Assembly: GCA_023660035.1 (NCBI GenBank) | Contig: JAGXOF010000002.1 | Location: 1 to 38,116 of the forward strand | Length of the DNA stretch: 38,116 bases | Source of the DNA: Dehalococcoidia bacterium LH_S1 | GTDB lineage: Bacteria > Chloroflexota > Dehalococcoidia > SZUA-161 > SpSt-899 | Direction: 5' to 3' | Part shown: positions 1 to 38,116 of the stretch, one piece after another | How positions within the stretch are numbered: the first letter of the stretch is position 1 | Layout: the number at the start of each line of letters is the position of its first letter | Notes under the pieces: model-generated | Databases searched by the model: none | Seen by the model: the letters and a program-made list of their open reading frames with translations, nothing else | What the model was told of the DNA's origin: nothing | Position numbers and translations under genes: made by a program

Positions 1-2
1 TT

Positions 3-86
3 AGAGTCATAGACAATGTGTTCCACATCCAGAACGTAAATGCTTATCACAGCCGCCTAAAAACCTGGATACGCCGATTCAAATGA
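3..86 (+). mobile_element. 3' end of a transposase gene cut by the window edge (IS1595-like? tentative)
   Basis: Frame 3 is open from the window edge and reads RVIDNVFHIQNVNAYHSRLKTWIRRFK* (stop 84-86). The NVNxYHSRLKxW string resembles the C-terminal part of DDE transposases as I remember them. The family call is from memory only. Confidence 0.3.
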
Positions 87-166
87 CAATTTGTTGCATT
101 AGCATTGCGATTTTGGCAACTCTTAGGATGCCCACGCTTACTGGCATGGCTCTGTGGCACGCGGTG

Positions 167-189
167 GAGGGCCCCATTGGGCCTCTTTT
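167..189 (+). terminator. Candidate intrinsic terminator downstream of the transposase fragment
   Basis: GAGGGCCC-CATT-GGGCCTC hairpin (7 bp with one bulge) followed by TTTT at 186-189. Confidence 0.35.
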
Positions 190-369
190 GCATGTGGCAA
201 GTATTCTATATGAGAGTCTTTTAATCCCTATCGGGATTTCCTTGGCAGGGAAACCTGGGAAGGGGACGTGGTTAGCAGATCGGCATTTCTAAAGGGTCAT
301 TAAAGAGGAAGCTTGTTTTGAAGTGAACAGGGACTCGAAGATTGGTTTTCACAAGTCTTCCGGAGTCTA

Positions 370-446
370 TGGTCGGGGTGAGAGGATTTGAACCTCCGAC
401 CACCTGCACCCCATGCAGGTGCGCTACCAGGCTGCGCTACACCCCG
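370..446 (-). tRNA. tRNA-Pro (anticodon GGG)
   Basis: The reverse complement folds as a 77-nt cloverleaf. Acceptor CGGGGTG/CACCCCG, D stem GCGC/GCGC, anticodon stem CCTGC/GCAGG with loop ATGGGGT, T arm GGAGG-TTCAAAT-CCTCT, encoded CCA. Confidence 0.93.
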
Positions 447-467
447 GTCCGTTTGGAGAACGAGATT

Positions 468-497
468 ATACTATCACAGTGATGGTCCAGAAATCAA
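468..497 (-). promoter_or_regulatory. Candidate sigma70 promoter for tRNA-Pro
   Basis: Minus strand reads TTGATT-N18-TAGTAT, overlapping a TATAAT at 465-470, about 20 nt upstream of the tRNA 5' end. Confidence 0.4.
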
Positions 498-681
498 ATA
501 GACTCAAATGCTGTCACGCTGACACACAACCTTACATTCTCTCTGGTCTAGAGGTCCTTCTCCTTTGCCAGGGTCTTTTAGATATGAGCGAGGGCTGAAT
601 ACCAATAAGATAAATAACTTTTAATAATGAGGATATCCAGCCCTCCAGCGGGTTTTGTGTTTGAGTGTCGGGGAGTAGACT

Positions 682-822
682 TTATGCCTTACCGATTCTG
701 AACATCTTAGTCCCACATACAGGACATACACCTTGTGTCGCCGGCCTGCCATTTTTCATGGTGATGAGCTTGGCATTGTTCATCTCCCTCTTTGCCCGAC
801 ACTTTACGCAGTATGCTTGCAT
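682..822 (-). CDS. Small zinc-ribbon protein, DUF5679-like (46 aa); not in the supplied ORF track
   Basis: Minus-strand ATG at 822-820, preceded by AAGGGAGG and an 8-nt spacer. Translation is MQAYCVKCRAKREMNNAKLITMKNGRPATQGVCPVCGTKMFRIGKA* with CxxC...CxxC. The sequence closely matches the short DUF5679 proteins as I recall them. Confidence 0.75.
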   Translation of the reverse strand: MQAYCVKCRAKREMNNAKLITMKNGRPATQGVCPVCGTKMFRIGKA

Positions 823-853
823 TGGATTTACCTCCCTTTCCTTTTTATAGTGG

Positions 854-883
854 AGCATAATACATTCACTATAGGAATGTCAA
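854..883 (-). promoter_or_regulatory. Candidate promoter for the small zinc-ribbon gene
   Basis: Minus strand reads TTGACA (883-878)-N18-TATGCT (859-854). Confidence 0.35.
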
Positions 884-958
884 TACCCCTGACAAAATTC
901 GATGTAGTTTTGAGGTGTTATAGCCTGTTTTTGAAGGGGATTCTCTGGGGTGACTCTG

Positions 959-987
959 TTGACAAAGGGGTCGCCGCTTGGTATCAT
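959..987 (+). promoter_or_regulatory. Candidate sigma70 promoter for the MaoC/lipid gene string
   Basis: TTGACA (959-964)-N17-TATCAT (982-987), about 80 nt upstream of the proposed TTG start at 1069. Confidence 0.45.
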
Positions 988-1068
988 TCAACACAAGTGC
1001 GGTTTGCCCACGTAGCCCAAGTAGAGCTAGCCACTGTAAGGTATTTTCAGAGCTACCAGAGGAGTAAA

Positions 1069-1476
1069 TTGGCTGGTCCTCAAGAGATTAACTATCGGGA
1101 GTTGCAGCCGGGGCATGAGTTCCCCTCAGCGACCTACCGCATTGATGCTTCCACACTTGAAGCTTTTCTCAGAGCGGTGGGGGAGGAAACCAGTCTCTAC
1201 GAGAACCTGGAGATCGTTCCCCCTATGGCAGTGACAGCTTTTGCTATGGCGGCGCTGTCTGAATCCATGTCCTTGCCGTGGGGGTCCATACATGTTTCCC
1301 AGGAAATGGGATTTACAAATGTTGTACGGACCGGAGATGCAATCACGAGCTCTGCCTGGGTGACCAGAAACCATAAACGGGGTAATATGCACCTTTTGGC
1401 TATTGAGCTTAAGGCACTGGACAGTAATGATAATCTGGTACTTACAGGGAGAACTACGTTTGTGTTGCCTGAGTAA
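1069..1476 (+). CDS. MaoC-N-like hot-dog fold protein (non-catalytic partner of a heterodimeric dehydratase, HadA-like)
   Basis: C-terminal 135 codons of ORF 733..1476. I propose the TTG start at 1069, preceded by AGAGGAG and a 4-nt spacer. The longer ORF would overlap the minus-strand gene 682..822 and both promoters. Size and position directly upstream of a catalytic MaoC protein fit a HadAB-type pair. Confidence 0.6.
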   Translation: MAGPQEINYRELQPGHEFPSATYRIDASTLEAFLRAVGEETSLYENLEIVPPMAVTAFAMAALSESMSLPWGSIHVSQEMGFTNVVRTGDAITSSAWVTRNHKRGNMHLLAIELKALDSNDNLVLTGRTTFVLPE

Positions 1477-1508
1477 GCTTCCAGATTAAGGAAGATGAGG
1501 GGGCAGCA

Positions 1509-1955
1509 GTGTATTTGTCTGAGTTGGTTGAGGGGGCGAAATTACCCGAGATAAGGAAATCCATTACGCAGGATAGGATAGATTCCTACGCTCAAGTGAG
1601 TAAGGACTTCAATCCGATCCACATAGACCCTGACTATGCTGCTGGTACGCCCATTGGGGGGACAATCGCGCATGGGATGTTGATCCTGGCTTATGTATCG
1701 CAGATGATGACCAGTGCATTTGAGAGGAATTGGCTTACGAGCGGCAAGCTGAATGTGAGGTTCAGGACTCCTGCGCGTCCTGGAGACACCGTAACAGCCA
1801 GTGGGAAGATCGCCCAAATAAAAGATGATAAGGACGGAAGAGAGGTCACCTGCCACGTATTGTGTGCGAATGAAAGCGGGGACCAGTTAATTACAGGAGA
1901 AGCAAAAGTAAAGGTAGGTAAAGATGAAAATAGCAGTTGGCGCAATGGGCGGTGA
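1509..1955 (+). CDS. MaoC-family (R)-specific enoyl-CoA/ACP hydratase-dehydratase
   Basis: Hydratase-2 motif SKDFNPIHIDPDYAAGTPIGGTIAHG. 148 aa single hot-dog fold, GTG start. Confidence 0.8.
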   Translation: MYLSELVEGAKLPEIRKSITQDRIDSYAQVSKDFNPIHIDPDYAAGTPIGGTIAHGMLILAYVSQMMTSAFERNWLTSGKLNVRFRTPARPGDTVTASGKIAQIKDDKDGREVTCHVLCANESGDQLITGEAKVKVGKDENSSWRNGR

Positions 1956-2226
1956 TTTCGCCCCTGAAGATGTTGTCACGGGGGCAGTTGAAGGTGCGAG
2001 GGAATACGGAGTTGGTATTTATCTTGTTGGCCCGAACGATAGGGTGGAGCCTGAACTGGCAAAGCACGATTCTTCGAACCTGGACATTGACCTCGTGCAT
2101 ACGGAGGAGTATCTTGTTGAAGGAGAGGCACCGGCCTACGCGTTGCGCAAGAAATGTCCTGACGAAATTCGCAGAAGCCTTGTAGCTGTAGAAGATACAT
2201 TGTCATCAACTACTTCCGTAAATTGA
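1924..2226 (+). pseudogene. plsX: plsX (phosphate acyltransferase) 5' remnant
   Basis: MKIAVGAMGGDFAPEDVVTGAVEGAREYGVGIYLVGP...APAYALRKK matches the PlsX N-terminus. The reading frame then degenerates and stops after 100 codons, versus about 330 aa for intact PlsX. Confidence 0.75.
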
Positions 2227-2913
2227 TTACATCAAGCTTTTTGACGCGAGCACGTATCGCCATAGCGTCGACCAGAATGGCCCTGGAGCATGCTCAACTC
2301 GACATATCTGAGGTGGAACCAAGCCGGGTAGGGGTTGTGCTGGCTACGAGTGGAATGGTCTGGGCGATCTCCGAGCAGGGGGAAATGCTTAAAAAGAGAG
2401 GCCCGATGCGGATCGATCCCCTATTTATCAGCCGGATTGCACCAAGCATGGTCTCGGCACAGGTGGGATTAGAGTTCCATGCCAAAGGGCCGAATACCAC
2501 CCTTAACAGTGCCTGCGCCAGCGGCAGCGATGCGTTGGGAACAGCTCTGAATCATATCCGCCTGGGACATGCGGATATCATGAGCTGCAGGGGATCCGAG
2601 ACGAATATCAGTCCGATAGCCATTGCCAGCAATGCACGGATTGGAGCGCTGTCAAAGCAACCTGAGCCTTTGAAGGTATCCAGGCCCTTTGATCTTAATC
2701 GAGACGGATTTGTATTTGCGGAAGGCAATCGCCACTGTTCAAACCCTGCTAAATGGAGTTATCCCACCGACTATCAACTACGAAACGCCGGACCCCGAAT
2801 GTGACCTTGACTATGTTCCTGATAAGGCATGGCAGCAAAAGGTGTATGTGTGTCTGTCCAACTCCTTTGGCATGGGGGGACAGAATTGCACCCTTGTGCT
2901 AAGGGGTATTTAA
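2223..2913 (+). pseudogene. fabF: fabF-type beta-ketoacyl-ACP synthase II remnant (N-terminal truncation, internal deletion plus frameshift)
   Basis: ORF 2223..2804 carries ...KGPNTTLNSACASGSDALG (active-site Cys) ...[16 protein letters not shown]. The frame then breaks at about 2725. The C-terminal motifs [21 protein letters not shown]...[15 protein letters not shown] continue in another frame (ORF 2689..2913). The roughly 130-codon segment holding the catalytic His residues and the first roughly 70 codons are missing. Confidence 0.8.
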
Positions 2914-2933
2914 TACTGTTATAGGGAAGGATT

Positions 2934-3683
2934 ATGAGTGCTAAAGAGCTTGAAGGGAAAGTGTCGCTAGTGACCGGGGGGTCGCGGGGCTTGGGACGGG
3001 CCATTGCGCTCAAGCTGACTGATCTCGGTTCCAAAGTGGCCATCAACTATGTTTCCAATGATGAAGAGGCTGCTAATGTGGGCAAAGCCATCGAGAGTAG
3101 GGGAGGGGAGGCTCTGCTTGTTAAAGCGGATGTGGCAGACTCCAAAGCGGTCAAGAACATGACCCGGGATGTAGCCAAGAACTGGGGCACGATCGATATA
3201 CTGGTTAACAATGCCGGCATCGTTGATGATAACCTGTTACTTCGCATGTCCGATGAGAGCTGGGATAACGTTATCAATACGAATCTCCGTGGTGCATACC
3301 TGTGTACCAGATTTTCCCTGCGCTATATGATGAGCCAGTCCTGGGGTAGGGTGATTAATGTTGCTTCGCTTGCGGGGGTGGTGGGGAATATGGGACAGGC
3401 TAATTACTCCGCTGCCAAGGGCGGGCTCATAGCCTTTACCAAGAGTGTGGCCAGGGAAGTGGGTTCCAGAAACATAACCGCAAACGCCATAGCTCCGGGA
3501 TTTATTACCACTGAGATGACTGAAAAACTCCCACAGGAAACCAGGGAGAATATCCTCGCCCGTATTCCACTGCAACGATTTGGTAACCCTGAGGATGTCG
3601 CGGAACTTGTTGCATTCCTTGCCACCGACCGAGCTTCGTATATAACGACACAGGTGATATGTATTGACGGCGGAGTGATGTGA
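2934..3683 (+). CDS. fabG: 3-oxoacyl-ACP reductase (SDR)
   Basis: TGGSRGLGRAIA Rossmann motif, NNAG, S...YSAAK catalytic signature. 249 aa, apparently intact. Confidence 0.88.
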   Translation: MSAKELEGKVSLVTGGSRGLGRAIALKLTDLGSKVAINYVSNDEEAANVGKAIESRGGEALLVKADVADSKAVKNMTRDVAKNWGTIDILVNNAGIVDDNLLLRMSDESWDNVINTNLRGAYLCTRFSLRYMMSQSWGRVINVASLAGVVGNMGQANYSAAKGGLIAFTKSVAREVGSRNITANAIAPGFITTEMTEKLPQETRENILARIPLQRFGNPEDVAELVAFLATDRASYITTQVICIDGGVM

Positions 3684-3690
3684 ACTGGAG

Positions 3691-4372
3691 GTGAGTGTGT
3701 CCAGAGTAGGCATTGTGACTGACAGCACGAGCTGCTTGCCGCCTGACATGGTGAAGGAATACGACATAAGAATCGTTCCTGCAACCCGTATGATCGATGG
3801 CAAGGCTTACTCGGATCCGGTAGGTTTAACCTCTGATGTGTTCTGGCATCTGTTCAAAGGAGCAAAGGAGATGCCTACCACCGGTGCCATAAGTGCAGGG
3901 GCCTTTGCGGCTACGTTCCTTGAGCTTTCGAAGTCTGTGGATAGTATTCTGTGTATATTTGTCTCCAAGGCGCTTAGTGCAATCAATGAATCGGCGGTAC
4001 AGGCCAGTGAGATGGTGAAGTCCAGAGATTCCAATACGTCCATCGAGATTATCGATAGCAAGACTTCGACGGGGGCAATGGGCTTCCTTGTCATGGAGGC
4101 AGCGCGAGCTGCTCAGGCGGGGTAAGAGCCTCGAGGAGGTGGCGCAGGTGGTACAGGAGATGATCCCGAGGGTGAAATACGTGTTCGTTCTGGATACTCT
4201 CAAGTAAACCCATTCATCTCATGGTTCACTATACGGACAGCTTCGAAGATGGGGAAGAGCTTTGGAACGCTGGCGCTTGCTTTCTACTCCTGAGTTCGTG
4301 TAAAGCGTCATCCATTCAGTATCCTGTAATCTTTTGCCGTTGCAGGTTTTTGAGTTTATTGATAGAATAATC
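3691..4372 (+). pseudogene. DegV-family fatty-acid-binding protein remnant (frameshift, premature stop, internal deletion)
   Basis: VGIVTDSTSCLPPDMVKEYDIRIVP...IEIIDSKTSTGAMGFLV is DegV-like and stops at 4125. KSLEEVAQVVQEMIPRVKYVFVLDTLK* continues in a shifted frame to 4206. A further fragment, IHLMVHYTDSFEDGEEL, lies in a third frame. Confidence 0.7.
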
Positions 4373-4376
4373 GTGC

Positions 4377-4462
4377 GCCGAAGTGGCGGAATGGCAGACG
4401 CGCATGGTTCAGGACTATGTGGGGGCAGCCCCGTGAGGGTTCAAATCCCTCCTTCGGCACCA
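4377..4462 (+). tRNA. tRNA-Leu (anticodon CAG)
   Basis: Acceptor GCCGAAG/CTTCGGC, anticodon loop TTCAGGA, long variable arm TGGGGGCAGCCCCGT, T arm GAGGG-TTCAAAT-CCCTC, encoded CCA. 86 nt. Confidence 0.93.
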
Positions 4463-4470
4463 ATAAGCAA

Positions 4471-4546
4471 GCGCCTGTAGCTCAGTGGATAGAGCGCAGC
4501 CCTGCGGAGGCTGAGGCCGCGGGTTCGAGTCCCGCCGGGCGTGCCA
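4471..4546 (+). tRNA. tRNA-Arg (anticodon GCG)
   Basis: Acceptor GCGCCTG/CGGGCGT, D arm GCTC-AGTGGATA-GAGC, anticodon stem CAGCC/GGCTG with loop CTGCGGA, T arm GCGGG-TTCGAGT-CCCGC, encoded CCA. 76 nt. Confidence 0.9.
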
Positions 4547-4583
4547 GTTCCACCTCAATTTCCTCTCTCTTTTTCCAGAAATC

Positions 4584-4612
4584 TTGACTTCAAGTCCCTC
4601 ATATTGCATACT
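4584..4612 (+). promoter_or_regulatory. Candidate promoter for the SNase-like gene
   Basis: TTGACT (4584-4589)-N17-CATACT (4607-4612). A TCCCCCGGGGGA palindrome (4631-4642) lies just before the GAAAGGAGGG RBS. Confidence 0.3.
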
Positions 4613-4655
4613 TTCGGTCAAAGGCTAATTTCCCCCGGGGGAGAAAGGAGGGACA

Positions 4656-5009
4656 ATGGAACCGAGTTATCGTTATCAGGCTGAACTGGGAAGGGTGGTG
4701 GATGGAGATACTATAGATGCTGTCATCGATCTTGGGTTCTACATCAAGATAACGGAAAGGTTGCGGCTTTCCGGACTCAATACCCCAGAGATATACGGCG
4801 TTCCCGAGGCCTCGGATGAGCACAAGAGGGGAATGGAGGCGAAGTCATATGTGGAGAGAAGGCTTGAGCAAAATAACCATCAGATGATAGTGGAGACGGG
4901 CAAGCGTGGGAAGTGGCGGAGGTGGATAGCCACGGTTTACCTGTCCGATTCCGATGAGAGCCTTAACGAGGAGTTGATAGGGAAGGGGCTCGCGCAGAGC
5001 GTAGAATAG
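4656..5009 (+). CDS. Thermonuclease (SNase)-like small nuclease
   Basis: RVVDGDTIDAVIDLG...LRLSGLNTPE...GKWRRWIATVYL...LNEELIGKGLA follows the staphylococcal-nuclease-like pattern. Strong RBS, 117 aa. Confidence 0.65.
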   Translation: MEPSYRYQAELGRVVDGDTIDAVIDLGFYIKITERLRLSGLNTPEIYGVPEASDEHKRGMEAKSYVERRLEQNNHQMIVETGKRGKWRRWIATVYLSDSDESLNEELIGKGLAQSVE

Positions 5010-5159
5010 GACCAATTCGTGATCATGCCCAACCATATTCACGGCATCATTTGCATTACACCCTCGGCGGGGGCAGACCAATGTGTCTGCCCTGATGGTT
5101 TGGGCGAACACACAGGTTCGCCCCTACAATCTACAATCGCTACAATCGCGGTGTGTTAG
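5010..5159 (+). pseudogene. Fragment of an IS200/RayT-type (Y1, REP-associated) transposase
   Basis: Reads DQFVIMPNHIHGIICITPSAGADQCVCPDGLGEHTGSPLQ...*. The (Y/F)VIMPNH(I/V)HGI and GEHxGSPL strings are typical of the central/C-terminal part of these about 150-180 aa proteins. The N-terminal part is absent. Confidence 0.6.
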
Positions 5160-5228
5160 AATATGATTGTTGTTTGGTTAGACGATTTATGAATTGCCCC
5201 CACGGGGATAAATTTTGAGAGGGGAAAC

Positions 5229-6005
5229 ATGCGCACGCAACTATTGAAAATCCTTGGGATAATCCTGCTGGTTGCTGGGTTAGTAATGATGCTGGTGCCG
5301 GGGGTGGGGGCGGCGAATGGTGGTAGTGTTGCAGACCATGTGGTGATAAGCGAGGTTCAAATAGATAGCATTGATGGATCAGGAGGTACTGGTGATGATT
5401 GGATTGAGCTTTATAACCCAACAGCTAATGAGATTGACCTCACTGATTGGCATCTTGGTAGAGACTCGAATGGTGGAAACTTACTTACTGATAAAATGAA
5501 AATAACTGATGGAACAATACCTAAGAGCGGGTTCTTTTTAGTGGTAAGTGCTAGTGCAAAGACCGAGCTTAAAGACCTTGCTGATGCTGAGTGGTCGGGA
5601 CTAACCTTTGATGCCCACGATGTTCTATATTTGGCAAATGCCGATATCACTGATAGCAATCCTCAGGGCGATCAAGATGTGATTGATATACTTGGATTGG
5701 AAGGATGTGAGCCTTCCACAGATGCAGAAGGGTCGCCTGCTCCTAATCCAGTAGGTGGCGAGAGCATCCAGAGAAAAATGAGCGATACAGAGGATGAAGA
5801 TAGTTATGGCCCTGCCCAGGACACCGATGATAACAGTGCTGATTTCTTCATTCAAAGTGATCCCGATCCCCAGAATTCAGGAAGCTCACCCGAGCCTCCC
5901 GTCCCCAACCTCCCCACCATCACCCTATTCTCCCTTGGCTTGCTTGCCCTTGGCGGATATATTTGGTTCAAACGGCGTCCAAAATTCCGCGGGTGCGATT
6001 CATGA
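5229..6005 (+). CDS. Secreted lamin-tail-domain (LTD) protein with a C-terminal PEP-CTERM-like sorting signal
   Basis: N-terminal signal peptide. LTD signature HVVISEVQ...GDDWIELYNPTANEIDLTDWHL. Acidic low-complexity spacer. The C-terminus SSPEPPVPNLPTITLFSLGLLALGGYIWFKRRPK has the Pro-rich motif, hydrophobic helix and basic cluster. Confidence 0.8.
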   Translation: MRTQLLKILGIILLVAGLVMMLVPGVGAANGGSVADHVVISEVQIDSIDGSGGTGDDWIELYNPTANEIDLTDWHLGRDSNGGNLLTDKMKITDGTIPKSGFFLVVSASAKTELKDLADAEWSGLTFDAHDVLYLANADITDSNPQGDQDVIDILGLEGCEPSTDAEGSPAPNPVGGESIQRKMSDTEDEDSYGPAQDTDDNSADFFIQSDPDPQNSGSSPEPPVPNLPTITLFSLGLLALGGYIWFKRRPKFRGCDS

Positions 6006-6016
6006 ATCGCACCCGC
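5989..6016. repeat. Perfect 28-bp palindrome spanning the LTD gene stop codon
   Basis: GCGGGTGCGATT-CATG-AATCGCACCCGC forms a 12-bp perfect stem with loop CATG and no following U-tract. It lies 14 nt before the exosortase start. Confidence 0.85.
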
Positions 6017-6029
6017 CTCTAATATAAAG

Positions 6030-6857
6030 ATGACCAAAGTGAAACCGGGCGCGTTTATCGGTCCGTTCATCATCCTTGCCTTCCTGATTCTTCTCTATTT
6101 TCCCACCTTCCAGTGGATTGTAAACTCATGGCTTCACTCCAGCTATTACTCACACGGGTTTCTCATCATCCCTATCGCTGCCTTTATTGCCTGGACCCGG
6201 AGAGGTGAACTGAGACAGGCCGCGCCTTCTCGCATTGGTATATGGGTTCTTATTGCGGGTTTGGCCCTCTACGTGAGTGGTGTGCTTTATGCGTCTGACT
6301 TTCTTCGTGCACTATCGTTCTTGGTAGTCATTTCGGGACTCGTACTCTATTTCCGCGGCAGGAAAACCTTCAGGGCCCTTGCCTTTCCTATATGCTTCCT
6401 TATCTTTATGATCCCTTCCCCTTCCTTGGACATGATTGGCTACTGGCTGCAGTCCTTTTCGGCTCAGTCCTCTGCATGGGTCATATCGCAATTTGGTATC
6501 CCTGTAACTAGGACAGGTGCCGAAATCCATCTCGGAAATGCATCATTCGTTGTCGGTATGGCATGTAGCGGTTTGAACAGCTTGATCGCTCTTTTGGCAT
6601 TGGCGGCTCTCTTCGCATATGTCCTCAAGAGGCCATTTGTGAAAAAGGTTGTGCTTTTTGCCTTGTCTGTTCCTGTTGCGCTGTTTGCTAACTTGCTCCG
6701 GTTGGTTACCTTGCTTCTCATAGGTCACCACTGGGGAAGCGACTATGCTACCGGGTTTATGCACACTGCTTTCAGTCCGCTCTTCTTCATCGTCTCTCTG
6801 GTGTGTTTAGTTCTTGTGGCGAGGTTGCTTGGATTGAGATTGTGGAAGGCAGCTTGA
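6030..6857 (+). CDS. Exosortase/archaeosortase-family integral membrane transpeptidase
   Basis: N-terminal YYSHGFLIIPIAAFIAW motif, candidate catalytic Cys in GMACSGLNSLIALLAL, and downstream ANLLRLVTLLLIGHHWG carrying the conserved Arg and His. Polytopic, 275 aa. Confidence 0.8.
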   Translation: MTKVKPGAFIGPFIILAFLILLYFPTFQWIVNSWLHSSYYSHGFLIIPIAAFIAWTRRGELRQAAPSRIGIWVLIAGLALYVSGVLYASDFLRALSFLVVISGLVLYFRGRKTFRALAFPICFLIFMIPSPSLDMIGYWLQSFSAQSSAWVISQFGIPVTRTGAEIHLGNASFVVGMACSGLNSLIALLALAALFAYVLKRPFVKKVVLFALSVPVALFANLLRLVTLLLIGHHWGSDYATGFMHTAFSPLFFIVSLVCLVLVARLLGLRLWKAA

Positions 6858-6862
6858 GTTGA

Positions 6863-7498
6863 TTGATAAGGGGACTTCCATTGAGAGTTGCTAGGATTTA
6901 TAATAATCACGTGCTCTTATTTGCTCATACAGGAATAACTTTAGGGATGGCGTGGGGAGCAGACAAGCTGCGCTCGAGAGGAGTTATATCTTTGGAAGAA
7001 GGTCGAAGTCGGCTTGCCAGTTCTCGGGCTGGTGCTATTACTCGACTGGTTGACTTCCGGCTTGCTTTGGTGGGATCCATGTTGCCGGACATAATAGATA
7101 AGCCTATTGGGATATATATCTTCACCGGAACATTTAGCAACGGCCGCATTTATGCTCATACGCTGCTTTTCTTTCTCGTCCTTTTTCTCATTGGCTTATT
7201 CCGCTACATCCGCGCCGGTGGGATAGGCATGTTGGTCCTGGCCATTTGTTCCGGATTTCACCTTGTTCTGGACCAGATGTGGCTTGAGCCAAAGACATTG
7301 CTATGGCCTTTGTTTGGGTTGACATTTCCAAAGGAGAACCTGGACAACTGGGTGTTAGGGCTATTTGATGCTTTGCAAACGGAGCCTGCCGTTTACATCT
7401 CTGAAATAGTGGGACTATTAATACTCCTTGCATTTGGGATAGAATTGCTCAGGAGCAGGAACCTCCTACATTTCTTGAAAAGTGGGATTGCGAGATGA
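6863..7498 (+). CDS. YdjM/DUF457-like membrane-bound metal-dependent hydrolase
   Basis: Multi-TM protein with FAHTGITLG near the N-terminus and the LPDIIDKPIG motif. The start is uncertain: TTG 6863, or GTG 6911 giving VLLFAHTG. Confidence 0.55.
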   Translation: MIRGLPLRVARIYNNHVLLFAHTGITLGMAWGADKLRSRGVISLEEGRSRLASSRAGAITRLVDFRLALVGSMLPDIIDKPIGIYIFTGTFSNGRIYAHTLLFFLVLFLIGLFRYIRAGGIGMLVLAICSGFHLVLDQMWLEPKTLLWPLFGLTFPKENLDNWVLGLFDALQTEPAVYISEIVGLLILLAFGIELLRSRNLLHFLKSGIAR

Positions 7499-8697
7499 AC
7501 AGCTACGACGTCTTGATAATCGGCGCGGGACCTGTGGGAAGCCAGGTGGCTTACAGGTTAGCCAGCCTGGGCTACAGGGTGGTGGTGATTGAAAGAGATG
7601 GGGAAGTTGGCAGTCATGTTTGCTGCACAGGAATTATTAGCAGGGAGTGTGTGGAGCTTTTTGACATAGATTCAAGCTGTATCTTGTGGGAAGCATCATC
7701 GGCGAAGGTTTTTGCCCCCTCAGGAGACTCTCTAAGGATCAGCAAGGACGATGTCCAGGCATATATTGTAGAACGTGCTTCGTTTGATTCTAGTCTGGCT
7801 GAGAGGGCTCAGAGGAAGGGAGCGGAATATGTGTTGAGCAGCCGGGTTACTGATATCTCGGTTTCAGATGATGGTGTTATGCTTCATCTTGAGGGTGGAG
7901 ATGGAGGAAGGTCTCTTAAAGGGAAAGCGGTGGTTATCGCCAATGGGTTTGGCTCCACATTGCCCAGCAAGTTGGGTCTGGGACGTATACAGGAGTTCAT
8001 TATAGGTGCTCAGACTGAGGTGCATACGGAAGGAGTGGACGAAGTTGAGGTCTACTTAAGCCATAGCATAGCACCAGGATTCTTTGCCTGGTTGGCTCCC
8101 GTTTCCACAAATAGGGCTCGAGCTGGGCTTTTTGCTCATGAGAAATCCAGGCCTCACATGAAATCCTTTCTGTCAGATCTTGCTTCGCGAGGGAAGGTCC
8201 GAGATGTTGAGGGGGTGGTTACATGCGGCGGGATTCCGCTCAAGCCGCTTGCCAGGAGCTATGGAGATAGGGTGTTGGTGGTGGGGGATGCGGCGGGGCA
8301 AGTTAAGCCCACAACTGGTGGAGGGATCTATTTTGGGCTCATCTGTGCTGATATTGCCTCGGGTGTTTTGGGGGAGGCTCTTGCTGCTGGTGATTTATCC
8401 GCCAGGATGCTTGCCCGATACGAGAGCTTGTGGAAGGAGAAGCTGAATCGGGAACTCAAAACCGAGTATCTGATTCGCAAGCTGTACAACAAGCTCTCAG
8501 ACAAGCAAATTGGGACCATATTTAAGGTTGTCAGGGAGAAGCACATTCATAGAAGTTTGCTTGATTCGCCGTCCCTATCATTTGACTGGCATGGCGAGCT
8601 TCTGCTCGAAGGGTTGAGAAGAGCGGGTTTCTGGCATGATATTACCAAGACGTATCTACCTGCCGGCGTTTGGGCTTATTTGCGAAAGGATGGCTGA
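7495..8697 (+). CDS. Geranylgeranyl reductase-family FAD-dependent oxidoreductase
   Basis: YDVLIIGAGPVGS dinucleotide-binding motif and GDAAGQVKPTTGGGIYFG motif. 400 aa. The ATG overlaps the preceding stop (ATGA). Confidence 0.75.
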   Translation: MNSYDVLIIGAGPVGSQVAYRLASLGYRVVVIERDGEVGSHVCCTGIISRECVELFDIDSSCILWEASSAKVFAPSGDSLRISKDDVQAYIVERASFDSSLAERAQRKGAEYVLSSRVTDISVSDDGVMLHLEGGDGGRSLKGKAVVIANGFGSTLPSKLGLGRIQEFIIGAQTEVHTEGVDEVEVYLSHSIAPGFFAWLAPVSTNRARAGLFAHEKSRPHMKSFLSDLASRGKVRDVEGVVTCGGIPLKPLARSYGDRVLVVGDAAGQVKPTTGGGIYFGLICADIASGVLGEALAAGDLSARMLARYESLWKEKLNRELKTEYLIRKLYNKLSDKQIGTIFKVVREKHIHRSLLDSPSLSFDWHGELLLEGLRRAGFWHDITKTYLPAGVWAYLRKDG

Positions 8698-8839
8698 CAA
8701 GTAAAGAGTCGGGTTTAGAATTATCTGACGTAGCCACGACATTTGATGATAGGCATTGAATCGTCCGATCGATAATTGTCGATTGCTTTGGTTGACATAA
8801 TGTTTAGTGTATTCTGTGTCACCACATTCCCACCAGGCA

Positions 8840-9400
8840 TGAAGGTGTGTCTTTGATCCTTGCCAAATCTACTTTTCGGAGACACTTTTATTGGAAGACT
8901 AAAACTTACTGTTGGATGGTAATTACTGAAATAAGGGACCGGCTGGAGCAGCTTAGGGCACTTGACAGCCGGCGTGAGAGCACCCTGAAATCTCTTGATG
9001 AACAAGGGCAGCTGATAGAGGTGTTGTCTCTATAGATAATGCCCTTGCCGGAGCACGTGATATCATTGCTGCGCCGACACTTCGTAAAGGGTGATAGTGC
9101 TGCCTCAATGCAGGTTTCTTTCTCCGTTAACAATAGTTATGCCAGGCTTATGGCCCCTTCCATAACGAAGCAGAACTACATTAAGGTCAGGGGGTGTGGG
9201 TGAAGTTAAACGAAGTGCACCAATCTGGTGCGGATCTGGTCGAGGTAACGGTAACACTTGCCGGGGTTTGATAACGCCAGGCACAATGGGTGTATGCTGT
9301 GTGCACCAACAGTTTGCTCATTTTACAGCGCATCCCTTATCCTGCCCAGACACTCTAAACGCACATTATCCCGCTGTCAACAAGCATGTCTGTAATCTAA
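8840..9400 (+). pseudogene. tex: Highly decayed remnant of tex (S1-domain transcription accessory protein); boundaries approximate
   Basis: Fragments lie in shifting frames. NLLFGDTFIGRLKLTVGW compares with [52 protein letters not shown] compares with [42 protein letters not shown] compares with AALDGARYIL of E. coli Tex as I recall it. About 0.55 kb remains of an expected 2.2 kb gene. Confidence 0.4.
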
Positions 9401-9412
9401 TCCAGATCCTGC

Positions 9413-10456
9413 TCACAAAATGAACATCCCATCCCCGAAACTATAGAACCGGTAACCACTACGAATGGCCTCCTCATAAGCCTGCAGGATCTTTTCCCTT
9501 CCGGCAAAAGCGCACACCAGCATAATAAGCGTCGAACGGGGCAGGTGAAAATTGGTGACCATCGCATCGATGACACGGAATCGGTAGCCGGGCAGAATGT
9601 AAAGGTCATTCCAGCCTCGAACGGACTGAATACCACCATCCGCCCCAGCAGCCCATTCCACAGCACGTACAGCTGTGGTTCCCACAGCAATAACCCTTTT
9701 GCCCTCCCGCCGGGCTTCGTTCAGCCTTTGTGCAGCACCGGACCCTATCTCACAGTACTCCTGGTGCAGCGTGTGCTCCCGGGGATCATCAACCTTGACC
9801 GGGCGGAAGGACCCCAACCCCACGTGAAGCGTAACGGATAGAAATTCCACCCCTTTACCCTCAAGGGTTCTCATCAAGTCCGGGGTGAAATGCAAACCGG
9901 CCGTCGGCGCAGCAACACTCCCTTTACTTCGTGAGTAGACTGTCTGATAGCGCTCGGGATCCTGCAGGGGAGCATGGATGTATGGCGGAAGTGGTACAAC
10001 TCCCATGTTCTCCAGCAATCCCTCGTTTGTAAACCTCAACCAAAATGTACCATCCTCATCCTTCGATAGGACCTCCGCCTTAACCTCACCACTCTCGCTC
10101 TCCGACTCAAACTCAACTAATGTACCTTCTCTGAGCCGTTTCCCGGGCTTTGCCAGCGTTTCCCAAATCCCTTCATCTACCCGGTTTAAGAGAACTATCT
10201 CAACCTTACCCCCACTGGACTTATGCCCCATCAACCTGGCCGGTATCACCCGGCTGTCATTTACCACCAGCACATCGCCAGCGCCAAGATATTCCGAGAT
10301 CTCGAAGAAACGACGGTGTTCGATACAGCCTGTTTCACGGCGGAGGACCATCAACCGTGATTGGTCTCTCGGCTCAATAGGGGTTTGAGCGATCCGGTCG
10401 GTGGGCAGTGTATAGTCGAAATCAGAGGTTCTCATGCGGTAAGTTTTATGGTTCAA
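9413..10456 (-). CDS. queA: S-adenosylmethionine:tRNA ribosyltransferase-isomerase
   Basis: DFDYTLPTDRIAQTPIEPRDQSRLMVL, VLVVNDSRVIPARL, LPPYI, AAPTAGLHFT and LHVGLGSFRPV motifs. 347 aa. Confidence 0.93.
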   Translation of the reverse strand: MNHKTYRMRTSDFDYTLPTDRIAQTPIEPRDQSRLMVLRRETGCIEHRRFFEISEYLGAGDVLVVNDSRVIPARLMGHKSSGGKVEIVLLNRVDEGIWETLAKPGKRLREGTLVEFESESESGEVKAEVLSKDEDGTFWLRFTNEGLLENMGVVPLPPYIHAPLQDPERYQTVYSRSKGSVAAPTAGLHFTPDLMRTLEGKGVEFLSVTLHVGLGSFRPVKVDDPREHTLHQEYCEIGSGAAQRLNEARREGKRVIAVGTTAVRAVEWAAGADGGIQSVRGWNDLYILPGYRFRVIDAMVTNFHLPRSTLIMLVCAFAGREKILQAYEEAIRSGYRFYSFGDGMFIL

Positions 10457-10498
10457 CGTTCAGGGTTTATCTCTGCAGCGGACTTTAGTGAAACAGGA

Positions 10499-11833
10499 CT
10501 AAAGGCCAGGGATGGGCATTTTCGGCATCTTCTTGCCGGAACCCATCTGCTTCATCAGCTTCTGCATCTGCCGAAACTGGTTAAGCAACTGGTTCACATC
10601 CTGGGGGGTCATTCCGCTGCCGCGCGCAATGCGCCGCCGGCGGCTCCCGTCGATTATCTCAGGGGAGTGGCGTTCTTCAGGGGTCATCGATTGAACGATG
10701 GCTTCCGCGCCTTTCAATTTACTTTCGTCCAGGCTCACATTGGCCGGCATGTTTTTCATCATTTTGGACCCGCCGGGGATCATATCCATAAGCTGGCTCA
10801 CAGGGCCCATCTTCTTCACCTGCTGAAGCTGCTCCAGAAAATCCTCCAGGTCGAACTTTGCATGCTTTACCTTCTTTTCCAACTCCTCTGCCTTCTTCTG
10901 ATCGACAGAGGCCTCCGCCTTCTCGATAAAACTGAGCATGTCGCCCATGCCCAGAATGCGCGAGGCCATGCGGTCGGGATAAAAGGGCTCAAGGGCATCA
11001 AGTTTCTCGCCGGTGCCGACGAACTTTATAGGAACGCCTGTCACGGAGGTAAGGGACAGCGCTGCTCCACCGCGGGCGTCGCCATCCATCTTGGTAAGGA
11101 TAGCACCTGTTAGCCCCACCCTGTTATAGAACTCCTCGGCTATTCTCACAGCCTCCTGACCGGTCATGGCATCCGCAACAAGCAAGACCTCGGTAGGGTG
11201 AAGCATTTTCTTAATGCGCTCCAGCTCATCCATCAATTCTTCGTCGACATGAAGTCGGCCAGCGGTATCCAGGATTATCGTAGTAGCAGCTACATCTTTA
11301 GCCCGCTTTGAGGCCTCTTTGCAAATCGCCTTCACGGACTTTGTCTCCTCGTTTATGTAAACCGGCATGTCGAGCTGCTTTCCCAGCGACGCCAGCTGGG
11401 TGGTGGCGGCTGGGCGATAGGGATCAGCGCCAACCAGAAGCGACTTCTGTCCGCCCTTTCTGAGGTTGAGGGCAAGCTTGGATGCAGTGGTGGTTTTACC
11501 GGTTCCCTGCAATCCTACCAGCATAATCACAGTAGGAGGACTGTCGGCATTAACGAGCTTGTTCTGCCCACCGCCCAGCATTTTGGTGAGTTCTTCATTG
11601 ACGATCTTTACCACCTGCTGAGCAGGGCTCAAGCTCTCCAGGACATCCGTCCCCACAGCACGCTCACACACCCTGGCAACGAACTCCTTAGCTACCTTAA
11701 AATTTACGTCGGCCTCAAGAAGCGCTCGACGTACCTCACGTAGCGCCTCATCGACATCCTTCTCAGTAAGCTTTCCCTTGCCACTAAGTCTCTTAAAGAC
11801 GGAGTTTAGTTTTTCCGATAACGAGTCAAACAT
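10499..11833 (-). CDS. ffh: Signal recognition particle protein Ffh (SRP54)
   Basis: MFDSLSEKL...LREVRRALLEADVN, GLQGTGKTTT P-loop, DTAGR, and the Met-rich M domain at the C-terminus. 444 aa. Confidence 0.95.
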   Translation of the reverse strand: MFDSLSEKLNSVFKRLSGKGKLTEKDVDEALREVRRALLEADVNFKVAKEFVARVCERAVGTDVLESLSPAQQVVKIVNEELTKMLGGGQNKLVNADSPPTVIMLVGLQGTGKTTTASKLALNLRKGGQKSLLVGADPYRPAATTQLASLGKQLDMPVYINEETKSVKAICKEASKRAKDVAATTIILDTAGRLHVDEELMDELERIKKMLHPTEVLLVADAMTGQEAVRIAEEFYNRVGLTGAILTKMDGDARGGAALSLTSVTGVPIKFVGTGEKLDALEPFYPDRMASRILGMGDMLSFIEKAEASVDQKKAEELEKKVKHAKFDLEDFLEQLQQVKKMGPVSQLMDMIPGGSKMMKNMPANVSLDESKLKGAEAIVQSMTPEERHSPEIIDGSRRRRIARGSGMTPQDVNQLLNQFRQMQKLMKQMGSGKKMPKMPIPGL

Positions 11834-11849
11834 TTTTATTCACTGATTT

Positions 11850-11878
11850 ATTCTAACTGAGGGCAGAGAGACTATCAA
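11850..11878 (-). promoter_or_regulatory. Candidate promoter for ffh-queA
   Basis: Minus strand reads TTGATA (11878-11873)-N17-TAGAAT (11855-11850), only 16 nt upstream of the ATG. No obvious SD lies in between. Confidence 0.45.
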
Positions 11879-11941
11879 GGCTTAAAGGACGCTGTACTCA
11901 GATTGAAGGGAAGGCGCAACCTGTGATATAGTATTTTGTGT

Positions 11942-12015
11942 GTCCCTGTAGCTCAACAGGACAGAGCGACTGCCTTCTAAGCAGTAGGTTCTGGGTTCGA
12001 GTCCCAGCAGGGATG
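11942..12015 (+). tRNA. tRNA-Arg (anticodon TCT)
   Basis: Acceptor GTCCCTG/CAGGGAT, D arm GCTC...GAGC, anticodon stem ACTGC/GCAGT with loop CTTCTAA, T arm CTGGG-TTCGAGT-CCCAG. CCA is not encoded. Confidence 0.9.
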
Positions 12016-12159
12016 CTCTGAAGATGAGCGACCAACTGCCTAGGTTAAGCAAACAGCTATAAAGGGAAGCTAGCAACGACCGACTGCTTAAATCAGAAAA
12101 ATAAATCACAGGGCCGACCGCAATGGAAGTGATATACAAGTTAACGCGCCGACCAATGC

Positions 12160-12188
12160 TTGACAGTTTAGGCTATTTGCACTACAAT
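12160..12188 (+). promoter_or_regulatory. Near-consensus sigma70 promoter for the bifunctional nuclease gene
   Basis: TTGACA (12160-12165)-N17-TACAAT (12183-12188). A 13-nt palindrome TTGTGATTCACAA follows at 12198-12210. Confidence 0.55.
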
Positions 12189-12225
12189 TCTAAACGCTTG
12201 TGATTCACAATGTAGAAGGTGAAAT

Positions 12226-12807
12226 ATGTTGGAAATGAGTATCGAAAGCCTGAGAGTAAACAGTGGGGGGAATCAATACGTAGTGATATTACAGCAGAAC
12301 GACAGCAATCGGGGTTTGCCCATCTGGATTGGGCCAGCAGAAGCCAATGCAATAGCCCTGGAACTGCAGGGCGCTAAACCACCAAGGCCATTGACACATG
12401 ATCTATTGATTTCAGTAATGGACAATCTGGGAGCCTCCCTGGGCTCAATAATAGTCTCTGATATCCGGGAGGAGACATTCTATGCCAGGCTACTCCTTAA
12501 TACAGACTCAGAACAACTCGAGCTGGACTCCAGGCCCAGTGATGCCATGGCACTAGCTGTTCGAGCTAATGTCCCTATCTACGCTGAAGAAAGCGTACTT
12601 GATCAGGCAGGCGTTTTGATAGATTCCGAAACAGGGAACGTCCTCCCCCGCGAGGAGAACGAGAGCTCAGGCTCGCCACAGGAACAGGAGTCACTGGACC
12701 TCTCGGCCTTCCGCGATGTTGTGGAGAGGCTCGATCTTGATCAACTTGACAGGAACAAGCGGCATCAGGGAGACCAGGGAGACCAGGGAAATCAAAACAA
12801 CGGGTAA
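12226..12807 (+). CDS. Bifunctional nuclease (BFN/DUF151) family protein
   Basis: LPIWIGPAEANAIALELQGAKPPRPLTHDLL and RPSDAMALAVRANVPIY motifs. The C-terminal tail is low-complexity (QGDQGDQGNQ). Confidence 0.75.
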   Translation: MLEMSIESLRVNSGGNQYVVILQQNDSNRGLPIWIGPAEANAIALELQGAKPPRPLTHDLLISVMDNLGASLGSIIVSDIREETFYARLLLNTDSEQLELDSRPSDAMALAVRANVPIYAEESVLDQAGVLIDSETGNVLPREENESSGSPQEQESLDLSAFRDVVERLDLDQLDRNKRHQGDQGDQGNQNNG

Positions 12808-12861
12808 CCCCGAAGAGATGCATATTAAGGGCTTCACCGAAAAACCCGAGAGGAGACAGGG

Positions 12862-13392
12862 ATGATTAAACCATTTGACGGGAAGACCCCTCAGATATCT
12901 GAGTCGGCCTTCATCAGTGAAGGTGCATATATCATCGGCGATGTTGAGATAGGCGATGACTCCAGTGTGTGGCCAGGAGCCGTTATCAGGGGCGACCTCG
13001 GCAAGATCACTATAGGCAGGAATACAGCCGTCGAAGACAATTGTGTTATCCACTCAGGCTCTCCGTCTGTCCCCACACAGGATGTCACCATCGGAGACGA
13101 GGTACATATTGGTCATGGGGCAGTTCTCAATAATCGAAGCATTGGTAATAACGTCCTCATTGGCATGAATGCTACCATTCTCCATGACGCCGAAATCGGC
13201 AACTTCTGCATTATCGGTGCCGGCTGCCTGGTCCCGGAGGGGATGAAAATAGCGGATAATTCCTTCGTTGCCGGCGTTCCCGGGAAAATCAAAGGGCAAG
13301 TGTCCGAACAACAAACCTTCTGGATAAAGGAAGCACCGCAGGCCTATAATCGTCTCGTTGAACAGTATAAACAGGAAGAAAATAAGGTCTGA
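12862..13392 (+). CDS. Gamma-carbonic-anhydrase-like / hexapeptide-repeat (LbH) protein
   Basis: Left-handed beta-helix hexapeptide repeats (IGDVEIGDDSSVWPGAVIRGD...IGHGAVL...). 176 aa, typical of the YrdA/PaaY family. Confidence 0.8.
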   Translation: MIKPFDGKTPQISESAFISEGAYIIGDVEIGDDSSVWPGAVIRGDLGKITIGRNTAVEDNCVIHSGSPSVPTQDVTIGDEVHIGHGAVLNNRSIGNNVLIGMNATILHDAEIGNFCIIGAGCLVPEGMKIADNSFVAGVPGKIKGQVSEQQTFWIKEAPQAYNRLVEQYKQEENKV

Positions 13393-13417
13393 ACGACTGA
13401 GGCACAGTTAATAGGCT

Positions 13418-14359
13418 TTATCTCATCCGAACTTGCGCAATCCTCCCACCCCACTCAGAAATTACATTGATTTCACCGCGGGCATACGCTTGATGCCAAC
13501 CCTTGGGAAGGGGTAATTTCTCATACCAGAGGGTTCTGTCAGCCTCAAGGAGATTGCGGGGGACTCCCATGAAGTCAGCCACACAAACAACCCTATGCCT
13601 GGCAAAAGAAGATACATGATTCAGCCACTCTGCCCCTTTTATGGAGCGCATCAGGTGATGGTCAAGGATCAGGATATCTACCTCTTCAGCCAGACGCAAG
13701 GTCCGGCGCAAGGCATCTTCTTGCTCCTGCAAAGTCAAACTTGCCAAATAAATAGGAGGTCCGGAGGCAAGCACTGCGGTCGGATGCCAGGCAATGATTT
13801 GAGCAATCGACTCATCGTTAAGCATCTGAATGTCCGAAGCATGGACGAATACTTCCCCATCCTCTTCAATCCTGGTCATCATAACATTGCCGCCCCGGCC
13901 GCCCGGCTTACCATGAGGGACAGGGAGGGAAAAAGCCAGAGGCCCGTCTTCCGTCCCCTCAGCACTGACCAGAACTCGGTCAAGGTTTTTAGCCAGAGCC
14001 CTGGCCCGATGAGCCTGATTGGACGAGAGGTCCTGGGTCCCCTTCGTCCATAGTCTGGGGGATTTACACAAGTCGGCCACCCTTCTTAAAGGAAGCTGAT
14101 ATGGATTGGCATCAACCAGCGGAACGTGATCGCCGTGATAATGACTGATAACTATATCGGTGGCGTCCTTCAAGGCCTCTTCGATAAGTCTCCTGGTCCT
14201 TTCCGAAGCTATCACCTGCACCGGATGAGGCATCAATCCATGACGGCTAAACCCCAGCGCCACGCCGGGGTCGATAACAACGGTGCGGTCCTTCGCCCTG
14301 ACTACACAACACAGCCCACGAACCCCTAACGACTCCGCACCGAGTACCTCTACCTTCAT
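13418..14359 (-). CDS. MBL-fold metallo-hydrolase (archaeal UPF0282-like)
   Basis: ISHYHGDHV metal-binding motif. I place the start at the MKVEVLG ATG (14359), preceded by GAGAGGG, rather than the upstream alternative at 14398. Confidence 0.7.
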   Translation of the reverse strand: MKVEVLGAESLGVRGLCCVVRAKDRTVVIDPGVALGFSRHGLMPHPVQVIASERTRRLIEEALKDATDIVISHYHGDHVPLVDANPYQLPLRRVADLCKSPRLWTKGTQDLSSNQAHRARALAKNLDRVLVSAEGTEDGPLAFSLPVPHGKPGGRGGNVMMTRIEEDGEVFVHASDIQMLNDESIAQIIAWHPTAVLASGPPIYLASLTLQEQEDALRRTLRLAEEVDILILDHHLMRSIKGAEWLNHVSSFARHRVVCVADFMGVPRNLLEADRTLWYEKLPLPKGWHQAYARGEINVISEWGGRIAQVRMR

Positions 14360-14487
14360 CACAATCCCTCTCTGACCGCAAATGTATGCTAACACCAATC
14401 ACCGGCAAGGGCAAAGCTATCCCCTTTAACCAGCATAGAAAATATGGTACGGTATGACAGACCGGAGGCAATAAAGGTTCGTAAAGA

Positions 14488-14718
14488 ATGATAACCATAA
14501 AGTGTGCCAAATGTAATGGCAAAGTGTTTAGATATGTGAAGGTGGGGAAAGGGCGATTACTGCACTGCTGGAAGGGCCGGATAATGAAGGATTTCAGCAT
14601 CCGCGATGAGAACAAAGTCAGGTGTCAATGCGGCAATCTGATCGGCATTGATGAAGGGAAATGGATCAAGATGAAGCAGCACTCCTTCATTTACTCGGGA
14701 ACGCGAACAAGAGGATAG
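14488..14718 (+). CDS. Hypothetical small zinc-ribbon protein
   Basis: 76 aa with CAKC...CQC Cys pairs. No family recognised. Confidence 0.45.
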   Translation: MITIKCAKCNGKVFRYVKVGKGRLLHCWKGRIMKDFSIRDENKVRCQCGNLIGIDEGKWIKMKQHSFIYSGTRTRG

Positions 14719-14783
14719 AGTACCACAGTGAAATTATTCAGAACTTGCCTCCCAGGGATCCGAAAAGGAAAGGAGTACCCCGA

Positions 14784-15338
14784 ATGGAAATCACGAAGAA
14801 AGAGGCGGTTTTTGAGGGACGGTATATAGAGTTCGTCAATAAGTGGTTCAGAACAATCAACGGAGAGGAAGGGATTTGGGAAACGATAGAGAGGAAGAAT
14901 GTCTATAATAGAGGAGCGGTGATTATCGTGCCTCTGACCGGGGAAGGAGAATTCATCCTGGAAAAGAACTGGAGAGCTCCTCTTGAATCATCTGTTATTC
15001 AATTCCCTGCCGGACTCAGTGACAAGGAAGGGGAAACCGAAGAGGAAACCGCCAGGAGAGAACTGTTAGAGGAAACAGGGTACAGAGCTGACAAACTCAT
15101 CCCCGTTATTCCGACACCCCTTTGCCCAGCCCTGACCCCTACCAGAGCCATGCACTTCTTCGCTCCTGAAGTTGAATTTACAGGGAAGGAAGGAGAAGAC
15201 GACTTTGCGGAAATCGAGGTTTTAAAAATCCCGGCTAATGAACTGGGCGAGTTTCTGCTGACTTTGCCCGAGGACACAGAGCTGGATATAAGAGTGCCGG
15301 GCATACTATGGGTCCTGCAGAAGAAAAACCTGATTTGA
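14784..15338 (+). CDS. NUDIX hydrolase (ADP-ribose pyrophosphatase-like)
   Basis: Nudix box GLSDKEGETEEETARRELLEETGY. The ATG at 14784 is preceded by AAAGGAAAGGAG. The upstream part of ORF 14661.. overlaps the previous gene. Confidence 0.82.
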   Translation: MEITKKEAVFEGRYIEFVNKWFRTINGEEGIWETIERKNVYNRGAVIIVPLTGEGEFILEKNWRAPLESSVIQFPAGLSDKEGETEEETARRELLEETGYRADKLIPVIPTPLCPALTPTRAMHFFAPEVEFTGKEGEDDFAEIEVLKIPANELGEFLLTLPEDTELDIRVPGILWVLQKKNLI

Positions 15339-15370
15339 TATAAAGTGGCTACCGTGTGAGCTAATAAAAG

Positions 15371-15562
15371 TTAAGGCCTTCTGTCTATGGTTCCACTCCG
15401 GCTGATTTTGCCGATCGCATGCGGAAATACCTTAACATAGTTCCCGATATCGGTCTCGTTTACCTGCTCTGCCGGCTTGTTATAGTACTGAGCTACCGTC
15501 ACCTTGAGTTGCCTCTGTTGTTTATCGGTCAAATCCTCATATTCATCTTTCCAATCCTCCAT
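15371..15562 (-). CDS. Hypothetical acidic 63-aa protein
   Basis: ORF with GGAGGG RBS, last gene of a minus-strand string. No family recognised. Confidence 0.4.
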   Translation of the reverse strand: MEDWKDEYEDLTDKQQRQLKVTVAQYYNKPAEQVNETDIGNYVKVFPHAIGKISRSGTIDRRP

Positions 15563-15581
15563 ATCCCCCTCCTTTTACAAT

Positions 15582-15797
15582 TCACATAGGCTTTACCCAT
15601 ATAGCATTAAAAGGGCAAGCCTCGGAGCAATCACCGCAGCCCAGGCACAAGTCCGGCGACTTGAGCATCGGAGGATCATATGGTTCCTGCTGTCTGAGCA
15701 CTCTCAGATCACACACAGACACAGCAACACAAACCCCGCCGTCGCACTTCTCGGGCATGCATTTTTGGAAATCTACCACTGCTCTGGGTTTTGGCAT
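15582..15797 (-). CDS. Small 4Fe-4S ferredoxin-like protein
   Basis: CMPEKCDGGVCVAVSVC plus CLGCGDCSEACP cluster motifs. 71 aa. The start overlaps the upstream stop (TAATG). Confidence 0.6.
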   Translation of the reverse strand: MPKPRAVVDFQKCMPEKCDGGVCVAVSVCDLRVLRQQEPYDPPMLKSPDLCLGCGDCSEACPFNAIWVKPM

Positions 15798-16057
15798 TAA
15801 CTACTTCCCCTAACCTCTGTCTCCCCCTCCATTCCTTTTAATTCCTCAAGCATCCAGTCCATTTCAGAAACAGGGCTCTTCCCTTTAGTAATCTGGTCAA
15901 GAGGAACCCTCAACCTGGAACCTACAAGCCCATCAAATTTTTCCTCCAGGTCCTCCAATTGCTCCCACTGCCATTCCCGAACCGTATGAGCAGGCCAATG
16001 CCCTCTAAGCTCTTCTATCTCCTTCTCAAGCCGGCGAACTCCTTCATTATTGCTCAT
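15797..16057 (-). CDS. Hypothetical 86-aa coiled-coil protein (HWPAH motif)
   Basis: ORF with AGGAGG RBS. The LRGHWPAHTV string recurs in small, often mis-annotated proteins of anaerobes, as I recall. Confidence 0.45.
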   Translation of the reverse strand: MSNNEGVRRLEKEIEELRGHWPAHTVREWQWEQLEDLEEKFDGLVGSRLRVPLDQITKGKSPVSEMDWMLEELKGMEGETEVRGSS

Positions 16058-16302
16058 TTTTTATCCTCCTGTCTCGTTTCTTCCCCTTACTCCGCCTGTC
16101 CCTCTCCTTTTCTTGTTTGTTCCCCAAATACCCTTCTCCTCCCTTATTCTATCCACATTGTTACCCCTAATTTCAACTGCCTGAGTGATAGTGTCCATCT
16201 CTACCAGGACGCAAATAAACTGCTTTAACAAATTCGGCAAACCCGGACCAAATTCTCTGCCCGGGGCCGCAACAAAAACATTAACGCCCGTCTACCAAAA
16301 CC

Positions 16303-16713
16303 CTAATGCCGTAACGATAATTCCCGTTCTCGCTCACACCACGGGCAATAGCCCTTAAGATATAACTCAGTCTTTGTAATGTTAAACCCGTGTTCCCTCT
16401 GTGCTGCTTCCACAAGCTGATTAACAAGGGGGGTTTCGAACTCAACTATCTTGCCACATCCCTGACACACCACGTGGCAATGATCCAGCTTCCCGCTCAC
16501 CTCATAGCAGTAGTGTCTCTGACCAAGGGACCTCTCATCAACTATTCCCAATTCCTTGAACAGATTCAAGCTGCGATAAACGGTAGCCGTGCTAACAGAG
16601 TTACCCTGGGCATTAGCCCGACGATATAGCTCCTTAGCATCTATATGTCCATTCACTTCACTAATCAACTTCAGAAGCAACTGGCGCTGAGAACTCTGCC
16701 GATAATTCTCCAC
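16303..16713 (-). CDS. Fur-family metalloregulator (Fur/Zur/PerR/Nur subtype not assignable)
   Basis: N-terminal winged helix (TVYRSLNLFKELGIV), HCHVVCQGCGKIVEF and YCPWC zinc-site Cys pairs. 136 aa. Confidence 0.88.
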   Translation of the reverse strand: MENYRQSSQRQLLLKLISEVNGHIDAKELYRRANAQGNSVSTATVYRSLNLFKELGIVDERSLGQRHYCYEVSGKLDHCHVVCQGCGKIVEFETPLVNQLVEAAQREHGFNITKTELYLKGYCPWCERERELSLRH

Positions 16714-16741
16714 ATTATCCTCCTCCCCTTTCCGTTGAGAT

Positions 16742-16756
16742 TGAGAATCATTCTCA
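16742..16756. promoter_or_regulatory. Perfect 7-1-7 Fur-family operator
   Basis: TGAGAAT-C-ATTCTCA is a perfect inverted repeat with the same architecture as TGATAATnATTATCA-type boxes. It abuts the -10 element of the fur-family gene promoter. Confidence 0.7.
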
Positions 16757-16784
16757 CCTTAGCACCTTTCCATGTGTATGTCAA
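16756..16784 (-). promoter_or_regulatory. Promoter of the Fur-family gene
   Basis: Minus strand reads TTGACA (16784-16779)-N17-TAAGGT (16761-16756), 43 nt upstream of the start codon. Confidence 0.55.
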
Positions 16785-16937
16785 GGGTAATTGATTGAGG
16801 TATTGCCGGTCCCTCCTGAACCAGACATGACGGGTAGATTTTTCAACGATCATTGACTTTGGCCAGAGCGCAGATGTACCACTACAACAAAAGTAGATAA
16901 ATTATCGGCAATCTTCAAAGATGCGCCACTAAATGAG

Positions 16938-16984
16938 GACCCGCCAGGTGCCGTGATCAGGATTTCAAAAACCACGGGCGGGTC
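16938..16984. other. GC-rich bipartite hairpin in the fur/cbiX divergent intergenic region
   Basis: GACCCGCC (16938-16945) pairs with GGCGGGTC (16977-16984), with an inner CGTG/CACG helix. T-rich on the plus-strand 3' side (TTTGTCTATTT), A-rich on the other side. Confidence 0.6.
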
Positions 16985-17163
16985 TTTGTCTATTTCAGGT
17001 GGAGAGGGCTGGAAAAGCAGTGATCAGAGTAAGGGAAGCATTCAGCACAGCTAAAGATAGGTCCAGCCTCCTTTCCTCGTTTGGGGATTGGTAGTGCCTC
17101 ATCCCTGTGTTCTGCCTGAGCAGTGCCATGAGTCCCGTTCCAATGCTGATTCAAGTCGAATTA

Positions 17164-17193
17164 TTGACAGGTAATATCTACATATGCTATATT
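17164..17193 (+). promoter_or_regulatory. Candidate promoter of the tetrapyrrole super-operon
   Basis: TTGACA (17164-17169)-N18-TATATT (17188-17193), 40 nt upstream of the ATG at 17234. It overlaps an imperfect inverted repeat GTAATAT (17171-17177)/ATATTAT (17189-17195). Confidence 0.5.
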
Positions 17194-17233
17194 ATCAACT
17201 AGATTTGTATTTAAGCAAATTAGGTTGTTCAAT

Positions 17234-18268
17234 ATGCCACAAACAGGGGTGATCATCCTAGCTCATGGGAGCCGCGGCGAGCGAGGTGTTGTAGAAGTCT
17301 CCGAGACCTTGAGAAGGGTTAGTGAGGGGGTGAAGCCCATGTTGCGACCGGGAGTAAAAGTTATTGGGGCAGCACTCCAATTTAACCACCCCAGCCTAGA
17401 AGAAGCCGTGGAGTCTTTGGCAGGGTGGGGTGTCAATCGGATGGTAATAATGCCCTACTTTCTTTTCCCAGGACGACACATTACTGAGGATATCCCTCAG
17501 CTTATTGAGCGGCTTAAGTGCACCTATCCAGAAACACAATTCATTATAACCGATATCCTCGGCTTGAATGAGCATTTTATCGATCGAGTGGCAAAATGCA
17601 TAGAGAAGGCTGCCCCCGAGCTTTCGGCGAAAGCTCGGGGTTCATCTAGCTCTGCTGAGGCGATCGAGTACCAAAGTCTAGAAATAATAGAGGGTTTGCT
17701 GCCGTCACTGGACTGCTCTGAGGAGGAACGTCAGGTAATAAAGCGCATTGTCCATGCCGCCGGCGACTCCCAAATCGCCCGTCTTGTCCGGTTTCATACC
17801 AATGCGGTCTCTGCGGGTATTGACACCATTCGCCAAGGAAAGCCGATATTCACCGACGTCAGGATGGTAGCCGTAGGTATCAATCCCCATCTCACTCAAG
17901 AGTTTGGCTGTTCCATACATTGCGCTCTAGATGAACTGAATACGATGGGACAGGCTCAAGAGGAAGGTGTTACCCGAAACGCTGCTGCTATCCGCTTTCT
18001 AGGAAGAAAGCTCGATGGGGCAATTGTTACCATTGGCAATGCCCCTACCGCTTTACTTGCCCTACTCGAGCTAATTGACAGTGGAGATGTTCTGCCGTCT
18101 CTCGTTGTAGGAATGCCTGTCGGCTTTGTGCAGGCTAGGGAATCGAAGGCAGACTTAATTAAGCGGAACATACCCTATATCACCATTGAGGGAACTCGGG
18201 GGGGGAGCGCAGTAGCTACAGCTACAGTCAATGCACTGCTAAACCTTGCCCGGGAGATTCACAAATGA
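17234..18268 (+). CDS. cbiX/cbiC: Fusion protein: small CbiX-type sirohydrochlorin cobaltochelatase (N) plus cobalt-precorrin-8 methylmutase CbiC (C)
   Basis: N-terminal about 125 aa: VIILAHGSRGERG...MPYFLFPGRHITEDIP (CbiX small). C-terminal about 210 aa: IVHAAGD..., IFTDVRMV, GNAPTALLALLELI, VVGMPVGFVQARESKA, EGTRGGSAVATATVNAL (CbiC/CobH). Confidence 0.85.
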   Translation: MPQTGVIILAHGSRGERGVVEVSETLRRVSEGVKPMLRPGVKVIGAALQFNHPSLEEAVESLAGWGVNRMVIMPYFLFPGRHITEDIPQLIERLKCTYPETQFIITDILGLNEHFIDRVAKCIEKAAPELSAKARGSSSSAEAIEYQSLEIIEGLLPSLDCSEEERQVIKRIVHAAGDSQIARLVRFHTNAVSAGIDTIRQGKPIFTDVRMVAVGINPHLTQEFGCSIHCALDELNTMGQAQEEGVTRNAAAIRFLGRKLDGAIVTIGNAPTALLALLELIDSGDVLPSLVVGMPVGFVQARESKADLIKRNIPYITIEGTRGGSAVATATVNALLNLAREIHK

Positions 18269-19353
18269 ATGGATTATCATCACCCAAAAAACCAAGATTG
18301 AAGGAACTGGTGCTGTGGGTTACCACCGACTGTAACCTCCGCTGCCGTTACTGCTACGCCAATGGCGGCGACGAGACGGAATACATGGATTGGCAAGTGG
18401 CAAAGCAAGCCCTGGACCTCATGCTCAGCCATTCTGATGGTTTTAAGGTTCAGTTCGCCGGCGGTGAGCCACTGCTCAACGTGGACTTGATTGAGCAGGT
18501 GGTGCGCTACACTCAGGGCTGGGGCGTTGCCTATCAGCTCCAAACCAACGCCACCCTCATCGATACCAGCACTGCCAGAAGCCTCAAACGGCTGGGAATA
18601 GATGTGGGTGTGAGCCTTGACGGACTACCAACGGTAAATGACTCTTTGCGTCCTTATGCCGATGGGCATGGCTCGACGGCTGCCACCATAGCCGGGCTAG
18701 AGAAGCTTCGGGTGGCTGGTATTCATGTGGGGCTGACCTGCGTCCTCTCGGCGGAGAATGTCACTGGATTGCCCGGACTAGTCGAGCTTGCCAGCTACTT
18801 GGGAAATGTAGAGGGCATTACTTTTGACCTGTTGCGGCCGATAGGAAGAGCTAAGAAGGGGAAAGTGAGGCAAGCAGACCCTGCTTTGGCAGCCCGCTTT
18901 GTAAGTGCCGCTCTCAGGCGGGCGGATGAGTTGGCACTTATAGGCGGAAGAAGGGTAAGGTTTCGTGAGGTAGAGCGTATTAACTATTTTCTTTCTCATG
19001 GGGTGGAGCGCAAATATCGCTGTTATTTCGACGCTTCCCAATATCTAGTGGTAGACCCCAAAGGCAGTGCTTATCCTTGTCCCTCCTTGACAAGTTTCCC
19101 TGAGTTTTACCTAGGCAATGTTCTGGAGCCGACCTTCATCAATGGTTTGGATGCTAATTTGAGGAGGTGCCGAGGGCTTATCACCCTACCCCATTATTGC
19201 TCTACCTGCTCTGAACGTTGGCTCTGTGCTGGCCCGTGTCCCGCCCAGACCTATGCACAGCAATTAACTGGGGAGATAAAGCCGACCGAGTGTTATATCA
19301 AAAGAGTGTTCATTGATTACGCTAGAAGAAAGGAGGTAATAAATCATGCCTAG
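18265..19353 (+). CDS. Radical SAM enzyme with C-terminal SPASM/twitch-like Cys-rich domain, function unassigned
   Basis: CNLRCRYC (CX3CX2C) near the N-terminus, GGEPLL motif, and C-terminal YRCYFDA...GSAYPCP...CSTCSERWLCAGPCPAQ...C. Overlaps both neighbouring genes. Confidence 0.85.
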   Translation: MNGLSSPKKPRLKELVLWVTTDCNLRCRYCYANGGDETEYMDWQVAKQALDLMLSHSDGFKVQFAGGEPLLNVDLIEQVVRYTQGWGVAYQLQTNATLIDTSTARSLKRLGIDVGVSLDGLPTVNDSLRPYADGHGSTAATIAGLEKLRVAGIHVGLTCVLSAENVTGLPGLVELASYLGNVEGITFDLLRPIGRAKKGKVRQADPALAARFVSAALRRADELALIGGRRVRFREVERINYFLSHGVERKYRCYFDASQYLVVDPKGSAYPCPSLTSFPEFYLGNVLEPTFINGLDANLRRCRGLITLPHYCSTCSERWLCAGPCPAQTYAQQLTGEIKPTECYIKRVFIDYARRKEVINHA

Positions 19354-21433
19354 ATTAGTCTATCCCTTTAGCGCCATTGTGGGGCAAGAGAACATGAAGA
19401 AGGCGTTGCTACTCAATGCTATCAACCCCAGGATCTGGGGGGTGCTTCTTCGAGGTGAAAAGGGGACGGCTAAGTCCATAGCGGTGCGAGCTCTGGCTCA
19501 ACTCCTTCCTCAAATTAAGGTGGTATCTGATTGTCCCTTTTCCTGTGAAACTGAGCGTGAAGATGGTCTATGTGACACTTGCGCTGCCAGAGTAGCTAAG
19601 GGTGAGAAGCTCGGTGTTGCCTGGAGGCAGGTATCGGTAGTAGACATGCCAATAGGGGCTACCGAGGACAGGGTTGTAGGCACACTTGACATCGAGAGGG
19701 CAATCAAAACCGGAGAGAAGCACTTCGAGCCAGGACTTCTGGCTGCTGCCAATCGGGGCATCCTATACATCGACGAGGTGAACCTGCTGGATGACCATCT
19801 GGTGGATGTTTTACTTGATGCCGCTGCCATGGGGATGAACTTTGTGGAGCGGGAGGGAATCTCCTTCAGTCATCCGGCGCAATTCATCCTGGTGGGCACC
19901 ATGAACCCCGAGGAGGGTGAGCTCCGCCCTCAGTTGCAGGATCGCTTTGGACTGGCAGTAGAGGTCAAAGGTATTCAGGACCAGGAGGCCAGGGCAGAGG
20001 TGGTCAGGCGACGCATCGCCTTTGAGAGGGACCCCATAGCCTTTGCCGCTACCTACGAGAAGGAACAAGAGGGGATACGACAACAAGTTACGGAGGCCAA
20101 GAAACTGCTACCCGCGGTGCAGCTCAGTGAGGAGATGCTGAAGCTCATTACTCAGATATGCATTGACTTCGCTGTTGATGGTCACCGCGCTGACATTGTG
20201 ATACATAAGACTGCTACTACCCTTGCTGCCTATCATGAGAGAACCGAGGTAAATGAGGAGGATGTGAGGGAGGCGGTTGAGCTAGCACTTCTTCACCGCC
20301 GTCGCCGCCAGCCCTTTGAGGAGCCGGAGCTAAGTCAGCAGCAGCTTGAGGAGAGCATTCAAAGGTGGCGTCAGAATCAGGAGAATCACCCTGAAGATAA
20401 GCAGGAGCAAGAAGAGGAACAAGACTCTCCACCCACCAACACGCCTCGGCATAATGATATCAATGATTCACCTGAAGAAGAGGAACAAGACTCTCCACCC
20501 ACCGATACGCCTCCACATAGCGACACCAATGATTCACCTGAAGATGGGGAAAAGCCCCAAAGAGAGCAAACCTTTGAAGCTGAGCCACCATACAAGGTAA
20601 GACCGCTGGTTGCTCCTGTGCTGGATCAGATTTCTCGGAGTGAAACAGGACGACGGTCAAAGAGCAGGACGAGTTCCAAAACTGGGCGCTATGTGGACAG
20701 CACCATTCCTCGGGGAAAAACAAGCGACCTTGCTTTTGATGCTACCCTGCGAGCGGCAGCCCCCTTCCAAGTGCAGAGGAGGGAGGAAATGCCAGGACAG
20801 AATACGCTGCTTATTAAGAGTCACGACCTGCGAGAAAAGGTGCGTGAGAGAAAGGTGGGAAATCTTATTGTGTTTATCCTCGATGCCTCAGGCTCGATGG
20901 CCGCTGAGGAGAGGATGGTAGCTACCAAGGGAGCTGTTCTGTCCCTATTACTTGATGCCTATCAGCGGCGGGACCGGGTGGGGATGGTGGTCTTCCGAGG
21001 GGAGAAGGCAGAGCTGGTGTTGCCTCCCACCAACAGTGTGGAGCTGGCACAAAAATATCTCAACCATCTTCCCACCGGCGGGCGCACCCCCCTGGCTCAC
21101 GGGCTAAAGCTGGGGCTGGACACCATTAAGGAATATTTGTGGAGAGATAAACAGGCCCTTCCCTTGGTGGTCTTGGTTTCCGATGGGAGGGGAAATGTAA
21201 GTCTTAATGGGAGTGACCCAATTGAGGAAGCCAAGAGAATAGCCCAGGAGATAAGAGCAATGAATATCAGGTCGATCGCCATTGATACTGAGCAAGGCTT
21301 CGTTACTTTCAGGCTGGTAGCGCAAATCTGCACTGAACTGGGAGGAACCTACCTGCGGCTGGAGGAACTAAAATCCGCTCCCATAGCCTCTGCCGTGAGG
21401 GGTAACCTGGGCTATGCAGATGAAAGGGGATGA
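19346..21433 (+). CDS. Class I chelatase ATPase/vWA subunit (ChlI/BchI-like AAA+ module fused to ChlD/BchD-like vWA module)
   Basis: [16 protein letters not shown], Walker A GEKGTAKS, Walker [10 protein letters not shown], acidic/Pro-rich linker, vWA domain with MIDAS DASGSM and VLVSDGRGN. 695 aa. Confidence 0.88.
20411..20542 (+). repeat. In-frame 66-nt tandem duplication inside the chelatase linker
   Basis: Units 20411-20476 and 20477-20542 differ at about 8 of 66 positions. They encode [22 protein letters not shown] and [22 protein letters not shown]. Confidence 0.9.
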
Positions 21434-21514
21434 TAGACATGAAGAAGTAAAAAACAGAGGGTGATAAGACCACGCCAGAAGTGCTGAAGTCAAACACCCT
21501 AGCTTGAGTTCATT

Positions 21515-21688
21515 ATAGCAAATTTGAAAGGAGGAAAGTTGATGAAAAAGATAATACTAATAGCAGTTGCTGTTGCTCTGGTGGTAAGCCTCTTTGCTGC
21601 CTCATGTGCTCCTAAAAGGGAGGAAGAGGCTTTACCAAAGTCGATCTCCATTGTTGACTCGGCGGGGAGAACTGTTGAGGTTCCTCAA
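21515..21688 (+). repeat. Copy 1 of the near-identical 5' UTR/RBS/signal-peptide block shared by the two SBP genes
   Basis: About 174 nt, nearly identical (a handful of substitutions and one 3-nt indel) to 22628-22798. Identity collapses abruptly after GAGGTTCC. Confidence 0.9.
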
Positions 21689-22627
21689 CCTTTGAATAAG
21701 GTTATCGTCGTTTACAGCCATCTTCTGCTCACAACGAAGGGTTTGGGCATAGGTGACGAGGTGATAGTTGGCCTCGACGAATTTACACTCGGTCAGTATA
21801 AAGAGATTTTCCCTGGATTGAGCGAAAAGCCCACGATTGGGCAAAATTTCTTCCACCTGGATCTTGAAAAAATAATCGCTCTTGACCCTCAAGTTTTGAT
21901 TACCCTTCCATTCGCCTTGAAGAAATTGCCAGAGCTTGAAGCCACACTTGAAAGTGCGGGGATAAAAGTGGTGGCGCTAGATTTCAAGCTTGGGAATGTC
22001 CAAGATGTGATAAAGACGCTAGGAAAGATGTTCGGCAAGGAGAGAAGGGCTGAGGAGTACAGTGAGTTCTGGTTTAGCAAGCTAGACATGGTTCAGGAAA
22101 GGGTGAACGCGCTTAAGGATGAAGAAAAGGTCCGGGTTTACTGGGAAAATACCATGACACCCTATAAGACAGTCTCTAAGGAGGGGAAGCCGCATGAGCT
22201 ACTGAATATGGCCGGCGGGTTAAACATTGCTCAAGACCTTATGGGAAGCTATCCTGAGGTAGACCCAGAATGGGTCATCACCCAAGACCCAGATATGATA
22301 CTGAAGTATCCCATGGGAGCGGAGTATCAAGGGGGATTTGGCAAGACCGATACCGAGCCATTCGAGGAGATGAGACACGAAATAATGGAACGGCCTGGTT
22401 TTGACCAGATAAAGGCAGTAAAGGAAGGGAAGGTTTACATTCTATCTCAGATCATTAAGGGAGGGGCGTTTGAAAATGTGGGAATATGCTATATCGCTAA
22501 GCTCCTTTACCCCGACCTCTTTAAAGACCTCGACCCCGAAGCCTACCTTGAAGAGATGATAGAGGAATACTACGGTTTGAATTTTGATGAGGTGAAGGGG
22601 GTCTTTGTATACCCCAAGCCTTTCTAA
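21542..22627 (+). CDS. ABC transporter substrate-binding lipoprotein, FecB/BtuF (chelate-binding) family, paralogue 1
   Basis: Lipoprotein signal MKKIILIAVAVALVVSLFAASC. Periplasmic-binding-protein type 2 pattern (VDSAGRTVEVP..., DPQVLIT, KVYIL). ATG at 21542 preceded by AAAGGAGGA. Confidence 0.8.
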   Translation: MKKIILIAVAVALVVSLFAASCAPKREEEALPKSISIVDSAGRTVEVPQPLNKVIVVYSHLLLTTKGLGIGDEVIVGLDEFTLGQYKEIFPGLSEKPTIGQNFFHLDLEKIIALDPQVLITLPFALKKLPELEATLESAGIKVVALDFKLGNVQDVIKTLGKMFGKERRAEEYSEFWFSKLDMVQERVNALKDEEKVRVYWENTMTPYKTVSKEGKPHELLNMAGGLNIAQDLMGSYPEVDPEWVITQDPDMILKYPMGAEYQGGFGKTDTEPFEEMRHEIMERPGFDQIKAVKEGKVYILSQIIKGGAFENVGICYIAKLLYPDLFKDLDPEAYLEEMIEEYYGLNFDEVKGVFVYPKPF

Positions 22628-22798
22628 ATAGCAAATTTGAAAGGAGGAAAGTTGATGAAAAAGATAATACTAATAGCAGTTGCTCTTGCTCTGGTGGTAA
22701 GCCTCTTTGCTGCCTCATGTGTTCAAAAGGAGGAAGAGGCTTTACCAAAATCAATCACCATTGTTGACTCGGCGGGGAGAACTGTTGAGGTTCCCCAG
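22628..22798 (+). repeat. Copy 2 of the shared 5' block
   Basis: See 21515-21688. Confidence 0.9.
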
Positions 22799-23722
22799 CC
22801 GCTGGAGAGGATAGCTGTTTGGAATGGTGCGGTTGCTGAGGTAATTCGTGCCCTTGGTGCGGCGGATAAGATTATTGCTATCAACAAGTATATGCCTAAA
22901 GACGATTATTACTGGCCGGGGCTGAAGGATAAGCCCCAAATAGGTAGCCCTTGGAGCATCGATTATGAAAAAATTGTAGAACTTAGCCCTCAAGTCTTGA
23001 TCACCTATTCTAAATATCCTTCAGGTACGGAACTGGAGGAGAAGCTAGAGCCTGCCGGAATCAAAGTGGTCAGATTGGATTGTTATGGACTGGAAGATGA
23101 AATCAGAGACATAAAAATCCTGGGCGTATTACTTGACAGAGAGAAAGAGGCTGAGGAGTTCGCCAGTTTCCTTCAGTCCAAAATTGACCTTGTAGACGAG
23201 AGGATAAATGAAATAGAGCCTGAGGAAAGGGAAAGAGTTTACTGGGAAATGGGGCATAAAGACTACTATACAGTCGCTGAGGGTTCTGCTGCTCACAAGC
23301 GCCTTTGCAGAGCAGGGGGGATCAATGTTTTCGCTGGTATGGGTGTGTCATATTCGGAGATAGACCCTGAAGAAATTCTGATGAAGGAACCTGATGTGGT
23401 TATTAAGGACCCACATGGCACTAAAGTTGGAGGTTACACAGCCACCGAGACCAGCGATATGGAAGCTAAAAGGGATGAGATGATGAACCGTGCTGCTTGG
23501 AGTGAGCTCAAGGCGGTGAAGAATGGAGAGCTATATATAATGGGTGACGACCTCATGGGGGCTACGGACCCGATACGGCTTTGCTATTACGCCAAACTCC
23601 TCTATCCCGATAGATTTGAGGATTTGGATGTTGAGGCTTTTCACCGGGAGTATATGGAAAAGTATCAGGGTTTAGAGTTCAAAGGGATATATGTATATCC
23701 ATGTCCCTGGAAGGCTGAATAG
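22655..23722 (+). CDS. ABC transporter substrate-binding lipoprotein, FecB/BtuF family, paralogue 2
   Basis: Same signal peptide and first roughly 45 residues as paralogue 1. After that, by eye, only roughly a third of residues are identical. Confidence 0.8.
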   Translation: MKKIILIAVALALVVSLFAASCVQKEEEALPKSITIVDSAGRTVEVPQPLERIAVWNGAVAEVIRALGAADKIIAINKYMPKDDYYWPGLKDKPQIGSPWSIDYEKIVELSPQVLITYSKYPSGTELEEKLEPAGIKVVRLDCYGLEDEIRDIKILGVLLDREKEAEEFASFLQSKIDLVDERINEIEPEERERVYWEMGHKDYYTVAEGSAAHKRLCRAGGINVFAGMGVSYSEIDPEEILMKEPDVVIKDPHGTKVGGYTATETSDMEAKRDEMMNRAAWSELKAVKNGELYIMGDDLMGATDPIRLCYYAKLLYPDRFEDLDVEAFHREYMEKYQGLEFKGIYVYPCPWKAE

Positions 23723-23745
23723 GCAAAGCAAAGGATTACATAGTT

Positions 23746-23775
23746 TATGGGGGCGAGGCATGCCTTGCCCCCATA
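23746..23775 (+). other. Strong intercistronic hairpin between the SBP genes and the permease gene
   Basis: TATGGGGGCGAGG-CATG-CCTTGCCCCCATA forms a 13-bp stem (one G-U) with loop CATG and no U-tract. Confidence 0.8.
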
Positions 23776-23797
23776 AAGAGAAGGGGAGGATTAGATC

Positions 23798-24874
23798 GTG
23801 GCATCAAAGACGGAAGCGGTTGAGGCGAAGGAGGCATATGCCAAGCTTACCGGCAGGAAGGTACTTTTTATCCTGGTAGGGCTCGGGGGTGTGGTGGCCT
23901 TGGTCTTGGTAGCAACCTCTCTTGGCTCAGCCGACTTGGGGGTGAGCAGTGTAGCCTCTGCTATCGCTGCCAGGATATTTCCCTTCCTTGATCTAGAGGT
24001 AAGCACTAAGGTAGATGTCATCGTTTGGGGTATAAGGCTACCCCGAGTTGTTCTGGGGGTGGTTGCTGGAGCGGGACTAGCCGTCTCTGGGGCAGCGATG
24101 CAGGGAATTATGCGAAACCCTTTAGTAAGCCCCTTTACCTTAGGTATATCCTCAGCGGCTGCCTTCGGAGCATCTATAGCCATTGTCCTGGGAATGGGAA
24201 TGGTTGGCAGTGAAAAATATCTCATAATTACCAATGCCTTTGTCTTTGCTCTGCTGGCCGCCTTTCTGGTCTATGGTCTTGCCAGAATAAGAGGTATGAG
24301 ACCGGAGACATTGATTCTAGCAGGAATCGCCTTGATGTATTTCTTTTCTGCCGCCACTTCGCTGCTGCAATACATTGCCACCAAAGAAGAGCTCCAGACA
24401 GTAATTCACTGGCTTTTCGGAAGCCTTACCGGAGCAAGCTGGGAGAACATATTGATAGTTGTAATTATCTCCTTCTCCTGCCTTCCCTTTTTGATAAAGT
24501 ATTCCTGGGATGTGAATACCATGGTTGCCGGTGATGATGTAGCTACTAGTCTTGGGGTAAATCCCCGCAGGGTAAGGACGGTTTATATGGCACTGGCGAC
24601 TCTGATTACCGCCGGAATCATCTGCTTTACCGGGATTATCGGCTTTGTTTGCCTGGTAGCGCCGCACATAACCCGCATGATAATCGGAGCCGACCACAGA
24701 TTTCTGCTCCCCAGCTCCTGTATCATGGGAGGGCTTTTGCTCCTGGGAGCTGATACCCTGGGCAGGACTGCTTTTCAACCGGCCATAATCCCGGTGGGGA
24801 TAGTGATCTCAGTTATCGGCGTTCCCTTTTTCCTTTTTTTAATTTTGAGAACAAGGAAGGAGTATTTTCAATGA
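23798..24874 (+). CDS. FecCD/BtuC-family ABC permease
   Basis: Polytopic 358-aa protein with typical FecCD strings (RLPRVVLGVVAGAGLAVSGAAMQGIMRNPLVSPFTLGISSAAAFGA; FTGIIGFVCLVAPHITRMIIG). GTG start. Confidence 0.88.
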   Translation: MASKTEAVEAKEAYAKLTGRKVLFILVGLGGVVALVLVATSLGSADLGVSSVASAIAARIFPFLDLEVSTKVDVIVWGIRLPRVVLGVVAGAGLAVSGAAMQGIMRNPLVSPFTLGISSAAAFGASIAIVLGMGMVGSEKYLIITNAFVFALLAAFLVYGLARIRGMRPETLILAGIALMYFFSAATSLLQYIATKEELQTVIHWLFGSLTGASWENILIVVIISFSCLPFLIKYSWDVNTMVAGDDVATSLGVNPRRVRTVYMALATLITAGIICFTGIIGFVCLVAPHITRMIIGADHRFLLPSSCIMGGLLLLGADTLGRTAFQPAIIPVGIVISVIGVPFFLFLILRTRKEYFQ

Positions 24875-25704
24875 GGCTAGAAATAAAGGATATACAATTC
24901 AACTACGGAAGCGTGCCTGTCCTGGAGGATATCAGTCTGGGTATAAAGGGTGGGGAGGTGTTGAGCCTGGTAGGCCCCAACGGTTCGGGTAAGACTACCC
25001 TGTTAAAGTGTATAAACAGGATTTTGAAGCCCAAAAGGGGGACTATACTAGTAGAAGGCAAGGATGTAACCAGGGTGGGGTTAAAGGAGCTTGCCCGCTC
25101 TCTGGGTTATGTCCCTCAAAGCGCTCTCTCTTCCTTCCCCCTTACGGTCTATGATACAGTTCTTCTGGGGAGAAAGCCACATGTGAATTGGAAGTTAGGT
25201 GAAAGGGATAAGGGGATAGCCTTTGGAGTGCTCAGGCTAATGGAACTCGATGATATGGCGCTCAGGCTGGTTAGCGAATTGAGCGGGGGGGAAAAACAGA
25301 AGGTGCTTATGGCAAGGGCGCTCGCACAGGAGCCTCAGGTTCTGCTTCTTGATGAGCCAACAAGCAACCTCGATTTAAGACACCAGCTTGAGGTTTTGCA
25401 TCTTATCGTGGATATGGTGAAGGAGAGGGGTTTATCGGCAGTAATGGCAATGCATGACCTAAATCTGGCTTTAAGATTCTCGAGCAAGATAGCAATGGTA
25501 AAGGGCGGCAAGATATACGCCGCTGGTGAACCCAGGGCAGTTCTTAACTCAGGTAACATAAGAGAGGTATATGGAGTTGAAACCACCATAAGTAGTGATT
25601 CAGGGAGACCCTACATTATACCTTTGACTTCGACGGGAAAAACTTCCAGGACGAAGGTCGTATCAAAAAGAATGATTCGGGAAGACCTTACATTATACGT
25701 TTAA
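24871..25704 (+). CDS. ABC ATPase of the chelate importer (FepC/BtuD-like)
   Basis: Walker A GPNGSGKTT, signature LSGGEKQ, Walker B LLLDEPTSNLD. ATGA overlap with the permease gene. The C-terminal tail is reshaped by a tandem duplication. Confidence 0.9.
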   Translation: MRLEIKDIQFNYGSVPVLEDISLGIKGGEVLSLVGPNGSGKTTLLKCINRILKPKRGTILVEGKDVTRVGLKELARSLGYVPQSALSSFPLTVYDTVLLGRKPHVNWKLGERDKGIAFGVLRLMELDDMALRLVSELSGGEKQKVLMARALAQEPQVLLLDEPTSNLDLRHQLEVLHLIVDMVKERGLSAVMAMHDLNLALRFSSKIAMVKGGKIYAAGEPRAVLNSGNIREVYGVETTISSDSGRPYIIPLTSTGKTSRTKVVSKRMIREDLTLYV

Positions 25705-25750
25705 CCTTAGCTGGCAAGGGTTCCGGGATGAAAGTCATATCAAAGGAGGA
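25597..25750 (+). repeat. Imperfect 77-nt tandem duplication at the 3' end of the ATPase gene
   Basis: Units start at 25597 and 25674 (GATTCAGGGAGACCCTACATTATAC... and GATTCGGGAAGACCTTACATTATAC...) and are roughly 70% identical. The period is not a multiple of 3. Confidence 0.85.
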
Positions 25751-25757
25751 TTAAATC

Positions 25758-28700
25758 ATGGAAAAGGCAAGGATAGCTTATTTTACCACCGGCGGAGCGG
25801 ATGTCATTCCCCTCGTCTCAGCAGTTAGAGCCATAACTGAGGAGAAAGGAGAGATTATAGAGGTCTGCCTCCGAACCAGGGAGGATTTCATGCAACCGGG
25901 CAAGTTGGAAGAGTTTATCCATTTCGCCCAGGAATGCCATCTAGTTATCCTGCATCTTATGGGAGGCAAGAAGAGCTTCTCTGACTTTGACAAGTTTATG
26001 TCTTCGCTAGAGGGTAAGGGCATTCCCATCTATGCCCAGGGGTCGGGTGGCGAGCTGGACACGGAATTAGTCCGCCTTTCCACCGTGGATAAGGATGACT
26101 ACCAGGGAATCTCCCGCTATATCAATTACGGAGGAACTGAGAACTTCAAGAATCTTCTCCTGCATATAGCAAATCGTTTTGCTGGTGCCAATTACGAGCT
26201 TATGGGGCCTGAGAGACCCCCCTGGGAGGGAATCTATCACCCTGATTTTGACTACCTGCCAACATTGGATGAATACCTGGAGAAAAAGCATATAGCCGGT
26301 CGGCTCACTGTGGGGCTCTGGTTTTATCAAAGTTTCTGGCAAGCCAGAAACACCGTCTTTGTAGATAGACTAATCGAGGAGATTGAAAAGCAAGGGGCAA
26401 ACGTCATCCCAGTATTTCTTTATAGTGTTAAGGATATAGACCTCGGCACTAAAGGAGCGGAGTGGGTGGTTAAGAACTACTTTATGAAAGATGGTGAGCC
26501 CCTAATCGATGTCTTGATTAGTCCCTTGATGTTCTCCTTGTCTATGAGGGTGTCCCAGAGTCCAGAGGGCAGTGAGGTGATACCACAGGAGAATGAAGGA
26601 TTCTTAAACAGGCTGGGAGTGCCTGTGATAAAGGCAATCTTAACCTACAATACCCTGGAGGAATGGCGGGATACCTTGCAGGGGCTAAATCCCATGGATG
26701 TGACTATGAGTATAGCCATGCCTGAGTTCGATGGCATGTTGATTACAGTGCCGGTAGCTGCCAGAAACTTCTCTGATACCGACCCCTTAACCGGAGCCAG
26801 AATAGTCAGGTATGAACCCATCGGCGAAAGGGTCAGCAAGGTCGTTCGTCTGAGTCTGAACTGGGCAAGGCTGAGGCACATCCCCAGCAACGAAAAAAAG
26901 GTGGCTATCATCTTCCACAACTATCCACCGCGAAACGACCGAATTGGCACTGCCTTCGGATTGGATTCCCCGGTTTCGGTGTGGAACATCCTGCGCGACA
27001 TGAAGGAGGCAGGATACGAACTGGATTGCCTGCCCGAAAGTGGGCAGACTTTAATTGAGGACATAATTGAACGGGTCACTAACGACCGTAGGTGGGCAAG
27101 CCCTGAGGAGATGGCAAAAAGGGCAGTGGACAAGGTTTCTCACCAGCAATACATGGGATGGTTTCAAGAGCTTCCAGAGGAAGTGCAAAGTAAAATGGTG
27201 CGGGCTTGGGGTAAGCCTCCGGGTAAGCTCTTCAACCACAGGAACAAGCTACTTATCCCAGGACTCATCAACGGCAACATCTTCATCGGGCTCCAGCCAC
27301 CCAGAGGATTCTTGGATGACCCCGCTGCCATTTATCACAGCCCCGACCATCCCATGCCCCACCACTACTACGCCTACTATCGCTGGATACGGGATGTGTT
27401 CGGAGCCAATGCAGTTATGCATATCGGCAAGCACGGCTCCCTGGAGTGGCTACCAGGAAAATCGGCAGGTCTTTCCGAATCCTGTTTCCCTGATATCGCC
27501 ATCTCTGATTTGCCCAATATCTATCCCTACATCATCAATAACCCCGGCGAGGGCACCCAGGCAAAGAGGAGGAGCTACTGCTGCATCATTGACCACCTGG
27601 TTCCGGTGATGCACAACGCCGATACCTACGAAGAGATAGCCGGGCTGGAAGTGCTAATAAACGACTATAAGCACGCCACTGTTGAAGACCGGGGGAAAAT
27701 TCCAGAATTACAGAAAATGATATGGGAGAAGACTTGCCAAGCCAAGCTGGACCATGACCTGGAAATTGACGAAGCGGCGGCTTTTGCTGATTTTGACGGC
27801 TTCCTGGAGAAGCTGCATGGCTATATAGACGAACTGGCGGATACCCAGATTAGAGAGGGACTGCATACCCTGGGTGAGCCACCGGTTGATTCGCGCCTGG
27901 ACGAGTTCTTGGTCGCCCTGACCCGGCTAAGCAATGGTGATGTGTCCTCACTAAGGCAATCCCTGGCTGAGATGAAGGGTTACGATTATGATGGCCTCCT
28001 GGCAAACAGAGGAAAGCTGCAATCCGATGGCAAAAGCAACGGGGACATAATTGAAGAGCTAAACGAAGTCTCCTTACAGCTTGTGCAGAGGCTTCACAAC
28101 GAGGGATTCAGGGAGGAGAGCATTGATACTATAGCCAATGAAATATTGGGGCAGAGCAATTCAAATATTAGAAGAGTGTTAACCTATATTGCAAATTCCA
28201 TTGCCCCCAATATTGCCGCTGCCACTGATGAATTAACTAATACCCTGTTGGCTGCCAGTGGGGAGTTTATTCCACCCGGTCCCTCGGGTGCCCCTACCAG
28301 AGGGATGGCTGATATTCTGCCCACAGGCAGAAATTTCTACTCCTTAGACCCCCAGACTATACCCTCTCCTGCTGCCTGGAGGGTGGGGGTGGCTCAGGGT
28401 GATGCCCTGCTGGAGCGCTATCTGAAGGACGAGGGGAAATATCCTGAGAACATCGGCATTATCATCTGGGGAAGCCCCACTATGAGAACCAAGGGGGACG
28501 ACATTGCTGAAATCTTTTACTTAATGGGTGTTAAGCCAATTTGGGAAGAGAGTAGCGGAAGAGTGAGGGGAATTGAGGTTATTCCCCTTGAGGAACTGGG
28601 TCATCCCCGCATTGATGTTACCCTTCGTATCAGCGGACTCTTCCGGGATGCTTTCCCCAATATCGTTCACCTTATTGACGAGGCAGTGGAGATGGTATAC

Positions 28701-29570
28701 AATCTTGACGAAGCTCGGGAGATGAATTACCTGACCAAGCATGTTCGGGAAGAGACGGAGGAAAGGATAGCGGCAGGCATGAATTTTGAGCAAGCAAGGG
28801 AGGAAGCTGGCTACCGTATTTTTGGCTGCAAACCAGGGGCTTATGGTGCCGGAGTCAGCGATGCCATAGATGCTAAGAACTGGAAGGATGAGAAAGACCT
28901 GGGTGAGATTTATGCGGTTTGGGGTGGTTACGCCTACGGGAAAAAGAATTACGGAGCAACGGTGCCTGAGCAGTTCAAGAAGCGCTTGAGCCAGCTTGAT
29001 TTAACTGTCAAAAACGAGGATACACGGGAATACGATATGCTGGATAGCGATGATTTTTATTCCTTTCACGGGGGAATGATTGCCGCCGTCAAGGCCTTCA
29101 AGGGGGAGCTACCCCAGTCATATAGCGGTGATGCCTCTGACCCCGACCGGGTGAAGGTAAGAAGCACGGCCGAGGAGACCAAGCATATCTTTAGAGCCAG
29201 GATTCTCAACCCCAAGTGGATTGAGAGCATGAAGCGCCATGGCTACAAGGGTGCAGGAGACATCTCTCGAATGGTGGATATAGCATTTGGCTGGGATGCC
29301 ACTGCTGAGGTACTGGAAGACTGGATGTATGAGGAGCTGGCCAAGAAATATGCCCTGGACAAGGATATGCAGGAGTGGCTAAAAGAGGTCAATCCCTATG
29401 CTCTCCAGAACATCGCTGAAAGGCTACTGGAAGCTATCGAGAGAGACATGTGGCAGGCAACAGAGGAAATGAAGCAAGAGCTACAGAATATTTATCTGGA
29501 TATTGAAGGGATGCTGGAGGAAAGCCAGTCAAAGGGAGAGAGAGCAGGGAATGAAGGAGGAAGGGATTGA
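25758..29570 (+). CDS. cobN: CobN-family large chelatase subunit (class I chelatase porphyrin-binding subunit)
   Basis: 1270 aa. CobN/ChlH-like strings such as IFHNYPPRNDRIGTAFGLD, MHIGKHGSLEWLPGK, YIINNPGEGTQAKRR and LNPKWIESMKRHGYKGAGD. Confidence 0.9.
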   Translation: MEKARIAYFTTGGADVIPLVSAVRAITEEKGEIIEVCLRTREDFMQPGKLEEFIHFAQECHLVILHLMGGKKSFSDFDKFMSSLEGKGIPIYAQGSGGELDTELVRLSTVDKDDYQGISRYINYGGTENFKNLLLHIANRFAGANYELMGPERPPWEGIYHPDFDYLPTLDEYLEKKHIAGRLTVGLWFYQSFWQARNTVFVDRLIEEIEKQGANVIPVFLYSVKDIDLGTKGAEWVVKNYFMKDGEPLIDVLISPLMFSLSMRVSQSPEGSEVIPQENEGFLNRLGVPVIKAILTYNTLEEWRDTLQGLNPMDVTMSIAMPEFDGMLITVPVAARNFSDTDPLTGARIVRYEPIGERVSKVVRLSLNWARLRHIPSNEKKVAIIFHNYPPRNDRIGTAFGLDSPVSVWNILRDMKEAGYELDCLPESGQTLIEDIIERVTNDRRWASPEEMAKRAVDKVSHQQYMGWFQELPEEVQSKMVRAWGKPPGKLFNHRNKLLIPGLINGNIFIGLQPPRGFLDDPAAIYHSPDHPMPHHYYAYYRWIRDVFGANAVMHIGKHGSLEWLPGKSAGLSESCFPDIAISDLPNIYPYIINNPGEGTQAKRRSYCCIIDHLVPVMHNADTYEEIAGLEVLINDYKHATVEDRGKIPELQKMIWEKTCQAKLDHDLEIDEAAAFADFDGFLEKLHGYIDELADTQIREGLHTLGEPPVDSRLDEFLVALTRLSNGDVSSLRQSLAEMKGYDYDGLLANRGKLQSDGKSNGDIIEELNEVSLQLVQRLHNEGFREESIDTIANEILGQSNSNIRRVLTYIANSIAPNIAAATDELTNTLLAASGEFIPPGPSGAPTRGMADILPTGRNFYSLDPQTIPSPAAWRVGVAQGDALLERYLKDEGKYPENIGIIIWGSPTMRTKGDDIAEIFYLMGVKPIWEESSGRVRGIEVIPLEELGHPRIDVTLRISGLFRDAFPNIVHLIDEAVEMVYNLDEAREMNYLTKHVREETEERIAAGMNFEQAREEAGYRIFGCKPGAYGAGVSDAIDAKNWKDEKDLGEIYAVWGGYAYGKKNYGATVPEQFKKRLSQLDLTVKNEDTREYDMLDSDDFYSFHGGMIAAVKAFKGELPQSYSGDASDPDRVKVRSTAEETKHIFRARILNPKWIESMKRHGYKGAGDISRMVDIAFGWDATAEVLEDWMYEELAKKYALDKDMQEWLKEVNPYALQNIAERLLEAIERDMWQATEEMKQELQNIYLDIEGMLEESQSKGERAGNEGGRD

Positions 29571-29574
29571 CTGA

Positions 29575-30429
29575 ATGATTATCATCGAAAAGCTCACCAA
29601 GGTATATGGCGAGGTTAGGGCGGTTAAGAAACTGAACCTGGAAGTATATTCGGGCGAGATTTTTGGCTTTTTGGGTCCCAACGGTGCTGGGAAAACCACC
29701 ACTCTCCGCATCCTGACCACCCTGACCAAGCCAACATCGGGGTGTGTCTGGATAAAAGGCTTCGATGTAATCACTCAGCCCCTTCAGGTAAAGGGAGAGT
29801 TTGGGGTAGTACAGCAACACCTGAGTTTGGATCGAGAGCTAACGGTGTGGGAGAACATGGAACTCCATGCCCGGTTGCATCACATTGGGGGTGTAGAGCG
29901 GCGGCGCCGCATCGCCGAGCTATTGGATTATGTGGAACTCAGCCAGTACGCCAATCAAATAGTTGAAAATCTTTCGGGTGGAATGAAGAGGCGACTGATG
30001 ATTGCCCGCGCCCTTATACATCGCCCCAAGCTACTTTTCCTTGATGAGCCTACGGTAGGGCTGGATGCTCAGACGCGGCGTCGCCTGTGGGAATTGATCC
30101 GACGGATGAACCTCGACGGCGCCACCGTTTTTCTCACCACCCACTATATTGAGGAGGCCGAGGCTCTCTGTCACCGCGTGGGAATCATTTACCAGGGACA
30201 GCTTATTGCCCTCGGCAGTCCTCTAGAACTGCGTCAGCAAGTGGGCATGACCACCGTGGAAACGCTTTCTGATAATAAGGATCCCGACTATCACTACTTT
30301 TCAGACAGAGCAGCAGCAACGGCCTACGTTCAGAGTTTGCCTCCTGAAGTCAAGACTATCACCACACGAGACTCCAATCTGGAGGATGTATTTGTGGAAT
30401 TAACCGGACGAAAGGTAGGCGACGATTAA
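29575..30429 (+). CDS. ABC-2-type exporter ATPase
   Basis: Walker A GPNGAGKTT, LSGGMKRRL, LLFLDEPTVGLD. DrrA/CcmA-like architecture with a C-terminal regulatory extension. Confidence 0.85.
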   Translation: MIIIEKLTKVYGEVRAVKKLNLEVYSGEIFGFLGPNGAGKTTTLRILTTLTKPTSGCVWIKGFDVITQPLQVKGEFGVVQQHLSLDRELTVWENMELHARLHHIGGVERRRRIAELLDYVELSQYANQIVENLSGGMKRRLMIARALIHRPKLLFLDEPTVGLDAQTRRRLWELIRRMNLDGATVFLTTHYIEEAEALCHRVGIIYQGQLIALGSPLELRQQVGMTTVETLSDNKDPDYHYFSDRAAATAYVQSLPPEVKTITTRDSNLEDVFVELTGRKVGDD

Positions 30430-30481
30430 GGTAAAGGTATTAAAGGATAGCTATTCAGTCTGGTGGGCAGATCTGAGGATT

Positions 30482-31174
30482 TTGAGACACCTCTGGCAAC
30501 GTTTCCTCATTACCAGCCTGATGAGTCCACTGCTCTATCTTCTCGCCTTTGGCTACGGGCTGGGAAGAGGTATGGAAGTTGAAGGGGTAAGCTATCTTGA
30601 GTTTGTGATTCCAGGGATCATTGCCCTTACCGCCATGACCACGAGCTTTAATAGTGCCGGAATGAAGCTGAATGTAGACCGGCTTTTTTACAAATGTTTT
30701 GATGAGATTTTGATGGCTCCGGTAAGCCCGTTATCCTTGATACTTGGGAAGTCCCTAATAGGTGTCCTGCGAGGACTTATCGTCTCCCTGGTTTTCCTGA
30801 TAATAGGCATAGCTATCTCTCCAATGAAGGTTAGTCCGCTTTTCATATTGCCCCTGTTGCTCACTTGCTTCACCTTTTCCTTCATGGGTGTTCTGGCTGC
30901 CCTGCTGGCAAAATCGCATCAGGATATGGCCACCTTCAGCAGCCTAGTGCTGTTACCGATGACTTTTCTTGGTGGCACCTTCTTCTCTTCAAGCCAGTTG
31001 CCACAGGCGCTAAAGGTTATCCTATATATCATCCCACTGACTCATTCCAGTCAATGCCTGCGAGCGGTAACTCTTGGGCAGCCTTTCCCTTGGCTCTCTT
31101 TATTAGCTATTGTGGGCTTCGGGCTAGCCTTCTTTGTCGGGTGCGTGATGGTGCTAAGGAGGGCCAGTGTATAA
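30482..31174 (+). CDS. ABC-2-type exporter permease (true start probably upstream, possibly ATT at 30425)
   Basis: Six-TM ABC-2 pattern. The frame is open from 30419, and the upstream codons (KVKVLKDSYSVWWADLRIL) look like a genuine ABC-2 N-terminus. Confidence 0.8.
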   Translation: MRHLWQRFLITSLMSPLLYLLAFGYGLGRGMEVEGVSYLEFVIPGIIALTAMTTSFNSAGMKLNVDRLFYKCFDEILMAPVSPLSLILGKSLIGVLRGLIVSLVFLIIGIAISPMKVSPLFILPLLLTCFTFSFMGVLAALLAKSHQDMATFSSLVLLPMTFLGGTFFSSSQLPQALKVILYIIPLTHSSQCLRAVTLGQPFPWLSLLAIVGFGLAFFVGCVMVLRRASV

Positions 31175-31184
31175 AGGGGAAGCA

Positions 31185-33101
31185 ATGAAAAATCTCTACC
31201 CTGTTTTCCTAGACATTAACTCCAAGAAGTGCGTGGTTGTAGGAGGGGGGCAGGTTGCCGAAAGAAGGGTGAAGTCCCTCTTTGAGTGCGGTGCCTCAGT
31301 AAAGGTAATCAGTCCAGAAGTTTCCGGGAATCTTGAGCTAATGGCGGGGGAGGGGTTTATTGAGATTGTGAAGCGAGGATTTCGCTCTGGAGATCTGGAA
31401 GGTGCTCTTCTGGCTATCGCGGCCTCTGACCAGGCAGAGATTAACAGGAGCGTGGTTAATGAGGCCAAGCGGATGGGAGTGCTAGTCGACAACAGCACTG
31501 AGCCGGCTGAAGGCAGCTTTATCCTCCCCTCAGTGGTTCGCAGCGGTGGTCTAGCAATAGCCATCTCTACCAGCGGGGGCAGCCCAACTCTCGCCAGAAT
31601 GATAAGGGAAGAACTGGAGCAAAGTCTGGGGCCAGAGCATGCCACTCTCGTTGAACTCGTCTCTGAAGTGCGTGCCGAACTTCGGAGAAGAGGCAAGCAG
31701 ATTCCTTTTCAAGGGTGGCGGGACTCTATTGATTTGGAGTTACTCGGTCTAATTAAAAAGGGCAAGGTTGCTATTGCCAGGGAAAGGCTTGTCTCCAACC
31801 TAGAGAGTGGAGGAAAGCAAAGGGAGGGAATCCTGGTTGTCGGTGCAAATCATAGGACAGCCCCCGTGGAGGTGCGGGAAAAGCTTGCCTTAACCAGCAA
31901 CCAACTGGAAGAAGCTCATCATCTCCTCACCAGATATGTAAACCAGGGGGTCATCCTCAGCACCTGTAATCGTACCGAGGTCTATGCCATGGTATCCGAG
32001 CCTGAGGAGGGGATCCAGAAGGTCAGGCACCTTTTCAGCGAATGGTGTAGCGTCTCGTTAGATGAGCTCTCAAGCTATTGGTATACCTATTTTCAGGAGG
32101 ATGCGGTGAGGCACCTTTTCCAAGTATCTTCAGGATTGGATTCCATGGTTTTGGGCGATGAGCAGATTCGAGGTCAGGTGCGCCAGGCAGTTGAAGTAGC
32201 TTCGGCTGCTGGCTCACTGAAGCATCCACTCCTGCGCTTGTTCCAGCAGGCATTAGGGGTGGGTAAGCGGGTGCGAAATGAGAGCGAAATCGGGAAATAC
32301 GGGGCCTCGGCGAGTCATGCCAGTGTGGCCCTGGCTAGAAAAGTCTTTGGTGAGATTGGAGCTTGCTCGGTGCTCATTATTGGTGCTGGACAGGTGGGAA
32401 GATTGACTGCGAAGGCAATGAGGGATAGCAATGTCCAGCAACTCACCATTATCAGCCGCAACCGCGAGAAAGCAACAGCTCTGGCTGAGAGGTTCAATGC
32501 CAAGGTAGCTACATTTGACCAACTAACTGGATGTTTAGCCAACTCAGACGTCGTTATCAGCTCCACCGGTGCTAGCGACTTCATACTGAGCTCCGATGAG
32601 GTTAGACAGGCTATGCAAAGGCGGGAGCATCGACCTCTCTTGCTCATTGATATTGCTGTCCCCCGAGATATTGACCCCCAAGTGAAGGAGTTAGGGAATG
32701 TTTACCTCTGTGATATCGATGACCTTGAAGCAGTTCCCACATCTGACCCCAGCGAGAAACAAGACAAGCTATTAAAGGCAGAGGCTATCATTGACTATGA
32801 GGTAGCTAAATTTATGGAGTGGTGGCACGCTTTGGAAGTGGTGCCAACTATTATTGCTCTGCGGGGGAAAGCCGAGGATGTCCGCCAAAGAGAGGTGAAT
32901 AAGAACTCGAGCAAAATGCCAGAGCTTTCAGAAGAGGAGCGGGCACGAATCGACGCTTTGACAAGGAGTATTGTGAGTAAAATACTTCATAACCCCACTA
33001 TCGGGCTTAAGGATAGGAACAGGGGACAGAGATACCAGTTAATGGTCGAAGAGCTTTTCGCCCTAAAAGACAGCGGTTTGAATACCAGAGGTAAAGAATG
33101 A
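31185..33101 (+). CDS. hemA: Fusion protein: precorrin-2 dehydrogenase/SirC (CysG N-domain-like) plus glutamyl-tRNA reductase HemA
   Basis: N-terminus: YPVFLDINSKKCVVVGGGQVAERRV...AISTSGGSPTLARMIREELE (SirC/Met8-like). From about residue 215: ILVVGANHRTAPVEVREKL...LSTCNRTEVYA (HemA catalytic Cys) and GAGQVG NADPH site. ATG at 31185 preceded by AAGGGGA. Confidence 0.88.
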   Translation: MKNLYPVFLDINSKKCVVVGGGQVAERRVKSLFECGASVKVISPEVSGNLELMAGEGFIEIVKRGFRSGDLEGALLAIAASDQAEINRSVVNEAKRMGVLVDNSTEPAEGSFILPSVVRSGGLAIAISTSGGSPTLARMIREELEQSLGPEHATLVELVSEVRAELRRRGKQIPFQGWRDSIDLELLGLIKKGKVAIARERLVSNLESGGKQREGILVVGANHRTAPVEVREKLALTSNQLEEAHHLLTRYVNQGVILSTCNRTEVYAMVSEPEEGIQKVRHLFSEWCSVSLDELSSYWYTYFQEDAVRHLFQVSSGLDSMVLGDEQIRGQVRQAVEVASAAGSLKHPLLRLFQQALGVGKRVRNESEIGKYGASASHASVALARKVFGEIGACSVLIIGAGQVGRLTAKAMRDSNVQQLTIISRNREKATALAERFNAKVATFDQLTGCLANSDVVISSTGASDFILSSDEVRQAMQRREHRPLLLIDIAVPRDIDPQVKELGNVYLCDIDDLEAVPTSDPSEKQDKLLKAEAIIDYEVAKFMEWWHALEVVPTIIALRGKAEDVRQREVNKNSSKMPELSEEERARIDALTRSIVSKILHNPTIGLKDRNRGQRYQLMVEELFALKDSGLNTRGKE

Positions 33102-34024
33102 GACCAACAAGGGTGATTACCATTGGATCGCGTGGCAGTCGTCTTGCCCTCTGCCAGACGCAGCACATTGCTAATCGCCTGCAGGATTCCCATCCTCAAT
33201 TCAGGTTCGTCATCAAGCGAATAAGAACCAAAGGTGACGAGCTTGAGGAGACCCATTTATCTCGCTTTGGAGGAAAAGAGGTTTTTATCAAGGAACTGGA
33301 GGCAGCTCTATTGGCTGGTGAGAGCGACTTAGCAGTGCACAGTTTTAAGGACCTCTCCCTTCAGCCCCCACAAGGGTTGGAGATAGCAGCTGTTAGTCAA
33401 AGAGAGGATGCACGAGATGTGCTGGTCTCCGTGAAAGCTAATTCTCTAAGCCAGCTTCCCCATGGTGCCAGCATCGGCACTAGCAGTCTAAGGCGCACTG
33501 CGCAGGTCAAGTCTCTCCGCCCTGATCTTGATGTTGGCGACATCAGGGGGAACATTGACACCCGCCTCCATAAAGTCTCCAGCGGGCTGTTTGATGGTAT
33601 CATCCTCGCTGCCGCTGGAGTGATACGGCTGGGTTGGGAAGACCAAATCACCGAGTACCTTCCGATAGATATTTGCCTCCCTGCTGTGGGGCAGGGTGCA
33701 CTGGCAATAGAGGCACGGGAGGGAGACGAGGAAATAAAACCAGTGGTCTCATTTCTCAACCATGAACTCACCAGACAGGCTATCACCGCAGAACAAGTCT
33801 TCCTACGTTTCCTCGGGGGTGGCTGCCACACTCCCATTGCTGCCTTTGGCCAAATCAACAACGGAGTTCTGGAGCTAGAGGGTATGGTATCGACACCTGA
33901 CGGGAGCAAATTGCTGCGAGCGAAGGTAAAAGGCAGCGCTGAACTTCCTGAAGAAGTGGGTAGTCTCCTGGGAGAGAAGCTGATTGCCTGGGGAGCGAAA
34001 GAGATTTTGGGAGGGACAACCTGA
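33098..34024 (+). CDS. hemC: Hydroxymethylbilane synthase (porphobilinogen deaminase)
   Basis: IGSRGSRLALCQT, GNIDTRL, and the GGCHTPIAA cofactor Cys. 308 aa. Confidence 0.93.
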   Translation: MRPTRVITIGSRGSRLALCQTQHIANRLQDSHPQFRFVIKRIRTKGDELEETHLSRFGGKEVFIKELEAALLAGESDLAVHSFKDLSLQPPQGLEIAAVSQREDARDVLVSVKANSLSQLPHGASIGTSSLRRTAQVKSLRPDLDVGDIRGNIDTRLHKVSSGLFDGIILAAAGVIRLGWEDQITEYLPIDICLPAVGQGALAIEAREGDEEIKPVVSFLNHELTRQAITAEQVFLRFLGGGCHTPIAAFGQINNGVLELEGMVSTPDGSKLLRAKVKGSAELPEEVGSLLGEKLIAWGAKEILGGTT

Positions 34025-35547
34025 TGGAAGGAAAAGTCTATTTAGTGGGGGCTGGGCCCGGTAACCCCGGTCTTATCACACTCAAGGGTCTCCATTGTTT
34101 GGAGAAAGCTGATGTCATTATTTATGACCATCTTGTGGATAAAGGTCTCCTTAATAAGGTTAGATATGAAGCGGAGCTCATATATGTTGGGAAGCAATCC
34201 AAGGCACACCTGATGTCACAGAAGCAGATTAACGCTCTACTCGTGGCCAAAGCCAGGCAGGGGAAAATAGTGGTTCGTCTTAAGAGTGGCGACCCCTTCG
34301 TCCTGGGACGGGGAGGTGAGGAAACGGAAGTCTTAGCAGCCGAGGGCATCCCCTTTGAAATAGTGCCCGGCGTAACGGCAGCAATATCAGCGCCCGCTTA
34401 CGCCGGTATCCCGGTTACTCACCGTGGTCTCTCTTCGTCTTTCGCTGTAATCACTGGCCACGAAAGCTCACCTGAATCCGGGTCAAGGATAGCCTGGGAT
34501 AAAATATCCACCGGTGTTGATACCCTGGTCTTTGTAATGGGAGTAGCTAACCTTGCTTCCATTACCGCTCGTCTAATAGAGAATGGCCGTTCCTCAACCA
34601 CTCCAGTGGCTTTGATCCAATGGGGAACAACTCCGAAGCAGCAGGTTGTAGAAGGAACTCTGTCTGATATAGTCCCCAGCGCCAGGGAAACAAACACTGG
34701 CTCACCAGCAGTGCTTATAGTAGGCGAGGTGGTCAAGCTTCACCACAAACTCCGCTGGTTTGAGAATAAACCTCTCTTTGGAAAGAGGATATTGGTTACA
34801 AGGAGTAGAGAGCAAGCTAGTGCTCTCGACGACATCCTTTCTCTGGAAGGTGCTGAGCCAATCGAAATACCCACGATAAAGATTGAGCCTACTCTTAGCC
34901 AAGACCATTTAGATAATGTCCTATCGCGGCTCGCTGAGTTTCACTGGTTGCTCTTCACCAGCGTTAATGGCGTTGAAGCCTTCTTTGCCCATCTCCATCA
35001 GCATGGTCTGGACTCAAGGAAGCTATATGGCCTCAAGGTTTGTGCTATAGGTGAGGCGACAGCCACAGCATTGCGTAAATACGGGATTCAGGCTGACTTG
35101 ATACCACAGGAGTATAGCTCTCATGGCATCCTCGCCTGTCTTAAAGAAGAGGGAATAAAGGGCAAACGCCTCCTTTTGCCCTGCTCCCAGTTAATCAATA
35201 GAGACTTAATTCAGGGGCTTTCACAACTTGGGGCAGAGGTTGAGCAGGTAATATCTTATCGTACCCTGCCTGTGGATAGTGGGAAGAGCAAAGTAAAAGA
35301 GCTTCTCATAAAGGGGGAGATAGATGCGATAACTTTTACCAGTCCATCCACGGTGCGAGGACTTATCTCCATGTTGGAAAGCAAAGTGGAAGCTCTAAAT
35401 AAGGCGTTTATTGCCTGCATTGGACCGATCACTGCTGCCGCAGCAAGCGAATCCAAGTTAAGGGTAGACATGATAGCTAAGGAATATACTATCAATGGTC
35501 TGGTTGCGGCTTTGGTAGAAAGGTATAAGAAGGAGGCTGAGCGATGA
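34024..35547 (+). CDS. cobA/hemD: Bifunctional uroporphyrinogen-III C-methyltransferase / uroporphyrinogen-III synthase
   Basis: N-terminus: [18 protein letters not shown]...ADVIIYD...[12 protein letters not shown] (SUMT). C-terminal about 250 aa is HemD-like ([11 protein letters not shown]...FTSPSTV). Confidence 0.9.
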
Positions 35548-36521
35548 ATTTTCCCCAGGTAAGGTTGCGTCGGTTGCGAAGAACGGAGCCCCTACGGCGG
35601 ATGGTCAGGGAGACAAGGCTGGAGATAGCAAACCTCATCTATCCTCTGTTTGTGACTCACGGTAAGGGTGTGACCCAAGCAATTGGAGCCATGCCAAGAA
35701 TATTCCGTTTCTCTGTGGACAAACTGCCTGAGGAGGTAGGGGAGATAGCTGACCTAGGGATACCCGCTGTTCTCCTCTTTGGTCTGCCAGAAGCAAAGGA
35801 TGAAGCAGGTTCGGGTGCTTATGAACCAAAGGGTGTTGTCCAAGAAGCAGTAAGGGTAATCAAGAAAACCAGGCCCGAATTGGTGGTGATAGTCGATGTT
35901 TGCCTGTGCGAGTACACTAGCCACGGTCACTGCGGCGTGGTGGTAAATGGAGAGATAGATAACGATAAAACTCTAGAATTCTTGGCTCGAACGGCCGTTT
36001 CCCTGGCAGGAGCCGGGGCAGACATAGTGGCCCCCTCAGCTATGATGGACGGAATGGTTGCCGCCATTCGGACAAAACTGGACGAAAGTGGGTATCAAAG
36101 AGTCCCTATTATGTCCTACGCTGCCAAGTATGCCTCGGCTTTTTATGGGCCTTTTCGTGAGGCAGCGGAGTGTGCTCCCCATTTCGGTGACCGCCGTAGC
36201 TACCAGATGGATTCGGCAAATGTGAGGGAGGCTTTGCGTGAGGTGGAGCAGGACATCCAGGAGGGAGCCGATATTATCATGGTAAAGCCAGCCTTACCCT
36301 ATCTCGATGTTCTCTCCAAGGTTAGAGATACCTTTAATTACCCTCTCGCTGCCTACAATGTCAGTGGTGAATACAGTATGGTCAATGCAGCTGCCGAAAA
36401 TGGCTGGATTGACGAAAAGGGCGTTGTTCTGGAAATCATCACCGCTATCAAGAGGGCTGGGGCAGATATGATAATCACCTATCACGCGAAAGAGGTGGCC
36501 AGATGGTTAACTATTTTGTAG
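35544..36521 (+). CDS. hemB: Porphobilinogen synthase (ALA dehydratase), Zn-type
   Basis: [18 protein letters not shown], Cys-rich metal site [14 protein letters not shown], active-site Lys region IIMVKPA. 325 aa. Confidence 0.93.
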
Positions 36522-37810
36522 CTCGGAGTTCAAAGCAGCTTTTTCAGGAGGCGAAGCAATACATACCTGGTGGCGTGAATAGCTCGGTGCGTGCTTTTAA
36601 AGCTGTGGGAGGAGAACCGCTCTTTATCCATCGGGGGGCGGGCTGTCGAATCTATGATGAGGATGACAATGAATTCATTGACTATGTTCTTTCTTGGGGG
36701 CCGCTCATCCTGGGGCACGCTCACCCAAGGGTAGTGGCTGTTTTAAGGTCCACTTTAGAGAATGGCACCAGCTTCGGGGCTTCTACGAGGTTGGAGAATA
36801 TCCTGGCCCAGATGATATGTAATGCCGTGCCTTCAATAGGGATGATACGCTTTGTCAATTCCGGCACTGAGGCAGTGATGTCTGCCATTCGTCTTGCTCG
36901 TGCCTTTACCCATCGTGATAAGGTTATCAAGTTTACTGGATGCTATCATGGACATTCAGATGGGCTTTTGGTTAAGGCAGGGTCAGGGGCCGCTACCTTA
37001 GGGATACCTGATAGCCAGGGTGTCCCTCTTTCATATGCCCAAGAGACACTGGTAGCACCCTATAATGACCTCCCAGCGGTAGAACGCCTTTTTAAGGTAT
37101 ATCCTGATGAAATTGCCGCAGTCATCGTCGAGCCAGTGGCCGCCAATATGGGGGTAGTACTTCCAAAGCCAGGTTTCCTTCAGGGTCTGCGCCAGCTCAG
37201 TCAAGACTATGGTGCTGTGCTCATTTTTGATGAGGTCATCACCGGCTTCCGTCTTGCATATGGCAGCGCTCAAACAGTGTATGGTGTCACACCTGACCTC
37301 ATTTGTTTGGGCAAAATCATAGGTGGGGGACTCCCCATTGGTGCCTATGGCGGGAGGAGAGAAATTATGGAGATGGTTGCTCCCTTAGGTCCGGTCTATC
37401 AAGCGGGCACTCTCTCAGGAAACCCTCTAGCAATGGCAGCTGGCATAGAGACTCTTAAGCTCCTAAGAGAACCACAAGTATATCAAAGACTTGAGGAAAG
37501 GGCTGCTCTTCTAGCCCAAGGGATAAGGGACAAAGCCAAGGAAATGAGCGTCCCTATATTCTTATCCAGAGCCGGCTCAATGCTCACCATCTTCTTCACT
37601 GCTCAGGAGGTAACAAACTATGACACAGCTTGTTCCTCTGACCTCAAACTTTACGCCTCCTACTTCCACGAGATGTTGAGGAGGGGTATATATCTCCCCC
37701 CCTCTCAGTTTGAGGCGCAGTTTCTTTCCATAGCTCATGGTGATGAAGAAATAGGGGCTACAATAGCGGCTGTTAAACAAACGTTCTCGAAGCTACGAAA
37801 TATGAAGTAG
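36503..37810 (+). CDS. hemL: Glutamate-1-semialdehyde 2,1-aminomutase
   Basis: [21 protein letters not shown] and GKIIGGGLP (PLP Lys) motifs. 435 aa. 19-nt overlap with hemB. Confidence 0.93.
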
Positions 37811-37812
37811 GC

Positions 37813-38116
37813 ATGGATAGACAAAATAACAAATTGCTACGCTCAGGCTATACTACAGGCGCCTGTGCTGCCGCAGCGGCTAAGGCGGCTGCTCTTGCTC
37901 TGCTCAACCAGAGGATGGTTAAGCAGATTCAGATCACTCTTCCTGCAGGGGAAAAGGTAAATTTTGTGGTGAGTCGTTGTATATTCGATAGCCTTGAGGC
38001 GTCCTGCTCGGTGATAAAGGATGCTGGGGATGACCCTGATGTGACCAATGGGGTAGAAATCTATGCCACAGTGTCGTGGAGCAAAGGGGTGGGGGTCAGT
38101 GTCGAAGGTGGGGAGG
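37813..38116 (+). CDS. cbiD: Cobalt-precorrin-5B C1-methyltransferase CbiD, 5' part (runs off the window)
   Basis: ATG at 37813. Reads MDRQNNKLLRSGYTTGACAAAAAKAAALALL...VIKDAGDDPDVTNGVEIYA, the typical CbiD N-terminus. The frame is open to the window end. Confidence 0.85.
   Translation, partial: MDRQNNKLLRSGYTTGACAAAAAKAAALALLNQRMVKQIQITLPAGEKVNFVVSRCIFDSLEASCSVIKDAGDDPDVTNGVEIYATVSWSKGVGVSVEGGE

Follow-up and report, generated by a model that had tools for sequence, protein, structure and literature searches.

A Dehalococcoidia exosortase locus that probably combines a protein-sorting pair with a YdjM-GGR gene pair

The XrtA/PEP-CTERM (EpsH) system, described by Haft in 2006 and 2012 and represented by the NCBIfam models TIGR03109 and TIGR02595, reportedly belongs to Gram-negative EPS loci. 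Haft is also said to have described dedicated exosortase systems, in which one enzyme serves one target. To our knowledge, a link to a prenyl-derived lipid has been demonstrated for no member of the superfamily other than ArtA. The removal of PGF-CTERM by ArtA has been linked to the attachment of this lipid (bioRxiv 10.1101/2023.06.07.544157; PMC6098224). Here we analysed a Dehalococcoidia window, a stretch of DNA of 38,116 nucleotides, in which a preliminary description had proposed a single-substrate exosortase system, with a YdjM-like protein and a geranylgeranyl-reductase (GGR)-family enzyme as components of a new lipid-anchoring pathway. Our analysis favors another reading, to which we assign a probability of roughly 0.68: the locus is a composite of a sorting pair and a YdjM-GGR pair, two modules that are probably independent.

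As previously described, four co-directional ORFs occupy positions 5229-8697 of the forward strand, in the order of the lamin-tail-domain (LTD) cargo gene (5229..6005, 258 aa), the exosortase gene (6030..6857, 275 aa), the YdjM/DUF457 gene (6911..7498, 195 aa) and the gene for the GGR-family FAD enzyme (7495..8697, 400 aa). The longest ORF of the YdjM gene spans 6863-7498 (211 aa). However, its start is most likely GTG 6911 rather than TTG 6863, because with GTG 6911 the protein keeps the invariant H7 and G9, and its N-terminus fits those of the homologues. The exosortase and YdjM genes are separated by 53 nt, and no terminator is predicted between them. Given this gap, the terminator-free junction and the common direction, co-transcription of the four genes is likely. 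No isoprenoid-lipid, EPS or EpsI genes were found elsewhere within the 38-kb window. Fatty-acid synthesis genes are present in the same window.

At the junction between the cargo and exosortase genes, a perfect 12-bp hairpin, GCGGGUGCGAUU-CAUG-AAUCGCACCCGC (5989..6016, forward strand), spans the LTD stop codon and ends 13 nt 5' of the exosortase start. The 61-nt region containing it folds with -22.9 kcal/mol (z -4.9), none of 200 shuffles being as stable, and no T-run follows the hairpin. The same junction of the related locus L005 bears a strong hairpin (z -4.1), and that of L010 a 12-bp stem in a region whose fold is not significant (z -1.5), while no hairpin was found at the cargo/exosortase junction of L013. 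The hairpin is possibly a partial terminator or an mRNA-stabilising element, which would set the cargo:enzyme ratio.

The product of 6030..6857 is a member of the exosortase family, as judged from PF09721 (E 4e-63), TIGR02602 (167.7 versus a cut-off of 105.55) and TIGR04178 (72.4 versus 23). No named subfamily model reaches its cut-off: XrtA (TIGR03109) is the best subfamily match but, at 196 bits, lies below its cut-off of 208, and all of the other named Xrt/Art models are also below cut-off. The enzyme belongs to an unnamed clade nearest to XrtA, found in Chloroflexota and in some MAGs labelled archaeal; its homologues amount to 260 matches. Hydrophobic segments predict about 7-8 transmembrane segments. 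The Cys/Arg/His signature is intact, with C179 of the CSG motif at 6564-6566, R224 at 6699-6701 and H245 at 6762-6764 (forward strand); these residues, like YSHGF (residues 40-44) and N221, show at least 97% conservation across 116 clade members. No solved structure homologous to the exosortase was found.

The gene upstream encodes a lamin-tail-domain protein (PF00932, 49.6 bits versus a cut-off of 34.3); it also matched, weakly, the LTD region of ExeM, an extracellular nuclease. The expected signal peptide corresponds to approximately residues 1-28 (5229-5312), where a hydrophobic segment (5-23) is followed by PGVGA/AN. The LTD domain (residues 36-139, 5334-5645) is connected by an Asp/Ser/Pro-rich linker (140-220) to a C-terminus with the tripartite architecture that had been proposed. 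This sorting signal (5898..6002), with which the tails of exosortase-adjacent proteins in L005, L007, L010, L011 and L013 align, consists of the PVPNLP motif (5898-5915), the helix TITLFSLGLLALGGYIWF (T230-F247, 5916-5969) and the basic cluster KRRPK (5970-5984), followed by FRGCDS, all on the forward strand. Orthologues of the LTD protein lie 5' of the exosortase gene in L005 and L013.

The consensus of the signal is PVP-(E/D/N)-L, then T-I-I-L…GL…GGY-W-F, then basic residues. P224, P226, E227, T230, I231, L233, G237, G243 and W246 are conserved to at least 90% among 40 tail proteins. The "PEP" at residues 221-223, previously taken as the sorting motif, is not conserved in the relatives; the conserved motif is V225-P226-N227-L228, which aligns with VPEL or VPDL and indeed departs from the classical VPEP. 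We consider the tail, on the basis of this alignment, to be a PEP-CTERM-like "PVPEL" variant. In the sorting-signal HMM comparison, the TIGR02595 score of 13.2 bits did not reach the cut-off of 16. The variant tails as a group score 12.8-14.2 bits, and PEP_CTERM registers at E<=1 in 14 of the 40 tail proteins.

The tail might be a generic C-terminal membrane anchor that lies by chance beside an exosortase that does not recognise it, since no curated sorting-signal HMM scores above cut-off and LPXTG_anchor, matching just the helix and basic part, reaches a score similar to that of PEP_CTERM. We regard this as very improbable: PVPEL-x-T-I precedes the helix in otherwise unrelated cargo proteins, motif and helix are directly contiguous, as they are in PEP-CTERM, and, among the fetched loci, tail-bearing ORFs occur in eight exosortase loci and in no exosortase-free locus. 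The same tail accompanies same-clade exosortases in L005, L007 (two proteins), L009, L010 (two proteins), L011, whose exosortase is 65% identical to that of the window, and L013, in agreement with a cognate signal on the LTD protein.

The claim of a single substrate was not upheld. An exhaustive phmmer search with the tail retrieved 58 representative clusters at E<=1e-3, about 50 of which aligned at the C-terminus, and the cargo domains of the 40 scanned proteins are diverse (LTD, beta-helix/NosD, DUF11, FG-GAP and SLT). Three proteins, P0366, P0381 and P0405, share the signal peptide and tail of the LTD protein but differ in their mature domains, and seem to form a paralogous cargo set with it. 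The system is thus probably not a single-substrate one. The exosortase of L012 has no adjacent cargo gene, so cargo can be encoded elsewhere.

Position 227 is Asn in the window, Asp in L005, the closest relative, and Glu in at least 90% of the relatives, and processing of the LTD protein is therefore not assured. Because Asn replaces this near-invariant Glu, the LTD protein might no longer be cleaved and might instead stay membrane-anchored at its C-terminus, the exosortase serving cargo encoded elsewhere. The match to PEP_CTERM over the helix and basic part only, the cargo-less L012 exosortase and the existence of paralogous cargo whose signal peptide is almost identical would all suit such a decaying or non-canonical cargo. 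On the other hand, P224, P226, T230, I231, L233, G237, G243, W246 and the basic cluster are intact, the LTD gene has neither a frameshift nor a truncation, the cargo-exosortase gene order is conserved, and Asp and Asn are conservative replacements for Glu. We therefore judge the loss of cleavage to be quite unlikely.

The YdjM protein, a predicted polytopic membrane protein, belongs to PF04307 (45.1 bits versus a cut-off of 29), with invariant His/Asp-rich motifs in 44 sequences (H7, D49, LPDxxDK at 59-65, H84, H118 and D122). Its AF2 model (pLDDT 78.8) is all-helical, and a PDB search gave neither a sequence nor a fold match. The family assignment stands, whereas "metallohydrolase" is a family label without a solved relative or structural match behind it. 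Its 934 homologues are mostly from Dehalococcoidia, and for most of them no exosortase or GGR gene is adjacent. The product of 7495..8697 is a GGR-family enzyme, as claimed (TIGR02032, 217.3 versus 158.8), but scores far below the cut-offs of the specific equivalogs (BchP/ChlP, digeranylgeranylglycerophospholipid (DGGGPL) reductase and MenJ). It is predicted to be soluble and has an N-terminal FAD-binding GxGxxG motif (IIGAGPVGS). Its best solved relative is the archaeal digeranylgeranylglycerophospholipid reductase 3oz2 (E 1.3e-29, full-length alignment). The reported ATGA overlap lies at 7495-7498, and from the sequence the GGR gene is translationally coupled to YdjM. The junction also overlaps or abuts in L010, L012, L013, L019, L094, L096 and L098. 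We found no earlier description of a GGR coupled to a YdjM-family membrane protein.

Comparison of neighbourhoods, based on contig fragments, revealed a conserved Dehalococcoidia backbone of tsaD, nitroreductase, YjbQ, YdjM, GGR and ribF. The order exosortase-YdjM-GGR recurs in six distinct loci at 52-79% exosortase identity with varying flanks, as the proposed co-occurrence would predict; YdjM-GGR, however, also occurs in five distinct loci without an exosortase. In L094/95 the arrangement is tsaD<-nitroreductase<-, diverging from ->YjbQ->YdjM->GGR->ribF; the backbone is the same in L096/97, where YdjM falls in a gap without gene calls; L098/99 has plsX beside YdjM->GGR; and L014 and L015 also carry the pair. 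Among the exosortase-bearing loci, L012 reads exosortase->YdjM->GGR->ribF, L010 has tsaD and nitroreductase upstream, and in L013 (YjbQ->LTD->exosortase->YdjM->GGR) the cargo and exosortase lie exactly between YjbQ and YdjM. Since the YdjM-GGR pair sits on this backbone with or without the exosortase, we read the locus as composite.

The recurring trio could also reflect a functional coupling, in which the exosortase of this subclade, having lost EpsI, cooperates with YdjM and GGR. The two proteins would prepare a saturated polyprenyl-type lipid onto which the exosortase transfers the LTD protein, as a bacterial counterpart of haloarchaeal ArtA-dependent lipid anchoring; it is the tie of ArtA to a prenyl-derived lipid that motivates a role for GGR. 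The common strand, the short terminator-free exosortase/YdjM junction, the retention of the trio despite varied flanks and the relationship of GGR to an archaeal membrane-lipid reductase are consistent with this idea. Moreover, EpsI was seen in none of the six trio loci, yet lies beside sister exosortases, and YdjM might therefore have taken over the partner role. Nevertheless, such coupling is unlikely. Besides the five exosortase-free loci on the same backbone, GGR has 3350 homologues at E<=1e-20, more than 10 times the exosortase count. In a GGR tree (quick NJ, 11 sequences, as for each tree), loci with and without exosortases interleave. Same-clade exosortases of L007 and L011, with the same signal and paired with EpsI, presumably function with no YdjM-GGR alongside. 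The window has no other isoprenoid-lipid genes, and our literature search found no paper linking exosortases to GGR. As YdjM-GGR is a housekeeping pair of wide distribution, present also where there is no exosortase, a novel lipid-anchoring pathway at this locus is unlikely.

In the composite reading, the first module (5229-6857) would act in protein sorting. The signal peptide would direct the LTD protein to export via Sec, and the C-terminal helix with the basic stop-transfer cluster would keep it in the membrane. The exosortase, a predicted polytopic membrane cysteine enzyme (Cys179/Arg224/His245), would recognise the PVP(E/D/N)L motif abutting the helix and remove the helix, leaving the LTD domain bound to a putative acceptor at the cell surface, probably by transpeptidation, as the analogy with sortase and ArtA suggests. 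This XrtA-like clade of Chloroflexota/Dehalococcoidia would serve many varied cargo proteins with the variant signal. The second module (6911-8697) most likely has a housekeeping role on a membrane polyprenyl substrate. Insertion of the first module between YjbQ and YdjM in an ancestor, with later loss in some descendants, would explain why it lies directly upstream of the second.

Among the known systems, XrtA/PEP-CTERM resembles the sorting pair in the fold family, length and YSHGF plus Cys/Arg/His signature of the enzyme, in the architecture of the cargo signal with a similar motif (VPEL versus VPEP) abutting the helix, in the many cargo proteins with unrelated domains and in the EpsI adjacent to sister clade members. 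It differs in that the enzyme misses the XrtA cut-off and the tails that of PEP-CTERM, the tails having Leu for the second Pro and a helix of the characteristic form T-I-I-L…GGY-W-F, and in that the window lacks an EPS locus, EpsI and the PrsK/R/T regulators and belongs to a Chloroflexota/Dehalococcoidia host. These lineages are generally regarded as monoderm; like Haloferax volcanii with its ArtA/PGF-CTERM system, the host probably has an envelope without an outer membrane. ArtA shares the superfamily and a proposed chemistry that links removal of a C-terminal helix to a membrane anchor. However, the present exosortase scores far below the archaeosortase cut-offs (ArtC, 38.7 versus 100; ArtB, 25.5 versus 150), its signal is not PGF, its host is a bacterium with fatty-acid synthesis genes in the window, and the GGR is part of a housekeeping pair found also in the absence of an exosortase. 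The GGR itself passes the superfamily HMM (TIGR02032) of a family that includes 3oz2, BchP/ChlP, MenJ and archaeal polyprenol reductases, but passes no equivalog and is coupled specifically to a YdjM-family membrane protein. Finally, the window, L005, L010 and L013 have the cargo gene directly 5' of the exosortase gene, as in the dedicated systems, whereas the signal on about 50 representative clusters, the two-cargo loci and the cargo-less L012 make the relationship of exosortase to cargo look one-to-many.

Four co-directional open reading frames were found on the forward strand where the preliminary description had placed them, encoding a lamin-tail-domain (LTD) protein (5229–6005, 258 aa), an exosortase (6030–6857, 275 aa), a YdjM-type protein (longest frame 6863–7498, 211 aa) and a geranylgeranyl-reductase-family enzyme, GGR (7495–8697, 400 aa), with an ATGA overlap between the last two. 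Profile searches upheld all four family calls. In the LTD protein, a signal-peptide-like N-terminus precedes the LTD domain (PF00932, residues 36–139, 49.6 bits with a cut-off of 34.3), after which a linker rich in Asp, Ser and Pro leads to the motif, helix and basic cluster of the C-terminus. Its LTD region bears a weak likeness to that of the extracellular nuclease ExeM, and extracellular-DNA binding by the protein would be speculation. The most likely start of the YdjM gene is a GTG at 6911, which keeps the invariant H7 together with G9, fits the N-termini of the homologues and lies 53 nt beyond the exosortase stop codon.

The product of 6030–6857 is a genuine member of the exosortase family, scoring above the cut-offs of PF09721 (213.6 against 25.7 bits, E 4e-63), TIGR02602 (167.7 against 105.55) and the exosortase/archaeosortase signature TIGR04178 (72.4 against 23). 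None of the named exosortase and archaeosortase subfamily models scored it above cut-off. The best subfamily match was XrtA (TIGR03109), at 196 bits against a cut-off of 208, and it fell far below the cut-offs of the XrtW, XrtD, XrtV, XrtB, cyanoexosortase and other models, and likewise of ArtC, ArtB and ArtE. The putative catalytic triad and the YSHGF motif noticed earlier are both present and are conserved across 116 aligned members of the clade: C179 in 98%, R224 in 100% and H245 in 97%, with YSHGF (residues 40–44) and N221 at 97–100% and all retained in the window protein. A Kyte-Doolittle scan, which is a crude method, gave about seven to eight hydrophobic segments between residues 9 and 275, and the enzyme is predicted to be a polytopic membrane protein, for which about eight transmembrane segments are expected. 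The most fitting description of the window system is that of an exosortase subfamily, as yet unnamed, which has a signal flavour of its own.

Bacterial-type exosortases of the same clade are also encoded by MAGs that carry the labels Altiarchaeales, Methanomicrobia/ANME-1 and Methanosarcinales (homologous loci L002, 534–2023, and L008, 2661–9488; proteins P0031, P0040, P0062 and P0080), which could reflect either horizontal transfer or binning error. EpsI adjoins the exosortase in both of the archaeal-labelled loci looked at (L002 and L008). In L008, the exosortase neighbours carry cohesin or dockerin domains, with C-terminal tails unlike the PVPEL type described below.

The C-terminal tail of the LTD protein has the tripartite architecture of motif, helix and basic cluster that had been attributed to it, but the upstream 'PEP', on which emphasis had been placed, is not conserved in the relatives. 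The tails encoded beside same-clade exosortases read …APVPDLPAIILFSLGLLALGGYIWFGKRR in L005, …GYPVPELPTIVLLAMGLLAFGGYFWFVKPRK in L010 and …PPVPELAIIILFAFGILIFGGYFWFKNRSR in L013, and those of L007 (two proteins) and L011 read …GYPVPEL(P/S)T(I/L)(I/V)L…. Since these tails agree at PVP-(E/D/N)-L, this segment is the conserved core of the signal. The 44-residue window tail served as phmmer query in an exhaustive search of 1.84 billion representatives. It gave 58 matches at E≤1e-3, of which about 50 lie at the very C-terminus of proteins that are otherwise unrelated; LTD, beta-helix/NosD, DUF11, FG-GAP and SLT domains are among the cargo. In a 40-protein alignment of the tails, P224, P226, E227, T230, I231, L233, G237, G243 and W246 are each conserved in at least 90% of the sequences; in the Glu column, 227, the window tail has Asn.

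None of the curated sorting-signal models passed on the window tail. PEP_CTERM (TIGR02595) reached 13.2 bits against a cut-off of 16, with the helix and basic part only aligned. Against the same cut-off, the whole of this model aligned to the tails of L007, L011 and protein P0382 (a match from the tail search), at 12.8–14.2 bits, and it gave matches at E≤1 in 14 of the 40 tail proteins; no match was obtained with the remaining natural tails tried, that of L005 among them, and the window tail hand-edited from N227 to E scored 8.0 bits. PGF-CTERM did not match the tails tested. The PVPEL tail is a near-miss variant of PEP-CTERM that lies outside the current models. LPXTG_anchor scored 15.6 against 15.9 on the window tail, again over the helix and basic part only, and near or above cut-off on some other tails. 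As these matches cover model positions 11–34 and not the LPXTG motif, they were rejected as matches to generic architecture.

A motif regular expression picked out tails of this type at eight loci that have an exosortase (listed under nine identifiers, L005 and L006 being the same locus) and none in the exosortase-free loci fetched. The tail proteins adjoin the exosortase in the window, L005, L007, L009, L010, L011 and L013. A hydrophobicity heuristic tried for further cargo in the window returned ordinary membrane proteins only and missed the LTD tail, and was set aside in favour of the regular expression.

Within the 38-kb window the regular expression recovers a single cargo protein. The 'single-substrate' label given to the system is nevertheless unsupported: the tail is found on some 50 representative clusters with diverse domains, and some relatives carry two cargo genes. 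L010 and L007 each encode two tail proteins, while L012 has an exosortase with no cargo gene adjoining. In addition, three proteins of 230–246 aa (P0366, P0381 and P0405) have a signal peptide almost identical to that of the window LTD protein (MRLQLMKLLGIILLLAGL…) and a window-type tail (…DPGYPVPELPTIIL…KRRRKSGELLSC), with unrelated mature regions between the two, suggesting that close relatives have a paralogous family of cargo proteins built in cassette fashion. The paired cargo genes, the locus without one and this shared-signal-peptide set together disfavour a one-to-one system.

The sorting pair formed by the LTD protein and the exosortase is real and mildly novel. By analogy with the exosortase family (Haft 2023 preprint, 10.1101/2023.06.07.544157; review PMC6098224), the LTD protein would be exported and then kept in the membrane by its C-terminal helix, and the exosortase would process it at the PVPNL motif abutting that helix, giving a surface-attached product on some acceptor. 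A perfect 12-bp hairpin (5989–6016) extends across the stop codon of the LTD gene, close ahead of the exosortase start; folding of the 61-nt region around it gives −22.9 kcal/mol (z −4.9). The same junction bears a strong hairpin in L005 (z −4.1) and, in L010, a 12-bp stem whose folded region falls short of significance (z −1.5); the L013 junction has no hairpin. The hairpin suggests that cargo and exosortase may be expressed differentially. A scan with Rfam found tRNAs only, with no riboswitch or leader near any of the four genes.

The other two genes form a pair of a different kind. YdjM matches PF04307 (45.1 against a cut-off of 29), and 44 aligned sequences show no variation at H7, D49, D61, D64, H84, H118 and D122. 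Its AF2 model is all-helical (pLDDT 78.8); Foldseek of this model against the PDB found nothing better than E 2.6, and a sequence search for a solved relative returned noise only. The literature on PF04307 gave no function, the papers naming YdjM dealing with an unrelated B. subtilis cell-wall protein or with SOS-regulon lists. A lead from 66 'DUF457' matches in a Cap1 CRISPR-effector preprint was discarded, as they referred to DUF4579, an unrelated domain. GGR is a soluble protein with a GAGPVG FAD-binding motif (residues 10–15) that passes the superfamily model TIGR02032 (217.3 against 158.8), and among solved structures it is closest to 3oz2, an archaeal membrane-lipid reductase (E 1.3e-29). 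None of the substrate-specific models tried was passed, namely BchP/ChlP (148 against 343), DGGGPL reductase (115.8 against 580) and MenJ (38.5 against 700). It is reasonable to suppose that a polyprenyl substrate would be bound or presented by YdjM in the membrane and reduced by the GGR flavoenzyme.

Because the YdjM-GGR junction overlaps or abuts at every locus looked at (the window, L010, L012, L013, L019, L094, L096 and L098), the two genes are translationally coupled. Their frequent neighbours are tsaD, a nitroreductase gene, YjbQ, and ribF or plsX. The pair is conserved in Dehalococcoidia regardless of the exosortase. We found no description of this pairing in the literature, and nothing relevant on GGR in Dehalococcoidia. 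As a conserved, coupled pair, YdjM-GGR merits study for itself.

The preliminary description had also linked prenyl reduction to sorting, a proposal that the comparison of loci weakens: six distinct loci have the exosortase-YdjM-GGR trio, but five have YdjM-GGR alone. The order exosortase-YdjM-GGR recurs in L005/6, L010, L013, L012 and L019 (exosortase identity to the window 79%, 64%, 55%, 52% and about 51%, respectively), with different flanks each time, which at first sight suggested a conserved cassette. No terminator is predicted between the exosortase and YdjM genes, so that the four genes are probably co-transcribed. The EpsI-less state, moreover, coincides with YdjM in the downstream position. 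Conversely, L014 and L015 carry YdjM-GGR without an exosortase, with 2.7–4 kb of upstream sequence visible, and L007 and L011 encode same-signal exosortases with EpsI and no YdjM-GGR beside them. A metagenome scan with the YdjM alignment recovered at least 509 relatives, of which 80 loci were kept. Among these, GGR lies downstream of only the closest YdjM genes (at least 50% identity), and about 70 more distant ones have neither exosortase nor GGR adjoining and no dominant conserved neighbour. The GGR orthologue group is also far larger, with 3350 matches at E≤1e-20 as compared to 260 matches for the exosortase; each of the top 120 of the 3350 has 49% identity or more, and most of the 120 come from Dehalococcoidia.

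In L094/95 (GGR 60% identical), where the exosortase is absent, tsaD and a nitroreductase gene run in one direction and YjbQ, YdjM, GGR, ribF and an aaRS gene in the other. The same backbone is present in L096/97 (55%), with YdjM in an uncalled gap, whereas L098/99 (52%) has plsX followed by YdjM and GGR, and L100 (52%) has GGR alone. Among the exosortase-bearing loci, L013 reads YjbQ, LTD, exosortase, YdjM, GGR; L012 reads exosortase, YdjM, GGR, ribF; and L010 has the nitroreductase gene and tsaD upstream. Because the exosortase-bearing loci share the backbone of the exosortase-free ones, the cargo and exosortase genes appear to be a two-gene module inserted between YjbQ and YdjM. In L014, a 373-aa protein with no Pfam match is encoded at 2893–4014, upstream of YdjM-GGR, where other loci have cargo and exosortase. 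An SNase-like gene lies upstream of the module in the window and L005; since L014 has an SNase fragment without the module, this gene is part of the backbone rather than of the module.

In quick neighbour-joining trees, with neighbourhoods read from contig fragments, the YdjM/GGR-linked exosortases and the EpsI-linked L011 form one clade with the other EpsI-linked enzymes outside it, while the GGR tree interleaves loci that have the exosortase with loci that lack it. This fits either a single insertion in an ancestor with later losses, or gains on several occasions.

The proximity of YdjM-GGR is most likely an effect of the insertion site, given that the pair persists without the exosortase, and we consider a link between the exosortase and prenyl reduction improbable. 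The fuller proposal is improbable too: that in one Dehalococcoidia subclade the exosortase dispensed with EpsI and was wired operonically and functionally to YdjM/GGR, so that PVPEL-tail proteins are moved onto a saturated polyprenyl-type lipid. If true, this would be a bacterial counterpart, the first of its kind, to the isoprenoid lipid anchoring that depends on archaeosortases, and would operate in a lineage whose envelope would be archaeon-like and wall-less. Our literature search yielded no publication that connects exosortases to GGR enzymes or to Dehalococcoidia. Recognizing the link as mostly a synteny artefact spares follow-up effort.

Elsewhere in the 38-kb window, genes for EpsI, EPS and isoprenoid lipids are absent; the neighbours are fatty-acid synthesis genes, tRNAs, the SNase-like nuclease gene, queA, ffh and a long cobalamin/haem cluster. 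This cluster includes three gene fusions, CbiX-CbiC (17225–18268), a siroheme-synthase N-terminal domain with glutamyl-tRNA reductase, HemA (31167–33101), and uroporphyrinogen methyltransferase with HemD (34024–35547). A beta-ketoacyl synthase (KAS) frame (2223–2804) has 193 aa only, covering positions 90–240 of the Pfam N-domain and lacking the C-domain, and a DegV frame (3691–4125) has 144 aa only, about half of the 280-position model; both may be pseudogenes or assembly errors. In L005, KAS is full-length and DegV is short too. Two tRNA genes, tRNA-Leu(cag) and tRNA-Arg(gcg) (4377–4546), directly separate the truncated DegV from the SNase, LTD and exosortase genes. Such a place is a common insertion site; no integrase is present. 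The translated spacer at 5010–5156, upstream of the LTD gene (…FVIMPNHIHGII… / …FVIMPNHIHGIICIT…), was at first taken to resemble an IS200/Y1-transposase remnant, and the resemblance was dropped as evidence of mobility when Pfam gave no supporting match.

Among known systems, the window system works most like XrtA/PEP-CTERM, yet it falls below the XrtA and PEP-CTERM cut-offs. Whereas XrtA systems have an EPS locus and EpsI, the window has neither, and its host is of a Chloroflexota lineage. EpsI was sought in the window with a tblastn query from L009 and as a PF11984 frame, without a match; it is present with the sister exosortases of L001, L002, L007–L009 and L011. Unlike the lipid-anchoring system of archaeosortase A, the window system fails the archaeosortase HMMs and lacks the PGF-CTERM signal, and it is not of the ArtA type by any criterion open to sequence testing. 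It also differs from a dedicated one-to-one sorting system in that its signal is found on unrelated proteins. Exosortase work has nearly all concerned Gram-negative EPS and floc systems, and we know of no exosortase whose acceptor molecule has been identified. The locus represents an XrtA-like clade with an uncatalogued PVPEL-CTERM flavour and varied cargo, in Chloroflexota and some archaeal-labelled MAGs. A dedicated tail HMM should improve surface-proteome annotation in Dehalococcoidia and, because its hosts probably have one membrane only, the clade offers a simple setting in which to ask what the exosortase acceptor is.

Follow-up and report, generated by a model that had tools for sequence, protein, structure and literature searches.

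The window (the whole stretch of DNA that we analysed, 38,116 nucleotides from Dehalococcoidia bacterium LH_S1) carries, on the plus strand, a string of genes that includes a radical SAM (rSAM) gene and both parts of what is predicted to be a cobalt-type chelatase. The genes and features are as follows.

16303..16713, minus strand: Fur-family regulator, divergent from the operon (Pfam FUR, 102 bits; no NCBIfam subfamily cut-off is reached)
16742..16756, no strand: perfect 7-1-7 palindrome, TGAGAATCATTCTCA, Fur-box-like, in the intergenic region between fur and cbiX-cbiC
17164..17193, plus strand: the region's closest match to a sigma-70-like promoter (TTGACA-18-TATATT, TG-extended)
17225..18268, plus strand: fusion of CbiX (small) and CbiC (Pfam CbiX, 74 bits; CbiC, 238 bits)
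18265..19353, plus strand: radical SAM/SPASM gene (362 aa, ATG start), of a new CobN-linked family
19346..21433, plus strand: ChlI/ChlD fusion, AAA+ motor plus VWA domain, cobaltochelatase type (TIGR02442)
21524..22627, plus strand: substrate-binding lipoprotein 1 (Peripla_BP_2; Pfam, 99 bits), tandem paralog of lipoprotein 2
22637..23722, plus strand: substrate-binding lipoprotein 2 (Peripla_BP_2; Pfam, 113 bits)
23798..24874, plus strand: FecCD/BtuC-type importer permease (Pfam FecCD, 300 bits; best NCBIfam match BtuC, 252 bits, under cut-off)
24871..25704, plus strand: importer ATPase (best NCBIfam match "corrinoid ABC transporter ATPase", 231 bits, under cut-off)
25758..29570, plus strand: CobN, the large subunit of a class I chelatase (Pfam, 1410 bits; TIGR02257, 1088 bits against a cut-off of 822)
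29575..30429, plus strand: ABC ATPase of an ABC-2 type exporter, which recurs with the permease in rSAM loci
30482..31174, plus strand: ABC-2 permease (Pfam ABC2_membrane, 85 bits)
31167..37810, plus strand: co-directional tetrapyrrole-precursor genes (Pfam matches)

The rSAM gene at 18265-19353 had been predicted to encode a product of 362 aa, and a plus-strand reading frame of that length with an ATG start is present there. The 4-nt ATGA overlap of its start with the stop of cbiX-cbiC (cacaaATGAatgg) and the 8-nt overlap of its end with the start of the ChlI/ChlD gene (aaggaggtaataaatcATGCCTAG), which had also been predicted, are both seen in the sequence. The Shine-Dalgarno sequence for ChlI/ChlD lies within the 3' end of the rSAM gene, which is translationally coupled to the CbiX-CbiC fusion upstream and to the ChlI/ChlD fusion downstream. 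The original prediction called the rSAM gene an integral member of the operon and its downstream neighbor a class I chelatase. The former agrees with the overlapping junctions and with a linkage of rSAM, ChlI/D, and CobN that is kept across phyla (see below). The latter is right in that a chelatase gene adjoins, but that gene encodes the small and medium subunits, as the ChlI/ChlD fusion; CobN lies 6.4 kb downstream of the rSAM gene, on the same strand and in the same gene string.

The fusion protein upstream combines a class II sirohydrochlorin chelatase domain (CbiX) with a precorrin-8 methylmutase domain (CbiC); on the NCBIfam model for the bifunctional protein it scores 163 bits, which is under the cut-off. 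The promoter match, which is 32 bp upstream of cbiX-cbiC, agrees with 11 of 12 consensus positions and is a consensus match only. The ChlI/ChlD fusion scores 846 bits on TIGR02442 ("putative cobaltochelatase", cut-off 779) and has a four-cysteine insert (CPFSC-x8-CDTC) that is common to the cobalt-type ChlID proteins of Ralstonia and Haloferax and is absent from the ChlI/BchI of magnesium chelatase. The solved structure nearest to the window's CobN is M. tuberculosis CobN (878 bits), followed by ChlH (530 bits) and HmuS (369 bits). As CobN and ChlI/ChlD lie in one gene string and are both above their NCBIfam cut-offs, the chelatase of the window is classed by its sequence as the cobalt type. 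The ligand of the importer is less clear: the Peripla_BP_2 family is common to binders of siderophores, heme, and B12, and matches to PDB and NCBIfam do not discriminate among these for lipoproteins 1 and 2. Finally, the genes at 31167..37810 encode a SirC (precorrin-2 dehydrogenase)-HemA fusion, HemC, a CobA-HemD fusion, HemB, and HemL. These Pfam matches show that the organism itself makes uroporphyrinogen III, precorrin-2, and sirohydrochlorin.

The protein encoded between the CbiX-CbiC and ChlI/ChlD fusions is a radical SAM enzyme whose SPASM domain has all seven cysteines. Both the CX3CX2C motif and the SPASM-type cysteines near the C terminus had been noticed in the original prediction, and both hold up in an alignment of 76 homologs. 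The motif CNLRCRYC (C23-X3-C27-X2-C30) is invariant in these homologs, as is the SAM-binding motif GGEP (G66-G67-E68-P69), and the window protein scores 64.9 bits on Pfam Radical_SAM (PF04055; gathering score 29.5). Also invariant are C253, C272, C312, C315, C321, C325, C343, and G267. The C-terminal cysteines match the canonical SPASM pattern, CX13GX4C...CX2CX5CX3C...C (the pattern for membership is CX9-15GX4C...CX2CX5CX3C...C, which corresponds to two auxiliary clusters). On Pfam SPASM (PF13186), the window protein reaches 19.8 bits against a gathering score of 21.5, and several homologs have a precomputed match to this family. The AlphaFold model (pLDDT 94) matches radical SAM structures, including the partial TIM barrel, and superposes on the SPASM enzymes CteB and anSME with TM scores of 0.78-0.81. 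It has no RRE or other N-terminal domain; the radical SAM motif begins at residue 23.

We could not assign this protein to a curated family: it reaches no NCBIfam or Pfam subfamily cut-off. In a profile-HMM comparison that had been suggested along with the original prediction, it lies outside AhbD (77.5 bits against a cut-off of 500), AhbC (87.3 against 650), NirJ (89.1 against 515), NirJ1 (81.9 against 650), and NirJ2 (88.5 against 500). Scores of 77-89 bits against cut-offs of 500-650 led us to reject identity with AhbC, AhbD, or NirJ. The maturases of sulfatases and peptides, which had been suggested for the same comparison, also score far below their cut-offs. The best-scoring curated family is PapB (137 bits against 340), and the models for the nif11 maturase, SCIFF, and QhpD give 120, 115, and 99-113 bits. 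The protein does not appear to be an anSME (TIGR03942, 95.3 bits against 349.45), and none of the loci contains a sulfatase. Identity with the RiPP maturases PapB, CteB/SCIFF, or nif11 was rejected as well (scores below the cut-offs, no RRE domain, and no conserved precursor ORF). Judging from these scores, the window protein belongs to an uncharacterised radical SAM/SPASM family that is outside every curated family.

The known enzymes with which this family can be compared fall on two sides. By HMM score and by fold, the nearest characterised relatives are modifiers of peptides and proteins (PapB, CteB, and anSME), ahead of NirJ, AhbC, and AhbD. anSME has the same length (about 360 aa) and also lacks an RRE domain. 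Yet although anSME, CteB, and PapB are the best structural and HMM matches, the scores are far below the cut-offs of 340-519, and the window protein differs from them in having no sulfatase or precursor peptide nearby and no rSAM-specific target motif in the neighboring proteins. Like the window protein, AhbC, AhbD, and NirJ (about 340-390 aa) combine rSAM with SPASM and have no RRE; their substrates are tetrapyrroles derived from siroheme, and in anaerobes their genes lie within tetrapyrrole clusters. In contrast to them, the window protein has the CobN chelatase as its partner, and control of its family is by cobalamin, not heme. No AhbA/B-like gene or nirDLGH was found among the window ORFs that we scanned, which bears out the earlier statement that AhbA/B are missing from the window, nor among the recurrent neighbors in 52 loci. 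A search for Rosetta-stone fusions in a library of 1.8 billion proteins gave long matches that were tandem radical SAM repeats, and no fusions with chelatase or corrin enzymes.

The genomic context is cobalamin-specific. In a neighbor-joining tree of 88 homologs, all of the CobN-linked sequences and the window protein form one monophyletic clade. We examined the neighborhoods (with about 10 kb of flanking sequence) of 52 non-redundant homolog loci from this clade and of 31 loci from its sister clade. CobN is present in 45 of the 52 loci, with a median gap of 35 bp between rSAM and CobN, and 51 of 53 copies of CobN are on the same strand as the rSAM gene. (The 7 loci without CobN are mostly on truncated contigs.) None of the 31 sister-clade loci contains CobN. 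ChlID is found in 27 and ChlI in 24 of the 52 loci, and CobN-rSAM-ChlD-ChlI is a frequent order, with the rSAM gene between the genes for chelatase subunits. Pairwise distances among the rSAM proteins correlate with those among their CobNs (Mantel r = 0.51, a value reached by 0 of 2000 permutations). Members of the clade are found in Dehalococcoidia, Clostridia, Negativicutes, Actinomycetota, Latescibacterota, Chlorobium, Treponema, and Methanothrix; the linkage of rSAM with ChlI/D and CobN, whose conservation had been proposed as a check, is kept across phyla and in both domains.

The recurrent module consists of CobN, rSAM, ChlI/ChlD, and the ABC-2 exporter. The ABC-2 permease is found in 18 rSAM loci, and the pair of ATPase and permease also in loci L088, L090, and L093. 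Variable additions are a BtuFCD-like importer, CbiZ or CbiR-like enzymes, a CN-hydrolase, CbiK/CbiX, and CbiC. The cobalamin genes seen as neighbors are CbiC, CbiZ, CbiA, CbiB, CobT, or whole cbi clusters, and the pairing of CbiX/CbiC with rSAM also occurs in a Latescibacterota locus (L006), behind a cobalamin riboswitch. The rSAM enzyme is not intrinsic to the chelatase reaction, because aerobic and haloarchaeal CobN-ChlID systems operate without it. Our literature searches turned up no paper on a radical SAM partner of CobN.

Cobalamin control is established for orthologous operons, not for the operon in the window. Of the 27 bacterial loci that we scanned, 10 have a cobalamin riboswitch (RF00174) immediately before the gene string with rSAM (L004, L006, L012, L013, L017, L019, L045, L052, L089, and L092). 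In L012, L089, and L092, the first gene to follow the riboswitch is rSAM, and in L089 the module is at the end of a cbiD...cbiG-cbiA-cbiP-cbiB cluster. In the window, RF00174 gave no match, whether at the gathering score or with the threshold relaxed to E ≤ 10, and the two closest relatives that we checked (L088 and L090) have no riboswitch. Experimental evidence comes from Dehalobacter restrictus, where the same gene string forms the riboswitch-controlled operon-2 (PMC4285132; Rupakula et al., 2015). By proteomics, the proteins of this operon were up 17- to 83-fold on corrinoid starvation (PMC4285132 and its supplements). Its rSAM protein, Dehre_0290, was up 17-fold; it appears in the supplementary tables only, with no function proposed (PMC4285132). 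Dehre_0290 is evidently the ortholog of the window protein (the ortholog in Dehalobacter sp. DCM shares 38% identity with the latter, E = 1e-69). Operon-2 differs from the window operon in having CbiZ and in lacking CbiX-CbiC, and its host is a corrinoid auxotroph.

We propose that this rSAM family is a dedicated partner of the CobN-ChlI/ChlD cobaltochelatase of strict anaerobes, that it belongs to the cobalamin regulon, and that it acts on a corrinoid or tetrapyrrole macrocycle. We put the probability of this reading at roughly one half. The enzyme may well mark a step in the making or recycling of B12 by anaerobes, because it sits in the gene set of the cobalt-inserting enzyme, which is often under B12 control. 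We infer the substrate, direction, and chemistry as follows. The N-terminal [4Fe-4S] cluster would split SAM to give a 5'-deoxyadenosyl radical, which would abstract a hydrogen atom; the two SPASM clusters would pass on the electron, as in anSME or AhbD; and the target would be whichever corrinoid or tetrapyrrole macrocycle the chelatase works on. Anaerobes use other radical SAM enzymes (ChuW/HutW, HemN, and BchE) in place of O2-dependent tetrapyrrole chemistry, for which aerobes have oxygenases (compare CobG/CobZ). ChuW, for example, opens heme and frees the iron without O2. These enzymes are of other radical SAM classes (HemN-like or B12-binding, with no SPASM), and their homology to the window protein is limited to the radical SAM core. 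Several observations count against our proposal, namely that peptides or proteins are what the closest characterised relatives modify, that a Fur-family gene lies beside the window operon, that neither the window nor the two closest relatives checked (L088 and L090) have a riboswitch, and that aerobic and haloarchaeal CobN-ChlID systems do without the enzyme.

The macrocycle role could take several forms. Tentatively, a cobalt-free or salvaged corrinoid would be tailored for cobalt insertion by CobN, in a cobalt-late or re-metalation branch that works without O2. It is doubtful, on our estimate, that an imported corrinoid is labilised, with the chelatase running in reverse (like HmuS) to recover cobalt and the ABC-2 pump exporting the remains, and we think it improbable that the rSAM step is on the Co(II) product. 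The present data do not separate the three variants, and each leaves some recurrent neighbor unaccounted for. Somewhat speculatively, a radical-SAM-dependent, O2-independent corrinoid branch might be built around the CobN-ChlI/D motor, for either cobalt-late synthesis (or re-metalation) or cobalt mining. In the cobalt-late form, the rSAM enzyme would give the chemistry that aerobes get from O2 (the role of CobG/CobZ), and the ATP-driven, high-affinity chelatase would insert cobalt when B12 or cobalt is scarce. In the cobalt-mining form, an imported corrinoid would be stripped (by CbiZ or a CbiR-like enzyme and the CN-hydrolase), labilised by the radical, and de-metalated, and the ring would be exported.

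If the family does not act on a macrocycle, it might modify CobN, ChlD, ChlI, or another protein of the module, by forming a cross-link or an oxidised residue, as anSME or QhpD do with their targets. The protein is built like anSME, with rSAM and SPASM domains, no RRE, and a length of about 360 aa; its top PDB and NCBIfam matches (including QhpD) are to modifiers of proteins or peptides, and the rSAM gene often lies between the structural genes of the complex. Similarly, qhpD is sandwiched between the structural genes of the quinohemoprotein amine dehydrogenase complex. However, all of the maturase models score far under their cut-offs, and the candidate cysteine targets do not follow the rSAM. 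When we compared cysteines, the single one that is invariant in rSAM-linked CobNs proved to be superfamily-wide: M. tuberculosis CobN and ChlH have it as well. The four-cysteine insert of ChlI was also rejected as a target, because the ChlID proteins of Ralstonia and Haloferax carry the insert with no such rSAM nearby. We consider a protein maturase rather unlikely. A maturase of a RiPP or metallophore (perhaps a cobalt-binding peptide leaving the cell through the ABC-2 system and returning through the FecCD system) would suit the presence of both an exporter and a chelate-type importer in the module, and the top curated models are RiPP maturases. But the protein has no RRE domain, and the rSAM gene in the window overlaps both of its neighbors, which leaves no intergenic space. 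We clustered 1099 small intergenic ORFs from the 52 loci and found none that was conserved beyond close relatives, nor did we find a conserved precursor-peptide ORF in the window. (Some apparent families of small ORFs are translations of riboswitches.) The earlier view that no precursor ORF is adjacent is in keeping with this, and we consider a peptide substrate of this kind most unlikely.

Another idea is that the system, at least in the window, acquires iron from heme: metalloporphyrin would be imported under the control of Fur, CobN/ChlID would act as a dechelatase, and the rSAM enzyme would process the porphyrin. The Fur-family gene and the perfect Fur-like palindrome adjoin an operon that has no riboswitch, and the gene could conceivably be the regulator of that operon. 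Also, the binding proteins score both on the model of the heme binder IsdE and on BtuF, and the Bacteroidota do have a CobN homolog, HmuS/BtuS, that works in a salvage locus as a heme dechelatase, which is the reverse reaction (PMC12583661). This explanation nevertheless seems very unlikely for the window. Its CobN passes the cobaltochelatase equivalog model and is far nearer to true CobN than to HmuS, whose match covers the C-terminal part only; HmuS is periplasmic and membrane-anchored and has no described radical SAM partner, whereas the window's CobN is cytoplasmic. Furthermore, the CbiX-CbiC fusion sits in the same operon, and orthologous operons are under B12 riboswitches. As for the palindrome, it is the sole exact copy of TGAGAATCATTCTCA in the window, and it is beside the start of fur itself, about 470 bp from cbiX-cbiC, the start of the operon.

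We also considered whether the rSAM enzyme might replace a corrinoid adenosyltransferase. We did not find an adenosyltransferase among ten previously unassigned neighboring ORFs that we scanned. The presence of cobA (Dehre_1606) at another place in the D. restrictus genome weakens this reading.

The family bears on an old question about CobN. Why a late, CobN-type chelatase is kept by organisms that make B12 by the cobalt-early (anaerobic) route is a question for which Rodionov et al. (2003) are cited. Pfeiffer and Dyall-Smith (2021) described CobN in cobalt-early organisms as an open issue and guessed at salvage, and the 2025 paper on HmuS describes the numerous CobN homologs in archaea and anaerobes as unexplained (PMC12583661). 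A radical SAM enzyme that travels with CobN offers an experimental handle on why cobalt-early organisms keep CobN. Should the macrocycle prove to be its substrate, corrin-ring metabolism would gain its first radical SAM/SPASM step. A cobalt-late or cobalt-mining route, if it exists, would be a new B12 pathway, and either one would account for the long-noted "aerobic" CobN in cobalt-early organisms. What is new here is the CobN-linked rSAM family; the induction of Dehre_0290 was already published, with its role undiscussed (PMC4285132). The carriers of the family include gut propionate producers (Phascolarctobacterium), acetogens, organohalide respirers, and acetoclastic methanogens, whose metabolism is limited by the supply of corrinoids.

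The gene at 18265-19353 encodes a bona fide radical SAM/SPASM enzyme (hereafter rSAM), as the original prediction had it. The protein matches the Pfam models Radical_SAM (64.9 bits) and Fer4_12, and it falls just under the threshold for SPASM (19.8 vs. 21.5). Invariance was scored in two alignments, of 20 and 76 homologs. In both, the radical SAM cluster ligands (C23, C27, and C30), the SAM-binding motif G66-G67-E68-P69, and seven C-terminal cysteines with G267 are invariant, and the spacing of this last set is exactly that of the canonical SPASM motif. The AlphaFold2 model (input of 76 sequences) has a mean pLDDT of 94, and its top matches in the PDB are both SPASM enzymes: CteB (TM 0.79-0.81) and anSME (TM 0.74-0.78). 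A profile search of PDB sequences also placed CteB ahead of anSME.

We compared rSAM to curated models of tetrapyrrole enzymes and of sulfatase and peptide maturases, and it missed every cut-off. It is not AhbD, AhbC, or NirJ, as the scores were just 89 bits for NirJ (cut-off 515), 87 for AhbC (650), and 77.5 for AhbD (500); with such low scores, there is no robust placement with AhbD or NirJ. Nor does it belong to a known peptide-maturase family: the best score was for PapB (137 bits, cut-off 340), followed by the nif11 maturase (120), the SCIFF maturase (115), and anSME (95, cut-off 349). Judging from these profiles, rSAM is outside every described family, though SPASM radical SAM in type. 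(In function, its nearest analogs are AhbC, AhbD, and NirJ, which are tetrapyrrole enzymes, and it is conceptually like HemN, BchE, and ChuW, which are radical SAM substitutes for oxygenases.) Among 8000 candidates scored from the protein database, about 1600 were relatives at E <= 1e-10. The close relatives are from Dehalococcoidia (70-80% identity) or from Latescibacterota, Thermoleophilia, Peptococcaceae/Desulfofundulus, Methanothrix, and Methanosuratincola (47-60%), and they are unlabeled, labeled "radical SAM protein," or wrongly labeled "MoaA."

In the window, rSAM is the second gene of a co-directional string:

17164-17193, + strand, strong promoter-like site at the start of the string
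17225-18268, + strand, CbiX(small)-CbiC fusion (Pfam CbiX 74 bits, CbiC 238 bits)
18265-19353, + strand, rSAM, an ORF of 362 codons with an ATG start
19346-21433, + strand, ChlI/ChlD fusion (NCBIfam TIGR02442 "putative cobaltochelatase," 846 bits, cut-off 779)

The proposed translational coupling holds on both sides: the ATG of rSAM and the stop of the upstream ORF overlap within ATGA, and the final 8 nt of rSAM are shared with the start of the downstream ORF, with an AGGAGG box inside the 3' end of rSAM. The neighbor had been described as a class I chelatase. A chelatase gene does adjoin rSAM, but it encodes the small and medium subunits, and the large subunit, CobN, lies 6.4 kb downstream of rSAM. 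ChlI/D is followed by two tandem substrate-binding lipoproteins, a FecCD/BtuC-type permease, an importer ATPase, CobN, an ABC ATPase with an ABC-2 permease, a SirC-HemA fusion, HemC, a CobA-HemD fusion, HemB, and HemL, all on the + strand to the window's end. CobN (1270 aa) matches TIGR02257, cobaltochelatase CobN, at 1088 bits (cut-off 822), and against structures it scores far higher with M. tuberculosis CobN (878 bits) than with ChlH (530) or HmuS (369, C-terminal part only). We found no AhbA/B-like gene among the window ORFs scanned.

Several other features of this region deserve mention. In the 644-aa SirC-HemA protein (31167-33101), glutamyl-tRNA reductase shares a polypeptide with precorrin-2 dehydrogenase, the latter represented by the N-terminal and middle domains of siroheme synthase. 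Sirohydrochlorin synthesis thus has its first step and one of its late steps in a single protein. The lipoproteins (21524-23722) are a tandem duplication whose first ~30 residues are almost identical (MKGGKLMKKIILIAVA...FAASC, with the lipobox) and whose mature parts have diverged, which suggests two ligand specificities serving one permease. Upstream of the operon is a divergent Fur-family gene (16303-16756 region), with a perfect 15-bp 7-1-7 palindrome, TGAGAATCATTCTCA, ~30 bp upstream of its start; the operon beside it is riboswitch-controlled in other lineages. On the same strand as the fur gene, just upstream of the cluster, is a 71-aa ferredoxin-like ORF (15582-15797, − strand; Pfam Fer4), a possible electron donor for rSAM. 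A small ferredoxin is also found beside CobN or CobJ in the cob clusters of Ralstonia and Haloferax.

The linkage of rSAM to ChlI/D and CobN proved to be conserved. We gathered loci by exact-protein look-ups, a scan of one genome per species, and local tblastn with ORF clustering, and we counted linkage in 52 non-redundant loci whose homolog has an identity of about 29% or more. CobN is present in 45 of the 52, at a median distance of 35 bp; of 53 CobN copies, 51 share the strand of rSAM. (Most of the loci that lack CobN are contigs cut off next to the rSAM gene.) The same 52 loci include a ChlI/D fusion (27 loci) or a separate ChlI (24), a binding protein (28), a FecCD permease (24), and an ABC-2 permease resembling the window's (18). 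In 31 further loci from the scan (L057-L087), whose homologs are 26-38% identical to the window protein, CobN was never found. In a neighbor-joining tree of 88 sequences, there is a clean split between an unlinked clade and a distinct CobN-linked one, to which the window protein belongs. Also, pairwise distances of rSAM and of the neighboring CobN are correlated (Mantel r = 0.51, matched by 0 of 2000 permutations). At the genomic level, rSAM is an obligate partner of the cobalt-type class I chelatase that anaerobes carry. The carriers include archaea (Methanothrix and other Methanosarcinales), Clostridia (Desulfovirgula, Neomoorella, Desulfofundulus, Acetobacterium, Oscillospiraceae, and Lachnospiraceae), Negativicutes (Phascolarctobacterium and Pectinatus), Treponema, an Actinomycetes MAG, Thermoleophilia, Chlorobium, Latescibacterota, and Dehalococcoidia. 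To our knowledge, all of these taxa are strict anaerobes.

In many lineages, rSAM also belongs to the B12 regulon. Rfam scans found a cobalamin riboswitch directly upstream of, and co-directional with, the rSAM gene string in 10 of 27 bacterial loci (L004, L006, L012, L013, L017, L019, L045, L052, L089, and L092). In L012, L089, and L092, the riboswitch is followed first by rSAM, and L006 has the CbiX/CbiC-rSAM pair as in the window. (In the window itself there is no cobalamin riboswitch, even at E <= 10.) Independent experimental support comes from operon-2 of Dehalobacter restrictus, which shares the rSAM gene string and has a riboswitch in front; under corrinoid starvation, its transcript rises 346-fold and its proteins 17- to 83-fold, including 17-fold for the radical SAM protein Dehre_0290, on which the authors did not comment (PMC4285132). 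In Dehalobacter sp. DCM, the operon-2 string recurs from fepD on, with genes almost equal in length to those of D. restrictus (which was compared by gene string), and the DCM rSAM shares 38% identity with the window protein (E = 1e-69). The orthologous module is induced on corrinoid starvation in D. restrictus.

What does rSAM do? Our leading reading, to which we give a probability of roughly 0.5, is that it acts on the macrocycle that is handled by the CobN chelatase. It would make a radical, probably two-electron-oxidative, change, as such chemistry is typical of SPASM enzymes without an RRE, such as anSME and AhbD. This could take three forms. Tentatively, rSAM might ready a corrinoid, either cobalt-free or salvaged, so that cobalt can be inserted into it in an ATP-driven step. 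This fits with the true corrin type of CobN, with the recurrence near rSAM of CbiC and CbiA (the steps flanking CobN in the late-insertion route), and with aerobic CobN systems lacking rSAM, as expected if rSAM replaces oxygen-dependent chemistry, but corrin methyltransferases are almost never within the module. It is rather improbable that rSAM labilizes imported corrinoids, letting the chelatase work in reverse and the ABC-2 pump export the ring. HmuS, a CobN homolog, does work backwards on heme (PMC12583661), and every recurrent companion would have a role (importer, CbiZ/CbiR-like enzyme, CN-hydrolase, exporter, and CbiK/X as cobalt acceptor), but destroying a corrinoid is far costlier than remodeling it. 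Action on the Co(II) product seems quite improbable, as cobA is already present in D. restrictus.

Another explanation, which we consider unlikely, is that rSAM is a maturase for the chelatase. The sole invariant cysteine of the rSAM-linked CobNs, C576, is also in M. tuberculosis CobN, another CobN, and ChlH. Among the best 150 representatives from a library of 1.8 billion proteins, no rSAM is fused to a chelatase or corrin enzyme, and the long matches in that library are tandem rSAM repeats. Also, rSAM has no RRE domain at its N-terminus, and, in line with the original prediction that no precursor-peptide ORF is adjacent, the window has no plausible small ORF and none is conserved across the 52 loci. 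None of these tests gave positive support, though modification at other residues would still fit. The remaining weight goes to a Fur/heme role, a RiPP role, and explanations not listed here.

We also rejected a four-cysteine insert (C-x-[FY]-x-C-x8-9-C-x2-C) as the target of rSAM. It is in every ChlI module of the loci except Chlorobium's (residues 61-82 of the window's ChlI/D at 19346-21433) and is absent from Mg-chelatase ChlI/BchI structures. Ralstonia solanacearum and Haloferax mediterranei also have it in their ChlID (comparison loci L094, 8989-9330, and L095, 9001-9342), though their cob clusters lack an rSAM of the window type, so it is a signature of cobalt-type ChlI rather than a target that co-varies with rSAM. 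As it is common to the anaerobes, Ralstonia, and Haloferax, it is perhaps a Zn or Fe-S site that marks cobalt-type chelatase motors.

In the literature searched, no radical SAM partner of CobN is described. The rSAM family is not categorically new, being of a known radical SAM/SPASM kind, but it is a real and widespread enzyme family without an assignment, and it is tied to a recognized question: what "late" CobN chelatases do in organisms of the cobalt-early type, which is listed as unresolved in the literature, including the HmuS paper (PMC12583661).

Other companions of the module vary. They include CbiZ (9 loci), CbiK (5), CbiC alone (4), CbiX-CbiC (2), CbiA, CbiB, and CbiMNQ(O). In L089, which has a 68%-identical relative, cbiD, four corrin methyltransferases, cbiG, cbiA, cobD, cbiP, and cbiB directly precede the module and cobT follows it. 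A CN-hydrolase (nitrilase/amidase superfamily), single or double and often a 570-aa double-domain protein, is beside CobN-rSAM in at least 11 loci, with examples from Firmicutes, Chlorobium, Thermoleophilia, and Methanotrichaceae (for example, L004, 4465-6174; L092, 12880-13288; L036, 10018-10794; also L014, L015, L021, and L056). In Desulfofundulus, CN-hydrolase-CobN-rSAM is the entire riboswitch-controlled operon. One possibility is that the substrate is corrinoid side-chain amides. Three modules (L034, 14932-15933; L039; L056) encode an AP-endonuclease-2 TIM barrel of 330 aa (xylose-isomerase-like; Pfam AP_endonuc_2, 37 bits vs. 31), from the superfamily to which the cobamide-remodeling phosphodiesterase CbiR belongs.

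In Phascolarctobacterium, a nitrogenase-like trio is directly upstream of the importer-CobN-rSAM-ChlI-ChlD string (L025, 879-4249; also L027, L029, L030, L031, L033, L037, L038, and L043). One member is NifH-like (CfbC model 386 bits, cut-off 402; NifH 391, cut-off 394), the other two are divergent NifD/K-, NifE-, or BchB-like proteins, and a TonB-dependent receptor and CbiK come after. In the Methanotrichaceae locus L015, a 360-aa ORF between CobN and rSAM (8081-9163) combines a NifD-like fragment with a NifH-like portion. The gene content suggests an uncharacterized CfbCD-like tetrapyrrole-reducing system tied to the CobN-rSAM module. PQQ-like beta-propeller proteins are beside chelatase genes in L091 (Peptococcaceae, 8476-9975, just upstream of rSAM) and in the Haloferax cob cluster (L095, 11212-12441, adjoining ChlID), and are thus a further companion of CobN-ChlID that has no assignment. 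In L019, from a Clostridia MAG, two large S-layer-homology surface proteins, one with DUF4430 (8068-13025), are behind a second cobalamin riboswitch downstream of rSAM and are candidates for cell-surface corrinoid capture.

Elsewhere in the window, three partial genes at 1924-4125 abut one another and an intact FabG:

within 1924-4125, PlsX piece (profile positions 1-91 of 324)
within 1924-4125, FabF-like ketoacyl synthase piece (N-terminal domain, positions 90-240 of 252)
within 1924-4125, DegV piece (positions 2-137 of 280)

These pieces are pseudogenes, frameshifts, or assembly errors. Finally, a secreted Lamin-tail-domain protein (5229-6857) has a C-terminal PEP...TM...RR tail like a sorting signal. 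The gene immediately downstream encodes an exosortase (EpsH family), and the two are likely a cognate sorting pair with no relation to rSAM.

Follow-up and report, generated by a model that had tools for sequence, protein, structure and literature searches.

The coexistence of a class I chelatase, CobN/ChlID, with CbiX is a puzzle already published: it was noted in haloarchaea, where salvage was offered as a speculative explanation (PMC8305020). The replacement of CobST by ChlID is credited to Rodionov 2003 in a passage of PMC9227772, as is, in a passage of PMC6460266, a class of CobN that is under B12 control and differs from ChlH and BtuS. In Dehalobacter restrictus, an operon behind a riboswitch comprises FepBCD-like transporters, two CbiZ, CobN and Mg-chelatase subunits, and is induced 346-fold on corrinoid starvation (PMC4285132). 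The CobN homolog HmuS has been shown experimentally to be a heme dechelatase, and the function of archaeal CobN homologs is described as unclear (PMC12583661). An earlier note on the present DNA had remarked on the redundancy of two chelatase classes in one operon; both are present, and the puzzle itself is the haloarchaeal one (PMC8305020). What appears to be undescribed is a conserved module that includes radical-SAM and exporter genes.

The window, i.e. the whole stretch of 38,116 nucleotides analysed here, contains an operon of B12 genes with a class I chelatase inside it, running from 17225 to beyond 38116 on the + strand (Table 1). Intergenic distances of -8 to +90 nt throughout, together with one strong sigma-70-like promoter that matches 11 of 12 positions and has an extended -10, are consistent with a single operon. 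An assembly artefact is ruled out by an independent Logan contig, identical from SBP2 to hemL, and by the matching gene order of an 86%-identical relative. The genes at 31167-37810 lead as a set from glutamyl-tRNA to sirohydrochlorin, in an order also found in relatives L037 and L038, and cbiD encodes an enzyme of the cobalt-early route. CbiX and CbiC form one fused ORF with sirohydrochlorin cobaltochelatase (class II) and precorrin-8X methylmutase domains, which matches the bifunctional CbiX/CbiC model NF004449 over its full length, under the cut-off. All genes named in the earlier note were found in place on the + strand; it had counted five genes between the chelatase subunits, where there are four (two SBPs, a FecCD permease and an ABC ATPase).

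Table 1. Features of the operon and of its upstream flank, with window coordinates.
Feature	Position	Strand	Evidence or remark
Fur-family regulator gene	16303-16713	-	Pfam FUR 102 bits; divergent from operon
Perfect 7-1-7 palindrome TGAGAATCATTCTCA	16742-16756	.	29 nt upstream of Fur-family start codon
Sigma-70-like promoter	17164-17193	+	TTGACA, 18 nt, TG-n-TATATT; ahead of cbiXC
CbiX(S)-CbiC fusion	17225-18268	+	Pfam CbiX 74 bits, CbiC 238 bits
Radical-SAM/SPASM enzyme	18265-19353	+	Pfam Radical_SAM, Fer4_12, SPASM
ChlI/ChlD fusion (ChlID), 695 aa	19346-21433	+	Pfam Mg_chelatase, AAA_lid_2, VWA
SBP1, Peripla_BP_2 cluster A-II lipoprotein	21524-22627	+	Family matches
SBP2, paralogous Peripla_BP_2 lipoprotein	22637-23722	+	Family matches
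FecCD-family permease	23798-24874	+	Pfam FecCD 300 bits
Importer ABC ATPase	24871-25704	+	Top match NF007082 231 bits
CobN, 1270 aa, class I chelatase large catalytic subunit	25758-29570	+	Pfam CobN-Mg_chel 1409 bits
ABC-2 (DrrA/ABCA-like) exporter ATPase	29575-30429	+	TIGR01188
ABC-2 exporter permease	30482-31174	+	Pfam ABC2_membrane
sirC-hemA fusion, hemC, cobA/hemD, hemB, hemL	31167-37810	+	Family matches
cbiD 5' part, cut by window end	37813-38116	+	TIGR00312 117 bits over 101 aa

In this class I enzyme the AAA+ motor and the vWA/MIDAS adaptor are parts of one fused protein, with CobN as the catalytic partner. ChlID exceeds the cut-off of NCBIfam TIGR02442 'putative cobaltochelatase' (846 bits against 779); its motor carries a Cys4 insert and is joined to the adaptor by an acidic/proline-rich linker bearing a 66-nt tandem repeat, and a check of the reading frame gave no frameshift signal. 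Among PDB entries, residues 3-328 resemble ChlI (365 bits) and residues 506-649 the vWA domain of BchD. Walker A (GEKGTAKS, 36-43), Walker B (139-147), the sensor and Arg motifs and the MIDAS (DASGS 512-516, T581, D613) are all intact, and the motifs are kept across the clade. CobN scores 1088 bits against TIGR02257 (cut-off 822), and its PDB matches are M. tuberculosis CobN (878 bits), Brucella CobN (744), ChlH (530) and HmuS (369). Its active-site motifs are HIGKHGSLE, NNPGEGTQAKRR and REYDMLDSDDFYSFHGGM. By the superfamily definitions of PMC12583661, it keeps HxGxHGSLE and the Glu equivalent to ChlH E660 (NNPGE) and carries the CobN-specific REhDxxDSDDyyxfxGGM motif; judged from sequence, the active site is CobN-type, not ChlH- or HmuS-type. 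Domain, NCBIfam and motif evidence thus agree with the earlier description of a ChlI/D fusion and a CobN, and the class I enzyme looks active. Both catalytic His residues of CbiX are likewise kept (HGS 14-16, GRH 83-85), which upholds the claim of two chelatase classes in one operon. Neither CobN nor ChlID contains a hydrophobic segment, and both are therefore predicted to be cytoplasmic.

In the tree this CobN groups with those of other anaerobes in a clade that has 100% support and haloarchaeal CobN as its sister; the protein is 37-45% identical to annotated CobNs. Genes of the surrounding module recur, partly or fully, in Dehalococcoidia, Methanotrichaceae, Bathyarchaeia-like archaea, Firmicutes and others, including Latescibacterota and a Deltaproteobacteria MAG, with up to 70% identity across domains. 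On our preferred reading, the radical-SAM/SPASM enzyme, ChlID, SBP(s), FecCD permease, ABC ATPase, CobN and the ABC-2 ATPase and permease form a conserved module that Archaea and Bacteria have exchanged. Among 25 related CobN loci whose flanks span at least 8 kb, SBPs occur at 16 and FecCD at 12, and a Bathyarchaeia-like archaeon (L021) has the same nested order chlID-SBP-FecCD-ATPase-cobN, so the proposed link between importer and chelatase is not accidental. The splitting of the chelatase by the importer, also noted earlier, holds for the window and L021 but is not obligatory, since chlID directly adjoins cobN in L022 (~84% identical in DNA).

Five bacterial relatives place a cobalamin riboswitch ahead of the module, through which B12 would switch it off. 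The genes directly behind the riboswitch are btuR-cbiXC-rSAM-chlID in L037 (86% CobN identity), the CbiX-CbiC fusion and rSAM gene in L040 and L049, CN_hydrolase-cobN-rSAM in Desulfofundulus luciae (L039) and, in a Clostridia genome (L025), cobN-SBP-rSAM. The window, in contrast, has a plain promoter: an Rfam search detected no cobalamin riboswitch in it, at the gathering threshold or at E<=10, including between the promoter and cbiXC. Neighboring genes in relatives encode BtuR, CbiM, CbiZ, CobT/S/U, CbiB and DUF4430 surface proteins. On our preferred reading, the module is therefore part of the vitamin B12 regulon.

These contexts bear on whether the enzyme serves another metal or macrocycle unrelated to B12, namely Ni for F430-type cofactors, Mg, or Fe/heme. 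Methanogen CobNs are its closest relatives outside Dehalococcoidia (70% identity), the BchH model TIGR02025 is nominally above cut-off (853 against 829), and the archaeal homologs are of unclear function (PMC12583661). However, the CobN model beats the BchH model by 235 bits, the motifs are not ChlH-type, cobalamin riboswitches and B12 genes surround the module, and no bch/chl or cfb genes were found among the annotated window genes. Moreover, carriers including Dehalococcoidia, Firmicutes, Latescibacterota and the Deltaproteobacteria MAG are non-methanogens, in which F430 use is therefore not expected. We consider a B12-unrelated role very improbable. The 'different metal' or porphyrinoid/heme substrate suggested earlier is unlikely in view of the CobN-type motifs, the riboswitches of relatives and the lack of a membrane anchor.

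The importer is most likely, from its sequence, of the BtuFCD class and coupled to the chelatase. SBP1 has a signal peptide and an AASC lipobox, with a probable true start at the ATG at 21542, and is 48% identical to SBP2, their 5' ends being near-identical. The best PDB matches of SBP2 bind siderophore, Ni-His or B12, or have no known ligand (4mo9). The top NCBIfam models are archaeal-type BtuC for the permease (NF007081, 252 bits, below the cut-off of 461) and 'corrinoid ABC transporter ATPase' for the ATPase (cut-off 537); SBPs, permease and ATPase all fall under the BtuF/BtuC/BtuD equivalog cut-offs, which counts against corrinoid import. Relatives have up to five tandem SBP paralogs, which suggests chemically varied organic ligands.

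Our preferred reading, to which we give about even confidence, is that these genes specify a class I cobaltochelatase for B12 supply that is cytoplasmic and ATP-dependent, is coupled to a BtuFCD-class importer and inserts Co2+ into a cobalt-free corrinoid. When corrinoid is scarce the module would be expressed, as seen in relatives and as we infer for the window, and the importer with its lipoprotein SBPs would take up a corrinoid-type ligand. ATP hydrolysis in ChlID would then drive Co2+ insertion by CobN, to judge by family membership and conserved active-site residues. The substrate would be a corrinoid with an already contracted ring, similar to hydrogenobyrinic acid a,c-diamide and beyond the reach of CbiX, which acts on sirohydrochlorin. 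CbiX would thus serve de novo synthesis and CobN/ChlID a second entry point to the pathway; if so, the two chelatases are not redundant. The earlier proposal of corrinoid salvage or remetallation fits the riboswitch and CbiZ/BtuR/CbiM contexts. Against this B12-supply reading, cobalt-early organisms with CbiX and CbiD make, to our knowledge, no endogenous cobalt-free corrinoid, and we know of no established occurrence of such corrinoids in anoxic habitats. The uninterrupted chelatase of L022 and the missing riboswitch of the window also count against it, as does the position of the chelatase among de novo rather than salvage genes in haloarchaea, Ralstonia and the window's Dehalococcoidia lineage.

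This last point favors a high-affinity de novo route, where CobN/ChlID would be an ATP-driven alternative to CbiX on sirohydrochlorin or factor II at very low free cobalt, e.g. in sulfidic habitats, and the FecBCD-type importer would bring in an organic cobalt chelate, not a corrinoid. The module lies in a de novo operon beside cbiXC, hem genes and cbiD, and in relatives beside btuR and cbiM, haloarchaeal and Ralstonia CobN-ChlID are embedded with cbi genes and cobalt transporters, riboswitch control is as compatible with biosynthesis as with salvage, and Fur-family genes adjoin the module at two loci. Ni-(His)2 is among the ligands of FecB-class SBPs (PDB 4ls3/4ino, among the SBP2 matches), and CbtJKL is a BtuF-like, riboswitch-controlled ABC system that imports Co(II), not corrinoid (PMC7689651). 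However, in a comparison with the CbtJKL locus, the window SBPs proved unrelated to CbtJ (E=0.22). Several divergent SBP paralogs per locus are hard to square with a single ion, and cobalt is already covered in a relative by CbiM, a separate cobalt-ion transporter within its operon. Frequent CbiZ and B12-uptake neighbors indicate salvage, and the CobN active-site motif is that of late-insertion CobNs. Such a route is, in our view, rather unlikely.

The earlier note had overlooked the radical-SAM gene and the ABC-2 exporter pair as conserved members of the module. The radical-SAM gene overlaps cbiXC at one end and chlID at the other; its product has CX3CX2C at 23-30, then CX13GX4C, CX2CX5CX3C and a final C, has no N-terminal peptide-recognition domain, and reaches the cut-off of no NCBIfam family. 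It is present at 17 of the 25 well-flanked loci, and distant homologs (47-61% identity) again adjoin CobN or CbiXC; it thus accompanies the CobNs of this clade as a conserved partner. The exporter pair follows cobN directly. Its ATPase scores 318 bits against TIGR01188 (cut-off 312), matches ABCA-type exporters in the PDB and is 64-69% identical to Methanotrichaceae counterparts; the permease recurs at 9 of the 25 loci. The macrocycle handled by CobN, or a by-product, is a candidate target of both radical-SAM enzyme and exporter, and B12 supply otherwise leaves these genes unaccounted for, which counts against it.

An exporter beside an importer would fit a dechelatase running in reverse, with imported corrinoids or metallo-tetrapyrroles stripped for cobalt or iron, the macrocycle handled by the radical-SAM enzyme and expelled by the ABC-2 pump. 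HmuS provides an experimental precedent (PMC12583661), and Fur-family genes lie nearby. In Methanotrichaceae and Desulfofundulus, moreover, CobN-rSAM is joined to CbiZ and tandem CN_hydrolase (amidase superfamily) genes, which could reverse CbiB and CbiP/CobQ and return a cobamide to a CobN-level intermediate. However, the window CobN lacks the HmuS-defining LSLDHxxEFMGG, with His-1209 replaced by Asp. Whereas HmuS is membrane-anchored and periplasmic, without ChlI/D- or CobS/T-type accessory genes alongside, the window CobN is predicted to be cytoplasmic, has no anchor and is encoded together with an intact AAA+ motor. Control in relatives is through cobalamin riboswitches rather than iron, and destroying a corrin would be costlier than CbiZ remodelling; the literature consulted described no enzyme that takes cobalt out of a corrin. 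We judge a dechelatase improbable overall, and an iron/heme dechelatase unlikely, as is a Ni/Mg enzyme.

The Fur-family gene divergent from the operon reaches no NCBIfam subfamily cut-off and possibly encodes a metal-responsive regulator. A second, unrelated Fur-family gene lies directly upstream of chlID-cobN in L022, and we tentatively tie the window gene to the chelatase module. Matches to the palindrome TGAGAATCATTCTCA with up to three mismatches are no commoner in the window than in shuffled sequence; its sole exact copy there is a candidate auto-regulatory Fur-type box.

Successive genes of the operon overlap by up to 8 nt or are separated by up to 90 nt. A public contig of independent origin matches the window identically from SBP2 to hemL, so this gene arrangement is not a chimera. 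The earlier note had read the locus as a class I chelatase split by an importer, and its coordinates, protein lengths and quoted Walker motifs were all correct on recheck. It counted five genes between chlID and cobN where four are present (SBP1, SBP2, the FecCD permease and the ATPase), and both the radical-SAM gene and the ABC-2 exporter went unrecognized as members of the unit. CobN sits in the context of the cobalt-early route, among CbiX-CbiC, cbiD and hem genes; CobG/CobF/CobW-type and CobS/T genes were not found among the annotated genes of the window, and a cobalt-late context is therefore not seen.

Genes of the operon in the window, with the basis on which each was assigned
Feature	Coordinates	Strand	Basis
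CbiX-CbiC fusion	17225-18268	+	family assignment
Radical-SAM/SPASM protein	18265-19353	+	family assignment
ChlI/ChlD fusion (ChlID)	19346-21433	+	family assignment
SBP1, substrate-binding protein (Peripla_BP_2)	21524-22627	+	family assignment
SBP2, substrate-binding protein (Peripla_BP_2)	22637-23722	+	family assignment
FecCD permease	23798-24874	+	family assignment
ABC ATPase (importer)	24871-25704	+	family assignment
CobN	25758-29570	+	family assignment
ABC-2 exporter ATPase	29575-30429	+	family assignment
ABC-2 exporter permease	30482-31174	+	family assignment
SirC-HemA fusion	31167-33101	+	family assignment
HemC, CobA/HemD, HemB, HemL	33098-37810	+	family assignment
CbiD, first 101 codons	37813-38116	+	family assignment

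The 1270-residue CobN matches PF02514 (CobN-Mg_chel) over residues 120-1238 with 1409 bits, and exceeds the cut-off of the CobN equivalog TIGR02257 (1087.6 bits against 822). Its similarity to solved structures falls from M. tuberculosis CobN (878 bits) through Brucella CobN (744) and ChlH (530) to HmuS (369, covering only the C-terminal part). All three active-site motifs align with those of the M. tuberculosis and Brucella proteins: the superfamily loop HxGxHGSLE, present as HIGKHGSLE at 554-562; NNPGEGTQAKRR at 594-605, in which the NNPGE glutamate is the equivalent of ChlH E660; and the domain V motif REYDMLDSDDFYSFHGGM at 1090-1107. The latter is of the type R-E-h-D-x-x-D-S-D-D-aromatic...GGM and is matched by REHDIADSDDYFQYHGGM in M. 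tuberculosis CobN and REHDLLDSDDYYQFEGGM in Brucella CobN, while ChlH carries SEISLTDVSHYFDSD (DVSHYFD type) at this position and HmuS carries LSLDHxxEFMGG. The BchH model TIGR02025 also scores slightly over its cut-off (852.7 bits against 829), yet 235 bits under the CobN model, and identity to a BchH is 31%. With a CobN-type motif, CobN as the best model and no bch genes in the operon, assignment as a Mg-chelatase ChlH/BchH was rejected.

HmuS/BtuS, the Bacteroidota heme dechelatase (PDB 9D26), shares the CobN/ChlH superfamily fold and the HxGxHG motif with the window protein, and is likewise associated with metallo-tetrapyrrole uptake. HmuS is a membrane-anchored, periplasmic protein that functions with NADH and membranes rather than with a ChlID motor (PMC12583661). 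Window CobN, in contrast, is linked to B12, has a ChlID partner encoded in the same operon, and lacks the axial His-1209 of the LSLDHxxEFMGG motif, reading MLDSDDFYSFHGG with Asp at the His position. Its hydropathy reaches a 19-residue maximum of only 1.3, with neither TM segment nor signal peptide, and it is therefore cytoplasmic, unlike HmuS. As the HmuS motif and membrane anchors are absent, and hmu genes were not found in the operon, assignment as an HmuS/BtuS-type dechelatase was also rejected.

The 695-residue ChlID scores above the cut-off of TIGR02442 'putative cobaltochelatase' (846.4 bits against 779.45); in comparisons with PDB, its residues 3-328 correspond to ChlI and its residues 506-649 to the BchD vWA domain. 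Walker A (GEKGTAKS), Walker B, sensor and arginine motifs and the MIDAS (DASGS, T581, D613) are intact, and are kept in nine relatives. A Cys4 insert (CPFxC...CDxC) in the AAA+ module is common to the window, Natronococcus and Ralstonia ChlIDs, and is thus a feature of the wider ChlID family. No second AAA+ chelatase gene (ChlI/CobS small subunit) was found in the window, and a programmed frameshift yielding a small subunit was rejected because the chlID linker (codons 330-450) contains no slippery heptamer or homopolymer run. For these two reasons a single ChlID protein presumably fills the roles of motor and adaptor. The acidic/proline-rich linker also contains a 66-nt tandem repeat (20409-20551; 2.2 copies, 87% matches), encoding EEEQDSPPT(N/D)TP.H.D.NDSPE twice.

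The same design is known from the CobN+ChlID type (TIGR02257+TIGR02442) of haloarchaea (Haloferax HVO_B0051/B0050, Natronococcus), Ralstonia and M. tuberculosis (CobN structure 7C6O). Like the window, these systems combine a large CobN with one protein comprising a ChlI-like AAA+ module, a linker and a vWA/MIDAS module; they share the CobN active-site motifs and, in Natronococcus and Ralstonia, the Cys4 insert, and are set among cbi genes (adjacent to cbiC in Natronococcus). However, CobN identity is only 39-45%, and the radical-SAM/SPASM enzyme, the FecBCD-class importer and the ABC-2 exporter occur only in the window clade when compared with the Natronococcus and Ralstonia loci, from which the importer nested between the chelatase subunits also distinguishes the window. 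The literature consulted holds no biochemically proven substrate for either the window clade or the CobN+ChlID-type group. CobNST of Pseudomonas denitrificans and Brucella (PDB 9UK9-9UKC), the characterized aerobic, cobalt-late cobaltochelatase, is homologous to window CobN over its full length, with identical domain III and V motifs, and follows the same logic of motor, adaptor and catalytic subunit (bioRxiv 10.64898/2026.07.21.739949). It differs in using CobS/CobT where the window has ChlI/BchD-like functions fused in one polypeptide, in sequence (37% identity between window CobN and a Sinorhizobium CobN), and in context, as the window belongs to the cobalt-early route with CbiX and CbiD.

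The earlier note had proposed a phylogeny to place this CobN. In a neighbor-joining tree with 100 bootstraps and few references, the window groups with CobN rather than with BchH, within a distinct clade of anaerobes (100% support) that is sister to haloarchaeal CobN; with BchH as outgroup, that pair is in turn sister to a clade of Sinorhizobium, actinobacterial, Deinococcus and Ralstonia CobN. In this tree window CobN lies outside the clade holding the CobST-dependent and actinobacterial proteins, to which its identity is 37-45%. The puzzle of a CobN/ChlID pair beside CbiX, raised by the same note, is real but already in print, in the haloarchaeal and HmuS papers; the window adds one more example. 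The coexistence is found in haloarchaea too (PMC8305020), the role of archaeal CobN homologs is called unclear in the HmuS paper (PMC12583661), and both sources state as open why cobalt-early organisms keep an ATP-driven CobN-type chelatase. Passages of PMC9227772 and PMC6460266 credit Rodionov 2003 with, respectively, the substitution of ChlID for CobST and a B12-regulated CobN class distinct from ChlH and BtuS.

The closest CobN matches are in Dehalococcoidia MAGs (82-87% identity), followed by Methanothrix soehngenii (70%). A CobN scan covering a single genome for each GTDB species yielded 31 loci, distributed among Dehalococcoidales, Methanotrichaceae, Bathyarchaeia-like archaea, a Deltaproteobacteria MAG, a Clostridia genome and a contig binned as Calditrichales. 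Searching with the radical-SAM protein added loci in Desulfofundulus luciae, Latescibacterota and Methanosuratincola, and a reciprocal scan of metagenome contigs returned three close loci only. In the set of 25 loci flanked by 8 kb or more, the radical-SAM gene accompanies CobN in 17 and SBP genes in 16, followed by FecCD (12), the importer ATPase (9), the ABC-2 pair (9) and ChlID (8). The nested order of the window recurs in a Bathyarchaeia-like archaeon (L021); in M. soehngenii GP6 the cassette is rearranged. The full cassette also occurs by itself, near integrases and without cbi or hem genes, on a 363-kb contig (L004). Every module component shows cross-domain identities of 47-70%, which indicates that the module was transferred between Archaea and Bacteria. 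The contig binned as Calditrichales (L022), probably from Dehalococcoidia, aligns at L022:2587-7585 with window 19346-28242 at about 84% DNA identity in the order Fur-chlID-cobN, with cobN about 470 nt past chlID. The four importer genes are absent from between them, as is a radical-SAM gene upstream; the blocks of the module are therefore separable, and the importer block is an insertion/deletion polymorphism among close relatives. In another close relative, at L038:7619-10306, an IS element (DDE_Tnp_1 transposase) interrupts the cobA/hemD fusion of the same operon.

One strong sigma-70-like promoter (11/12 positions, extended -10) is present ahead of cbiXC, at 17164-17193. A Fur-family gene (16303-16713, reverse strand) diverges from the operon, and a perfect 7-1-7 palindrome, TGAGAATCATTCTCA, lies at 16742-16756, 29 nt upstream of its start codon. 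The window contains no second copy of this palindrome, and matches with up to three mismatches occur at chance expectation, so a Fur-box regulon in the window was rejected. No NCBIfam subfamily (Fur, Zur, PerR, Irr) scored above cut-off for the Fur-family protein, which may regulate the module in response to cobalt or nickel. On the L022 contig, another Fur-family gene that is unrelated to this one overlaps the chlID start (L022:2106-2618). No cobalamin riboswitch was detected in the window at gathering threshold, nor at E<=1 or E<=10 in the 5' region, and alignment with the riboswitch leaders of L049, one of the three close metagenome loci, and L037, a relative with 86% CobN identity, revealed no remnant in the window. 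In the window lineage, a plain promoter beside a Fur-family gene seems to have taken the place of the riboswitch leader.

Among relatives, cobalamin riboswitches are found directly upstream of btuR-cbiXC-rSAM-chlID-SBP-fecCD-ATPase-cobN-ABC2-hemA in L037; of cbiXC-rSAM in L049; of cbiXC-rSAM again in the Latescibacterota contig (L040), where a salvage operon (TonB receptor, cobT, cobS, cobU, cbiB, cbiZ) precedes it; of CN_hydrolase-cobN-rSAM in D. luciae (L039); and of cobN-SBP-rSAM in the Clostridia genome (L025). In the Clostridia genome a second cobalamin riboswitch controls two SLH-anchored DUF4430 surface proteins and a CbiQ-like ECF component (L025:7774-14846), which probably form a system for capturing B12 at the cell surface, alongside the CobN-SBP-rSAM unit. 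The nearest published functional context, compared here by its published description, is 'operon-2' of Dehalobacter restrictus, which encodes FepBCD-like transporters, two CbiZ, CobN and Mg-chelatase subunits, and is syntenic with Acetobacterium woodii (PMC4285132). It lies behind a cobalamin riboswitch, and corrinoid starvation raises its transcript 346-fold and its protein 46-fold (PMC4285132). Like the window, it joins a class I chelatase to FecBCD-class importers in a strict anaerobe; its chelatase subunits, however, are described as several separate proteins, and CbiZ is absent from the window. Taken together, the riboswitches, the neighboring genes and this published operon place the module in the B12 regulon and argue against an iron/heme or Ni/Mg role. 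That the chelatase serves a non-B12 metal or macrocycle is very improbable.

The importer is of type II architecture, comprising Peripla_BP_2 SBPs, a FecCD permease and an ABC ATPase, as are the corrinoid importer BtuFCD and the cobalt importer CbtJKL; its relatives lie under cobalamin riboswitches, as those two do. None of its three component types reaches an equivalog-level match to BtuF, BtuC or BtuD: the top NCBIfam models are BtuC NF007081 for the permease (252 bits, cut-off 461) and the corrinoid ATPase NF007082 for the ATPase (231 bits, cut-off 537), and the SBPs score 37-47 bits against BtuF NF002894 (cut-off 234). The SBPs are distant from BtuF (E about 1e-12), and about equally far from BtuF, IsdE, FhuD-like and Ni-(His)2-binding proteins. 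For the PDB entries that match them best, the literature holds no ligand data beyond YiuA. A high-affinity de novo route, in which imported cobalt chelates feed the chelatase, would find a precedent in CbtJKL, a BtuF-like importer that carries Co(II) (PMC7689651). CbtJKL is located on pSymB of S. meliloti behind its riboswitch, and CbtJ (L051:11645-12712) belongs to an EitA-like subfamily; against it SBP2 gives E=0.22 and 18% identity by BLASTP, so identity of the window SBPs as CbtJ-type cobalt SBPs was rejected. The presence of several divergent SBPs per locus, of CbiZ neighbors and of a separate CbiM in a relative's operon tilts the balance towards a corrinoid as the ligand. We consider the cobalt-chelate route unlikely.

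Both SBPs are lipoproteins with signal peptides and the lipobox AASC, and the true start of each is probably the ATG 18 nt inside the listed ORF (MKKIILIAVA...). The two proteins are 48% identical overall, while their DNA is about 97% identical over the ribosome-binding sites, signal peptides and first ~58 codons (21480-21700 and 22593-22810), a pattern suggestive of gene conversion or of a recent duplication of the 5' part. Downstream, a 77-nt direct repeat (25596-25744; 1.9 copies, 76% matches) covers both the 3' end of the importer ATPase gene and the intergenic stretch ahead of cobN.

In Methanosuratincola, CobN-rSAM lies beside five SBPs and CbiMQO, and in thirteen Methanotrichaceae loci it adjoins CbiZ and tandem CN_hydrolase domains. 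The latter flanks (L003:6970-9932) encode a long CbiZ of 406 aa and a protein of 570-590 aa bearing two CN_hydrolase (amidase/nitrilase) domains in tandem, and the CN_hydrolase-cobN-rSAM order that follows the D. luciae riboswitch lies at L039:4464-6173. An amidase next to CobN could adjust the side-chain amides of corrinoids. These CbiZ and amidase neighbors, together with the layout of an importer plus an exporter, make it attractive to suppose that CobN/ChlID runs in reverse as a cobalt or iron dechelatase; as motifs, cellular location and regulation are all contrary to it, we regard such a reversal as decidedly improbable.

The radical-SAM protein features a CX3CX2C motif and a full seven-Cys SPASM domain, without an N-terminal peptide-recognition domain. 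No curated NCBIfam family scored above cut-off, the best match being the PapB ranthipeptide maturase, far under its threshold. A RiPP or metallophore role is unlikely, given the sub-threshold PapB match, the missing recognition domain and intra-operon gaps of 90 nt or less, which leave no space for a precursor gene. The nine invariant positions specific to the CobN clade include one Cys (C609), and lend no support to CobN as the target of the radical-SAM enzyme. The ABC-2 permease returned no PDB matches. Its ORF is at most 230 aa in the window, after the gap at 30429-30482, compared with 248-249 aa in L004 and L037, where it begins directly at the ATPase stop; the N-terminus in the window may be shortened or its start mis-set.

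The reading we favor, with about even confidence, is that of an ATP-driven cobaltochelatase forming a second entry point for cobalt into the corrinoid pathway, coupled to uptake of a corrinoid-type substrate. CbiX would then serve de novo synthesis from sirohydrochlorin, and CobN/ChlID would provide the second cobalt entry. Neither this reading nor the cobalt-chelate, reverse and non-B12 alternatives explains the radical-SAM enzyme and the exporter. A bolder proposal, which we put forward as speculative and unlikely, is that the eight-gene module is an undescribed corrinoid-processing machine in which the class I chelatase and the SPASM enzyme act on imported corrinoid-type molecules. In a forward version, cobalt-free or damaged corrinoids scavenged from the environment would be metallated; in a reverse version, ATP would be spent to pull cobalt from unusable corrin complexes and the ABC-2 pump would expel the spent macrocycle. 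If this were true, anaerobes would have a second entry or exit of the B12 pathway at the level of the metal, and would have traded such a route between Archaea and Bacteria.

The literature searched contained no description of the conserved module, the CobN and radical-SAM/SPASM pairing, the ABC-2 exporter, the nested importer or an exchange of the module between Archaea and Bacteria. The window and its relatives narrow the question to an enzyme in the cobalamin regulon, with the architecture of a true cobaltochelatase rather than of a dechelatase or Mg-chelatase, that has crossed the boundary between Archaea and Bacteria in one unit with an importer, a radical-SAM enzyme and an exporter. The module thus supplies concrete candidates, open to testing, for a step that is missing from corrinoid salvage or from cobalt economy. 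In anoxic sediments, digesters and bioremediation, activity is limited by the supply of B12 and cobalt, and Dehalococcoidia, Methanothrix and Bathyarchaeia are important there; if the substrate is an imported corrinoid, the modeling of B12 cross-feeding would change.

Two further features of the window were noted. At 5229-6857 an exosortase (EpsH) gene follows the gene for a lamin-tail-domain protein; the two may form a protein-sorting pair, unrelated to the B12 finding. At 733-4125, a fatty-acid/polyketide-type run comprises FAS1-like and MaoC dehydratases, a 193-aa ketoacyl-synthase fragment and an SDR reductase, the shortened ketoacyl synthase suggesting a degraded or unusual cluster.
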